A DNA stretch of 63,307 nt, counting the filler, from Craspedostauros australis (taxonomy: Eukaryota), in assembly GCA_030167865.1 (NCBI GenBank). It is 10 parts of 10 records of this genome, joined end to end, with 100 filler letters (N's around TTAATTAATTAA, not from the genome) between each part and the next. Parts side by side here need not be neighbours in the genome. Positions count along the whole stretch, not along the records: positions 52,049 to 57,957 come from JALAGF010004854.1; 9 more parts are not named here. One strand, 5' to 3'. The notes under the pieces were generated by a model, which saw only the letters and a program-made list of their open reading frames with translations, was not told where the DNA came from and did no database searches. Each line of letters starts with the position of its first letter. The first letter of the stretch is position 1. The position numbers and the translations under genes were made by a program. Below are positions 1 through 63,307 of this stretch, one piece after another.

Positions 1-614
1 ACGGAAAAGGTAAGAAAAGTGAAGATTTCTGATTGGTCGACGGGTGTCGCTATTGTTAGAGATTTAGCGTGCGCTAATACTCCCGCAAGATGAAGGAGCA
101 CTACCGCTTAGCAGACACACACACACACACAAACTACCAGACAGACTAACAAGACAACACAAGATGCTGACATGAAGGTATACCCTGCAAGACCGATAGA
201 ACTGAAACCGAAGTCGGGATTGATGTCACTTGATGGGAAGAACCCGGATCTAGTTTTCCTGTTGGACGAAAAGAGACATTAATAAATATGTTGGATTTTA
301 CCGCTGCTTTGTCCGTTGGGCGTGGCCGGCGGACGCATTTCCGCCTGGTTGGCGTGGTGGCTGAATCCTTCCCGGTCGAAGTAGTACGAGAGTTCGGGAG
401 AACATCACAGAAAGGAGCAAAACACAACAAGATGGAATAGCCATAATCCGCTCAACCGATCAATTACATCAAGTTACGTACCACTCACTATACATACCTA
501 CGTTCCAATACTCCTCCTTCTGCCCTTCCTCTTCCTCTTGTTCCCACACACACTTCCATACTTACATTCGCCGACTCGGATCCATACGGAGATCCTGCTG
601 GTTTGCGACAAGGC

Positions 615-1895
615 ATGATGGGTGAATCAAACCCAACAGACGCGGATAAAGGAAGGAAACGGCGAGCATCCCGAAAGACGAAGAGCAAGTCATGGCTGCA
701 GCCATCATCCTTTGCCGTGCTCATCGTCACCGTCATCCTCAACTTGGTGCTTGGGAACGCGCGCACCGGGATGATCTTCTCCACCACGACCATGCAGCAG
801 TACGTTGGTCGAGAGTGTGCCATGAACTCGACGGCCGATCATGCAGAAGGTACTGCGGGGCACCAAGCCGAAGTGGTCGAATCATCCGAGCACACACCCA
901 GGATGCTGATGGAACCGGGTCGGGTCTACGTGACCGGGAGGCACAGCAAGATCATCACGTTGTGCCTGTTCCCCGACTTTAATTTCAGCGGCGATTGGAA
1001 GGAGGAGACGCCGCTGACTCCCAACGACATTGTGGTGTACGGTATGCACTCCCCACTGCCTGGAGATGGCAAAATGCTGTGGGGCAAGGAAGCCAAGCAG
1101 AAGCCTGACAGCCAGCGTCCCGGCAAGATCCTGTTCCACAACGCCGAGGCGTTCGGCGATATTTGGGAAAAGTTCTCGCCGCAGGACATCGGCGACCGCT
1201 TCTATCAAATCGGTCCCATCTCGCATCTGCAGCGAAACAACTCGTACCGGATGCATCTCATGACGAGAGTGGCGCAGGCCAGGCCCTCGCCCGACGTGGA
1301 TCCGATCTTGCACCCGGAGATTGGCGTGCGCCGAAACTCCACGCGTCAAATCAATGGCGTGTTGTACAAGCACAGCCAATGCATCGCCTTTCGCAACAGG
1401 GCCGCACGACGGTTGTCGGAATTCCTCGATGTCTATCACGGCAAGTGCAAGCCCAGCGTGCCGATGCGCAACAACAGCCTATTTCCCGACACCGCGCTGG
1501 GAGACAGGCAGAGCTTCCACGACAACTTCCAGACGATGGGCCAATACAAATACTGCTTGGTCATGGAGAATACGGTTGGCCGGGCGGGATACATCACCGA
1601 GAAGTTGTTGAACGGCTTCCTTGGCGGATGCCTGCCGATCTACACAGGTTCCCGCATCGTTCACGACATCTTCAATCCAAAGTCGTTCGTCTACTACGAC
1701 ATCACCAGACCAGACGAAGCGCTCGATCTGATTCGGCGCATGGAGGCCAATGAGTCGCTGTACAATGAGTACAACAACGCCCCGCTCTTCCTTGATCCCG
1801 AACGCAGCGTGAACCAATACTTCTCCGTTTGCGACGGCGTGGGAGATGGATCTCTGAAGCGCAAGATCCGTCAAATGATGAAGATCGAAGAGTAG
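615..1895 (+). CDS. Glycosyltransferase family 10 (alpha-1,3/4-fucosyltransferase), type II membrane protein
   Basis: Intronless ORF from ATG 615. Basic N-tail, then a TM segment (FAVLIVTVILNLVLG). GT10 signature YKYCLVMENT...GYITEKLLNGFLGGCLPIYTG and FNPKSFV. Confidence 0.88.
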   Translation: MMGESNPTDADKGRKRRASRKTKSKSWLQPSSFAVLIVTVILNLVLGNARTGMIFSTTTMQQYVGRECAMNSTADHAEGTAGHQAEVVESSEHTPRMLMEPGRVYVTGRHSKIITLCLFPDFNFSGDWKEETPLTPNDIVVYGMHSPLPGDGKMLWGKEAKQKPDSQRPGKILFHNAEAFGDIWEKFSPQDIGDRFYQIGPISHLQRNNSYRMHLMTRVAQARPSPDVDPILHPEIGVRRNSTRQINGVLYKHSQCIAFRNRAARRLSEFLDVYHGKCKPSVPMRNNSLFPDTALGDRQSFHDNFQTMGQYKYCLVMENTVGRAGYITEKLLNGFLGGCLPIYTGSRIVHDIFNPKSFVYYDITRPDEALDLIRRMEANESLYNEYNNAPLFLDPERSVNQYFSVCDGVGDGSLKRKIRQMMKIEE

Positions 1896-2206
1896 GCAGT
1901 ACGAGCGACGAGCAAAGGTCGATAGGGGGTGGGTCCGTGCTCTAGTGTGGCATACACGTCCCAGGGCGAGAGTTTAGCATCGTCCATGTTACAGTGCCTC
2001 CATAGATCGTGCACTTTGAGACAGTTATTGTGTGGCAGACATAAGACCCCGTTGCAGATAAACCTCATATGCCCCATCGAGAGACCTCGTGAGGAGCTCG
2101 AGGTTTGTTGTCTCTAAACACAATATACGACACCATTATAACAACCAAGATCTTTGACCCACCACGTTGATGTAGTTCAATGTGTCTGTTGCTATCCAAG
2201 TGCGCA

Positions 2207-4072
2207 TCAATTTGGACATGAAATCTGATACGAAGTCAAAGCAAAGCTCCGCAAATAGTCGGGAATCAAGATCATACCATCATCATCAATGGGAGGAAAG
2301 TCCTCCGTCGAGAGATGAGGACGGACGTAAGTGACCGGCGCACATGCGAATGGCGGTACTCTGCAACCATCGACCCCGAATTGAATCCCTGTGTTCTCTT
2401 CGTTGTCACGCATTGCGGACGTCACCACATGGACCTGTTGGTTGGTGGGCGTGGAAATGGAAATGGACGAGGAAGCAGAACAGTCCAAGGATGTGTCGAT
2501 GGCTGACATCAAATCGCCGTAGGCCGAACCTTTCAAATCGACAATCGATATCGGTGGACAGGCGGGTTGTAGGTGAGAACAAGCACCATCGTTGGTGTCT
2601 GCACCGTCTTCTGTTGCGCACTGCTGCGTGTTGTACAACATCCCCGTTCTGGACAAGAACGTTGGTGGCATGTACGTGCGGAAGAAGATCACCGTTCCCG
2701 TTTCGCTCACTGATTCCGCCGTTGCTGTTGCTACGACTGATGTTGACAATGAAGATGACACGAGGATTTTCCCGATGCCACCTTGATGCAATACTCCGTA
2801 CAGCGCAAAGAGGATGGTGTTGAAGAGGACAAAGACGATGCCGTGAGGCAGACCCAATTCGTAGCGACTCGCTAACGCTGTCACCGGGATCACCAACGGC
2901 AGCAAGAATCGCGGTTCCTGATGGGGTGCAAGAGACAGCAAGCCAAGACCAGACATAAGTGTCCACTTGCACAAGGATGTTGCAGTCATTGCTCGCGCAT
3001 CTCCGTCGTTTTCCCGTGTCGCAAGGAACCGTTGATGGCCAGGAATGAAAGCCGCGTAGGCGAGCAGAGTGCCAGGTCCGTACAAAATGAACATGTTGAC
3101 CAAAGCGTGCGTCCATCTTGGATGTAGACCGTGGTCCTGCAAGTTGGAGACCTTGGAATTGTATCGGAATGCGTTCCACGGCGTGACGATTGCTGCATCC
3201 ATGATGCCGCTGTCAGTGGCAACTGCTGACGGGCGATCCAAACCGAGCTGCTGTCTCACGAGATAAAATTGCGTATCGCAATAAATGAGAATGGCAGACG
3301 TAATACCGAAGGATAGTGCTGCTGACCCAATGATGCACGCAGATCTCCACATGGCATGGTGCTTGTCGTCGTTCCTTCGTCTTGAGATGTTGCTGCGAGC
3401 GTCGCTGCTATTGTTGCTTCTCGCATGATCGTCCGTCGACGTCCGAAGGAAATGGATTCCCGACGGTAACGCAAAGCAGACGAAGGTGAAGCGAGTGAAG
3501 AGTCCCAAGGCGCACAGGCCACCGATGCAAATTGAATTCGCGATCGTTCGCTGCTGCAACGTCGCAGAGAGCAGCAGGGCCAGCGTGCATGCCTCCAATG
3601 TGTTTGTGAAAGGCCGAGAAAGGAAGATGTACGAAGTCCATGAGACCGAATGGAGTAGAAGCATTGGAGGTAGGCCTTTCCATGACGGACCCTTCTTCCC
3701 ATCTTTGGATCCAGTTTGTTTTAGTCTCCTCGAAAGCATCCACAAGCTGCAATCCATGGCGGCGACGGATAGCAGCGCGCACATCATGCGTGGGATGACC
3801 AGCACCTCGATTCCGGACAGCTGCGACATCGGCCTTCCCAGCAGCCTTGAGTAGATGACCAACGGGAGCCATGTCATGAGGTACGGTGGATAGACGGAGC
3901 GCAGCGCATTGCTGGGATCGAACTCCCAAGGAACTGTTGGCGGACAACCGAACCACAGTTCTTGACCGCCTTGGAAGAATTCATCCGGATGGATGTATCC
4001 CAACAGCCACGGGCAACACGTCACCCGGATGAGCACGGAGACGAGGTAGACAATCCACGATGCCCTGAACAT
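2207..4072 (-). CDS. PIGZ: GPI mannosyltransferase 4 (PIG-Z/Smp3-like, GT22 family)
   Basis: Multi-TM ORF with first plausible ATG at 4072 (MFRASW). Motifs GYIHPDEFFQ, PWEF...ALRS, SRPFTNTLE, GLFTRFTF, NLQDHGLHPRWTH, HQEPRFLLPL, YGVLHQGG, FFRTYMPP, PHLSTED. Confidence 0.85.
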   Translation of the reverse strand: MFRASWIVYLVSVLIRVTCCPWLLGYIHPDEFFQGGQELWFGCPPTVPWEFDPSNALRSVYPPYLMTWLPLVIYSRLLGRPMSQLSGIEVLVIPRMMCALLSVAAMDCSLWMLSRRLKQTGSKDGKKGPSWKGLPPMLLLHSVSWTSYIFLSRPFTNTLEACTLALLLSATLQQRTIANSICIGGLCALGLFTRFTFVCFALPSGIHFLRTSTDDHARSNNSSDARSNISRRRNDDKHHAMWRSACIIGSAALSFGITSAILIYCDTQFYLVRQQLGLDRPSAVATDSGIMDAAIVTPWNAFRYNSKVSNLQDHGLHPRWTHALVNMFILYGPGTLLAYAAFIPGHQRFLATRENDGDARAMTATSLCKWTLMSGLGLLSLAPHQEPRFLLPLVIPVTALASRYELGLPHGIVFVLFNTILFALYGVLHQGGIGKILVSSSLSTSVVATATAESVSETGTVIFFRTYMPPTFLSRTGMLYNTQQCATEDGADTNDGACSHLQPACPPISIVDLKGSAYGDLMSAIDTSLDCSASSSISISTPTNQQVHVVTSAMRDNEENTGIQFGVDGCRVPPFACAPVTYVRPHLSTEDFPPIDDDGMILIPDYLRSFALTSYQISCPN

Positions 4073-4553
4073 GCCCAAGAACTGAATGTTGACTTGATGT
4101 GCGGCGACGGTGCCTACGAGTATGGTGGCTGTGGCGATGCCTGGTCGAGCGGATCCACGGCAGAAATACAAGGAACACCGCACCCAGCAAGGAGGATGGC
4201 GATCATTGTGCTGATGTGTTGGAACATGTCTCTGTGTGTGATGTGTGCAGCGTGACAAGCACGGAAGATGCGATCACATCGCGTTGAAGTAACAATTGCA
4301 TTAGTCGTGGATAACTGTAATCACGAACTAGTCGTGCCTCGCACCATCCCTCGATCGATCAATCTAGAGAGAGCAGAGCGCTGCAGATGCAGAGTATTGC
4401 AGGTAAGTCAACTGCGATCCTCTCACATGATCGAAGGTATAATGCTATTATACCTATTACACATAGCTCAGCTGAAGCCAATTAATGCGGATTACTGTAC
4501 TGCAGCGTGATGTTGTGCATCAGTGGGAAGAGTTGGAATGCATCCTGTACACG

Positions 4554-7500
4554 TTACAGCATGCTTGGAAGGGAAGGTTCAGATGGATGCGATCCGTTGA
4601 CCAGCCCATCGTTGTCTGATATTTGATCGTCGTTGTCGAAGTCATCGTCGAAGTCATCATCGTCATCGTCATTGCCTTCCACCAACGTATCTCGAGCGTA
4701 ATCCTCCATCGCAATGTCGATGAATGCTTCATCCCGTTCGCGCGTGACTCTGACAAAGTATGGGACCGACGGATCGGCGCTCTGCGCATAATCAAATGTC
4801 GCAACATCCGCATCCATCAGGTATCCTTGCACAACTGCTTCGCTGATGGCATCCTCCAGCACGCGTTGCACCGCCCTGCGCATGGGACGCGCACCAAATT
4901 TGCTGGCGGCGTGGCTGCCTTCCTGCACCGTCTGCTTCAGCAGCTCGGACGTCACGTTGATGTCCACATTGCGCTCGTACTTCGCCCGTGCCGCAATTTC
5001 CACCACCATCAGTGCCGCGATCAACGACAGCTCTTTGTACAGCAACGGCTGGAAGATTATGATGTCGTCGATGCGGTTCAGAAATTCTGGTCTCATCTGT
5101 GATTCTAGTTCACGTTTCACGACCCTTGTGAGTTTGGTGTAGAGCTGCGTCTGCGTCTGTGATGAGCTGGCGCTGCCACCCTTGCCGCCATTCGTCTGCT
5201 GCGCATTCGATTTTCGTTTGGATTTGTCCACCAATGCCAACACCTTCTGGCTGCCGATGTTGGATGTCATGATGAGCACCGAGTTCTTGAACGAGACAGT
5301 TCGCCCTTTTCCGTCAGTGAGAATACCATCCTCCATGACTTGGAGCAGCAGATTCAGCACATCGCCATGCGCCTTCTCCATCTCGTCGAATAGAACCACA
5401 GAATGCGGCGCCCTTCGAATTGCTTCTGTCAGCTGGCCACCTTCCTCCTGTAGTTACGAAAGATGTTCGTTTCGTTCCGTCATTTGAGTAGAGTCCCGCT
5501 GGTCAGAGGATGTGGGACAGAGCGCAGCATTGTTGCGGTGAGTGGGACGGAAGTCCAGCAAGGGCGTTCGGCACAGCATCGCAACGTCGTATCATAGTCT
5601 CTTGCATAGATGGGTAGGAGCGCAACACCAGCATTCCAATTCATACAAGGTGGACTTGCAACGCAGTTACAACGAGAGAGCATCCCCGACAACGACGACG
5701 ACCACGACCATTCATACTTACATATCCGGCGTATCCTGGTGGTGGTCCTGTGAGACGGCTGACTGCATGCTTCTCCATGTATTCCGAGCAATCGATGCGG
5801 ATCAAGTCCCTCTCCGAACCAAAGTATGTGTCGGCCAAAGTCTTGCAAAGCTCCGTCTTGCCCGTCCCCGTCGGACCGCAGAACAGGAAGGATGCTGTTT
5901 CATCCATTATGTGAATTGCATTTGCGTTGGCACATACACGCAGTCAGGCATGGTACACGCGTGATTGCGTCCGTGGGTTCAAATGGAACAGAGTACCCGT
6001 GTGAGATAGCGGGTTGACGAAAACTCAATGAAAACTCATGTGTCCCCATTCAATGTCGAATTCGATCGGGACCGAATCAGAATGCACCTCCACGTACACG
6101 CTGCCAAATACGCAGACCGACAGCAACAGTGGCAATACCAATACCATGGCGATAATGACGATGGCGTCGATGAAAACAAGTAGCAAATCTCTCACACTCA
6201 CCAATTGGGCGCCTCGGATTCCGAATCCCCGTGCGCGCTCGGCGAATGGCCTTGGCGACGGATCGGATGGCGCGTTCCTGTCCCTTCACACGTCGTGTCA
6301 AGTTGTCTTCCAGATGCTGCAATCGGCTCATCTCGCCCATCTCCAATTTGCCGACAGGGATGTTGGACCATTCGCTGATGACGTTGGTGATTTGGGTCTC
6401 GTCAACGACGGGATCTTGCACATCTGTGTCCCTGCGGGACAATGTCGCCAACGCACCGGCCTCATCCAGCACATCAATCGCTTTGTCCGGGAGGAAGCGA
6501 TCATTGATGTACCGATCCGACAGCTTGGCGGCTGCTTCGATGCTCTGTGGCGTAAATTCGACACGGTGGTGAGATGCGTAGAATGGGACCAACGCTTTCA
6601 GGATGTCGATAGTTTGCTCCACCGACGGCTCCTTGATGAGCACGGGTTGCAACCGACGTTCCAAGGCCGGGTCCTTGGAAATGAAGCGGTTGTACTCCGT
6701 GATGGTCGTCGCGCCCACGACCTGCAGCTGACCGCGTGCCAGGTAGGGCTTGAGCATGTTGGAGGCATCCATTCCACCATCCTCCGTCGAACCTGCCCCG
6801 ATCAGCGTGTGAATTTCATCCAAAAACAAGATGATGGGCCGCGATGCGCTCTCCTGAATCAGCTCCTCGATGAGGATGCGGAAGCGTTCCTCGAATTCGC
6901 CTCGGTACTTGCTGCCCGCGAGGATGGCAGCCACCTGCGTGGAGATCATGCGATGGCCTCTGAGGATGATGGGGCAGGCATCGGATACCAGCAGCTGTGC
7001 CAAGCCTTCCGCGATGGCCGTCTTGCCCACTCCGGCCTCACCGATCAAGCAGATGTTGTTCTTTCGCCGTCTTGCCAAGATGCGCAAACAGTTCGTCAGT
7101 TCGGTGTCGCGCCCGTGCACAACGTCCAATTCACCATCTCTGGCTTGCTGTGTCATGTCGACGCCGAATTCATCCAGGAAGGCAGTGCTCTGTCCACCAG
7201 ATGGTTGCTTATCCGCCCCGCCGTTGCTGCCGCTGCTGATCTTGGTGTTGGCATTGATTTTGGACCGGTTGACGCTTCCTTTGGGCGCTGACGTTGCGGA
7301 TTGCGTGGATAGCTCGCCAATCTCCTCTGCGGTCAGCTCGTCCGTAGTAGGCGCCTCGATCGTCTTGGATGCCACGTCTGCCCTCGCGGCAGATGCTGTC
7401 GCAGGTGGGTTCCGTTTCCTCATCATCTTGACTGCCTTGGGCGGTTCCGCCCTCGCGGGTCGATCACGGCCCTTCGCGAGCTCGTCCAACAGGAAGGTGC

Positions 7501-8203
7501 AGATCGCGTTTGGTTGATACGTCGCATTGAGATGGTGTATCAGCCGAATTGCCTCATTTGGAATGTCATCATGATTCTGGGCATCAGACTGTTGCCGCGC
7601 TGTTTGGCTGCCTTGATCACTTTCATCGTATTCCAGCAACGACAGCAGGATATGCTCGGACCCGATGGACGTGGATCCCATCGCTTCGGCGATACTACCA
7701 GCACCATGCAACGACGTCTGCATGGAGATTGCGCACGGTATGTCCTGTGACGATTTGAAATCCGAGAGCATTTTCTTTCGGGTGCGCTGCGAGGGATCCA
7801 TGTCTTTGTACGCTCGCAGCAACGTCTTCGTTTGCAGGTCGTACCGTTCCAACGTCGAACGCGCTTTGCCTGGATGCTGACACAGTCCCAGCAACAAGCA
7901 GGCATTGTCGATTTGATCCTTTCGCAATGCATGCGCGTGAGTTTGGGCGACGTCCAACGCCTTCGCGCAGTCCTCGGATAACCTCGTGAAGACGATGGCA
8001 CGCCGTTGCGAATGGAAGCTGCGTCGGTACGAGTACGAAGGAACCGTGAGGGGCTGTCGTCGGAACCACGGTGGTGACAATGATGCCTGTTCTCGTGTGC
8101 TGTGTCCGTGCATGGCATGGTGAGACGTCTTGGGCGCGAATGCAAGAACTGGTGCAGATGCGATCATCATAGCCACCACCATCATCATCATCATCATCAT
8201 CAT
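4554..8203 (-). CDS. Plastid-targeted Hsp100/Clp AAA+ chaperone (Clp-N + NBD1 + NBD2), 3 exons
   Basis: Exons 8203-6202, 5894-5722 and 5447-4554, joined in frame by GT-AG introns ([35 protein letters not shown]). Both Walker A/B pairs are present ([29 protein letters not shown]), with pore loop AGSKYRG and sensor-2 GARPMRR. Presequence ...[12 protein letters not shown]. Alternative start at ATG 8284. Confidence 0.9.
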
Positions 8204-9221
8204 CGTTGTCGTAATCGCTGCCGCTGTGGCAAGCGACGTTGCGGTCAGCGTTGGTGAGATGATATCCCTCGATGTCGATCTCATGTTTGCTGCTGTGTGT
8301 GCGCAGGAGCCGTTGTCGTGGATCACGGTGACTCCCAATTCGATTCAGTTTGACACCTCGCAGGTTGATTCAGAGCCCTGATCCACGTCGATGGTCAGTA
8401 GATGGAGTAGATTGCGACGTTGGTGGATCGGTGTCTTCCTTCCTCACAGAACACTGGCGCCAACATCATTGCCATCACGAGAGAGGAGTGTTCGTCGCGT
8501 CGCCCATCAAAGAAGGCCCCTCATCGTTTGTCTCCAAAAAATGATCTTTGTTCCTCACATTTTTTGATGGGTTGTTGGCATCGCACGGTATCACGACAGA
8601 CAGAAGAGGAGACGAAATCGATTCATTCGACTTTCTGTCATCGAACGGAGGAACTATCATCCCACAACGCCCAATGGGCTTTCGAGCCGTTGGAGCCGCA
8701 TGTTTCGCGTATCCCTAGCGTGAACCTCAATTTATGGTGAATATTGTGTTGAATCAGGCTTATTCTTCACGTTTACGACTAGGGCTCATACATCAGAAGG
8801 TATCCAATTGCTCCCTTCGTTTCTCCGTCGAACAACTCATTCTCGCGCGCAAAAAAGCACAAATGTCTTCTTGTTGGTTGTTGTGCCAGAAGCGCCAAAG
8901 CCCAACAGAGGATCGCCAGATCTCCATCCAACACCCTTTCGGCACCGTTTGCGCGGGCGAACGAAAAGTCGCTGCGGCAGAACACAAACTATCCAAAGTA
9001 CTCCGGCGCTGAACTATGAGAGAGAGAGAGAGAGAGGTAGCGTGACCATCACAGCTCGACATCATCTGTGGAGAGAGCAGAGTAGCTCAAGACACACTCT
9101 GCACGGCAAGCAACAAGACAACAAGACAAACGAATAAGCACATAAAACAAGAACCTTGTCCAGGCCAAAACAATCAGCAGCCACATTGAGTTCTCCATCA
9201 ATTTGCTCGCACAAGTGTTCC

Positions 9222-9266
9222 TACTCAGACTCATACTCATACTCATACTCATACTCATACTCATAC
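9222..9266 (+). repeat. (TACTCA)n hexanucleotide microsatellite just upstream of LRR gene 1
   Basis: About 7 tandem TACTCA/GACTCA units before ATG 9285. Confidence 0.8.
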
Positions 9267-9284
9267 CCACGCTCATACAACACG

Positions 9285-11601
9285 ATGTCCCGACCATACA
9301 GCGACAACCCAGGCTACGCCACGAGGCATTCGTACGATGTGGACTTGGATCCGGAATCGGACGAAGACAGCGCAAGCGAGAACGACGATTCCAACCTTCG
9401 CGCCCGCGCCCGCAACACCGGCTTTGGTTCTGGCGGCTTCGGCTCCGGCAGCTACCGCGACTCTCCCGATGACGACGATTCCGTGAAGGAGTCCGCCATG
9501 GCGAATGCCCGTCGCTTCCTGATTGACGGCGACGACGACTCGCACAGCCCGGACGCGTCGGGCGGCTTTGGTGCGCGCACGACGAGCGGACGTCTAGGCA
9601 ACCGCCGCGATCCCTTCCAGGTCGATCAGCGCGTCAACCTCATGGACATGAACCGCAGCGGCATGCCGACGAACCTGTCCGGCACCGTGTCGCGCAAGAC
9701 CAAGAGCCGCGGTGGCATTATGGGCATGTTCCGCGACAACGACGACGTCGAAGCCAAAGCCGGGACGCATCTTTCGGGCGCCGCCTACAGAGATGGAGTC
9801 TACAACGACGCTGCTGGATCTGCGCCGGAGGACATGGAGGAGTACCTCGCCTCGAAGCACCATCGGACGGTCCCCGTGCTGGGCTCCTGCCTGCACAATC
9901 GACGCATCTGGTGCATGGCTGTCGTCGCGGTCGTCGTGGTCGTGCTCGGACTTCACCTGACTGGCGGAGCCGACGAGGGCGTGGCGCCGAAGCAGGCCGA
10001 CACATGGGAGAATCACGTGGACAGAGAGCGCTACGAGAAGGCGCTCGGCAACATGCAGACCGACAACATCCTCACTGAGGAAACGAACGCCTTCATGACG
10101 TTGCAAGGCACGCCGCAGAACAAGGCGTTGCGATGGGTCGTGGCCCAGGATCCCTTGAAGCTCGACGTCAGCAGCGAGGAGTTCCGATTGCGGTACCTCT
10201 ACTGTGTCATCTACTACGGCACGGGAGGCGAGAAGACGTGGAAGGCGGACAAGAGCAAGAACTGGCTCACCGAGAAGCACGTCTGCGACTGGGACGGAGT
10301 CTCCTGCAACACGTCGCAAGAACCCTTGCAGCTCAATCTCACCGATTTCGGTTGCAGCGGTCCGTTGCCTCTCGAGGTCCTGGACTTGGATGTGGACACT
10401 CTGGATCTCACCAACAACAGGCTGGAGGGGTCCCTGCCACGCGAACTTGGCAAGAGCAACATCGTCAATCTCATTCTGGGAGGCAACCTGTTCGTCGGGG
10501 CCATCCCGCCCGAACTTTCCCGCAGTCAGGCTCTGCGCAAGTTGAGTTTGGAGAACAACCGACTTTCCGGCACCCTGCCGCTGGAGTTGGCCATGCAACA
10601 TCCACCAAAGATGACCACCATCAACCTTGGTGGCAACAACCTGAAGGGCCGCATTCCAGATTTTTCCATTTACACAGATATGGGTACGTTGGTGACAACT
10701 CTGCGGTAGTTCGCCTGTGTTTGTGTTCGTGCCTGTGCGCGTGTGGGCGGGTGGACGGATGAAGTTATGCAACCCAACTCAACTCATCTCATCTCACATT
10801 CTCCATTATTCCTGTGCTTGTTCCCCATGTTCGAACATTCCTTGCGTATGTTTTGTCGCAGAGTACCTCATGTTGGATCGCAACGAGCTCTCTGGTCCCG
10901 TCCACAAGAACTTGGGTGTGCTATCCAACCTCCGTGAATTGAGGCTCAATCAAAACCATCTGACGGGAACCATCCCTCGCTCTCTCACGACCATGTCGAA
11001 CCTCAAGATCCTTGATCTTTCCGAAAACAAGATCCATGGTCACATCCCCGACATCATTGCGAGCCTCTTCAACCTCCAGGAACTCATCCTGTTCGACAAC
11101 AACCTGACCGGCAACCTCCCTGTTCATCTCCTGGACGACAAGAACCACATGCTGCGAGATATGCAGCTGCAGAAGAACAAGCTGAGCGGTGGCATCGCAC
11201 CTGGCATCCGCAACCTCGTCGCGTTGCGCACTCTGCGTTTCGATGACAACGGGATCACCGGCCCCATCCCCAAGACATTCGCCGAAATGACCGAACTCGA
11301 GGAGCTTCGATTGAACGACAATGAGATGACGGGCCAAATCCCAAGCGAACTCGGCGCCATGACGAAGCTCGAGCGGCTCCATCTGGAGCACAACGGATTG
11401 AAGGGATTCATCCCGTCGGAATTGGGTGGCATGGTCGCGATGCAGTCGCTGCGCGTGCATGAGAACCGATTGACAGGATCCATGCCCAATCAAGTGTGTG
11501 ATATTCCGGGCATCCTGTACATCTCCGCCAACTGCGATGGCAAGCACGCGATCCAGAAGGAGCCATACGTCGAGTGCGAGTGCTGCACACGCTGTTTCTA
11601 A
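9285..11601 (+). CDS. LRR receptor-like protein 1 (type II TM, plant-type LRRs, Cys-rich C-cap), 2 exons
   Basis: Exons 9285-10683 and 10862-11601, with a GT..CAG phase-1 intron. TM segment WCMAVVAVVVVVLGL, N-cap TPQNKALRWV...RY...W...CDWDGVSC, repeats LxLxxNxLxGxIPxxL, C-terminus VECECCTRCF. No kinase domain. Confidence 0.9.
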
Positions 11602-11948
11602 ATACTCATAAGGCAGACGCACGGTTGACGATGATCAGCATCGTCGACGTTGATGAAAGGCAGAATGAGCGAGAGACCAACCTCACGCAGAACGCCCACT
11701 CCTACAAAGTGTAACATTAGCAATGCATGTAATACAACCTTCATGTCGCTGGTGCATTCGAGATGTAAATCTGTGCGTGTGTGTTTCTCTCTCTCTGTCT
11801 CTCTCCACATGCTTGTTCATGTAGTACATACTATTATATGTGATTACGGCAACGCAGAATAGAATTCTTCGTTCGTCTCGCCCGACCGCTTGCATTCAGC
11901 GCGCGATCTGTCCAATCTGCCTTGCACCCCTGACATTGCTTGCCAACT

Positions 11949-14025
11949 CTAGTAACATTTGGAACAGCACAAACACTCCACGTCGCCGCCGCCGGTGCTC
12001 TTGCAGTTGACCGTGAGATGCTGCAGTATCTGTTCCTGATTGACGAGCCGACACACTTCGGCTGGCATGGTGCCGGTCAGCTCCACATTTTCGTGCAGCT
12101 GCAAACTGGACAGGCTGGAGAGCTTGCCCAGCGCCGATGGGATGGCGCCTTCGAATTGGTTGTTCTGCAGATGGGCCGTCTGCAGTTTGTAGAGTCGGCC
12201 CAATCCGGAGGGGATGGCGCCCGTCATGGCGTTGTTGTTGACGTGCAGGTGCTTCAAATCGACGAGCGACGGCATGCTGACGGGGAAGGAGCCGGTGAGC
12301 TTGTTGGTGCCGAGGTAGAGGGACTTGAGCTTGGTGAGGGTGGTGAGGAGGGTTGGGAAGGCACCCTCCAACTCGTTGTGATCGAGGCGCAACGATGTGA
12401 GGGAGGAGAGGTACTCGATCTCGGTCGGAATAATGCCGGTGAAATCATTGACGTGCAGGGACAGTTCCGTCAGGCGCGTTGTTTGGGTGAAGATGGTGCC
12501 TGGAATTGGCCCGCTCAATCCGGCGCGGTCCAAGAGCAAGATTTCTGTGTTGACCATCATCCATCCATGTCGGGTTGTGCAAGTGAGTATGGTGCGTGAG
12601 TGAGTGTACGAGTGAGTGTATGAGTGAGTGGACGCGTTTGAACAGATGTTTGTGCAGATGTTTGACACGATGATGGTGATAACACACTCACACAAAAAGG
12701 AGAGTCGATGCAAATATAATGATGGACTTACCAAGCTTGGTGAGCTCACCCAAGGCCAGCGGAAGGGAGCCTTTCAGAACATTGAATCCCAAACGCAAGT
12801 CGACGAGATCCGTCAGCTTGCTGAGGAAGGAGGGCACTTCGCCACTGAAATGGTTGCGATGCAGGTTCAAGACGGACAAATGCTTCAGGCCCCCCAAGTC
12901 GGGGATGGTGCCGGTGAAGTCGTTGTAGCCGAGATTGAGGATGCGCAGCGATTCCAAGGCGACGATATCTTCGGGGAGCCTCGAGACCAGCTTGTTGTGC
13001 GACACGTCGAGTTCGTGCAGACGCTGCATGGTGCTGTAGCCCTGAGGAAAGAGGCCGTCCAGATTGTTGCGGCTGACCTTGAAGATGCGAATGATGGGCC
13101 ACTTGGCCGGCAGGGCGCTGGGAAGCACGCCTCCGACGAGGTTGTCGGAGATATCGAATTCCTGGATGCCCGTGAAGAGCTCGATCTCGTTTGGAATGAC
13201 GCCGCGCAGCTTGTTGGATGGCAGCTTGATGATGTTGATTTCGTCGTTGGCATCGAACTTGAAGGGCGCGCGCACGGTGCCGCCTTCCTCGTCGACGTCG
13301 ACGTTGTCGACCTCGTTGTGCGTGAGTTCCTGCGGAGCGTAGCACTCGATTCCGAACCAATCGCAGTAGCCGACCTGCGTCATCCAGTTGTCCTCGATCG
13401 CCCAGGGCGCGACGTCGGTGCTGCCGCTCGTCTCATCGATGTCGTGGAAGGAGAAGTACATGACGGCGATGACGTAGCGATTGGCCATGTACTCGTCGTG
13501 GACCGCGAGCTGCGCGTCATCCAGATGCGACGCCCAGCGCAGGGCCTTGGCTTGCGGGGAGTTCGGATCGTCCAGCACCTCCTTGGCCGTGATGCCGCGG
13601 TTGCTGATGGCGTCGGCCAGTTCATCGAACCGCGCCTGATCGAAGCTGCGCTTGGGCTCGTATCCCGGCAGCGCCGTGTTGGGGAAGCTGCGCTTGCTCC
13701 TGCCGCTGTCGCTGCTGTCATCGTCGTCGTTTGTGGTGAAGAGGACGATGACGCCCACCAAGAAGCTGACGAGGAAGACGGCCACGAGGCCCACGGTGAC
13801 CCAGCGTCCGCTGAAGACGCTGCGGCCGCGCTTGGAGATGAACTCCTCGCCCTCCATGTCAGCGGCATCGCCGTAGTCGATCATGTTGTCCACCATGCCG
13901 CTGCTGCGGGAGCTGGAGGCGCGCGCGTTGTTGCGCTGCATGCCCACGGGGGTGCTGCCTCCCGCATGGGACAGCGAGGTGCCTCCCTCTGCGTTGAAGC
14001 CGCTGTTTGGTCTGCGTGACGACAT
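11949..14025 (-). CDS. LRR receptor-like protein 2, 2 exons
   Basis: Exons 14025-12732 and 12544-11949, with a phase-1 GTAAG..CAG intron at 12731-12545. TM segment VTVGLVAVFLVSFLVGVIVLF, SPQAKALRW, CDWFGIEC, LRRs, C-terminus VECLCCSKCY. Confidence 0.9.
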
Positions 14026-14813
14026 GCTTGGAGTGCTTCTTCTGTGTTGTGCAAGTGAATGTGTTCTTTGTGGGTCTCCAGGTGGTTGTTGGATGGAGAC
14101 AAAGGCAGGAGATGCAGGAGATGAAGTGGTGGTCTACTGCCCGTTCACAGTTTTGGGAAGGTCTCTTGTTGTTTGCTTGCTGGTTGTTTTCTTCGTGTGT
14201 CTTCACGCTGTCGTTGATGCTGTTCTCACAACAGATAGATTCGTTGGACAAGACAGCGCGCCACCGTGATTTTCATGCTGTTCTGCTTCGCGGGACACGA
14301 AAGATCGTTCGCCACAAAGCAACTTCGTGCCCAAAGGGTCATCCAAATGGCTTCTGAAACACCGTGTAGAACCTCGTACTGAATGTACGTATGGGCGTAA
14401 TGCATCAATCCAAACCAGCCCTCTTTCTCACTCCGCGTTTGCGTGGGAGAGTCGGAAGGATCTTGGTGGTTTTTGCGCACTTCGAGCCGTTGCACTCGCG
14501 CAAAGAGGGGCGATGGCACGGTACCATACGTACCAATCGAGTGCCTGTGACCGAGCACAAGTATCCGCACCGAAACTGGAGCAAAGAGCAACCGAAGCAC
14601 AAAGCAACATCATCCGCTCTGTGACAACGCTCCATTCAGGTTGCCAGATCTCCTTCTCTTGTTCTCAATAGAAGCTGCGGACGACAACTCCATTGTGCGC
14701 GTAGAGTAGATCGTAAGGTGTCATCGACTCCAAACAGCACAAGAAGCAACAGCAATAAGCAACAGCACAAGAAGCAACAGCAAGACAAGTCTTCACCAAG
14801 AAAAGTCATCACC

Positions 14814-16972
14814 ATGGCATCCGAAGATAACCAGAAGAAGATGGAGAACGCCCGTCGGTTCCTGTGGGACGAAGACGAGGACAATGGCAACAACAGCAGC
14901 TTCAGCGGCCAGAACAGCATCAGCATGAGCAACAAGCCCTTCTCGGGCCGCAACGAATACAACGTGGACCAGTCCGTCAACCTCATGGCGCGCGATGGCG
15001 ACGAAGGCATGGGCATCCAGATGGCCTCCGCCGCGTACCCCAAGAAGAAGCAATCGCAGCGCCGCGTCAGCCCCCTCCTGCAGTACCTCATGGACCTGTG
15101 CGGCGAATCGCGCAAGGGATGCGGCATGGTGCTGTGCGTGCTCATCGTCGTGCTCTTCTTCATCGTCGTCTTCCACGCCGTGCACCCGTCCGACGGCGGC
15201 GACAGCAAGGCCACCAGCAACAGCGACACCCTCAAGTACACCAAGGTCCAATGGAGCTCCGAGCAGGAGAAGCTCGCCAAGTCCATCATCCGCAAGGGCA
15301 TCTCCACGGACTACGACCTCCACAACAAGCACTCGCCGCAGTACAAGGCCCTGCAGTACGCCATCGACTCGCAGAAGGACGGCGCGTCCGTCCCAGACGA
15401 GCTCATCGACACGCGCTACATCCTCAGCGTCTTCCACCACGCCCTCAACGGCGACGACTGGGCCTTCCAAGAGCCATCGCGCTGGTTCTCGGAGACCGAC
15501 AAGTACTGCATGTGGCAGGGCGTCTACTGCGTGCCGCGCGCCTACACGGGTCAGCCCGGCGAGATACCCGTCGCTCCGGACCAAAATGACGACATTTCCG
15601 ACATCGCTGCGGACGTCCCCAACTACGACGGCGAGGAGCTCCTCACGCGCACCTACGATGCGGAGGAACCGATCATCGCCATCGAACTGCCCAACTTCAA
15701 CCTGCAGGGCAAGCAGCTGCCCAAGGAGATCTTCCACCTTCCCCTGCTCGGCGTTCTCGACCTCTCCAGGAATCAGATCGAAGGATCGATCCCCGACCTA
15801 TCCGCCGCCGGACAGCGCTTCTCCACCATCAACCTCAGCTCCAACCAGCTCTCCGGACCGCTGGAGCTCACCACCGCCGATCTCACCGAGGGCATCGCGC
15901 GAACACTGCACGAGCTGTACCTCGACGACAACAACCTCTCGGGCAAGCTCACGAAGGATTTCTTGCGACAGATCCGCTCCGTGCGCCACCTCACCCTCAA
16001 CGACAACAAGCTCAACGGTGCGATCCCCTCCGATATCGCGGAGGTCACGCATCTCGAATACCTCTCCCTGCACAACAACGCGTTGTCGGGATCGCTCAAC
16101 GGCGCCGGTATCAAGGACTGGAGTCCGGCCCTCATCGAAATCCAGTTGCAATTCAACTCGCTCACGGGGCCTCTGCCCACCGAAATCGAGGCGTTGACAC
16201 GATTGGAAGTGCTGCGGCTCGATCACAACGGCATGTCGGGCAGCATCCCGAGTCTCTTCGCGGCTCTGTCGCGATTGACGGAGTTGAACCTCCAGTTCAA
16301 CGAATTCGATAGCGAATTGCCGGAGGATATGCATCAGTTGTCGGATTTGAGTGAGTTGTTGCGACGCGTTGTGTTGCGTTGTGCTGTGCTGTGCTGTGCT
16401 GAGTAGACGGTTGTGTCGAGTAATCTGTTGTGAGTAATTGCACCATGGGCATCTTGCATCGTCTCACATCTTCGCTTTGCTTCCTCAACCATTCGCTTGA
16501 AAACCTACATCCACTTTCCTTCTCCTTTTCTACCATTTCAGAGAGACTGCTGCTCAACGACAACAAGATCACTGGCACGATCCCTGAACACTTCGGCCAA
16601 CTGCGCGACATCAAGATGCTGCACCTCAACAACAACGAAATCCATGGTGAAATCCCAACGACCATCGGTCTGCTCGAAAACCTGCGCGATTTCCGCATCC
16701 AGAACTCCAACATGTTCGGTTTCATCCCGTCGGAACTGGGCAACTGCTTCCGTCTCCAGGATCTCTTCCTCCAGAACAACAACGGCCTCGATGGCTACAT
16801 CCCAACCGAATTGGCGGACCTCGACGAGCTGCGCGTGCTGCATTTGGAAGGCACATCGCTGAAAGGCGACATTCCTCCCAAGTTCTGCTCAGGGTACCGC
16901 GACAGAGATCTTGAGCTGCTCACGGCCGACTGTCAGGAAGTCAAATGTGATTGCTGTTCGAAGTGCTACTAA
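14814..16972 (+). CDS. LRR receptor-like protein 3, 2 exons
   Basis: Exons 14814-16350 and 16542-16972, with a phase-1 GTGAG..CAG intron. TM segment MVLCVLIVVLFFIVVF, SPQYKALQY, CMWQGVYC, LRRs, C-terminus VKCDCCSKCY. Confidence 0.9.
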
Positions 16973-17819
16973 AGTGGAGGAACAGCAGGAGAGACAGATT
17001 GTGAATGTTCAGCCAACGCGGCGTGCACTGCGAATGTGCCAACTCTCCAAATAGTCGCACGGCACTCGTCCATTTGGATCATTGCGTGCATCGAGACCCA
17101 GATGAACACACGCATGGACGAATGGATGCTGATTCGTGCGCGAGTGAGTGAATACCATACGTACGTAGTTCGGTGAAGGGACGCAACGGGAATGCGTCGT
17201 CAACGTCAGAGTGCTGTACCTCTCCAGGAACTACATTTACATAACACAAGAGTTACATACGAGTGTTATGTAGTACTCGACAACTGCCTCGGGCATAGTG
17301 TGCTCGTACGAAGACCATCGCTGCTGCATCATCTCGATCCATGGTCTGGAATTGGAAAGGAAACAAAGGTATCTTTGTGCTGCTTTCGGCACCGACTTTC
17401 GCCATTCTGTTGATGGATGCGCTCGTGATCGCAAGTCCCGTTCATTTCTTTCGTCCGACCGTCGACAGCGAAGCCATCAAACAAGATGTTTCTGTTGTTC
17501 TCGATTGCGGCAGGTCCACCAAAACCCATCGTGGTTGATGGGTCGCCCCTCAACACATCAACAGAATCCTTGAGATTTGGATCCGTTGGTTGATGGACAA
17601 GCACAACGACAGCACTCTCCATCGATACCCATCATAGAGCAGACTGCACCGCATTTGTGATACACTTCAATAGATCAGAGTACGTACTCTGACGCACCAC
17701 CACACAAGAAGCGCTCCAATCCATCGCGCTGCATCACGACTGCTGCTCCCCTATTCTCGAAGCACAATCCTTCTTTGTGAAGCATGGCCATGCATTCATC
17801 GATGCACATCGCATGCAGC

Positions 17820-19832
17820 ATGCGATTGCTGTTGCTCTTGTCGGCACTGGCCGTGGTGCAGCCGTTCGCAACGCGACAGACCTTCGTGGCACCGGTCCAG
17901 CGTATGCGCCGTGTGCCGTTCTGCCGTCCACCGTTTCTGCACGCGGCCAAGAAGAAGGGTGGCGATGACATGGAGGACGACATCATCGGCGACGAAGGCG
18001 ACTGGGAACCGGACGAATCCGAGCTGCTGAATGGCATGGATGACATCGACGTGGAGAGCGTGCAGCTCGATGATCTCCAGGATGCTTCGGTGGTGATTGT
18101 GGACGAAGATGTTGCGGAGGAGGCTCCCCCTGTGGCAGAGGACGAGTTGATCGATGATGACGAGGACGACCTCGAGATCAGCGAAGAGTTCGAATGGGAG
18201 GACGAGGACGACGCGAGCGATCTTGGAGATGCCGCCGCCGTAGTGGCAGCATCCACAGCCGTGGCTGCGTCGGCCCAGCCGAAGGTGGAAGAAGAGGCCG
18301 TCGACGTCGATGCCACGGGCTCCGGATTCAGCGGCAAGCTCGACGCGAACGACGAGAACTTCAACGCCGTTCCGCTTCAGGATGATCCTGACGATCCCGA
18401 CTACCAATCCAAGAAGGAGGAGGTGGAAGCCACCGTGGAGCGCCGAAAGAAGATCATCCCGACCACCAAGTTCGATCCTTACGAGGTGCTGGACAACATG
18501 TCCGAGGAAGAGTTGGAGAGCTTCGAGAATATGCCCTACATGAAGGAGCTGCAGGCCAAGGTCGACGAAGCGATGCCAGGTACGCTCGAGGAAGAAGATC
18601 TCGAGGGAATTGACATCGAAAAGGAGATCGAGGAGTCATCCGATCTCCTGAACGACGACCCGTACGAGAACACTGGCGAGGTTGACATCTTCGGCACAGG
18701 TGTTGACGATGACATGATGGAGAAGCTGGATGATGCATGGAAGGCCATTCACAAAATCTCTGACCAGGAGTCATGGAACAAGGTGGATGTCAAGTCCCGG
18801 AACATGGACTGGAGCACGCTCAGCGCGGAGACGCTGTCGGAGATGGAGGACTGTTTGGATGAGATTGGTGGCAGTTCGTACAACGTCACGAATTGGCTCC
18901 TCTACGACCTTGACTTCAACGTCACCAACCTCCTGCTGGCTGCCATCAAGCACAACCCCAACGCACCCATCCTTCTCCAGCACTGGTACCCGCAGATGGC
19001 CACCTACAAGCGCTACGAAGCCGAACGCTCTCGCAACTTCGATTTCACCTGGGACGACGTCGACGCTGCCGACATAACGGAGCTCGAGACTTACTACGCT
19101 GGCTTCGGGTACAACGAGATACCCAAGAAGCAACCGGCCGAAACGGGCATCATTGGAATGGGCGACCTGGACGAGGAGGAGATCAAGATGGCAGCATACC
19201 AAGAGTGGATGAACGAAGTCTACAACCCCGAATGGGACAGAAAGGACTTCGACGACGACGATCTGAGAGATGAGGACAACGTGTACTCCAAATTCTTCGA
19301 GGAGCCGCAGCATCCCGATCTGCCCAAGTACGAGGATGTGGAGGAGGATATGCTCGAATGGAAGGAAGACTTCGATGAGAGGTACGCCGACGAGGACGGA
19401 AACCTGGCCCCCGAGGACAAGAAGCTGCGCGATCACTACGGAGAGGAGATCAAATTGAACACCGTCTACGACGAAGAATTCCAACGAGAATTCCGAGGCC
19501 ACCTCATCATAGCCTGCACCGCTGACGACTCCGACCTCGAGATCGCCGAGAAGATCACGGCCCGCATGAAGGAGGAGTTGGGGAAGAAGGTGTGGGTCGA
19601 GACTCGCGTCCTCGCGCACGCCCGCGAGGAGGACAACGTGTTCGAGGTCTGGCTGGAGAGCTACGACATCGAGCTCCTGCATTCCAAGAAGCGGGCCCTG
19701 GCCAACAACAAGGGTTGGACGGGCCCCGCCGTGTGCGACGACGCGCAGGTCGAGTACCTCGTGGAAGAGGTCCGTTTCCTGGTCAGCGACGAAAAGCGAT
19801 ACAGCTACACCTTCAACGTGGACTTGGCCTAA
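17820..19832 (+). CDS. Highly acidic, probably plastid-targeted protein of unknown function with a C-terminal SelW/Rdx-like domain
   Basis: Long intronless ORF with strong codon bias. Signal peptide MRLLLLLSALAVVQP|F is followed by an Arg-rich transit-like segment. D/E-rich body; C-terminus VFEVWLESYDIELLHSKKR. Confidence 0.8.
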   Translation: MRLLLLLSALAVVQPFATRQTFVAPVQRMRRVPFCRPPFLHAAKKKGGDDMEDDIIGDEGDWEPDESELLNGMDDIDVESVQLDDLQDASVVIVDEDVAEEAPPVAEDELIDDDEDDLEISEEFEWEDEDDASDLGDAAAVVAASTAVAASAQPKVEEEAVDVDATGSGFSGKLDANDENFNAVPLQDDPDDPDYQSKKEEVEATVERRKKIIPTTKFDPYEVLDNMSEEELESFENMPYMKELQAKVDEAMPGTLEEEDLEGIDIEKEIEESSDLLNDDPYENTGEVDIFGTGVDDDMMEKLDDAWKAIHKISDQESWNKVDVKSRNMDWSTLSAETLSEMEDCLDEIGGSSYNVTNWLLYDLDFNVTNLLLAAIKHNPNAPILLQHWYPQMATYKRYEAERSRNFDFTWDDVDAADITELETYYAGFGYNEIPKKQPAETGIIGMGDLDEEEIKMAAYQEWMNEVYNPEWDRKDFDDDDLRDEDNVYSKFFEEPQHPDLPKYEDVEEDMLEWKEDFDERYADEDGNLAPEDKKLRDHYGEEIKLNTVYDEEFQREFRGHLIIACTADDSDLEIAEKITARMKEELGKKVWVETRVLAHAREEDNVFEVWLESYDIELLHSKKRALANNKGWTGPAVCDDAQVEYLVEEVRFLVSDEKRYSYTFNVDLA

Positions 19833-20412
19833 TGGAACAGCACACGCACAAGTAGAGTTAGTTTTGGTGGAGGATAGCGGAGTATGGAACGGTAGGAAAG
19901 GACGAGACCATTCATAATTAGAAATGGCAGGTATAGCCATACAAAGGAAGTTCCTTGCGTTCTCCTACCACTTCTAGCATGGTGTCTACTGTATTACGTC
20001 CAACCGTGAACAGAAGCGACCACCCATCTATGTCCTTATCTAGCCTCGATTCGCAGGGTTACGACATGTACGATTAATGTGGACACCGAGGGACTCAATT
20101 GACTCGCTTGACTATTTCGGAGACAATCCAACGCTTCCCACGAACACGATCGCGAAATCGGACACGACCAACGCCCACACACGAGACAACGAGAAGCAAG
20201 GAACAACAACGACGACGATCACCGCAACGGCCACAACACGAACGAAAACACAACGCAAATCAACGCAAATCAACGGAGACGCCATCCTCAACCACACAAG
20301 CGAAACCAAAGAGGACACGAAGCAACATCACCATCATCGTCGTCAAGGAGACAACAACAAGAGAGCAACGAAGCACCGAAGCAAGGATACCACGCAAAGG
20401 AAGACAGACACC

Positions 20413-21527
20413 ATGGCAGGATACGGAGAACCGTCGTGGTTGAACACGCAGACTGATGATCGCGGCGCGACACAGGAAGCAGATATTGGCACTGGCGTGA
20501 GGGCGCCGCAGCCTGTCGAGTGAGTCTTTGCCTCGCCTTGCGCTTCTCTCTCTCTCTCTCTTGGGTTGCTTCGTGCTTGCTTCCGATGCTCTACATGTGA
20601 TGGGAGATGGATACTGCCCAACGAATTCAACCCCATCATTTGGAGGGAGAGGGCTGTTCGATCGTATCTCGTCGCTTGGCTTGGGTGATAGAACGGCAGA
20701 TAGCAGCCATCGTTGTCGCAGCTGGTCAGCCGTTGTGCGTCGCATCCAGACCATTCTCATGCAAGAACAGGACGTTCAACGCAGACATTGGTGTCAGATT
20801 GTTGGCTTTTTGTCGCATTCGCATCTCCATTTCGAACTACAATGTCATCTAACCCCATCTTCTTTTGGCTTTTTCCACATGATATTGCATTGGATTGGAT
20901 TGCATCTCATTCTGCTCACTTGCATGGCATGTCATGTCATGGCGTGATTGGAATACCTTAATCTGCTGCTTTCGTATGGTACGCAACGAATTCATGTGAA
21001 CAAACCAAATACTACACAACCGATACTGCAACAGCAATGGCACAAGGAACGGAGGCGGCAAGGGAAACTGGATCCTGGTGGCACTCTCGTTTGCCGACAT
21101 CGGATTGTCCGTGATGATGAGCGGCCTCGGAGTGCTCACGCTGATCGAAGTGCACAACGAAGGCAAAGCCGATGAGATCAGCGAGCCGTTCCTCGCGTCC
21201 TACATGATCATGTTTGCTGTGCTCCTGTTTATCTACGAGGTCATGTGGTGGATGCCAGCACCGGGTATCAACAAGGCCGTCCGAAGGAACTTTGGCTTCA
21301 TGTACGGATTGCGCGGCAAGGGATTCTACCTCATCTTCGTCGCATTCCTGTGTCTGGGACTCGGCAACGACGCCTCCGTCAAGGAGCTCAACTGGGCCAC
21401 CGGAATCGCCTTTCTGCTTGTCGGATGTCTTCACATCTTCGTCGTGTGTTCACATCCAGAAGTCGCCACGCAGTACGTCGCACCATCGGCAGGTTTGGAG
21501 ATGGATGACACTCCCAACGTTGTGTAG
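20413..21527 (+). CDS. COPI-associated / TVP15-like Golgi membrane protein, 2 exons
   Basis: Exon 1 20413-20519 (MAGYGEPSWL...), intron 20520-21034 (GTGAG..ACAG), exon 2 21035-21527 in frame. About 4 TM helices with YMIMFAVLLFIYE and RRNFGFMYGLRGKGFYLIFVAFL, typical of the COPI_assoc family. Confidence 0.8.
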
Positions 21528-22702
21528 AGCCGAGTCGAGTACTCCAGACTGCTTCGACGTTCGCTGGGTTCCATCTTCAATTCAATTCAACTGCATCCGC
21601 TCAAATGTATTTTACGTAAACTTGGTCATTCAATCACTGAAGTAATCAATAGAAAATAGCAAGCGCACCGTGTTTCCATTGTAGAATACTTGCATTGTGG
21701 TCGTTTCCGTGTTCATCGCATGGTGTCGAGATCTGTCCACTGTGCGAAGTGAGAGATTGCAATTGCCAAAGAGCGCCGAGTACGTCTGCACAAACGCTCC
21801 AGCAATTCATTGCGTTCGCAGGCATGACGTATTCACTGTCATATCTTCACGAGACATGATACAGGCACGAGAGTTGACGATACCATGCAGACAGTGGAGG
21901 CCCAACCCAGTCCATTCTGTTCCGTTCTCGTCTCATATCTCATCAACGCCTCTTCCGATCCTTGCTTGTCGCCATCACACACAATTCCGGCCATGGAACG
22001 CTCCACTCGACAACATTCCATCCATTGACACATTCATGCATCCATCCATTCAAACCGGGATATGTATGAAACCGTTGAAACGACGTTACACGATAGCCGC
22101 CATTACCAATCATGGACAACACAGCAATGAGACAACTGCACTGACGTATACGACATCGATAAGACTCATAATCTGCATCTTTACTCTTTTCACTCTAAAT
22201 CGGTTTCACGTGTGTCGTAACTTGGTTTATCATTCTCATCCGCTCATGCGGGCATGTGCGAGCGTGCAGGGACCGCCTGAAGAGGCGACGATAATACTGG
22301 AACCCCGCTCCGAGGGTGGACCGTCACCAAGCCGGCACTGCTTGTACTGTGCTGCATCCTCTTTGACCATGGTGTGCTGATGCAAAGTGACCGGCATCAG
22401 CGGGATGCAATCTCACCGTTCGCATTGCGAGGTGTTGATGACACTGGTGGACGCACCGACCGTAGGTCACACGGAAATTCCTACTGAGACACACGCTGTC
22501 ATCAGCGAAAAGATCGTGTGCCTTGTTGCCCGGTCTGTGTTTCTCATCGCGGATTGACACCGCGAAAACACACGTTGAAACGCATTTTCACGTCGAAAAC
22601 ACACCATGTCCCAGTGTGATTTTCTTGACAACACAATCTCTCCCTCCCTTCACCACTTCTCTCTCATCATCATCAACAACGCTATACACGAACATCAACA
22701 AC

Positions 22703-24196
22703 ATGGCAGCCGCTGCAAATCCCAACGCCAACGAGATACGTGACTATTGCAAGAACGTACTCAGCTTCCCCGATGATGACATCGTCGATGCTTTGGAGGA
22801 TCAAGGCTTGACCAAATTCGATGATTTCCTCTCCATCACAGACAAAGGCGTTACTGCCCTGTGCAAGCGCATCTGTGACGGTAGCGGATTCATTGAAAAT
22901 CCTGCATACAAGGCGGGAGCCAAGGGCAACATACCACCACAAATCAAGGATCCAGGCATCAGCGTTGGTTGGGTTCATGAAACGAAACTGCGCCAACTCC
23001 GCTATGCACGATTCCACTTCCAACGTATTCAACGCCCCTTCACGGCAGCAGAGGCGCCCATGGACCGCCTCGTTGCGCTGTGGGAACTCTTCCTCGAGGA
23101 ATAACGTATCAAGAAAGAAACCGAGATGGATATGCCAGAACGGCTGGTCAAAGTGGACCGTGTCCGTGACAGCCTCGAAGACATGCAGAACTACTTGGAG
23201 AACACACATGGTGCACTCGACACTCCACTTTCCTATGTGATCCGTGAGGATTCACGCAAACCCGAAGACCGCACACCGGCCATCAACGACGGATTTGGTG
23301 TACCCACCATGAAGGAGGAGTTAATCGATCGTGCAATCCATGAAGGCATCCGTTATGACGCAGACAACGCCAAAGTGTGGCAGGTTGTTCGCCATGTCAC
23401 TCACGGCGGACCTGCATGGGCTTGGGTCCAAGGCTTCGAGCGCGCACGCAATGGTCGCGCAGCATTTATCGCACTCAAGGAGCATTACCATGGTGACTCG
23501 TTTCAGGCTCGTACCAAGGCAACAGCATCCAAGACAATTGCAACGAGCTTCTATGACGGCAAATCGCGTCAATTCACTTTTGAACGATACGCACAGATCA
23601 TGAAAGGCGCATTCGAAGACATGGCACGATGCGGCGAACCACTCGTGAACGCGGCGAAAGTGCGTCACTTCCTCGATGGTATCCGTGATTCTCGTCTCGA
23701 CAGCGCATGTGTTGCTATCAAAATCAACGAAGCTCTCCGTGAAGACTTGCCCGGGGCCATCAATGTCCTGAGCGAAGTCATTGACCACAAGCAAATCGCG
23801 TCACCCAGACGTTCCATTGGCTCGATGGACCGTGGCAAAGGCGGTCGTGGCAACCGCAATGGAACACCAAGCAAGGGTGGTCGCGGAGGCCAAGGCAAAC
23901 CCAAGAAGTATGATCCGAATATGGTCATCACCGATCGCCACTACTCACCCGACGAATGGTCGGTCATGTCGTCCGCACAGAAGACCAAAGCACTTGAGAT
24001 GCGTGCTGAACGAGACAAGCGCCGTGGGGTCATGTCGGTGGGCAGAAACACACCATCGAAGCGTCCACATGAAGAGACGGCTGGCCATTACGGACCAACT
24101 GATGCTGCTAACCAAGGCAGCAGTCCATCTGGCACCAACAATCAGGCTGGAATCGGCAGCATGGCCACTCGTCGCAACCAACAAGGACGTTCCTGA
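22703..24196 (+). pseudogene. Copia gag with one internal in-frame TAA (23102-23104)
   Basis: ORFs 22523-23104 and 23126-24196 are in the same frame. Contains TPLSYVIRED, DNAKVWQVV, RNGRAAFIAL, YDG...FTFERY, KVRHFLDGI, YSPDEW. No CCHC knuckle. Confidence 0.75.
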
Positions 24197-27100
24197 CCAC
24201 AAAGTCGCACTCGGCGGCTTACGTCCGTCAGCATGTCTCTGCCATCTGATACTCCACGGGCAGAGCTCGACTCACACGCGGATACTTGTTGTTTTGGCGA
24301 CACTGCGTACATCGTGCATCACACCGATCAAACCGTCACTGCAACCCCTTTTATTGACTCGCTTGGGTCCATCGATAATGCACCAATCGTCACAGCTGCG
24401 ATGGCATACGATGATCCAATTACATATCAAACATTCATTCTTTTCTTTCCACAATCGATCTACTTTCCTCGTCTTGAACATCCTTTGTTGTGCCCCAACC
24501 AAATGAGGGCTGCGGGTATAGTCGTGAATGATGTTCCTCTGCTCATGATCAAGGAGCACGAACGGAAGCCGGAAGACCACTCTGTGGTCTCATCCGACAA
24601 CGACCTACACATCCCTCTACGATTGCAAGGCACTGTATCCTACTTCCACATGAGGAAGCCAACACAACAAGAAGTCCAATCCGATCGTGACTGTATACAC
24701 ATCATGATGACACAAGAGGCCACATGGGACCCATCCCAGTGGTCGTCAGGGGACGACGAAGACGCCATTCGAGCGTCTCTTTCATCACAACGAACCATAT
24801 CGTTCATTAACATCCACGGTACACACACATCCAATCGAAAGGGGACTATCACACCCGATATCCTCGCACAACGCTGGCGCATCGGAACGGAAGCCGCTGC
24901 ACGTACCCTGGACGCAACAACACAATTGGCCGTTCGCGACTTTCGTCACTCATCAGGAACACGCCGTCTCAATCCTTACGCCATGCAACTACGATATCGT
25001 CGGCTCAACACCCAACTTTACGCCGACACCATGCACGCAAAGACCAAGTCGATTCGTGGCAATAAATGCGCCATGATCTATTGCACACCGTTTCACTGGG
25101 TCCGGGTGTACCCAATGGCGGAACGTAAGGAAGCACACCGTACACTTGACGAACTATTTCGCGATCACGGCATCCCACACACCATCATTCCTGACAATGC
25201 CAAGGAGCTCGTCGCTGGCGAATTCCGTCGCAAACTACACAAAGCACAAGTTTCCATTCGACCGATCGAAGCATACATCCACAATCAGAACAAAGCAGAA
25301 GCAACCATCCGTGAGCTTCGGCGCCATTATCGACGGCTGATGACCTCGACCGATACACCAGAGTACTTGTGGGACTACTGCTTCGAATACTGTGCCGAGA
25401 TACGCAGTCACACTGCACTCGCCATCCATGATCTTCACGGCGAGACACCGGCCACCATCTTGTCCGGTGACACTGCTGACATCTCCCACATTGCTGAATT
25501 CGGCTGGTTTGACTTCGTGTGGTATATTAACATCCAGGACGCATCCATGAACGTCAAGCAACTTGGTCGATACCTTGGGCCAAGTCGCTCTGTTGGTGAT
25601 GCAATGTGCTCGTACATCCTCACTGCCAATGGCGTTGTTGTCTCCAAATCCTCTGTTTTGCCTCTCTCTCACGACGATACACACAGCGACGTCATCACAC
25701 ACAAATGCAATGAATTCATGGATACACTTCGATCCAAATGGAAGCAACGAATGGAGGGCATCACAATCGACGACGATGGCGACGACGTTGATGATACTGC
25801 AGAAGACATCGCCATACTACAGAACACCGAACCATTGGAACAAATCATGGAACCAGACGATGTTGACAGTGCAACCTTCGACAAATACATCGCAACTAAA
25901 GTCATTCTACCGACAGGGGACGAAATGCAACATGGAACAGTCAAACAACGAAAACGAGACACAGAAGGCAACCTCATCGGCCGCTCTCATCCGAACCCTA
26001 TGCTTGACACCGCCCAATACGAAGTCGAATTCATTGATGGACACCACGAGGTGTTCAGCGCCAATCAAATCGCGGAGAATATCTACGCGCGTATCGATGA
26101 CGACGGATACACGACTGTGCTGATGGACGAAATCATCGACCACAAACGCTTGCCATCTGTTTCTTCTCCTTCTCCTCATTCCAAATCTACAAAAGGCTGG
26201 AAGCTCTGCATACGATGGAAGGACGGGTCCACATCCTGGATCCACCTACGCGACGCAAAAGAAGCCGATCCAGTACGCGTTGCCGAATACGCTGCAGATA
26301 ACAAGCTCGTCAACGAACCTGCATTCAAGTGGTGGGTGCCACACACCCTACGCAAACGACAACGCATCATCACGGCAACGAAGCGGCGACACGTCCGAAA
26401 GAACGAGATGTTTGGCGTGGAGCTCCCTACCTCCGTGCGTCATGCGCTTGCAATCGATGCAGCTACAGGCACGGATCTGTGGCGACAGGCCATCGCGAAA
26501 GAAATGAAGGCCGTGCGACCTGCATTCGACATCAAGGAACTGGACACTCCTGATCCCGTGGGCTACCAATACATGGAATGCCACATGATATTCGCTGTCA
26601 AGGTGGACCTCACAAGAAAGGCGCGACTTGTCGCTGGGGGACACATGACGGAGGCACCTGCAACAATCACATACGCGAGTGTGGTGTCACGCGAAAGCGT
26701 GCGCATTGCGTTTTTGATCGCCGCACTCAATGACCTGGATATCCTCGCTGCGGATGTCCAGAACGCTTACCTCAATGCTCCATGTCGGGAACGCATATAC
26801 ACACGATGTGGTCCGGAATTCGGATCCGACCAGGGGAAGATCGCAATCATTTGTCGGGCCCTGTACGGATTGAAGTCGAGTGGAGCAGCATGGAGAGCAC
26901 ACTTGGCAGAGACACTGCGCGATTCGTTGGGATTCACATCCTGCCGTGCCGACAGCGACGTCTGGATGAAGCCTGCTGTTGCGAGCAATGGGTCAGAATA
27001 TTACGAATACGTGCTCGTGTACACCGACGATATCCTTGCTGTATCCAAACAACCGCGACGCATCCTTGATGCGATTGACTCACACTTTTTCCTCAAACCG

Positions 27101-28055
27101 AGTTCCATTGGCCCCCCAACAACGTATCTTGGATCCACCATCTCACAATTCCACCTTACTGCCGATCCGTCACGCCCCAAATGGAGCATGGGATCACAAG
27201 AATACATCAAGTCCGCTCTCAAGATCGTCACCAAATACCTCAACGAACACAATCTGCGACTCAAGACAAAAGCACCCAGCGTCCTACCGAACAAGTATCG
27301 ACCGGAATTGGATGGATCACAATTGTGTGACGCCGAACAAATGACATTCTACCAGCAACTCATCGGTATACTGCGCTGGACTGTGGAACTTGGACGAATC
27401 GACATTTGCTGCGAGACCTCGATGATGGCATCGTACTGTGTTGCGCCACGAATTGGTCACTTGCATGCTCTCTTTCATATGTTCGCATACCTCAAATCTC
27501 ACGATCGTTCTCGCCTTGTTTTTGATGATGCATACATTGACAAACCGCCTGTGATGCAACCCAACTGGAACGATTTCTACCCTGACGCTCATGAGCAATT
27601 GCCTGCTGACATGCCACCGCCGCGCGGAAAGGAGGTTCAAATGACGTGCTTTGTTGATGCTGATCATGCAGGTGATCGCGTCACGCGACGCTCACGCACT
27701 GGTGTGCTTTTATTCCTGAATACATCACCGATACTATGGTACAGCAAGAAACAGAACAGCATTGAGACATCCACATTCGGCAGCGAGTTCACGGCACTCA
27801 AAGTCGCAACCGAGATCATCATCGGCATGAGATACAAACTCCGCATGATGGGCATTCCACTGGATGGCCCGGCGGACGTACGGGTCGACAATCAGAGTGT
27901 AGTATACAACTCCTCACTACCAGAATCACAATTGCGGAAGAAAGCCAATGCCATCGCATATCACTTCGTCCGAGAAAGCATTGCTGCGGGCATCTTGGTG
28001 GTCCAACATGAACCATCGGAAACCAATCTGTCCGACATGCTCACGAAACAACAAC
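24197..28055 (+). CDS. Copia pol (PR-IN-chromo-like-RT-RNaseH), in frame with gag
   Basis: Uninterrupted frame from the codon after the gag TGA (first ATG 24233) to the contig end. Confidence 0.9.
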
Positions 28056-28155
28056 NNNNNNNNNNNNNNNNNNNNNNNNNNNNNNNNNNNNNNNNNNNNT
28101 TAATTAATTAANNNNNNNNNNNNNNNNNNNNNNNNNNNNNNNNNNNNNNNNNNNN
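28056..28155. other. Artificial contig linker N44-TTAATTAATTAA-N44. Further copies at 31322-31421, 34369-34468, 37917-38016, 48571-48670, 50387-50486, 51949-52048, 57958-58057 and 59097-59196
   Basis: Nine identical 100-nt spacers with a core that has stops in all six frames, as used to concatenate contigs. Confidence 0.98.
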
Positions 28156-29934
28156 AGATGGTGTGGATACCCCACTCCACACTTCTCCAATGTTCCTATT
28201 TCTCGGACTACAGCAGAGAAGATACTCACCTTTACCTTCAGCGCAACTCACCTTCACCCATGTTCGGTAGAAAACAAACATGAAAGATGAAAGATGAAAC
28301 ATCAGCGATGGTTTGGCTCCGCATCTTTGATTTTGGTGGGTTGCGGACTGTCATTGTTGCTGCCATTGTTCTGTGTTTTGATGATCGTCTTCACCTTTGT
28401 GGCGGAATTTGTGAGCACGTTTGACTTTGGCGACAGCGTGCCATGCTTTCCAAGATTGACCGGTGTGTCGTGCGACATCGTGTCTGGCCTAAATGGCCGT
28501 TGGAGACAAGATCCCACTACTGGGTCGATGTGGTCGAATGGACGCGCACGCTCGTTTGTGGGATCGGTCCTGCTCGGTGTCACGTTTTGAGAGAGCGGAG
28601 TGATGCCAATCACAACGGATCATCCGCATTGGTTGTTGTGAGAAAGATGTGTTGTCAGCCAAACGCTGATTGTCATGTGTGCGTGCATGCGCGCACGCGC
28701 ACTAGGGCATGCATGCGTAACAGTAGTGAGTCGCTGTTGGGCGATGAGTTGCTTGTCCGTTTGTCAGTCTGTCCTTTCTGTGTTTGTGCCTTGTGTTGTG
28801 TCAGATGTGGCCGTGTAACTTGGTAGCCAGTTGATGAAATGTGACTGTTGATGAGATGTGACCGTGGATGGAATTGGACCGCTGATGTAACACGAACAAC
28901 AACAACAACAATCAAACTCAGCAATCGATGGGCAGAATGTGATGGACCAACTCACAGCCGAATAGAGTAATGCAAGCATCAATCGGGCGCTCCTGATGAG
29001 ATGGCCTTGACAGAAATGTTGTTTTCCTCGCGATGGTGACTCCCGGTATTGCGGATCACCTCTTCCAGCCATTCATCTTGACGCAACAGGTGTTTTTGCC
29101 TGGTGATGTTTGCATCTGTCTCGACAAGTGCTTCCGCCGATCGTCTGCGTTGGGGACAGCACAACCTTGTCGCAGGCGCTGCGATACGACGCTGGAGTCG
29201 CAAGAGTCACTGTATTGCTTTGCTCGTTCGGATGTTCCGGAGGCGTTCCGACCCCAATTCCGTGATGCGATGCGATGCTGCTACCAAGTGCATGGAGTTG
29301 CCAATCCCGAGAACGCGTAGCTTGTGGCCAATAGTGGAAAGAGAGCGAGCCATACATGCGTGGAACAAGCAGGAAAAGGCGATGACCCGATGCTCTCATC
29401 GTCATTCGCACAAGGGAAGTGACAGATATCCGCTCACAGCTGCAAAAGCGACGACGTCGAACGCGAGATCGTTTGAGCAACGTGTGCAAGACGTACACCG
29501 AAACACTGAAATGTTGCGACTCTGGCATCGTTTCGCACCCCCGTGCGATGCGTGATGGGTGATGCGGTCAGCATCTTGCGACGCCACAGTGATGGGCGAT
29601 CACAGCGTATGAAGCCGAAAGAGGATCGTCGTTTCGAAGTCGCAGCGGGAGCATGAGCACAAGCCTTGCGACGCAGCGATGGCGATGGCTGTGCCTTTTG
29701 GTTGCAGCGTGCGGTTTTGTGATGGCAACAAGTTGTGAATAGTACCGTTATAAAACGTTACATGTAAGTCTTTGAATAACATCAAGCGCGGTTTTTGTCT
29801 CCCATTCTTCTTCCGCCTACCTCTCTCGTCTCCTCTTTCTTGACGGTATGTAGGGCACCGTCCTAATTCTACAATTCTATATTGTCGAGTATGATGCTAT
29901 ACCGTGTTATAAATCAGTGCGTTTCATTCATGCT

Positions 29935-31321
29935 CTAGAGGTGTGATACGTCAGTCAGCACGGAAACCTCGTCGTCCTCGGCGTCACCAGTGTCGCCATC
30001 GTTCCTACGTTCAAATTCTGTGGCAGGCCTTGGTGATCTGTGCGTATTATCGCCGTGTGTCAATGCATCAGTCGGCGTCGTGTGAACCGATCCGCTGTGT
30101 GCTGATGCCATTGTCTTTTGGTTTGCGTAGATCAAGTTGTAGTGGCTGCGGTAATCAAACGTTGGGAGCACCTTGCCTGTGATGGNATTCCGGATGATGN
30201 CGGTGCCCGAGTTGATGACCACCATCTTGTTGCCCTGGTCGCCATTCTGCCTCACATATAGCTTCTCGTTGATGAACTCTCCTCTTTCTTGTTTCAGATG
30301 TTCCAGTTTGAGGACAGCACCCCACTGCCTGTAGTACTCGTAGGAGCGAGTGAACATTTCAACGATATCACTTTTCTTGCATAGCTTTGCGTTGGCCAGC
30401 ATGTACTCACCTGCCAACTCACACGCCAACGCCGCGTCATGAACGTGTCCGCAGTCAATGGAAGACACGATGGCATCCTCATACGCTTGCTTCACCTTGT
30501 TCAGTTGCTGTGCTGTCGATGATGTCTTCGTGACTGAGAGCAGCTCCGCTCGAAGCAGCAACGAACGGTTGATGCTTGAAAGTCCCTTCTTGCGGCACAT
30601 CGTTCTGATCATCTTCCTCATCTCCTTCAGCCACTTCATGTACTTCTTCTTCCTTGTTTGACGGTACAGGGCAGCCGCTGTCAGTCCAGTGCACACGACG
30701 CGCTGAACCGCCCTTGCGTAAGAGCTATCGCCAGCCACAGCCTTCTTGTGTCTCGTGATGATTGCTTCAGCAATGTCATACTTGTGGAAGATGATGCAGA
30801 GCTGTAGAAGTACGGTGAAAGCCATCCGAAATTCGAGAACATCGAGTGAGCTGATGTCGCCAGACTCGCCGAAATCTCTGAACTCTTCCCAATCCACGGC
30901 CTCATGACCCAACAGGACGGATGAAAATCGTATACCTTGCTTGACAAAGCCGGTGGCTGATGAGATCTTGTACAGTCGCATCTGATCGACGAGCTCGGTG
31001 TAGGAACGATAGATGTCTTGGAGCGGATAGCCTTCGGCCTGCGCAAGGAAGTTGCATGTCTGCCAGCATGTCAGCGCATCGCTGAAGGTGCCGCGCTCCA
31101 TGCTGGAGATGTAGCATGGAATGTAGCCATTTACGAGAGGTCCTATTGGCTCGCTCCATGGATGGATATAGAGTGCGCAGAGGATATGTGCAAGCCCTCT
31201 GATGGATGGACTCTTCGTCCTGTTCATGATCTTCACCGACAGCCTCCCGAACCGCAAGGCGCTTTGTTCGTCTCCCAGCTTTCCCATGAAGAGACCGTAG
31301 CTTGCGAATGCCAAGCCTACA
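29935..31321 (-). CDS. C-terminal helical/TPR-like part of a large STAND/AAA-type 'predicted ATPase' protein (5' part lost at contig end)
   Basis: Open frame from the contig edge. AFASYG...ALRFGRLS, YEDAIVSS...GHVHDAALACELAGEY and YEYYRQWGAVLKLEHL match the C-terminal pattern of COG3899-type ATPases. Confidence 0.7.
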
Positions 31322-31421
31322 NNNNNNNNNNNNNNNNNNNNNNNNNNNNNNNNNNNNNNNNNNNNTTAATTAATTAANNNNNNNNNNNNNNNNNNNNNNN
31401 NNNNNNNNNNNNNNNNNNNNN

Positions 31422-31888
31422 CCTCGTCGTCCGTTGGATGCTGGTTTCTTTAGCACCCTTGCGCAATCGAGTGGCATCGCGGGGACAACAGTTCGCGTTT
31501 GTCGCAGGGCGTATCGTGTGATCAGCTCCCCAAAGGCGAAAGGTGACAACAACTGTTCTACCACGAGACAAGCAGAGTTCTACGAGGGGAAACACTGTTT
31601 CGTTGTTGCCAAGTTGCAGTTCTTTCACGCACCATGCTGACAATGATGGCAGTTGCCTTGCTGACATTTGTGTTTTCGCTTCATTTTGACATTTCCCGAC
31701 ACACGAAGAGCTCACAATTCGCAACAGCACCAAAATGTTACTTCCTCACGGAACGTTCGCAACTGTTGGTTTTGGGCTGATTGGCTCTCGCCCAAGAGGC
31801 ATGCTCACCAATGACCTTTCGAGGGAGTCATTGCGACAGTTTGCGTCTGTGTTCGGGACACATTCGGACATTGTACACATCTTGTGGA
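31422..31888 (+). pseudogene. 5' fragment of a PIF/Harbinger-like transposase plus upstream region, interrupted by an LTR
   Basis: 31735-31888 encodes MLLPHGTFATVGFGLIGSRPRG...RQFASVFGTHSDIVHILW, closely matching the N-terminus of the transposase at 55935. The ~200 nt upstream is also homologous. Confidence 0.85.
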
Positions 31889-32576
31889 TGTCGAAATGTG
31901 TGACATCAGTAATTCCCGATTGTACGGGACTGAACCAAAATAGAGTACAGAAACAACAAATACCCCCCCTATCGTCAACGTGGCAAGCGCATGATCAATC
32001 ACTCCTGAGCGTTACAGGAGCACGTTACTTTTAGGACTACGGGGGATTTCGACATGGTAACGTAAACCTGTGGCTTACGCCCGGGAGAGCGAAATAGTTG
32101 ACTGAGGAAGAATCAGACCGGACCAACTTCATGGGTTCGNNNNNNNNNNNNNNNNNNNNNNNNNNNNNNNNNNNNNNNNNNNNNNNNNNNNNNNNNNNNN
32201 NNNNNNNNNNNNNNCCGCAGGTGGAACATCGAGACCTGGGAGGGCGACCGCTTGCATCAGCGGTATACGAAAAAGGAACGTGACAACGGTTTCAAGCAGA
32301 GTGCGAGAGAGAAGCTGAAGGCCCAACGACCCCAGAAGAAGACACACAGAGACGGACAAGCACAACAACCAACCAACCAATCATCGAGTACAAATCGCGA
32401 ATTAGGGAGGGTGTCGAAATGTGTGACATCAGTAATTCCCGATTGTACGGGACTGAACCAAAATAGAGTACAGAAACAACAAATACCCCCCNATCGTCAA
32501 CGTGGCAAGCGCATGATCGATCACTCCTGAGCGTTACAGGAGCACGTTACTTTTGGGACTACGGGGAATTTCGACA
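31889..32576 (+). mobile_element. LTR retroelement with short LTRs (31889-32054 and 32412-32576); interior mostly hidden in an N gap
   Basis: Two ~166-bp direct repeats with TGTCGAAAT...ATTTCGACA inverted ends. PBS-like TGGTAACG directly after LTR1 and PPT AGGGAGGG directly before LTR2. Confidence 0.85.
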
Positions 32577-33930
32577 TACCTGTGTTGGCGTGCAAGTGCA
32601 GTGCCACCCACAGCATATTGGTCCAAGTGCCTCTGCTCTTCCTGTGTTGGTCTCTTGTTTTGTCTGAGACTGCTCCCATGAATTTGACTCTTCCACCACC
32701 TTTACCTTGGCATCCATATTGTCAAGGAGTCCGTTGATGATTGCCAGTGTCTGCTTAGCTTTCATGAAGTTCCCTGAGTATGCAAGATACCCCAGTCTCC
32801 GAGATGTTCTCTGCTTCTTGGAGGTCCCAAATGTAGGAATATTCACTTTCAGCATACACTCCTTCCATCTCCATGCACCTGCTTGTGAAGGCCTCCATGT
32901 TGACGTTGGATCCCATGCTCAATTGCATGTACACATTTGGGTCTTTGGCAGTTGGCTTGGCCCAACACGCAAATTTCTTGAACTGGTTCCAGTCTTGGGG
33001 GAGGGGGGATGCCATCTGTCATTTTGATGGTTCCTGTTTCCTTGTGCCTCTTGTACCATGGGTAGATGACTAGCTTTGGGCCTTGTGCGAGTTCCTTGTC
33101 GGACCGTAGCTCGAACCTTGCCTGGAAGTCTTTTCTAGGCATACTGGATCTCTTGTTGATGCTGAGCTGCATGTTAAACCTCTTTTGTACCAGTGTTGAG
33201 GTGTTGCCATTCGTGTTTCTGTTCTGGCCTCTGCTGTCGTCCATCCTTGCACTTTGTCCTGGCTTCTCTCTTCCTCTGTTGCTGTGGATCTTCCGATGTT
33301 GTTGGCAAAACAGGCTTTTGCTTTTGCATTGGGATTGACTGAGTGGGCAGTGATGGATGTTTGGCACAGAGTTTAGGTTTTGACAAGTGTGATGAGGTTG
33401 TAGTGGATGGTGTGTTGGAAGCATCGTCTGGGATCAGTTTGTGACGAGTTCGCTAGCAGTTGCTTGATCTGGACTCTTTGTAGATTGTCCGATGCCACTT
33501 TGGCCACTCCAACATTGATTTTTCTGTCATCCATCACTCGTTGGGAAAGCTTTGCCAACTCCAGCACATTGGGCACTCCTGCTGACACTGTACTGACTTT
33601 GCCACCTTCTCACCGCACTTTGTTGGACAGCGTGCTCTTCAACTGGTCGTGCCTGTGGTGCCGTTGTTCTCCAAAGACCTCATATTCCTTGAACCCCTTC
33701 AACTTTTCAGCAATCGTCTTGTCAAGATTTTTCCAACAGCTGGTTTTGGGCTCTCTCACCTTGGTGGATACTTTTCCTTGTAGTGTGATTGTTTTGTACT
33801 CGTTGAGCTTCGGGTCTGGCTCTGGAGGAGGCTTGGGCTTTCCTGTGTCTGTCGCTGTTGCCTCCTTGTCCTGGGACTTCCTCTCATCGCCGTTGAGAGA
33901 TCTTGAAGTTGGGTCATTGTTGGTCACCAT
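32577..33930 (-). mobile_element. Degenerate ORF1-like region of a diatom non-LTR retrotransposon
   Basis: Frameshifted fragments (KLVIYPWY, LPQDWNQFKKF, DLQEAENI..GYLAYS) resemble the ORF1-like fragments at 59562-60775, which lie upstream of an APE endonuclease start. Confidence 0.5.
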
Positions 33931-34468
33931 TGTCGATCTTTCGTTTTCTCTTACTACTGGTTGAGCGTGTAGAATTCGTACTGGAGGATTGTTGATTGGT
34001 GTTCTCTTTTTGGTTTACTAGTGTTTTCGTTTGTTTGCTGTGTTGGGGTTGCTGTCATTATGAGAGAGGATGAAAGTAGACCCACACCATATCACCTATT
34101 ACTGTTGGTAGTGGTTGGTGAAGTCCCACGGGAAAAGCATATGACCCGTGTGAGTCAATAGCGGTGCGGTCCCTCCAGGATTCTTTGACTTTGGACCTCC
34201 AATTTGCATGCAATTTGGCATAAATATACTTTAATATACTTAGATTCACAATACGAGATTGTAGCGTCATAGGGACCTTATTTTTAAAGTTATGAGGTGA
34301 TGAAGTTGGGCAGGCTACCTCTAATGGAGCCCACGATCTGTCGTGTTGTTTTTCTCGAGTTTGGGACTNNNNNNNNNNNNNNNNNNNNNNNNNNNNNNNN
34401 NNNNNNNNNNNNTTAATTAATTAANNNNNNNNNNNNNNNNNNNNNNNNNNNNNNNNNNNNNNNNNNNN

Positions 34469-36841
34469 GTGCGGAGTGCATCTGCATATGGTGGATCGCT
34501 GCCAAAGAATTGGCGATCTGGTGACTCTTTCTGATTCTTCGCTACGGTGATGTTGGCGATGGCGGTGGCAGTGCTTGCAGCTGCTGCCCACAGACCATGC
34601 CTATACTCTTCGTCGAGCTGTGCTCCATTTAGCATGGAGCGGATCTTGGTGTAGAGGTACGCGAACTTGCATTCCACTCTACCGTTCTGCTGTGGTGTGT
34701 TCGATGCTATGTACTCGAATTTCACATTCAGTCCGGCATCGATGAGAATATCTTGCATGGATTTGTTCTCTCCGCTGTTATCACCTTGGAAGATGCTTTG
34801 TTGATCACCAGTCTGTGACTTGATCGTCTGGACGAATCGTTTGATGTATCCTGGTTAATCACTTTTGTTCTTGAGAAAGAAACTCCAGCAGTGATCTGTG
34901 CAGTCGTCCACGATCAGGGTCCAGTAGCGTTCATCTCCGAAGCGTATGTGTGTTGTGTAACTAATGTCAATGAAGAGTCGTTCGCCGCGGCGAGTTGCTC
35001 TCGGGATCGTCGCCTTCGAGATGTTCTTCACTCTCGTATTCGCGACCGCACAGTCGCGACACACCGGCATCTCGCTGATGATCTTCCATCCGTATTGAGC
35101 GGCTGTCCGCTTCATGGTCTCGAGTGGCGCGTGGCCGAGCATTCGATGCAAGTTCACTGCGCTGATCTCCTTGGATGGGCTCTTGATGATGGCTGTGCAA
35201 GCCTTGTCATCGTCAGTTGGCATGATGGGGTGCATCTGCACTCCTGTGATGAACCTGTTGGATGTGGGGAAGACTCGATCGAAGATGATCTTCTTTCCGG
35301 ATCCATTGATGATGTCCATCAGAATGCCGTTGCTACCGAGTTGGTAACCGTTGTACAGAGCCTTGTTCGTAGAGAAAAGGTTCACCGCCATCTTGGGTGT
35401 GTACTTCACATCATCGAGCCGGATGATGTGGCCAGTGTCGTCTCGTTGCTTGACCTTCAAGCGAATGGATCCCATTTTGGGAGAGTCAAGCTTCGTGCTG
35501 TCTCCCACTTGGACGAAGGACTTGACGTGCCGCATGTTGAAGAGAGCGGTGTCCAAGTTGACGATGTGACATGAAGCTCCACTGTCGGCAAGTCAGGTAT
35601 CCTTGTTGACGTTGTCCTTGTATTTGGTACTCAGCTCGTGGAGCTGCTCCATGGCTGCTGCAGCTATTTCGTTGTCAAAGCTGCCATCGTCGTCGTCTTT
35701 GTGAACTCCATCTTCGTTGTATGGATTATGGTGATCTTCATCATCCATGTCGTCAGGTAGTTGTGCATAGTCCGATGGAACCGTACTGCTCCGGTGAGTT
35801 CTGGTGACTGGATCGAAAGGCGTCACCCGTGGTCGCTCACGCAGTAGCACATGCATGCATCCTCCCAGGATGTAATGCAGATCCGTCTCTGGAATCGTTT
35901 CTGTGTTCTCTGCTTCCAACAATCGGTTGATGATGACTGAGTTGGCGAGAATCTCTTCGATGGATCTGAAGTTCTCAGACAGGATGGATCTTATCATGTT
36001 CACCCATATTGGTCTGAGCACTCCTTGTGCGACTCCTGGGAACATCTTCACTCCTGCTTCCATTACGGCATCGAAGATGAGTTGCTTCTGAATTATCAAT
36101 GCTGTTGCTGTTGCGTAGGGAATCGTATCATGTCGGTGGATGTGATTCGAGTTGTTGGGACTCTCGATCGGTGGGAATTCAATGTTCATTGGGTAAACGA
36201 CACGCTCGTTTGGATTGAAGCTGTCGTCTGGGTGATCTTCTGTTTCATCACTGTCGTCTTCGTCGAAGATGCCCGATCTGTTGTTCCCTGCCGCTGGAGT
36301 GGGCAGCGCTGCGCCGCCATTTGTTTCGTCTCGGCCTCTGTCATTGTTGTTGGGTTCGTCGTCATCTTCTTCACTCACGGCCTCCTCGATGTCGCTATCG
36401 ATGGCCTCGTTGCCCATCTCAGCTCTGTTGCTGTATGGACCGATCAGGTTGTTTGCGTTGAAGCAGCATTCGTAGCTCACTTCGCGTCTTGGATCCACCT
36501 CGTGGATGATGGGCTCTTTGCTGAGCCACTCCGGGACGATCTCATCGTCCTGCACTTCGTCGTCACTCCCGACACACTCGAAGTCATCGAAGAAGGAGTC
36601 TTCGATGTAGTCATCGGACACCAACATGCAGAGCAGCATGTCTTTCGCTGAGAGTACCATCTCGTGCCCGCTCTTGTCGTGTCCTTGTGTTGCCGTGTTG
36701 GCCTGCTCGTCGGCCTTCTTCTTTTCGTTGAACTTCTTCTTTCGGCACTCCGCCTCGCGATGCCCGAAGATGCCGCAGTAGTTGCACTTGCCGTTGAAGC
36801 CGCTTCCCTTGTTGCGGTTGTTGTTACGCTTTCCGTTCATC

Positions 36842-36892
<51 letters not shown>

Positions 36893-37719
36893 TTCTTGTT
36901 GTTCGATTTCTTGCGTTCTGGGCAATCGGTGGATCTGTGACCATACACACCACAGTTGTGGCAGGTCCCCTTGAAGTTACCGGTGCTTGTGAAGCCGGTG
37001 TCGTTGCTCTTCGTGTTACTGTCTTGGAAATCGTCGACGTATGCCTTTCCGCCTTGATGCGTGGCGTGTGCTTCATGGAGTACTCCTCTGATCGTGTTGA
37101 TGGTGACCACTGTCGGATTGAACGTGAGTTGGTGGTTGAAACTCACGACGTGTGTTCTGTATTCCACGCTTACTGTACTGAGGATCTGCATGATCATCTC
37201 CTCGTCCGTGATTGTGTATCCGACATCGTGGAGACGTGAGCGTAGTATCTCGAGTCGCGTGATGTAGACGTTGGGGTCCGAGTCTCTCTTCATTTTTTCG
37301 TTATTGAATTGACGCTTGAGTTTGATCTTCGTCACCGCATCGGATGGTCGGAACTTCTCCGCGAGAACGTTCCATGCCGTGTGTGGATTCCCCTCAGGGT
37401 AATCGTCGGAGATGCATTGGTTGATGTACTGGATGGCCTGCTTGCCCTTTCCCTTCTCTGCATCCATCATGAGGATCAGATCGCTGAAGCAGTCGCATCC
37501 CAGTTCGTAGGTTTCTTCCATCGCTTCCTTGGCCTCGCCGGCGGCTGCCGCGATCTCGCTCATGGTTGGCACCTTGGTCTTGCCCAACATCACGTCTCTC
37601 GTCTTCTGTGCACGAGCGTATGCCTTCGCTTGGGACTCCCATGCGCTGTAGTCTTCCTGTTCACCGCTGAACATCGGCGCCTTGATGCGTCGCTTGTTCG
37701 TGTTGGCTGGTGTCGCCAT
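34469..37719 (-). mobile_element. Ty1/Copia gag-pol 5' part (second family), inactivated by two in-frame stops
   Basis: Gag (FSGEQEDYSAW, UBN2-like helices), two CCHC knuckles (CHNCGVYGHRSTDC; CNYCGIFGHREAEC), protease DT*LADSGASCH, integrase HHCC-like LHRMLGH...CRDC, and core FIDIS...DNSGE...PQQNGRVE. Stops at 35593-35595 and 34855-34857 are in the same frame. Confidence 0.9.
36842..36891 (-). repeat. (AAC)n microsatellite encoding poly-Asn between the two zinc knuckles
   Basis: About 16 tandem AAC codons. Confidence 0.9.
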
Positions 37720-38822
37720 GTTGATTCGTTGTTTCGTTGTTGGTGCGCTCGCGCCCTTGATTTCCGTCTGTTTCTGTGTTGTCACTTTTTCGATTTTCGC
37801 CTGTTGTTGCGCGGAGATTGTTTTCGTCACAAATTCTCCTCCTGGTGGTGTCTCACTTTTACCACCCTGTTTGGCTGTGCGAATGCTCTTCGTCACACCA
37901 GTCTCCTCTTGCTTGANNNNNNNNNNNNNNNNNNNNNNNNNNNNNNNNNNNNNNNNNNNNTTAATTAATTAANNNNNNNNNNNNNNNNNNNNNNNNNNNN
38001 NNNNNNNNNNNNNNNNGGATTAAATCACGAGGCTGTGCTTCAGGGTCATTTTCGGAGTTTCTCCATGATTCTCCCAACAGTGAAACTCGAAGCTATGACC
38101 TACGAAGAGTTCCTGAGAACGAAAATATGAATCGAGAACTTTCTTCTCGGGACAACAGTTGTCATCGCCAATACAGAAAGCTCTGATTGGCTGGGTCAGT
38201 CACATCGCATATTGACTAATTCGACCCATTTTGCCGGGTGTCCCGGGTCCCCCTTCCAAAAACGACTGGACAATGACGGTGGCGACTGTGATGACGATGA
38301 CCGCAACTCGTGCACAAGGACCGTCCACGTTCTCCCTCCACATCGACAACCATTTCAGTACCAGTGCCAGACGAGCGCTGTGATCTTCCTACTATACGAT
38401 CACTATCCAACGCTGCCTTTGCTTCATTCCTCCCTGATTGTTGAGAGGTTGCATCCAAATCAAACGGAACGTCATTGTGAACCAGTCTTCATTCACATAC
38501 TCAACTCAACTCAACTCAACTTAACTCCACACACCTCCACTCAAGGATAGATACCAACGCGCAAACAACGAATCAACGAACAAACCGAATCCTCGCCAAA
38601 CCGCACAAAGCATCTCGTTTGTGTCTTTGTGGGCGCTAACACGAACACCAGAATCAGTCAGCATTCATCGCCGTCTTTGTCATTGCCTTTGGCATTGTCA
38701 TTGTTGTCTATTTTGCACAACCAATCCATAGTCGTACCACAGCACTCTACTCTGAAGCGAAACGAAGTGAGGCGAAGCACACCACATCATCCATTCCACA
38801 CCCACCAACGCACCACCGCATC

Positions 38823-40661
38823 ATGGCCGTCCATCATCGCAACCGCGTGCAGAACCCGTTCGCACGTGGAGCACGTCGCACGGTCGGGTATTCCGACTAC
38901 AGGTACCGACAGATGCATGGCAGTGCTGGAAAGTCATCGGGGATGCGGTCCAAATTGGTCTTTTTGGCGGTTGCGGCAATCGCGTTGCTCATCTATTCCG
39001 CCATCGTTGCACCAGCATCGCCCGATACTTACAGCAGCAGTCTTATCAGGAACAATGCTGCTATGAGTCAGACCACAACAGCCGCAACAACAGCCGCAAC
39101 AACAGCCGCAACAACAACAGCCGCAACAACAACAGCCGCAACAACAACAGCCGCAACTACTACTACTACTACCACCACGACAGTTGCCGCCACCACCACT
39201 CCACCCAACACCGTGGCTCCCGGCAATCAGAGTGATGGAGGGTCTCAGGCTCCGCCACCAGTACAACCAGGAGAGAATCAAGCGCAGCTTGGAGGTACGG
39301 GCACAAGTGGCCACGGCCAACCATCCAATCCGGGGCTACCAGATTCTGGTGAAGGAAATTATGATGACACAGACTACTTTGAAGACAAAACGGACCTTCT
39401 CACCAACAAAGACGGCAAGCAACATGATCCTTCTGGCGCAGAGATGGACCCTTCCGTGGCTACGTCTGGAGATGACACTGATCCTGATGCTGGCAACAAT
39501 GGAGACCCAAATGATCCTGCCACCGCCAGCACTGGAGACCTAAATGATCCTGTCGCTGCCAGCACTGGAGATCCTGCCACCGCCAGCACTGGAGACACAC
39601 CTGATCCTGATGTTGGCGACAATGGAGACCCAAATGATCCTGTCGCTGCCAGCACTGGAGACCCAAATGATCCTGTCGCTGCCAGCACTGGAGATACACC
39701 TGATCCTGCCACCGCCAGCGCTGGAGACCCAAATGATCCTAATGTTGGCGACAATGGAGATCCAAATGATCCTGCCACCGCCAGCGCTGGAGACCCAACT
39801 GATCCTAATGTTGGCGACAATGGAGATCCAAATGATCCTGCCACCGCCAGCGCTGGAAACCCAAATGATCCTAATGTTGGCGACAATGGAGATCCAAATG
39901 ATCCTGCCACCGCCAGCACTGGAGATACACCTGATCCTAATGTTGGCGACAATGGAGACCCAAATGATCCTGCCACCGCCAGCGCTGGAGACCCAACTGA
40001 TCCTAATGTTGGCGACAATGGAGATCCAAATGATCCTGCCGCCGCCAGCACTGGAGACACACCTGATCCTGATGTTGGCGGCAATGGAGACCCAAATGAT
40101 CCTGCCGCCGCCAGCGCTGGAGACCCAAATGATCCTGCCACCGCCAGCACTGGAGATACACCTGATCCTGCCGCCGCCAGCGCTGGAGACCCAAATGATC
40201 CTAATGTTGGCGACAATGGAGACCCAAATGATCCTGCCACCGCCAGCACTGGAGATACACCTGATCCTGCCGTCAATTCTGGCAACGCAACTGATCTAAC
40301 TGACAACGTGTTGCCCGATGTGACGAGTTCAACGCTAGTTTCTGAAGGCTCGAATAGCTCAAAGGTCGTAAAACCCACACCAGAAGCAACTGAGGATGTG
40401 GTACCCACAGAAGCACCAAAACCGAACACAACAAAGGAATCCATTGCAGAGAGCCACCCTGCTCATCTCGACGGCAACAGCACCAGCATTTCCACCAACG
40501 CTACAGCGATTACGGACGAAGGTGCGGGACAACCTCAAACAAACGAGACATCGACCAACACGACGAAGGAAGGGAATCTCCGTGGAACAGCTGATGACGA
40601 CAAGAACAAAAAAGCAGGTGGATGGCCATTCTCGGGCATGTTCTCCAAGACGCAGAGCTAA
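38823..40661 (+). CDS. Type II membrane/secreted low-complexity protein with a Thr/Ala tract and acidic GDPNDP tandem repeats
   Basis: 612-aa intronless ORF. TM segment LVFLAVAAIALLIYSAIVA, TTAA repeats and 11/22-aa repeats. Confidence 0.8.
   Translation: MAVHHRNRVQNPFARGARRTVGYSDYRYRQMHGSAGKSSGMRSKLVFLAVAAIALLIYSAIVAPASPDTYSSSLIRNNAAMSQTTTAATTAATTAATTTAATTTAATTTAATTTTTTTTTVAATTTPPNTVAPGNQSDGGSQAPPPVQPGENQAQLGGTGTSGHGQPSNPGLPDSGEGNYDDTDYFEDKTDLLTNKDGKQHDPSGAEMDPSVATSGDDTDPDAGNNGDPNDPATASTGDLNDPVAASTGDPATASTGDTPDPDVGDNGDPNDPVAASTGDPNDPVAASTGDTPDPATASAGDPNDPNVGDNGDPNDPATASAGDPTDPNVGDNGDPNDPATASAGNPNDPNVGDNGDPNDPATASTGDTPDPNVGDNGDPNDPATASAGDPTDPNVGDNGDPNDPAAASTGDTPDPDVGGNGDPNDPAAASAGDPNDPATASTGDTPDPAAASAGDPNDPNVGDNGDPNDPATASTGDTPDPAVNSGNATDLTDNVLPDVTSSTLVSEGSNSSKVVKPTPEATEDVVPTEAPKPNTTKESIAESHPAHLDGNSTSISTNATAITDEGAGQPQTNETSTNTTKEGNLRGTADDDKNKKAGGWPFSGMFSKTQS
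39468..40272 (+). repeat. Coding minisatellite: 33-bp units of two subtypes forming a 66-bp period
   Basis: The GTTGGCGACAATGGAGA motif recurs at 39744, 39810, 39876, 39942, 40008 and (one mismatch) 40074. It encodes GDPNDPATASA-GDPNDPNVGDN. Confidence 0.92.
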
Positions 40662-40840
40662 AGGTATTGATCGCCTAATGCATCTGTGGTTATTATGTCT
40701 CTTTGCATACGAGTAGCATTGGGATTTCGTTGCATGATTTTGATGCTCTGCCTACTTTTGGTTCATGCGTAGGGACAGGAGTACGATCGTGACACTGCGC
40801 TGCGCTACCCTCCCTCCTCATGCCAGCTGCATACGCAGAC

Positions 40841-42112
40841 TCAGTTCCAAGATTGCGATGTGGTCACGGTCGCAATGTGCGTGGGTGCGTCAGCGGACTC
40901 GAACAATCGCAGCACATCCCCAATGTCCACAACCGAGTTCTCTTCCTGCAGACAGCTGGCAGATCCACATGCCAAACCAAATCCAAAGGCCGCGATCATT
41001 TGGGCGACGCGTTCGTCCGAGACCTTGGCATTATTCTGCTGCGTGCTCTCGACGCTGCCGCTGAGCTTCTTGTAAATCTGCGTGCTGAGTATGGGAACGT
41101 CTGCGTCCACTGCGTTGTCTTTCACGAGACTATTCCACGCAGCCAGCGTACCGGCCGCCACGGAATCTCCCGCACCAATCGGAAACAGCGTCTTCTGTTT
41201 CAATGTCGGCACTCCAATTTGGAAGACCTCCAATGCGGCAGAATCGTCTCCGGTGCCACCCACAAAGTACGAAGGATTCTTGCCATCTGTGATGGCCAAT
41301 CCGCACAGCGCCTTCGATGCATGTGGTGCGAATTTCGTGAAGAAAGCATCAATGGCGGTTGTCAGTTCCGATACCTCAATCCCGTCCACCTCGTTTCCCT
41401 GCTTGGCCACGCCGGCCAACTTGCAAAGCTCCGACGCGTTGACCTTGAAGATATTGCGCCCCGTGCCTGCTGCCATCGCCTCCATCAGCTCCTCGGTGCC
41501 CACCATCGAATCCACCACGCACAGGGTCTCCTGCTGCGCGACGCGCCGATAAACCTCGGCATACGTCGTCGGCGCGCATCCCGGCGGCATGCTTCCCATG
41601 ATGCACAGGGCCTGCGCGACGCCCAGCTTCTGAGTCAGCAATTCCTGCATCTCTTCCTGGCTGATAACGCCGCTGGGTTCCACCAACTCCGTCGTGACAT
41701 CGTGCGCCACAATGGAGGTGCAGGTCCGCAACGCCGCGCCCGATCGCACGGTCTGATCGTCGCCCAATCCGCGCTGTTGCAGCAACGTCATGACGGTGTC
41801 ACCGGCCGGGCCCTGTCCACAAAATTGGGCCAGCGTCGCCGTGTTGTAGCCGAGGCAGCTCAAGGTGATCGCGACATCCTGTCCTTTGCCGCCGATGCCG
41901 GTTTGCATTTGCGTGGCGCGGTGGACGTTGCCGGGGATGAGGGAGTCGTCAGGTGGGAGGATGAAGCGTTTTTGCAGCGCGGCGTTCAGGCCGACGACGA
42001 TGGTGGATGGAGCGTTGTTCGTGATGGTGCTGGCTGTTGCCGGTGTGGTTGTTGATGATGTCGCCATGGCAGCCGCGAAGATTGGTGCGAAGGTGGATGC
42101 AAAGAAGACCAT
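40841..42112 (-). CDS. PfkB/ribokinase-family sugar kinase (1-phosphofructokinase / tagatose-6-P kinase-like)
   Basis: VVGLNAALQK, GIGGKGQDVA, RTCTSIV...TELVEP, GSMPPG, KVNASEL, ITDG and PfkB signature FPIGAGDSVAAG. Confidence 0.88.
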   Translation of the reverse strand: MVFFASTFAPIFAAAMATSSTTTPATASTITNNAPSTIVVGLNAALQKRFILPPDDSLIPGNVHRATQMQTGIGGKGQDVAITLSCLGYNTATLAQFCGQGPAGDTVMTLLQQRGLGDDQTVRSGAALRTCTSIVAHDVTTELVEPSGVISQEEMQELLTQKLGVAQALCIMGSMPPGCAPTTYAEVYRRVAQQETLCVVDSMVGTEELMEAMAAGTGRNIFKVNASELCKLAGVAKQGNEVDGIEVSELTTAIDAFFTKFAPHASKALCGLAITDGKNPSYFVGGTGDDSAALEVFQIGVPTLKQKTLFPIGAGDSVAAGTLAAWNSLVKDNAVDADVPILSTQIYKKLSGSVESTQQNNAKVSDERVAQMIAAFGFGLACGSASCLQEENSVVDIGDVLRLFESADAPTHIATVTTSQSWN

Positions 42113-42688
42113 TCGTGCAGCTGAGAGAGTGCAGAGTCGAGTGGTGGAAGTTTGAAGATTGGATTGAATTGAATTGGATTGGATTGAATGAGATGATGAG
42201 TGTGCCATTGATGACAGAAGAGGTGGAAGATTCGTTTGTGTGTGGATCTTCCATCGAAATGGTGTCCGGTTGTGGCAGACGTGCGTTGGTCGAACGAATC
42301 GAGCGTTTTTCTGCGGGCTACAAGCATTCAGGCTTGGAGAGAAGGCGAGAAGGCTGTGTCTCTCCTTGTGGGACGGATGGTACGCACCCCTGATTACGAA
42401 GCAGATTCGTCGCTACTCCGTGGCCCAAAGTAGGAGGCAACTTTGGGTCTGCTAATGTCTCCTCTATCTTTGTTTCTCTTGCAAGCACACGTCCATGCAT
42501 GCTTCACTCATGCCATCCATGGAACCCGAGCGCAACAAGCATCAGGATCTCAACAATCTCATTGTGGCCGTCTTGGTCCCGGCCACTTGCAAAATGCTCA
42601 ATGGCGAGGTTCGTAAGTTTACCAAACCTAGCCAGCCCTATGTTAGCCCCATACATGATTGTTTCGATACTCCAGTGTGCGCCATCCT

Positions 42689-44422
42689 TCATGCTCCGAT
42701 CTTCTTCGGAACCAACTGCGCGCCAATTGTTTGCAATGTCAACGAGTATTGCACATGCCCTTCGCTCGCAATTTCGAAGTCGTATTTGGACAGCAAGGTT
42801 GCCAAGACTGTCTCCATCTCCACCTTGGCCACGTACTTGCCCAAGCAGCCACGAGGTCCATTGGCAAAGTAGGAAAGCTGTGTGGGCACCGTAGTCGACT
42901 TGGTCTTTTTGTTGTTGTTGGAATCCCATCGAGATGGAATGTACTCATCAGGATCCTCAAAGTACTTGGGATTGCGGAAGGAGGGAAAGAAGGAAAGGAG
43001 AGCGATGGAACCCTTGCGTAGGAAGAACGTGCGTTGCTTGGTCGGACGGCTGACGTCGCTGTCGCTGTCCGTGCTGCTGTCCTTGCTGCTCTTGTCCTTG
43101 TCGGTATCGTCGGCGATCGTGTACATCCAATCCTTCCCGATCCATCTGGCGACGCCCATCGCGGCAACAGGCGAAAGTCGCATTCCTTCCTGGATCATCC
43201 ATTGCAGTTCGTCGATAGAATGCAGCTGTCTCAGTTTGCTCTTGTCTGTGGATTTCGGAGACGGCGATGAGGTGTTGGCTGCGATCTGCTTCGCTTTGTC
43301 GCGGAAGGTCTGCAGCTCCTTGGGGCTACTACGTGCGATGTGCATGAGCGTGTGAGAGATCGAGTATGCAGTGGTATCGTGCGCAGCAACCAACAAAATG
43401 ATGATGTCCGCTGCGCGTCCCAGGTCATCAGCATACGTCACATTTTCCATGATGCGTCGAATGATGGTGTCCTTTGGCGCAGTGGCTTTTGTTGTTGCTG
43501 ACGATGATCTGTGCAAAGATGACGATCCGCCGATGCTATTCATCTCGTCGTAGTATGCCTTGTGTTTGACGCGATAGTTATCGATCAAGCGCAATGCAAA
43601 CTGTTGCAAGAACTTGGTCGATCGCTTGGCCTTCCAGACCGCGGGGAACAACCATGGCATGTACTTGTGGAATTGATCCATGAAGATGAGTTCCGTTGCC
43701 GCGATCTGCAGGTGATGCTTGAACAGCTTGAGATCTTCATCGTCGATGATATGGTCCTCATCATCGAGCACTGATTCACAAACAATGCGCAGGGTGAGGT
43801 ATATCGTTTCCTCACCAATGTCGAAAGCGGTACCACTCCTGGCACAGGGTTCCACCACATCGTCAATCCATTGATTCAGCTGCGTTTGGCAGATGGATTG
43901 GATGCGATCCAGATGCGATTGCGAGAAGCATCCTGCGACGGCCTTGCGTCGATTCTTCCATTCCGTAGATTCAGTCGAGAGGATGGACTTCTGGTCATGG
44001 CAGAGTCGATCGAATTCGCGGTAGCCGGGTGACTTGAGCGTGGTGGGATCTGTCATGACATCGAGCGCGAAGTTGGCATCCCCAATGACAGTGAGGTCGT
44101 AGGTCAGCCTGTGGTATGCGAGCGGTGCGATGATCGGGAGCTTCATGCGCATGACCCATGGCGTATCTGCCGCTGCCTTGTCATCATCAGATGAGCGCCC
44201 CAGCTTCTGGAAGATCTTGTAGACGAACTGCGGCCCATCCAGGGCGGAGATCCCGGCCACTGTCTCAATCAAGCTCACGTTGGGTGCGAGCGGTGCAAGG
44301 TAGGCATCTCGCGGCTCGTGATAGACAAATTGGTTCAGCAGCTTGTTGAGGATCAGCGCAGCCAGCGCCGTCGCACCAACCAAGCTCGAAAGCTGCAGTG
44401 TTGCGATCAGCAATGGTATCAT
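42689..44422 (-). CDS. Cytochrome P450 (tandem copy A)
   Basis: N-terminal TM, WKNRR (WxxxR), I-helix AAHDTT, EGMR (ExxR), PSRW, heme motif FANGPRGCLG. Intronless. Confidence 0.95.
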   Translation of the reverse strand: MIPLLIATLQLSSLVGATALAALILNKLLNQFVYHEPRDAYLAPLAPNVSLIETVAGISALDGPQFVYKIFQKLGRSSDDDKAAADTPWVMRMKLPIIAPLAYHRLTYDLTVIGDANFALDVMTDPTTLKSPGYREFDRLCHDQKSILSTESTEWKNRRKAVAGCFSQSHLDRIQSICQTQLNQWIDDVVEPCARSGTAFDIGEETIYLTLRIVCESVLDDEDHIIDDEDLKLFKHHLQIAATELIFMDQFHKYMPWLFPAVWKAKRSTKFLQQFALRLIDNYRVKHKAYYDEMNSIGGSSSLHRSSSATTKATAPKDTIIRRIMENVTYADDLGRAADIIILLVAAHDTTAYSISHTLMHIARSSPKELQTFRDKAKQIAANTSSPSPKSTDKSKLRQLHSIDELQWMIQEGMRLSPVAAMGVARWIGKDWMYTIADDTDKDKSSKDSSTDSDSDVSRPTKQRTFFLRKGSIALLSFFPSFRNPKYFEDPDEYIPSRWDSNNNKKTKSTTVPTQLSYFANGPRGCLGKYVAKVEMETVLATLLSKYDFEIASEGHVQYSLTLQTIGAQLVPKKIGA

Positions 44423-44801
44423 GGTTAATGCGTCACCCAACGCTGATGGTGAATGTGAGTACAATGCTCTGCTCTGTGATGCTTTTATGATCAAGTTGCA
44501 CTTCGTGTGGTGGAATGAAACAAGTCATCAACAGAAATCTGTTCTGTGTTCGTTTGGTGGGGCTGCCTGTGCAGTATTGCATCGGTGTGCCTCTCCTCAT
44601 CGTATTGCCCCTGATGGTGGCGCATACTCTAGTCCGCCATTTTGCCGCGGATCCCGAGGAGTCGCTTGTCGAAGAGCCTTTGAAGAGTTGCGGTAGAATT
44701 GAATATATTTCACATTTCAATACTATGTCAGGCCATTCGTCTAAAAATTGAAAGATCCAGCGAGCACGAGAAGATCGCAACGCGAATACTACTCGAAGCA
44801 T

Positions 44802-44840
44802 GACCAAAAGGCACCGCATCAGCAGGACGACAAGGAGATG
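44802..44840. promoter_or_regulatory. Conserved upstream block of P450 copy A (matching block at 47543-47580 for copy B)
   Basis: GACCAAAAGGCA-N7/6-AGCAGGAC(G/A)ACAAGGAGATG occurs 380 and 454 nt upstream of the two start codons in otherwise dissimilar flanks. Confidence 0.5.
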
Positions 44841-45349
44841 GCAACTCGTCGCCTCCTGCAGGCTTTCCATGAGTGGTGAAGCTTGTTGGTTGGCACACCA
44901 ATGGTGCAGAGAGTATCCAGGATGAAGCAATTGTAACGCTGTTCCTCGTTGCGATCCGTTTACTTTACAGTAGTATTAGTACAGTGCTTGGAACCATTCA
45001 TTTTGGCAGCTTGTGCTGTGTTTTTTGTTGGTCTCATCGCCATTGTTATTGCGGACTGCATGGACGCCAATCATTCCTCCGGAGAGAGGATCCACATCAT
45101 CAGCAACAATAGCTCCACCTGTTTCAGCATCCGTGGAAACCACACACAGCAACGACATCACTGGAACATCCAGACCAACCAACCAACCAACCAAAGCCCA
45201 AGGAAAATCACAATCTCAACATTGCATTGAGGTCGTCTTCGCCCTGGCATATTAATTCTGATCTTCCATTGGCAGCGGCTGTGGGCCTACAAAGATCTGT
45301 GTTGACCCTAGTAATGGCACACTCGACTGACTCTGTATACTTGTAGTCT

Positions 45350-47089
45350 CTATGCTCCGATCTTCTTCGGCACCAACTGCGCGCCAATTGTTTGCAATGT
45401 CAACGAGTATTGCAGATGCCCTTCGTTCTCAATTTCGAAGTCGTATTTGGACAGCAAGGTTGCAAGGACGGTCTCCATCTCCACCTTGGCCACGTACTTG
45501 CCCAAGCAGCCACGAGGTCCATTGGCAAAGTAGGAAAGCTGTGTGGGCACTGTGGTCGATTTGTTCTTTTTGTTAGAATCCCATCGAGATGGAATGTACT
45601 CGTCGGGATCCTCAAAGTACTTGGGATTGCGGAAGGAAGGAAAGAAGGAAAGGAGAGCGATGGAACCCTTGCGCAGGAAGAATGTGCGTTGCTTGGCCGG
45701 ACGGCTGACGTCGCTGTCGTTATCGCTGTCCGTGCTGCTGTCGTTGCTGCTCTTGTGTTTGTCGGTGTCGCCGCCGATCGTGTACATCCAATCCTTCCCG
45801 ATCCATCTGGGAACACCCATCGCGGCAACAGGCGAAAGTCGCATTCCTTCCTTGATTATCCATTGCAGTTCATCGATCGAATGCAGCTGTCTCAGTTTGC
45901 TCTTGTCTGTGGATTGCAGTGACGGCAATGGTGATGTGGTGTTGGCTGTGATCCGCTTCGCTTTGTCACGGAAGGTCTGCAGCTCATTGGGGTTATTACG
46001 TGCGATGTGCATGAGTGTGTGAGCGATCGAGTATGCAGTGGTATCGTGCGCAGCAATCAACAATACCGTAATGTCCGCGGCGCGTCCCAGGTCATCGGCA
46101 TACGTCGTATTTTCCATGATGCGTCGAATGATGGTGTCCCTGGGCGCAGTGGCTTTTGTTGTTGCTGACGATGATCTGTGCGAGGATGACGATCCGCCGA
46201 TGCTATCAATCTCGTCGTAGTATGCCTTGTGTTTGACACGATAGTTATCGATCAAGCGCAATGCAAACTGTTGCAAATGCTTGCTCGATCGCTTGGCTTT
46301 CCAAACTGCAGGGAACAACCACGGCATGATCTGGTGGAATTGGTTCATGAAGATGAATTCCGTTGTTGCGATCTGCAGATGATGTTTGAACAGCTTGAGA
46401 TCTTCATCATCGATGATATGGTCCTCATCATCGAACACTGATTCACAAACAATGCGCAGGGTGAGGTATATCATTTCCTCGCCAATATCGAAAGCGGTGC
46501 CACTCCTGGCACAGGGTTCCACCACATTGTCAATCCATTGATTCAACTGCGTTTGGCAGATGGATTGGATGCGATCCAGATGAGATTGCGAGAAGCATCC
46601 TGCGACGGCATTGCGTCGGTTCTTCCATTCCGTAGATTCAGTTGAGAAGATGGACTTCTGACCATGGCAGAGTTGATCGAATTCGCGGTAGCCGGACGGC
46701 TTGAGCGTGGTGGGATCTGTCATGATATCGAGCGCGAAGTTGGCATCCCCAATGACAGTGAACTCGAGGGTACAACGGTGGTAAGTGAGTGGGGCAAACA
46801 TGGGGAGTCGCATGCGCATGACCCATGGTGTGTCCATCGCTGCGTTGGATTCCTTGGACGTATCTCCCAGCCGCTGGAAGATCTCGTAGAGGAACTGCGG
46901 TCCATCCAAGGCGGAGATCCCGAGCACCGTTTCCACCATGCTCACGTTGGGTGCGTACGGTGCAAGGTAGGCATCTCGTGGTTCGTGGTAGACAAATTGG
47001 TTCAGCAGCTTGTTGAGGATCAGCGCAGCCAGCGCCGTCGCACCAACCAAGCCCGAAAGCTGCAGTGTTGCGACCAGCAATGGTATCAT
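45350..47089 (-). CDS. Cytochrome P450 (tandem copy B)
   Basis: Same motifs as copy A; close paralogue along the whole length. Confidence 0.95.
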   Translation of the reverse strand: MIPLLVATLQLSGLVGATALAALILNKLLNQFVYHEPRDAYLAPYAPNVSMVETVLGISALDGPQFLYEIFQRLGDTSKESNAAMDTPWVMRMRLPMFAPLTYHRCTLEFTVIGDANFALDIMTDPTTLKPSGYREFDQLCHGQKSIFSTESTEWKNRRNAVAGCFSQSHLDRIQSICQTQLNQWIDNVVEPCARSGTAFDIGEEMIYLTLRIVCESVFDDEDHIIDDEDLKLFKHHLQIATTEFIFMNQFHQIMPWLFPAVWKAKRSSKHLQQFALRLIDNYRVKHKAYYDEIDSIGGSSSSHRSSSATTKATAPRDTIIRRIMENTTYADDLGRAADITVLLIAAHDTTAYSIAHTLMHIARNNPNELQTFRDKAKRITANTTSPLPSLQSTDKSKLRQLHSIDELQWIIKEGMRLSPVAAMGVPRWIGKDWMYTIGGDTDKHKSSNDSSTDSDNDSDVSRPAKQRTFFLRKGSIALLSFFPSFRNPKYFEDPDEYIPSRWDSNKKNKSTTVPTQLSYFANGPRGCLGKYVAKVEMETVLATLLSKYDFEIENEGHLQYSLTLQTIGAQLVPKKIGA

Positions 47090-47914
47090 GGTTAATGCGT
47101 CGACCGATTGTTTTTGATGTTGCCGATGCTGATGATGATTTTTTATGTTTCTGATCCAGCTGCGCTATGTTGCATCCGAGCGGAGAAGGTAATTGACGAC
47201 GAACCAGTTGTCTCTCGAGCTTCCCGAGAATCCGGATGCGTACGAAAGAGCCAGCTCTGCTTGCGCAGGCACTGGATGCTTCGCTTGTCCCTTCGTCATC
47301 GTGGCGTCCTGTTGGAATGTGTTGGTATCGTGGCGCTCAAAAGGTTGTGGCTTGTGGTTTTGTTGTCGCGTGTCATTTGTTGGTCTTGGAGGCTTTTTCT
47401 TTCTTCCACCAAATCACGACAAAAGTCGCGCATCCAAGGTTTCGAAAGTTGCGGTAAATTAATATTAGTTTTGTTTTCGAGGCTGACCGTCGACACACGG
47501 AAAGGTCTGACGATCAAAGGGAGACTGTGATGCGGATCTCACGACCAAAAGGCAAAGTAAAGCAGGACAACAAGGAGATGAGCTGGTGCGGACCGGAGGG
47601 GGGATTCAAATCCTTCGTTGACGCATGGTGTGGGGTCTGTGCCTTTGTGGCTGCACATGAGTAGTGGAGTGTGCTGGTGGGTGCAACTCCAGTGGCGCAG
47701 AGAGTAGCTGCCGTTGCGCTGTTTCTCGTTGCGATCCCGATTTCCAATGGCCATGTATAATAGTCGCGCTCTGGATCACTTGTTTTTACAGCTTGTGATG
47801 TGTTCTTTCGTCAACATGGGAAGCGCGGTAAAGACACCACATGTGTCGATTTGTACTTTATTCACGCTTGAAGCGTGTTCTGCCGTGCTTTGTTCGTTGG
47901 GATCATCGACTCAT

Positions 47915-48110
47915 GCGACTACTAAAGCACGCCTTTCCCGTGTCGGCATGACGTTGCGCTTATTAACGTACGTGCTCGACATGTCCTGCACTGTGTGCCA
48001 ATGCCAACGACGTCCGCTTTGCTCTCCTTCCACCCTTTCGTGTCTGCTCCAAGACAGCGCCATTCCCAAACCCGCTACGTCACGTTGCCACCTTTCGACC
48101 GTGACAGCCC
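47915..48110. repeat. Dispersed repeat, homologous in reverse orientation to 57730-57940
   Basis: Shared runs such as AGCACGCCTTTCCCGTGTCG and CGTGCTCGACATGTCCTGCACTGTGTGCCAATG. Confidence 0.75.
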
Positions 48111-48670
48111 TTCAGCTCAATCGCCCCTTGCTTTTCAAGAGGGTCCTTGCTTCGCATTCGTTGTTCGTGCTGGTGCGTGTCTTCGTGCCGGAACAACTCT
48201 CGAACGCGTGGGGGTGTTTTTTTTTNNNNNNNNNNNNNNNNNNNNNNNNNNNNNNNNNNNNNNNNNNNNNNNNNNNCATCATACTCTTGCCCAGTGTACT
48301 TCGATTCTTCACTCGTCACTCTCCACACCTGTGACGAAAGTGAGCATGTTCGTTCGCAGGGGGGCAGGCAGCATCATGTCCTCCCTTTCCTGTCCTGATA
48401 GGCACGCGTCATTGCATGATGAACCCTGCTTGTGTCGCTTCCCTGCTCGTGTCGCTCTCATCGTCGGCTGTTGCTGTGAACATCCTCCCTCCGCTGAACG
48501 TGCGTGTGATTGCACAGTCCAGATGTTTCTCTGGTGTTTTCGTTCGTTTCATTAGGACACACTCGGATTGNNNNNNNNNNNNNNNNNNNNNNNNNNNNNN
48601 NNNNNNNNNNNNNNTTAATTAATTAANNNNNNNNNNNNNNNNNNNNNNNNNNNNNNNNNNNNNNNNNNNN

Positions 48671-50386
48671 CATGAAAACAATCGCAAGAAGGCTCGCGCC
48701 GTATGTGATGGATCGACCCGTGGCGGCAGTGTGCGCGTTTTTGGTCACACCTACGCGGCGACTCCGGATCTCACCGAGTTTCGCATCCTGGTGGCCATTG
48801 CTGCAGTACAAGGACTGCTGGTGTATGGGGCCGACGTTGCCAATGCGTTTGCGGAGGCACCTGCCAGTGCGCAGCGGTACTACATGCGGGCGGATGATCA
48901 GTTTCGCACCTGGTGGCAACACAAGCATGGCGAGGTTCTGGATCGACGCATGGTGGTACCTGTTCTCAAGAATCTCCAGGGCCATCCTGAGGCGCCCCGA
49001 CAGTGGAGTCTACACGTCAACCGTCTTCTCAAGGACATGGGATTCTCTGCCACTACGCAAGCGCCGTGTTTGTACACCGGTGAGCTCTGTCAGCACAAAG
49101 TTTACGTGCTTCGGCAGGTGGATGACTTTGCAGTGGCAACTCGCGATGAGGCTTCCTACGTCAGATTCTGTGACATGCTCGATGCTCGTCTGAATCAGCC
49201 CATCACTCGACACGGTCTCTTCGCGCATTACAATGGGCTGGATCTCATCCAGGCAAGGCGGCATGTGACGGTGCACTGCTCTACCTACATTGACAAGGTG
49301 CTACAACGGCACGATTGGCAGGGACTGAAGTCTTCACAACGCCTACCCATGCGAGCGGATAATGGGCACGTGCGCCAGTTGGATCAAGCTGTCCTACCTG
49401 ACTCGGATGCCGAGCGACAACGTCTGCAGTCCGAGTTCTTCAACTACCGACAGGCCATTGGCGAGCTCATATGGGCCATGGTTTCGTGTCGACCTGACAT
49501 ATCGTTCCCGGTGGTCAAGCTGAGTCAGTACTCCATGAACCCTGCGCGTGTTCACTACGAGGCAGTCAAGTATCTCTTTCGGTACATTGCGGCCACCAGG
49601 GAGTTTGGGGTTACATACTGGCGACAGTCTCCTCTCATGCAACTTGCGGGTGTTCCCAACCCGCGACGGCTGTCCCCTGCCGGCGACAAGCGTCACGACA
49701 CAACGGATCAGGGCACTATCCAGGCAACTTCGCTGTATGCCTACGTGGATGCTGATTGGGGCGCCGACACCAAGCATCGTCGGTCTACAAGCGGCATTGC
49801 TTTCCTTCTGGGTGGCGCAGCTGTCGCGTGGAAGACTCGCGTGCAACCTACCGTCTCTCTCAGCACTTCCGAGGCCGAGTTCCTTGCCGCCAGCGATGCT
49901 GGCAAGATGGCGCTCTGGCTTCGGTCTATTCTCGATGAGATTGGCGTTGCGCAGACACATGCGACGCTCATCTACGAGGACAATCGAGGCGCAAGAATGA
50001 TGGCTAACGCCAACCAGCCGACACGGAACTCCAGGCACATTGACATTCGCNCATTTGCCGTCAGCGATTGGGTGGACAGAGATCTTATCCTGATCACCGA
50101 CGTGCCTTCGGACCTCAATGCCGCGGACGTGTGCACCAAACAGACGCCTGTGGTTCTGTTCTATCGGCATACGGATCTGCTCATGGGACGCATACCGCCT
50201 TTCTACGTACAGCCATGAGTGCTCCCCATGGAGTGTGGTGATCCCTGTCTTCTCTACGACAGAGTCGATTATTTCCGCTAGCTTACGCCAGCGTGGGGGG
50301 GGGGTGTTGGCATCCGTACACCCGTACGATGACAGACGTCATCAGCAGCAGCAGCAGCGAACACAACAAAAGTCATCACCACTCTG
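48671..50386 (+). mobile_element. Ty1/Copia 3' fragment (third family): RT-RNase H, PPT and start of the 3' LTR
   Basis: Open frame 48671-50218 with KKARAVCDGS, ADVANAF, LQGHPEAPRQW, LRQVDDF, RPDISFPV, YVDADWG, LSTSEAEF, YEDNRGA, NAADVCTK. G10 PPT at 50295-50304, followed by TGTTGG (LTR start at 50305). Confidence 0.93.
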
Positions 50387-50486
50387 NNNNNNNNNNNNNN
50401 NNNNNNNNNNNNNNNNNNNNNNNNNNNNNNTTAATTAATTAANNNNNNNNNNNNNNNNNNNNNNNNNNNNNNNNNNNNNNNNNNNN

Positions 50487-51948
50487 ATGGTCCCCAATGG
50501 GTGCGTTCCGAGTGGTTATATGCCGTATTTGCATATTTAGGGGTTCTGCGGTCAAATTTCGTCACACACATGAAGTTGAATATTCACCAACACTGAATAT
50601 CGTGTTCTGGCTAGAAGTGCATAGGAATGATCGATCCGCAAGCGCACCAACGATAGTGGGCCATGGCATGGTCCTCCATGGGTGCGTTCCGAGTGGTTAT
50701 AGGTCGCCAATGCATATTTAGGCGTCCTCCGGTCAAAATTGGTGATTCATATGACTGTGAATATTCAGCAACACTGAATATCGTGTTCTGGCCAGATGTG
50801 CATACAAATCATCGATCCGCAAGCAAACCAACGCTGGCGGGCCATGGCATGGTCCCCGATGGGTGCGTTCCAAGTGGTTATAGGTCGCCAATGCATATTT
50901 AGGCGTCCTCCGGTCAAAATTGGTGATACACGCGAAGTTGAATATTCAGCGCCACTGAATATCGTGTTCTGGCCAGATGTACATAGGAATGATCGATCCG
51001 CAAGCAAACCAACGCTGGCGGGCCATGGTATGGTCCCCGATGGGTGCGTTCCAAGTGGTTATAGGCCGTAATTACATAGTTAGAGGTCCCTCCGGTCAAA
51101 TTTGGTGATACACGCGAAGTTGAATATTCAGCGCCACTGAATATCATGTTCTGGCCAGATGTACATAGGAATCATCAATGCGCGAGCAAACCAACGACGT
51201 TGAGCCATGGTATGGTCCCTGATGGGTGCGTTCCGAGTGGTTATAGGCCGTAATTACATATTTAGAGGTCTCTCCGTCCAATTTCGTGATACACATGACA
51301 GTGAATATTCAGCAACACTGAATATCATGTTCTGGCCAGATGTACATGTAAAGGATCAATGCGCGAGCATACCAACGATAGTGGGCCATGGTATGGTCCC
51401 CGATGGGTGCGTTCCAAGTGGTTATAGGCCGCCATTGCATATTTAGGCGTCCTCCGGTCAAAATTGGTGATTCATATGACTGTGAATATTCAGCANCACT
51501 GAATATCGTGTTCTGGCCAGATGTACATAGGAATGATCAATACGCGAGCAAGGCAACGATGGTGGGCCATGGTATGGTCCCCAATGAGTGCGTTCCGAGT
51601 GGTGATAGACCGCCATTGCATATTTAGAGGTTCTGCGGTCAAAGTTGGTGATTCATATGACAGTGAATATTCAGCGCCACTGAATATCGTGTTCTGGCCA
51701 GATGTACATGTAAAGGATCNATNCGCGAGCATACCAACGATAGTGGGCCATGGTATGGTCCCCNATGGGTGCGTTCCAAGTGGTTATAGGCCGCCATTGC
51801 ATATTTAGGCGTCCTCCGGTCAAAATTGGTGATTCATATGACTGTGAATATTCAGCACCACTGAATATCGTGTTCTGGCCAGATGTACATAGGAATGATC
51901 AATGCGCGAGCAAATCAACGATGGTGGGCCATGGTATGGTCCCCCATG
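50487..51948. repeat. 181-bp tandem satellite, about 8 monomers, filling the whole contig
   Basis: CCATGG(C/T)ATGGTCC, TGAATATTCA and GTTCTGGCCAGATGT recur every 181 nt; monomers are imperfect copies. Confidence 0.95.
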
Positions 51949-52141
51949 NNNNNNNNNNNNNNNNNNNNNNNNNNNNNNNNNNNNNNNNNNNNTTAATTAA
52001 TTAANNNNNNNNNNNNNNNNNNNNNNNNNNNNNNNNNNNNNNNNNNNNGACAGTTCATCGACGTAGTGTGAACATGGTATTACGGTTGGTCACTAGTTAT
52101 GTTATGTTGGTTGTTCGTGCTGCATGGGACTCACTCCAGTC

Positions 52142-54085
52142 TTACTCAGTCTCTGTGGTTTCGCCCTCCTTGGTGTCGGGGTTCTCCGGTGGTGCGTCGA
52201 CCTGCTCGGTCTTGGGGCTCACCGGCGGCCAGTAGTACTCCTCCTCCTCGTCGTCGTCCGACTCGCAGTCAATCTTAATCAACTCAGCAACACGAATCCT
52301 GCGAATGACTGTGGCGCAACGCTGAGTGCTCGCGCTGGAGACAACAGCGGAAGGCACCACGACGGGGTCAGGAATATCAGCGCGACGAGCACGTCTGCGA
52401 GCAGCAGCGCGGCGGGAAGCACGAGTAGACGTGTCCATCGAACCCACAGTCACACGAGATGATTGACGAGCGGACTGCACAGTGAAAAGAAAGAACCCAA
52501 GGATGTGTGAGTGAACAAGTGGGAGTTGTGAAGAACAGAAGACGAAACCGGTAACGAAAACACTTACTCTTGCAGAATGTCCTGATCCGGTAGCTCGGCG
52601 ACCACGAGCAACTGTCATGCGAACAGGAGCAGGACGGGAAAATGTGCATTCGTCATCGGATGAACTGTAGTCATCCTCTGTACGGTGAGCACGATTGTTG
52701 AGCTTAAGTTTGCTACGCCTCTCTGTTCGCCCGTAACGCGCCAAGTTGGTGGCGCAATGGGTGACCGGGCTCGCGCTGTAGACCGGCACCATGCGCACGA
52801 TCAGCAGGGGCGCATCAGTGTGCACATCGCTCTCCCGATCATTGATGCCAACAGAAGGATTGATAAAATCAATCCCATGCATGGCTTGGTCAACAGTCAT
52901 TTCAAACCGGTCACTGACTTGGATCGGCAGAAATTCCTTGTGCACGCGGACAGGACGTGGGTGGCCGCGACACATGTTGCGAACAGCAAGCGCGTAGGAT
53001 TCGCTGCGTTCTCGTTGCCCGCGGAAAGAACGAATCTTGAGGTGCGGAGGAACCGTTTCGTTGAGGCGCTCAAGCAGCTCCTTGTCGGTGGCGGCGGATG
53101 ACGCGAGCTCTTGGTTCTGATCGAGCTTGACCTCCAACACGCGCCCATGCTCCTTGATCAGCACGTTGACATCGCCGTAGCAAGTCCCGCCAGGCAGCTC
53201 AAACGTGATTTCGAACACCTCCCCACGACCGGCTGGGGAGTACGCGTGGCGCACAGCGGGCAAGAAAATTTCGGTGTTCTTGTTCATCCACGTTTCAATC
53301 GCACGCGCACGACTGGGGCCCTCTTGCAAGGGTGTCCCAGTTACAGTGTTCGTCACCAGCATGCCACGACTTGCAGCAACGCCAGGAGGAGCAGCAGGAG
53401 GAGAAGCCACATGCGGTGGAGGGGCATGAACAGACGAGGGCTCAGTACGAGCAGCAGTCATCGTGTCCATGGCGTTGTAGAGAGGTCTTGGGGTTGGTGA
53501 TGGATGGGTGGGGATGGGCGATGCCATGTGCGCCGTGTTTGGTTCGGCGGAGGGACGGGCTGTTGTTGGCATCGCGGCTGGAGCAGTGGGTGCCGGGCTG
53601 TAGGCCATGCGCGAAAAAGCGTCCATGGTTTCCTTCGCGTCTTCGGGTTGCTGCGTTGATACTTTGTTGATCGCTTTGTCAAATTGATCTTTGTACGCAG
53701 TTGCGTTCGCGACAAGATCGGAAACGTTGGGAGAGAATTTTGTATCCATGCGCACTGAGAAGGGTGAGAATGATGCGGTGAATAAACGAGTAACAATTGA
53801 TAACTTGTAGGCATGCACGCGTAATCACGTACCGGCCTTAGTCGCCTTCTTCGCGCGGTTTCTCTTCACGGTACTGCGCAAATTCCGAAGGTTCCGAGCG
53901 AAGTTGCGCCTGGACAGGAATGCCAAATCGGGATTCTCTTTCCACACATTCCCCGGGGTCTTCTCCATCGGAATTTCGCCGCTCTGGATCTTCGCCCTCA
54001 ACTCGCGGATCTGAGGGTACAGCTGCTCGTTCCACTCCGCTCCATCGGAACTGTCTTGTTTCGCCGGAGCGGCCTTCCTCGGCAT
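52142..54085 (-). CDS. Putative accessory gene of the Harbinger-like element (helical DNA-binding-like N-domain + alpha-crystallin/HSP20-like domain), 3 exons
   Basis: Exons 54085-53833, 53754-52568 and 52474-52142. Introns are GTACGT..TCAG (phase 1) and GTAAGT..GCAG (93 nt, in frame). N-domain W...IRELRAKIQSGEIP...PGNVWKENP...FARNLRNLR; middle FEITFELPGG...DVNVLIKEHGRVLEVK. Confidence 0.65.
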
Positions 54086-54793
54086 GTTGCGGCGGCACTT
54101 ACTTGTGAATCGTGAACCAGGGATCGATTTTGTATCAACGTCATTTGTGAGATAAAGACTTCCATTCCGATGCAACCCACCATTCGTGTGCGACGCGCGA
54201 TGAACTGGCGCCTTGCGACGCTGACAGGATTGGCGGAGCAATGGACCAGCGCGTTGCAGCGTGATAAACCGAAACACAAAAATACGGGATACGTAGACGT
54301 CTACTATACAGTACTAGAGCTCAACGCATCCGTTTTGCCTTCGATTTTCCCTTAGTACATCTGTTTTGATATACTTGTTTCCAATTAATGTATACATTGA
54401 ATGAACATAGCTGTTTCCTAGATCATAAAGAACTATACCCCTACGAGTATAAGTGTATATCTAGCGTTCGTCTACATTCAACGCTCAACGTATCTTTTTT
54501 GATTTGCTCCTGTTAGTCGACGACTGTGGAGAAACATGGGTCTTCTGTCATGTGAGACACTGGGCCGTTACATACACATGTAATTACGCGCATGTGTTGG
54601 CTCTTCACCAACTGCTTCGTGAGGAACGACATGGGGAGCTCGTTTGTGGGGCGCCGACCAGACAATGATGCGAGGTGCGCGTCCGCTTCACCATGTGCTT
54701 CTAAGTGCAACACGTCGGGATAGACATCGACACGACATGGACCTGCGACAAGCACGACATGGACATGCGACAGACACCGCGCAGGATCGGCAC

Positions 54794-54848
54794 CGACGAG
54801 CAAGCGACGAGCAAGGAACGAGCAAGCGACGAGCAAGCGACGAGCAAA
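54794..54848 (+). repeat. 11-bp tandem array 1 (CGACGAGCAAG x5)
   Basis: Read directly from the sequence. Confidence 0.92.
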
Positions 54849-55151
54849 TTGCTCAAAATTACCGTGGATTTGTCACTGTGACATGCTGCGAAAACGGCCA
54901 TACTACGGTGTCTAGTCTAGTTTATGTTCAAGGGCGATAGAGTGCACGTTTTAAAAATTAGAATGCATGAATGTAAGCGCACGATCTACATCATGGTAGC
55001 GCACGTATTTGATCTGGATTGCAACATCATTCTGAAACACAGTTGATAACAGAGGTTTGCATCGCGGCGTCTCCAGACTGATCACCTACGATACTGCGAC
55101 ATCTCTCTATATGTAAAGTGCGGTAAGCGACATGTCGATTTTTCAAAAAAA

Positions 55152-55217
55152 CGACGAGCAAGCGACGAGCAAGCGACGAGCAAGGGACGAGCAAGCGACG
55201 AGCAAGGGACGAGCAAG
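55152..55217 (+). repeat. 11-bp tandem array 2 (C/GGACGAGCAAG x6)
   Basis: Same unit and orientation as array 1. Confidence 0.92.
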
Positions 55218-55928
55218 GAACGCGACTTCAGCGCGACGTGAGCACGACGTGAGCACGACTAGTACAAGACCGATTCACGACAAGGGTAAGACTCCACGAC
55301 AGTGCGCGGTCCGATGTTGTGTATTCATGGCTGCATGTCCATGATTGTTCATGTTGAGCGCAAGGTCAATTCTGGACTCCCCAGACAGAGGTCAGCAGCA
55401 CGCGTGCAAGAATGATACAGCACACAGGAGGACATTCAGCTTGATACACGTTTCCTTCCCTTCCAGAGCGTGCTTGCTTGCAGTGCCTGGGCGAACGGAG
55501 CAGCGCGCACCTTCGTTCAAGAGAGCCTCCCACGAAGTCGTGGATGTGCTCTGATCATTACACTTAATACGGCAACGAAGGAATTATTTCGCTCTTTCGT
55601 CCGTTGAATCCTGCCTTCCTCGGCACCTTGGTCACAGTGATGCACAACTGAGCGCGGCATGGGAGGACAACAGTACACTTTGTCCGCCTTCTCTGCGATT
55701 ACCGCGGAAGAGCGCCCTCGCTTGATTGGCTCCCCCACAGCAAAGCACGGAACAACTACTGTAGCTGGAGAGCATGCGAAGCCCCACAAGAACGCTCGTT
55801 TCGTCATTGGCAAGTCGCAGTTGACTTGCGCACAATTAGTACTAGTTCAACGGTTACTTGTTGACATTGTTGTTTTTCGCCTCATTTTGACATTTCTAGT
55901 TGCACAAGATCTCATAATTCGCAACAAC

Positions 55929-56948
55929 ATGAGAATGCTTCTACCAAGTGGAACATTTGCCACCGTGGGGTTCGGGCTGATTGGGTCACGCCCAAGAGGC
56001 TTGGACACGAACAACCTTTCCAGGGAGGCACTGCGACAGTTCGCATCCGTGTTCGGAACACACCCTGACATCGTGCACATCTTGTGGAACGAGCTCTGCC
56101 ACGCGCGAGCTCTGCCACGCGCGGCGAAACCAAAACATCTCCTGTGGACGTGCGCGTTTCTTCGTCTGTACATGTCTGAGACTGCTCTGGCCACCATGTG
56201 CAAGTGTTCGGCCAAAACACTTCGGAGATGGATGTGGCTGATGATGACAGCCGTTGAAACCGTTAAGGATCGCATTGTAAGTACTAATTTATTCGCACAC
56301 ACGAACTACGATACAAAATTCTGTTCACTGCATTCACTCACACATGATTCTGATTTTTCCTGGTACCGCTCCAATTGACAGATTGTCTGGAACCGTCGTT
56401 TCGTTGGCGCAAGTCACGATGCAAAAGCGCTTGTCACTGTGGACGGGACTGACATGCGAATCACCGAACCCAAACCGTTTAGCCACAAGTGGTACTCGTT
56501 CAAGTTTCGCGCTTCTGGTGTGCGCTATGAGTTGGCTGTTGCGATTTCCACTGGTGAGATCGTTTGGGCGAATGGGCCCTTTCCGTGTGGCCTGCTGAAC
56601 GATCTCTCGATCTTCCGCCTGGGACTGAAACCGAAATTAGTACAGCACGAAGTCGTCGTTGCAGATGCCGGATACCGTGGGGACCCTTGTGTGTTTCCCC
56701 CAACTTTTCGCGCGGATGGCATCATGCGGTGCCGCCACGAAACGGTCAACAGGCGAATCAAGCACTGGCAATGCATGCACCTGAAGTGGCGGCACCACGT
56801 GGACAAGCATCGCCTTGCATTCAACGCGGTTGCCATCCTCACCCAAATTGAATTGAGCAACGGCTACCCCTCGTTTGACGTGGTTGTCGCGATGCAAGAA
56901 GCACGCGAACGTGCCTTCGCCCGTGCAGATGCACAACACACACACTAA
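55929..56948 (+). CDS. PIF/Harbinger (IS5-like, DDE_Tnp_4) transposase, 2 exons, apparently intact
   Basis: Exons 55929-56276 and 56382-56948 (GTAAGT..ACAG intron). HTH-like PKHLLW...LRLY.SE...KTLRRW; catalytic TVDGTD, KWYSFKF, GPFPCG..ND, VADAGYRG, RHETVNRRIK. Confidence 0.9.
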
Positions 56949-58114
56949 TTAGCGCATCCCACCTAGTACAAACAAATAGCCAGAATTTAACAAGCATAAA
57001 ATTATAATCGTAGATGTCCTCCCTTGTCTGTTGTAGTGAGTTCGTGTTTGGTGTCCTGGTTTGAAAAAAGGCAAGCACAGCATCGCACTGACTGATTCAT
57101 CGTGTAAGTGCTGTGCTTTACTGTGGGGAACACTATTTGTCAACAATGCATCTCGGACCCACTGACAGTGCAGTGTGGAGAACGGGTAAGGACGTTCGTC
57201 CCCATGGGGTGACATGCTTCCTTGATCCAAAGAGGATGGACTAGGCAACCTGACACGAACTTGTACGCAAGAGAGTCCTGTTACGATACAGTGAATACAT
57301 CAGAGAAACACCAGGTTGCCGTGGAACCCCGTGGACGCGGAGTGGAGGTGGTTGGGCGCATGGGGCACCACCGCCACCACCGCCACCACCGGGGACAGGA
57401 GAGACACAAACGCTGTTGCCACCACCAACTGATGCAGCGCACATGACGAACAGCACGCGAACTGATTGTGCTGCCTTGAAACAAGAACGATGGTGGAGGA
57501 AACAAACGACTTTGCGTGGGCGGAGTGTGACAGTGGACGAACGCGTTGATTGAACTGCAGAGTATGATGCATTATTCTGTGTATGTTGTACGACCACCGT
57601 GATGCATCTGAACAGCAATGTGAGATGGAACCGCCTGGGACAAAGGCACAAAAGTTACCCCGCGCGAAGAAACGTACGAGTTGGAAAGACGATGTCCACC
57701 TGAGGACATCTCGCCGACAAGAAAGGGGCAAATGTGTCCCACGGCGATGATGAAGGAAAGGGGCGATGCCATGGGTCGTGGGTCTGGAAATTTGCGTGTG
57801 TTGGAGCAGACGCGACAGGGGTGGAACGAGCGCAAAGCGGACATCACCGTCATTGGCACACAGTGCAGGACATGTCGAGCACGTGCGTAAATGAGCTCGA
57901 CGTCATGTCGACACGGGAAAGGCGTGCTCAAGTAGTCCCATTTGTGCATGACTTTACNNNNNNNNNNNNNNNNNNNNNNNNNNNNNNNNNNNNNNNNNNN
58001 NTTAATTAATTAANNNNNNNNNNNNNNNNNNNNNNNNNNNNNNNNNNNNNNNNNNNNCCTGGTCGCGACAACTCACGATGAGACTGCCGATAGGTTTCAG
58101 AGGGCCTTTACGCT

Positions 58115-58231
58115 CCAAGTTTTTACGTGTGTCTTGCTTCATGGGCTTTCACCTTTGTCGATGCTGACCAGGCCAAGTGTTTACGTGTGACTTGCTTCAC
58201 GGGCTTTTACACCTTTGTCTTTTAGCTGACC
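58115..58231. repeat. Two-copy ~58-bp imperfect tandem duplication
   Basis: CCAAGT(T/G)TTTACGTGTG...CACCTTTGTC...GCTGACC starts at 58115 and 58173. Confidence 0.75.
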
Positions 58232-59196
58232 NGCTATCGTAAGTAACGCAGTGGTGCGGAACTTGGTTGTTTTAGGGAAGAATTACTCCACCTGCGATAT
58301 TCGCAACAGTGGGTGAGCCTTTCTGTACTCTGGCAGGGCGAAGCGGGTGTGGCGGCACGTAGCAATCTGCGCACACGAGCAATTGGTCCGTCGTCACGAA
58401 CGCGTTGGGCCTTTCTTGGGCCGGAATCAAAGGTAGGGGACAGCGTGATGTCACCAAGGCATGCGCAGCACTTCAGTATCCGTTCACTCTCACGATAGAT
58501 GCTTGCGACTGTTAATCTGATAATCAGCAATTACACACAGGANNNNNNNNNNGCACCAAACACTGCACTTACTACGCCGCCAGGGTGATCAATCCGTCAG
58601 GTGGAGTTGGAGATGTTTGGTGTTTGTTGTTGTTCTAATAGGTTGTGTTCAATTGATGATTGAGTTTGGATTATGAGATGATGATCTCCTATTTCTAATG
58701 ATGGTACCTAATGCACGGTTGCTAACGTGCTGCTCGATTACCTCGTGTTGTATCTCGCAGTCTTTCCTAAAACATTGCCCAAGATGGCATGTTGATTTAC
58801 ACGATATCCCGTGTTATTCTTGCCCTTGGGTCTTTCCTCATCTCTCCTGGTCTTGCCTAATCTTGATCTCTGTTTGATCACATATGGATTGATCTGTCTA
58901 CGTCGACAAGGTGCATGCATCACCTCTGACGATGTTGTTCTGGATCCTAAATGTTGTTGCCACGTGCCCGATGATGCACTCGGCATGGCTAGACAGGTCT
59001 GATGGCAAGTTTCGCTCACGGTAACCTACGATCGTGGAAGATGGTGTTGGTTGATAGTCGTCTGTTTGCTATTTCATTACTTGGCTACTCCGATCCNNNN
59101 NNNNNNNNNNNNNNNNNNNNNNNNNNNNNNNNNNNNNNNNTTAATTAATTAANNNNNNNNNNNNNNNNNNNNNNNNNNNNNNNNNNNNNNNNNNNN

Positions 59197-62100
59197 AGAA
59201 GGCGCTATGGATGAAGTACTGGCATTTGTGAAGGACCTGGATGAGGCCCTGAAAGAGGGCGCCTCTCTTGATGACTCAACAGGCATGTTTCACGATGCGT
59301 ACTTCAACAAGATGTCTGCAGACATGAACCTATGCATGGTCAAGCTGATGGTCAGACTGGTTGCCACCTCCAACAAATTCTCTGGAGGGCTGTGGAAGTC
59401 CGAGCAGATCAAGGCAACACACAAGACAGCAGCATGGATTGGTGTGAGGATGGCACTCGTGATGGTCAAAGGCATGCCTCTGGACAACGAAAAAGAAGAA
59501 CAGGCGAAATCCCCCAACCTGGTGGCAACACAAGAAACAGTGAAAACTAAGACACAAAGTTGTGACGTTTCCGCACAAGCAGCCAAAACCGCAGGGCCTC
59601 CACAGTGTGAATGATGTGCTCAGCAAGTACCACAAGATGTTCTTTGACGTCCAACTCCCCATGACGCGTGATGGCCATGACTCCCCGCTGGTGCAGGTTA
59701 TTGCCAGTATGAACGCCCTTCATGCATTCATTTTCAGGGCGGACTCGAAGGCGCAGATCATTGCATGGCATAAGAACAATACAATGCTTCCATGGACCTC
59801 CACTGACGTACCATGGTCCACAAGGGAGACCCTGAAACAAATTGTGGAGAGTCTCTATGCAAAGACGGGATCCATGANNNNNNNNNNNNNNNNNNNTGCT
59901 CATAAGCAGGAGATTGAAGCATTTGACAATGACGGTACCCTGAGCATGGCAGCCATTCATTTTCGCAAGTCAGATATCCAGGAGCACAACATCATTGAAG
60001 CCAGCTGGTTGTTTGGAAGCCACAGCACTACCAACACTGATGATCTGATGAAGGCAATCACCATGAGCGAACTAGTCCAAAACAAGTTCACAGTTCAGTT
60101 GAGGATCCAGGAGATTCACCTTGTGAGAAAGCAAGGGCAACACCAGGTAGAAGGCGAAGACTNNNNNNNNNNNNNNNNNNNNNNNNNNNNNNNNNNNNNN
60201 NNNNNNNNNNNNNNNNNNNNNNNNNNNNNNNNNNNNNNNNNNNNNNNNNNNNNNNNNNNNNNNNNNNNGTTGCTTGACAAGCAGATGCGGTTCATGCCTG
60301 ACACGCTGGACCAAAGATTCCACCACCCCCTGGAGAACTTGCTAGTCTGAGCTCCATGGCAGCCCACCAGGTTCAATTCAAGAAGACTATGAAAACCCAA
60401 GGAGTGTACTCGATTGGACAGCTCGATGTGGAGTTGCCTATTTGGAATCTGACCCTGAGGGAGGTGATCATGAACCTCAGATCGTCCAGGAACCCAGACT
60501 TCGCTCTCTTCATGTCGATTGACACAGGCAGGATGGACCGCAACAGAACTGTCTTCGTATTCCATCCCAAACGGAGAATCGAAGCGCTGGAACTCATTTC
60601 GAAGCTCACCTTCTTTTGCAGCAAGAAGCTTGGCCATAATTGTCAAGGGTGGTTCACACCAGAGGTGTGGGCACAGAACCAGTATTATGAAGTAGACTGG
60701 GAGACAGGCCTCGTTCGGAGCAAGGAGGAAATGGGAGATGGGGCAGCTGGTCCAAGCTGGTGCCAACTTCCTTGACCTCGATGCAGAGGAAATGGTGGGG
60801 CTCACCCCAGCGGACGTGGGGTGGGAAGGATATGTGGAAAAGGATGGGAACATGAAACCTGTCCTGCTGTTGAAGTTTGAAGTGCAAATGGAAAGCAACC
60901 CCCACACTAAAAACGGGGACAACAACACTGTAGGCACATTTGCGATGGCATCAGTGGTCCAACAAGCTGATCACATCGCGCAAGCCATCAGGCGTACATC
61001 CCACCACAAGACTGCCAACCCAGGTAGGTTGGCGACGGCTGCCGAAGCAAAAACGGATTTCGACTTGTCTGCCCCAGAGAATACCGTTTCAGAAGGAGAT
61101 GACATGAGTGATGACAACAGTGATGACAGCGAGGAGGACAGCGAAGAAGATAGCAAGGATGGTAGCAGCGAAGAAGTGCATGAAAAGCAGGCATTCAAGT
61201 TAGTGGCCAAGAACAGCAGTGATGCCAAATCAGGTGGGTCCGACCTCATGGACACCAACAACCCAACAGGCAGCGTTCCCCAGAACGCAAGCCAAGAGTA
61301 AACAAAGTAAGAGTGACTAGTAAATACGTGGGAAGGAAGGGGCTCAGCAAAAATCCAGCAACAAAGAAACTACAGGCGCAGCCCCAACAAGAACGGCAGA
61401 AAACAAGCCAACACTATCAACAGGCAACAATAGGAACAGCAACAGCAGAGACACCAAAACACAACTCAGTCGAGCGCGCGACAACAACAGCAGCGACAAT
61501 TATCTCAACAGGCGGGAACACAGCGAAGGACCCAACAATACACACAGTATCACCACCACCAACAGTAGCCACAGAGCCAACAGAATAAACAACAACAATG
61601 AAGAAACAAAGAGAAACAGCAAAGAGCACAATGGCAACAACAGAACCAGCAACAGTGACACCAGCAGCACCTGTAACAGCTCGTAAAGAAAGTGTAAAAG
61701 TGCAGAGCACAACATCTACTACAACAAGACCAACAACAACAACAACATCAAACACATGAGGGCTATCCAAAGAAGTAGGCCCACCATGCGGAGCCAGCAA
61801 CCAACGCCGAATGCAGGTGAATCACTGGGCATAGGCAGTATGACAAGGCACCACTGCTCGCCCGAAGAAATGGCAACACCAACAGCGAACAGCTACAACT
61901 TCAGGAGGAACACGAACCCACGCACAGCCAAGGCAGCTCAACCACCTAAAATACCCAGAATGACAAGGATGGAAGCAGACCTGGCACAGGTCAGTGCTGC
62001 GGAACTCTAACGACATGACAAGAATCACACCAAAGTAAGTGGGCAAAACTATGCTTGTGGGGATGTGATGGCACACATATCCACCGAATCAATACGGATC

Positions 62101-62415
62101 ATGTTCCAGAACGTCTCTCAACTCCCACCTCTTGCATGTCAACTCAAGAACAAAGTTATCCTGGACTTTATAAAGCGAAGCGAAGCGGATATGCTATGCA
62201 TGGCCAAGATAAATGTCAATTGGGACCATGTGCGCGCAGGTGACCAGTGGCAGGAACGGACCAGGCAAGCCTTACCAAGATCGAAGCGTATCTTTGCCTA
62301 CAACACCCTCATGACAGAATGGGCAACACACAGACCCACAGCAGAAACGCCTATGAGGAGAAGGAAACGAAGCCTATTAGTAGAATTAGAAAAAGTAATA
62401 GCATCAAGGAAATAG
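59197..62415 (+). mobile_element. Degenerate non-LTR retrotransposon (LINE): broken ORF1 followed by the start of an APE endonuclease ORF2
   Basis: 62065-62415 IRIMFQNV...EADMLCMAKINVNW matches the APE N-terminus, with the catalytic E replaced by K. Upstream are frameshifted ORF1-like pieces (DIQ...SWLFGS, LTLREVIM...LFMSID, GWFTPE). No RT follows. Confidence 0.65.
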
Positions 62416-62975
62416 AGGTGGAGAGGGGACAGGTGTGATGCCATAAGATGATGATGGGTGTTCGACAACAACGCAAACCTCTGTTGCTCAGTTTTGTGAG
62501 TTGTGACCAGTCACGCCACTGGCCACTCGTTGGTTTAAGAAATTGTAGTGTTGGGAGCATTGCCGATACTCCCGGGATCATGCAAACACGAGTCATTCTG
62601 GCCAGAAAGACAGCAAAAACTCTACAACTAGTGCTATCGGTTTGCCGAGTGAGTGAGGTGGAAGGTAGAGAATGCGTCCGGACGCAAGAAAAACGTCATT
62701 ATGGATATGGTTGGAGCGGCAATGGAAGGGTGTCAGGAATCGGGTGTTCTGAAACACCATATTGCCGCACCTCCCAGCACCGTCCGGTACTTTTGTTAGT
62801 CATGGATAAATACGACGGACAGACCGCTCATGGAACCCAATGACGTTTCCAATCGAGTCCCGCGTAACCAAACTTCGTGCTGAAGCAATAATTTGAATTT
62901 GTGTAGACGTTATATTAGCGTTACGCGTGTCAGTCTGTTTCCGTCTCAGAGAGCACGGCTGGCGTGTTTCAGCTT

Positions 62976-63101
62976 GATTCAGAATCAGGCTCCGATTCAG
63001 AACGGATTCAGAATTTCAGAACGGATTCAGANTTTCAGAACGGATTCAGAATCGAGTCAGAACTTCAGAACTTCAGAATTTTTCCATTCTGATTCTGAAT
63101 C
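62976..63101. repeat. 126-bp MITE-like unit: 13-bp terminal inverted repeats enclosing TTCAGAA repeats
   Basis: GATTCAGAATCAG (62976-62988) and CTGATTCTGAATC (63089-63101); interior made of (GA)TTCAGAA units. Confidence 0.6.
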
Positions 63102-63307
63102 GAGAGTGTCCCTCCGAGTGATCCCTGTGGGGGCTTCGTCGCAGACACACACAAGTTTCCTTCTGTCTGTTGGCTTGTCCGGGCGCGTCATTTCCGCTCA
63201 TGTTGTTCGCCCACACAGAAATGCGAATGCTCTACTGTACACAAACACAAACACAGAGAGAGCAACAGCCAACATACTGGGTGTGACATCAACAACATGA
63301 CCACAAG

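Follow-up and report, generated by a model that had tools for sequence, protein, structure and literature searches.

Canonical PIF/Harbinger elements, in the account of Han et al. (2015, PMC4482050), carry two ORFs and have TIRs and a 3-bp TWA target duplication. In the ISL2EU group, as described in the same paper, the second ORF encodes a YqaJ-domain protein, providing a precedent in the superfamily for a partner that is not Myb-like. According to Duan et al. (2016, PMC5339849), the Myb-like proteins of Harbinger elements diverge far faster than the transposases. Their report also places the Harbinger-derived Arabidopsis proteins HDP1 and HDP2 in the IDM complex alongside the alpha-crystallin-domain (ACD) proteins IDM2 and IDM3; the Y2H and split-luciferase assays described there detected no interaction of HDP1 or HDP2 with either of these ACD proteins. 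The preliminary description of the locus considered here had invoked this system, and its statement that HDP1 and HDP2 share one complex with the ACD protein IDM2 agrees with that report (PMC5339849). Maumus et al. (2009, PMC2806351) described Harbinger-like elements in a diatom, Thalassiosira pseudonana; Copia-type retroelements accompany a Harbinger-type transposon in the genome analyzed here as well, a likeness that is one of description and not of sequence.

Here, we analyze two divergent genes of Craspedostauros australis (GCA_030167865.1), a transposase gene on the plus strand and a partner gene on the minus strand, which lie on the same contig (Table 1). The contig belongs to a window, i.e., the whole stretch of DNA analyzed, that is a 63,307-nt chain of small contigs. 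The locus resembles the canonical PIF/Harbinger elements described by Han et al. (PMC4482050) in having a DDE_Tnp_4 protein with an intact triad, a family-conserved N-terminal region, a second gene alongside and a multi-copy family. It differs from them in that the second gene is without a sequence-detectable Myb/SANT domain or relatives and encodes 590 aa with a long Pro/Ala-rich stretch, and in that the element ends are out of view in the contig. In contrast to the second ORF reported for ISL2EU (PMC4482050), the partner has neither a YqaJ domain nor any other known domain. As in the HDP1/HDP2 pair (PMC5339849), a Harbinger transposase-type protein is coupled with a DNA-binding partner, which is putative here; however, the ACD proteins of that system, IDM2 and IDM3, are separate host proteins, and in the present locus no ACD is detectable.

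Table 1. Features of the locus and of related sequences in the window (positions along the whole window)
Feature	Positions	Strand	Remarks
Second transposase copy, diverged and truncated, 5' region	31422..31892	+	other contig of the window; 78% nt, 89% aa
Contig JALAGF010004854.1	52049..57957	.	5.9 kb; holds both genes; N44-TTAATTAATTAA-N44 spacers each side
Partner exon 3	52142..52474	-	110 aa plus stop; Arg-rich basic patch, then acidic tail DDDEEEE
Partner intron 2 (probable)	52475..52567	-	93 nt, GTAAGT..CAG, in frame, stop-free
Partner exon 2 (P0001)	52568..53754	-	395 aa: helical start, Pro/Ala-rich stretch, then remaining region
Sole ACD-like piece	53105..53218	-	exon-2 residues 179-216, VFEITFELPGG..VLEVKLDQNQEL; ACD profile columns 58-93, chance level
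Pro/Ala/Ser/Thr-rich stretch, probably disordered	53333..53602	-	exon-2 residues 51-140: 20 P, 17 A, 21 S+T per 90
Partner intron 1	53755..53832	-	78 nt, GTACGT..CAG, phase 1
Partner exon 1	53833..54085	-	84 aa plus 1 base; pI 10.7; basic N-domain, W18 and W48
Short-repeat zone between genes	54731..55259	+	contains the repeats of the next three rows
22-mer repeat (x1.9)	54731-54772		intergenic zone
CGACGAGCAAG arrays	54794-54847 (x4.9), 55152-55217 (x6.0)	all +	intergenic
AGCACGACGTG repeat (x2.7)	55230-55259		intergenic zone
Transposase exon 1	55929..56276	+	116 aa; N-terminal part common to homologues P0006-P0008
Transposase intron	56277..56381	+	105 nt, GTAAGT..CAG, in-frame stop inside
Transposase exon 2	56382..56948	+	188 aa plus stop; DDE_Tnp_4; coding to 56945
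Dispersed repeat	57780..57941	+	right contig end; 84.7% identical to 47913-48073 (minus strand), different contig

Judged by its sequence, the plus-strand gene is a PIF/Harbinger-type (PHIS superfamily) DDE transposase with an intact D-D-E triad. The spliced product of 304 aa starts at an ATG at 55929 or 55935 and ends at a stop codon at 56946-56948. In agreement with the preliminary description, which had called a spliced Harbinger-type DDE transposase here, it matches the Pfam family DDE_Tnp_4 (PF13359) with an E value of 1.6e-7 and 31.5 bits versus a cut-off of 24.8. The catalytic residues (D at 56442-56444, D at 56664-56666 and E at 56739-56741) are invariant in all five aligned sequences. 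Three full-length homologous proteins are 39-45% identical to the transposase, and one further relative was found at 45% on a metagenome contig, the locus being merely 1132 bp; a scan of viral_contigs for related transposases returned none. The family is a small group of ~350-aa proteins known only from metagenomes. At the position of the transposase intron, the homologues have an unrelated stretch of 20-32 aa that ends in Q.

All three introns, one in the transposase gene and two in the partner gene, are probable and are read from splice signals. The gene models given in the preliminary description, a spliced transposase gene divergent from a three-exon gene, stand; no RNA run covering the introns was found. 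A sequencing run, X1, the kind of which is a guess, contributed one 557-nt contig that covers 56911-57467 only and spans none of the three introns.

The transposase is present in at least two copies in the assembly, and comparison of their codons indicates divergence under coding constraint. The second copy is 78% identical to the first at the nucleotide level over 233 nt and 89% identical at the amino acid level; the homology begins at the end of its own contig and ceases at 31892, and this copy stops short of the partner gene. Over 53 codons compared, the two copies have 23 synonymous and 8 non-synonymous differences, and the differences between them number 9/4/25 at codon positions 1, 2 and 3. 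Because the differences are mostly synonymous, the transposase belongs to a coding family with more than one copy.

The partner gene has three exons, encodes 590 aa and ends with a stop codon at 52144-52142. The exon 2 region is stop-free over 560 codons and has canonical splice signals, and intron 2 has a GC content of 0.44 versus 0.57-0.61 in the exons. The motifs from which the preliminary description had argued (the basic N-domain, FEITFELPGG..VLEVK, KEFLPIQV and LLIVRMVP) are all present, as is the proposed Pro/Ala linker, in which P and A together make up 37 of 90 residues (exon-2 residues 51-140). No Pfam family matched the partner gene at E ≤ 10. With exon 2 as the query, an exhaustive phmmer search of 1.84 billion representative proteins gave 0 matches at E ≤ 0.001, a word-indexed protein search gave none among 8000 candidates, a search of metagenome contigs gave 81 pattern matches of which 0 were confirmed, and a search of PDB sequences gave a single match with an E value of 0.59. 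Exon 1 had no match among PDB sequences and, among 30 candidates, was not found within longer proteins. The best ESM Atlas scores were 0.78 for exon-2 residues 140-345 and 0.84 for exon 1, values that shuffled proteins often exceed. Similarly, the window holds no further copy of the partner gene. Because the protein libraries also missed exon 2's own sequence, the genome is seemingly absent from them and, therefore, the absence of relatives weighs less.

The N-domain had been described as basic and helical, and modeling bears this out. For the 84-aa exon 1, AlphaFold2 predicts a three-helix fold of generic arrangement, with a mean pLDDT of 73.4 and helices at residues 24-35, 44-56 and 59-83. 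Its similarity to the DNA-binding domains of homeodomain, Myb and transposase proteins is weak, with Z scores of up to 5.4, and these matches (Z 4-5.4) lie within what the structure-search tool terms a common helical arrangement; judging by entry titles, ~22 of the 50 matches listed represent homeodomains, Myb/GARP domains or HTH domains of transposases. Foldseek returned a lone match for this model, with an E value of 5.7, and no Myb/SANT match to the partner gene was found in Pfam, even at E ≤ 10. W18 and W48 of the N-domain are spaced like W19 and W48, the first two DNA-binding tryptophans reported for HDP2 (PMC5339849). The third Trp of the Myb type is absent, and helix 3 has F62, L66 and L69. 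Aromatic or aliphatic residues can stand in for the third Myb Trp. Altogether, the N-domain is predicted to be a basic three-helix unit compatible with DNA binding.

TIRs and target duplications are not visible because the contig ends are too close to the genes, the left end lying 93 bp past the stop codon of the partner gene. Comparison of the contig's left end with the stretch between the genes and with the right flank gave no TIR above the shuffled background. A further 27 ORFs from the intergenic region and from the right flank all lacked a Pfam match above the cut-off and, thus, the contig has no rival canonical Myb ORF. An Rfam scan of the contig (52049-57957) detected 0 RNA families. 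The GC3 of both the transposase and the partner gene is inside the range of host genes in the window and, therefore, composition does not link the two.

We suggest that the contig carries a copy, or the internal part of a copy, of a PIF/Harbinger DNA transposon in a eukaryote with short spliceosomal introns and that the 590-aa gene encodes its second protein, a reading with about an even chance of being correct. We infer from adjacency only that the partner is part of the element. In this model, the divergent 590-aa gene would correspond to ORF1 of Harbinger elements. The basic three-helix unit encoded by its first exon would recognize DNA of the element, with the intergenic CGACGAGCAAG arrays, or the element ends, which may lie beyond the contig, as candidate sites. 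The Pro/Ala-rich stretch would provide a flexible linker, and the C-terminal half, with its Arg-rich patch and acidic tail, may contact the transposase and aid its nuclear entry in a manner comparable to that of the transposon-derived HDP1/HDP2. A complex prediction that combined transposase exons 1 and 2 with residues 141-395 of partner exon 2 scored 0.00 in both runs, with the partner fold at pLDDT < 50 (ESMFold2), and has no bearing on binding. Overall, the locus is a Harbinger-family element of the ordinary kind, or part of such an element, and its orphan partner probably binds DNA.

Two other readings also start from the pairing of these genes. The partner could be a lineage-specific orphan host gene, unrelated to the transposon, that is next to a Harbinger transposase by accident. 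That no relatives of the partner were found, that a second copy of it is absent from the window, that both genes are not enclosed by any TIR found, that a GC3 within the host range provides no compositional tie, and that a Myb/SANT signature is absent all fit this possibility. However, the divergent two-gene layout is that of Harbinger, the three-helix domain at the N-terminus of the partner is very basic (pI 10.7), the contig offers no alternative partner ORF, and the lack of relatives counts less for a genome that is seemingly missing from the protein libraries. We consider an accidental pairing possible but doubtful. The intact frames of both genes and the failure to find TIRs in the contig would be compatible with a co-domesticated, immobile host pair derived from Harbinger, like HDP1/HDP2, ALP1/ALP2 and HARBI1/NAIF1, and co-domestication of both Harbinger proteins is recurrent, as reported in PMC5339849, PMC9710019 and PMC7282668. 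This scenario is unlikely: the assembly contains a truncated and diverged second copy, as would be expected for a family of transposons, all residues of the DDE triad are retained, and the contig is too short to include the ends, so that the absent TIRs mean little.

The preliminary description went further and read the strand pattern of an ACD in the partner, which, together with the DNA-binding domain, would form a self-contained targeting/anti-silencing module. In this reading, the partner would be a fusion of a DNA-binding domain and a true, though strongly diverged, alpha-crystallin (HSP20) beta-sandwich that contains insertions, and it would serve as the element's own oligomerizing/anti-silencing adaptor. 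Exon-2 residues 179-216 do recall the ACD part F-x-R-x-F-x-LP...GVL-x-V-x-LPK, with hhalign P values of 0.009-0.017. Against an HSP20 profile that we made from 31 ACDs, the real region was outscored by only 10 of 2000 shuffles (rank 11 in a test set of 2002 sequences including the shuffles), and in a single-sequence AlphaFold2 model of exon 2, residues 196-209 form a beta-hairpin with a pLDDT of ~50. Nevertheless, the score on this profile was 4.0 bits with an E value of 6.2, and neither HSP20 (PF00011) nor any other Pfam family matched the partner at E ≤ 10. The hhalign probability for an ACD was 2.6-4.6% over 36 of ~100 columns; these columns belong to the last third of the domain, towards its C-terminus, and the preceding strands and the proposed order were not recovered. 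Moreover, the exon-2 model, with a mean pLDDT of 36.2, is too low in confidence for a fold search and has a helix at residues 223-233 and coil elsewhere, and zero homologues were available for building a profile of the partner. An ACD/HSP20 domain in the partner fails the Pfam, built-profile and hhalign tests, and the likeness to an ACD, as far as the sequence goes, is a single motif of 36-38 residues at chance level. We regard a genuine ACD as very improbable. With the ACD gone, the proposed anti-silencing module is without basis. A literature search listed no description of a transposon-borne ACD, and in it only the HDP1/HDP2 paper joined Harbinger and alpha-crystallin. A broader version, in which a Harbinger element has a non-Myb/SANT accessory protein made of a basic three-helix head, a long flexible linker and a folded module of a new kind, which could be an ACD/p23-like beta-sandwich that has diverged very far, is very unlikely. 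If true, the transposon would encode its own adaptor or chaperone-like factor, for which no counterpart is known.

On present evidence, the locus amounts to an ordinary transposon annotation, and the idea of a transposon-borne ACD that echoes the plant IDM complex is unsupported. If the partner is the second protein of the element, it would represent a very divergent ORF1 type for PIF/Harbinger from a poorly sampled algal lineage. The two genes would then also provide a small, tractable pair, with a three-helix head and with the CGACGAGCAAG arrays as possible binding sites, for understanding transposase targeting.

The spliced plus-strand gene at 55929–56948, with a predicted product of 304 aa, very probably encodes a DDE transposase of the PIF/Harbinger family. 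The Pfam family DDE_Tnp_4 matches its second exon (E = 1.6e-7, 31.5 bits against a cut-off of 24.8), and the catalytic residues D (56442–56444), D (56664–56666) and E (56739–56741) are invariant in an alignment of five sequences, i.e., the transposase, three full-length relatives (346–363 aa, 39–45% identity) found among unnamed metagenome proteins, and a fourth relative (45% identity) encoded on a 1.1-kb metagenome contig. The DDE assignment in the preliminary description is thus borne out by the family match and the catalytic triad. The N-terminal part, with W-x19-W and HLLW..KT.R.W, is also common to the relatives. At the position of the intron, each of the three metagenome proteins has an unrelated stretch of 20–32 residues ending in Q, which is how a phase-0 intron with a terminal CAG would look if read through; from this we infer that the intron position is conserved and that the family is eukaryotic. 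The coding sequence also contains a perfect 16-bp tandem duplication (CGAGCTCTGCCACGCG, 2.1 copies, 56090–56123), which leaves the frame open and the W-x19-W spacing as in the homologues. A 557-nt contig of public run X1, the kind of which we guess to be RNA, is identical to 56911–57467; it covers the final 38 nt of the transposase gene with its stop codon and the 519 nt that follow. Provided that the run is RNA, the contig would derive from a 3′ UTR or from a neighbouring transcript.

A truncated second copy of the transposase 5′ region lies on a short contig (31422–32139) that aligns to 55592–56093 over 31422–31892, starting with its very first base. The two copies are 78% identical over 233 nt and 89% identical at the protein level. 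Their 53 shared codons hold 23 synonymous and 8 non-synonymous differences, and the nucleotide differences fall 9, 4 and 25 on codon positions 1, 2 and 3. Because the differences are mostly synonymous and in third positions, the sequence comparison indicates that selection for the protein acted on both copies as they diverged, as a transposon family would show. An upstream in-frame ATG at 55659 is disfavoured as the transposase start, since it is not kept in the second copy and the stretch that follows it has a lower GC3, which supports a start at 55929 or 55935. Homology of the second copy stops exactly at the 16-bp duplication (56093/31892), where unrelated sequence starts, and does not resume afterwards. 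By eye, 31888–32055 has at its two ends the arms of a perfect 10-bp inverted repeat (ATGTCGAAAT, 31888–31897; ATTTCGACAT, 32046–32055), which could be chance.

The transposase shares a single contig (52049–57957, 5,909 bp) with a divergent minus-strand gene, referred to here as the partner gene. The spliced plus-strand and three-exon minus-strand models of the preliminary description are readable directly from the sequence, with introns placed by sequence signals, and every motif string quoted there is present. The spliced partner model predicts a product of 590 aa. The open frame around exon 2 spans 560 codons, which at ∼52% GC is far beyond chance as judged from stop-codon frequency rather than by a computed test.

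Features of the transposase–partner contig and of the other contigs in the window
Feature	Position or length	Strand	Remarks
Partner gene start ATG	54085	-	read from sequence
Partner exon 1	54085-53833	-	ends at GTACGT donor, phase 1
Partner intron 1	78 nt, CAG end at 53755	-	sequence signals
Partner exon 2	53754-52568	-	ends at GTAAGT donor
Partner intron 2	93 nt	-	pyrimidine-rich, in frame; GC 0.44 vs 0.57-0.61 in exons
Partner exon 3	52474 to stop 52144-52142	-	
Transposase start ATG	55929 (or 55935)	+	
Transposase exon 1	end 56276	+	
Transposase intron	105 nt	+	GTAAGT..CAG, stop inside; sequence signals
Transposase exon 2	56382 to stop 56946-56948	+	
11-mer CGACGAGCAAG array	54794-54847		4.9 copies; same strand as other array
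11-mer CGACGAGCAAG array	55152-55217		6.0 copies; same strand as other array
Copia-type retroelement ORFs	24197-28054, 35596-37914, 48674-50215		RVT_2; gag + zinc knuckle; three other contigs
Ordinary eukaryotic genes			ALG9-like mannosyltransferase, ClpB-type AAA proteins, two cytochrome P450, PfkB kinase; other contigs

The 63-kb window is not one genomic stretch; N44-TTAATTAATTAA-N44 spacers link its small contigs, which are repeat-rich, as Copia-type ORFs lie on three of the others. A 181-bp satellite (50487–51948, 8.1 copies, 87% matches) fills nearly all of the neighbouring contig. A 66-bp/198-bp tandem repeat (39479–40269, 10.6/4.0 copies, 85% matches) lies within a 673-aa ORF for which no Pfam family was found.

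The partner gene is, by sequence searches, an orphan among the libraries covered, which seem to hold neither the source genome nor, probably, close kin, as the protein libraries did not return the sequence of exon 2 itself. No Pfam family matches exon 2 at E ≤ 10, and exons 1 and 3 give only sub-threshold DUF matches. No relatives were found in the PDB sequences, in a word-indexed search of 5.8 billion clusters or among metagenome contigs; exon 2 gave 0 matches at E ≤ 0.001 in an exhaustive phmmer search of 1.84 billion representative proteins, and the window holds no further copy.

The N-terminal domain of the partner, described previously as DNA-binding-like, corresponds to exon 1 (84 aa, pI 10.7), for which AlphaFold2 predicts helices at residues 24–35, 44–56 and 59–83 (mean pLDDT 73.4, >80 for residues 20–70). 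DNA binding is compatible with this predicted three-helix model but not proven by it: Foldseek against the PDB found nothing, with one match at E 5.7, and VIA-align against 48,161 chains reached at most Z 5.4 (P element transposase), with only two chains at Z ≥ 5, values that for helical models may reflect merely a common arrangement. Judged by title, ∼22 of the 50 entries listed are homeodomain, Myb/GARP (PHR2, ARR1, LUX) or transposase/HTH proteins (Z 3.8–5.4). In the Arabidopsis Harbinger-derived protein HDP2, W19, W48 and W71 are described as required for DNA binding (PMC5339849); W18 and W48 of the partner are spaced as W19 and W48 of HDP2, whereas the third Trp is absent.

The remainder of the partner had been proposed to contain an alpha-crystallin (ACD)/HSP20-like domain, a proposal that fails every sequence test run (Pfam, HMMER profile and hhalign). 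HSP20 is among the Pfam families without a match to exon 2. Against an ACD profile of 30 proteobacterial HSP20 domains, from a search matching 47 of 61 sampled genomes, and E. coli IbpB, a profile of low diversity (effective number 1.35), residues 140–345 of exon 2 scored 4.0 bits with all HMMER filters off (E 6.2 in 2002 sequences); 10 of 2000 shuffles of this region scored higher, the best at 17.8 bits. With the same alignment, hhalign gave a probability of 2.6% for the whole of exon 2 (P = 0.017) and 4.6% for residues 140–345 (P = 0.009), over 36 columns only. Both programs place VFEITFELPGG..VLEVKLDQ on profile columns 58–93, the F-x-R-x-F-x-LP...GVL-x-V-x-LPK end of the domain, and not on the first strands, to which FEITFELPGG had been assigned. 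The two thirds of the profile before these columns find no counterpart upstream in the partner, and KEFLPIQV and LLIVRMVP, also read as ACD strands, are used in neither alignment. A single-sequence AlphaFold2 model of exon 2 (mean pLDDT 36.2, pTM 0.21) has, at this low confidence, a hairpin (196–209), a helix (223–233) and otherwise coil in the region. From the evidence at hand, the resemblance to an ACD amounts to a short motif that does not exceed chance level. A literature search on Harbinger transposases and alpha-crystallin/HSP20 returned no description of a transposon-borne ACD; with no ACD detectable in the partner, the locus does not fill this gap.

The start codons of the two genes are 1.84 kb apart. 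All nine exact matches to GACGAGCAAG in the window, and 11 of 22 with ≤1 mismatch, lie inside the two intergenic arrays; the region between the genes also has related CGAC-containing short repeats. As an idea rather than a result, the arrays could be candidate binding sites for the partner N-domain, or promoter elements. Between the left end, the right flank and the intergenic region, no inverted repeat rises above shuffled background. Only 93 bp separate the partner stop codon from the left contig end, so that the element ends may lie beyond the contig. At the right end, a dispersed repeat (57780–57941) is 84.7% identical over 163 nt to 47913–48073 in opposite orientation; the two sit at the ends of different contigs, and the repeat probably caused the assembly break.

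We give about even credence to the whole proposal, in which a PIF/Harbinger-family element moves by cut-and-paste and its DDE transposase would be assisted by a fast-evolving second protein, the partner gene product. The partner head would bind element DNA and its tail would recruit the transposase. HDP1 and HDP2, a pair derived from a transposon, are described as interacting through the C-terminal part of the DNA-binding protein and the N-terminal part of its transposase-type counterpart (PMC5339849); by analogy, the C-terminal region of the partner may dock onto the N-terminal region of the transposase. The 27 other ORFs of the right flank and intergenic region all lack a Pfam match above cut-off, so the partner gene is the sole candidate for the role of second protein, described as a component of canonical PIF/Harbinger elements (PMC4482050). 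The second copy stops short of the partner gene and so carries no information on linkage. That the partner is instead a host orphan with no relation to the transposase copy beside it seems rather unlikely to us. A domesticated pair, for which HDP1/HDP2 is the model and against which the transposon-like divergence of the two transposase copies speaks, is improbable, and a fusion of DNA-binding and ACD domains, given the profile comparisons, is very improbable.

Two-ORF Harbinger elements are textbook knowledge. In T. pseudonana, a diatom, Harbinger-like elements were described earlier (PMC2806351), and non-Myb partners are described in the superfamily, e.g., YqaJ in ISL2EU (PMC4482050).
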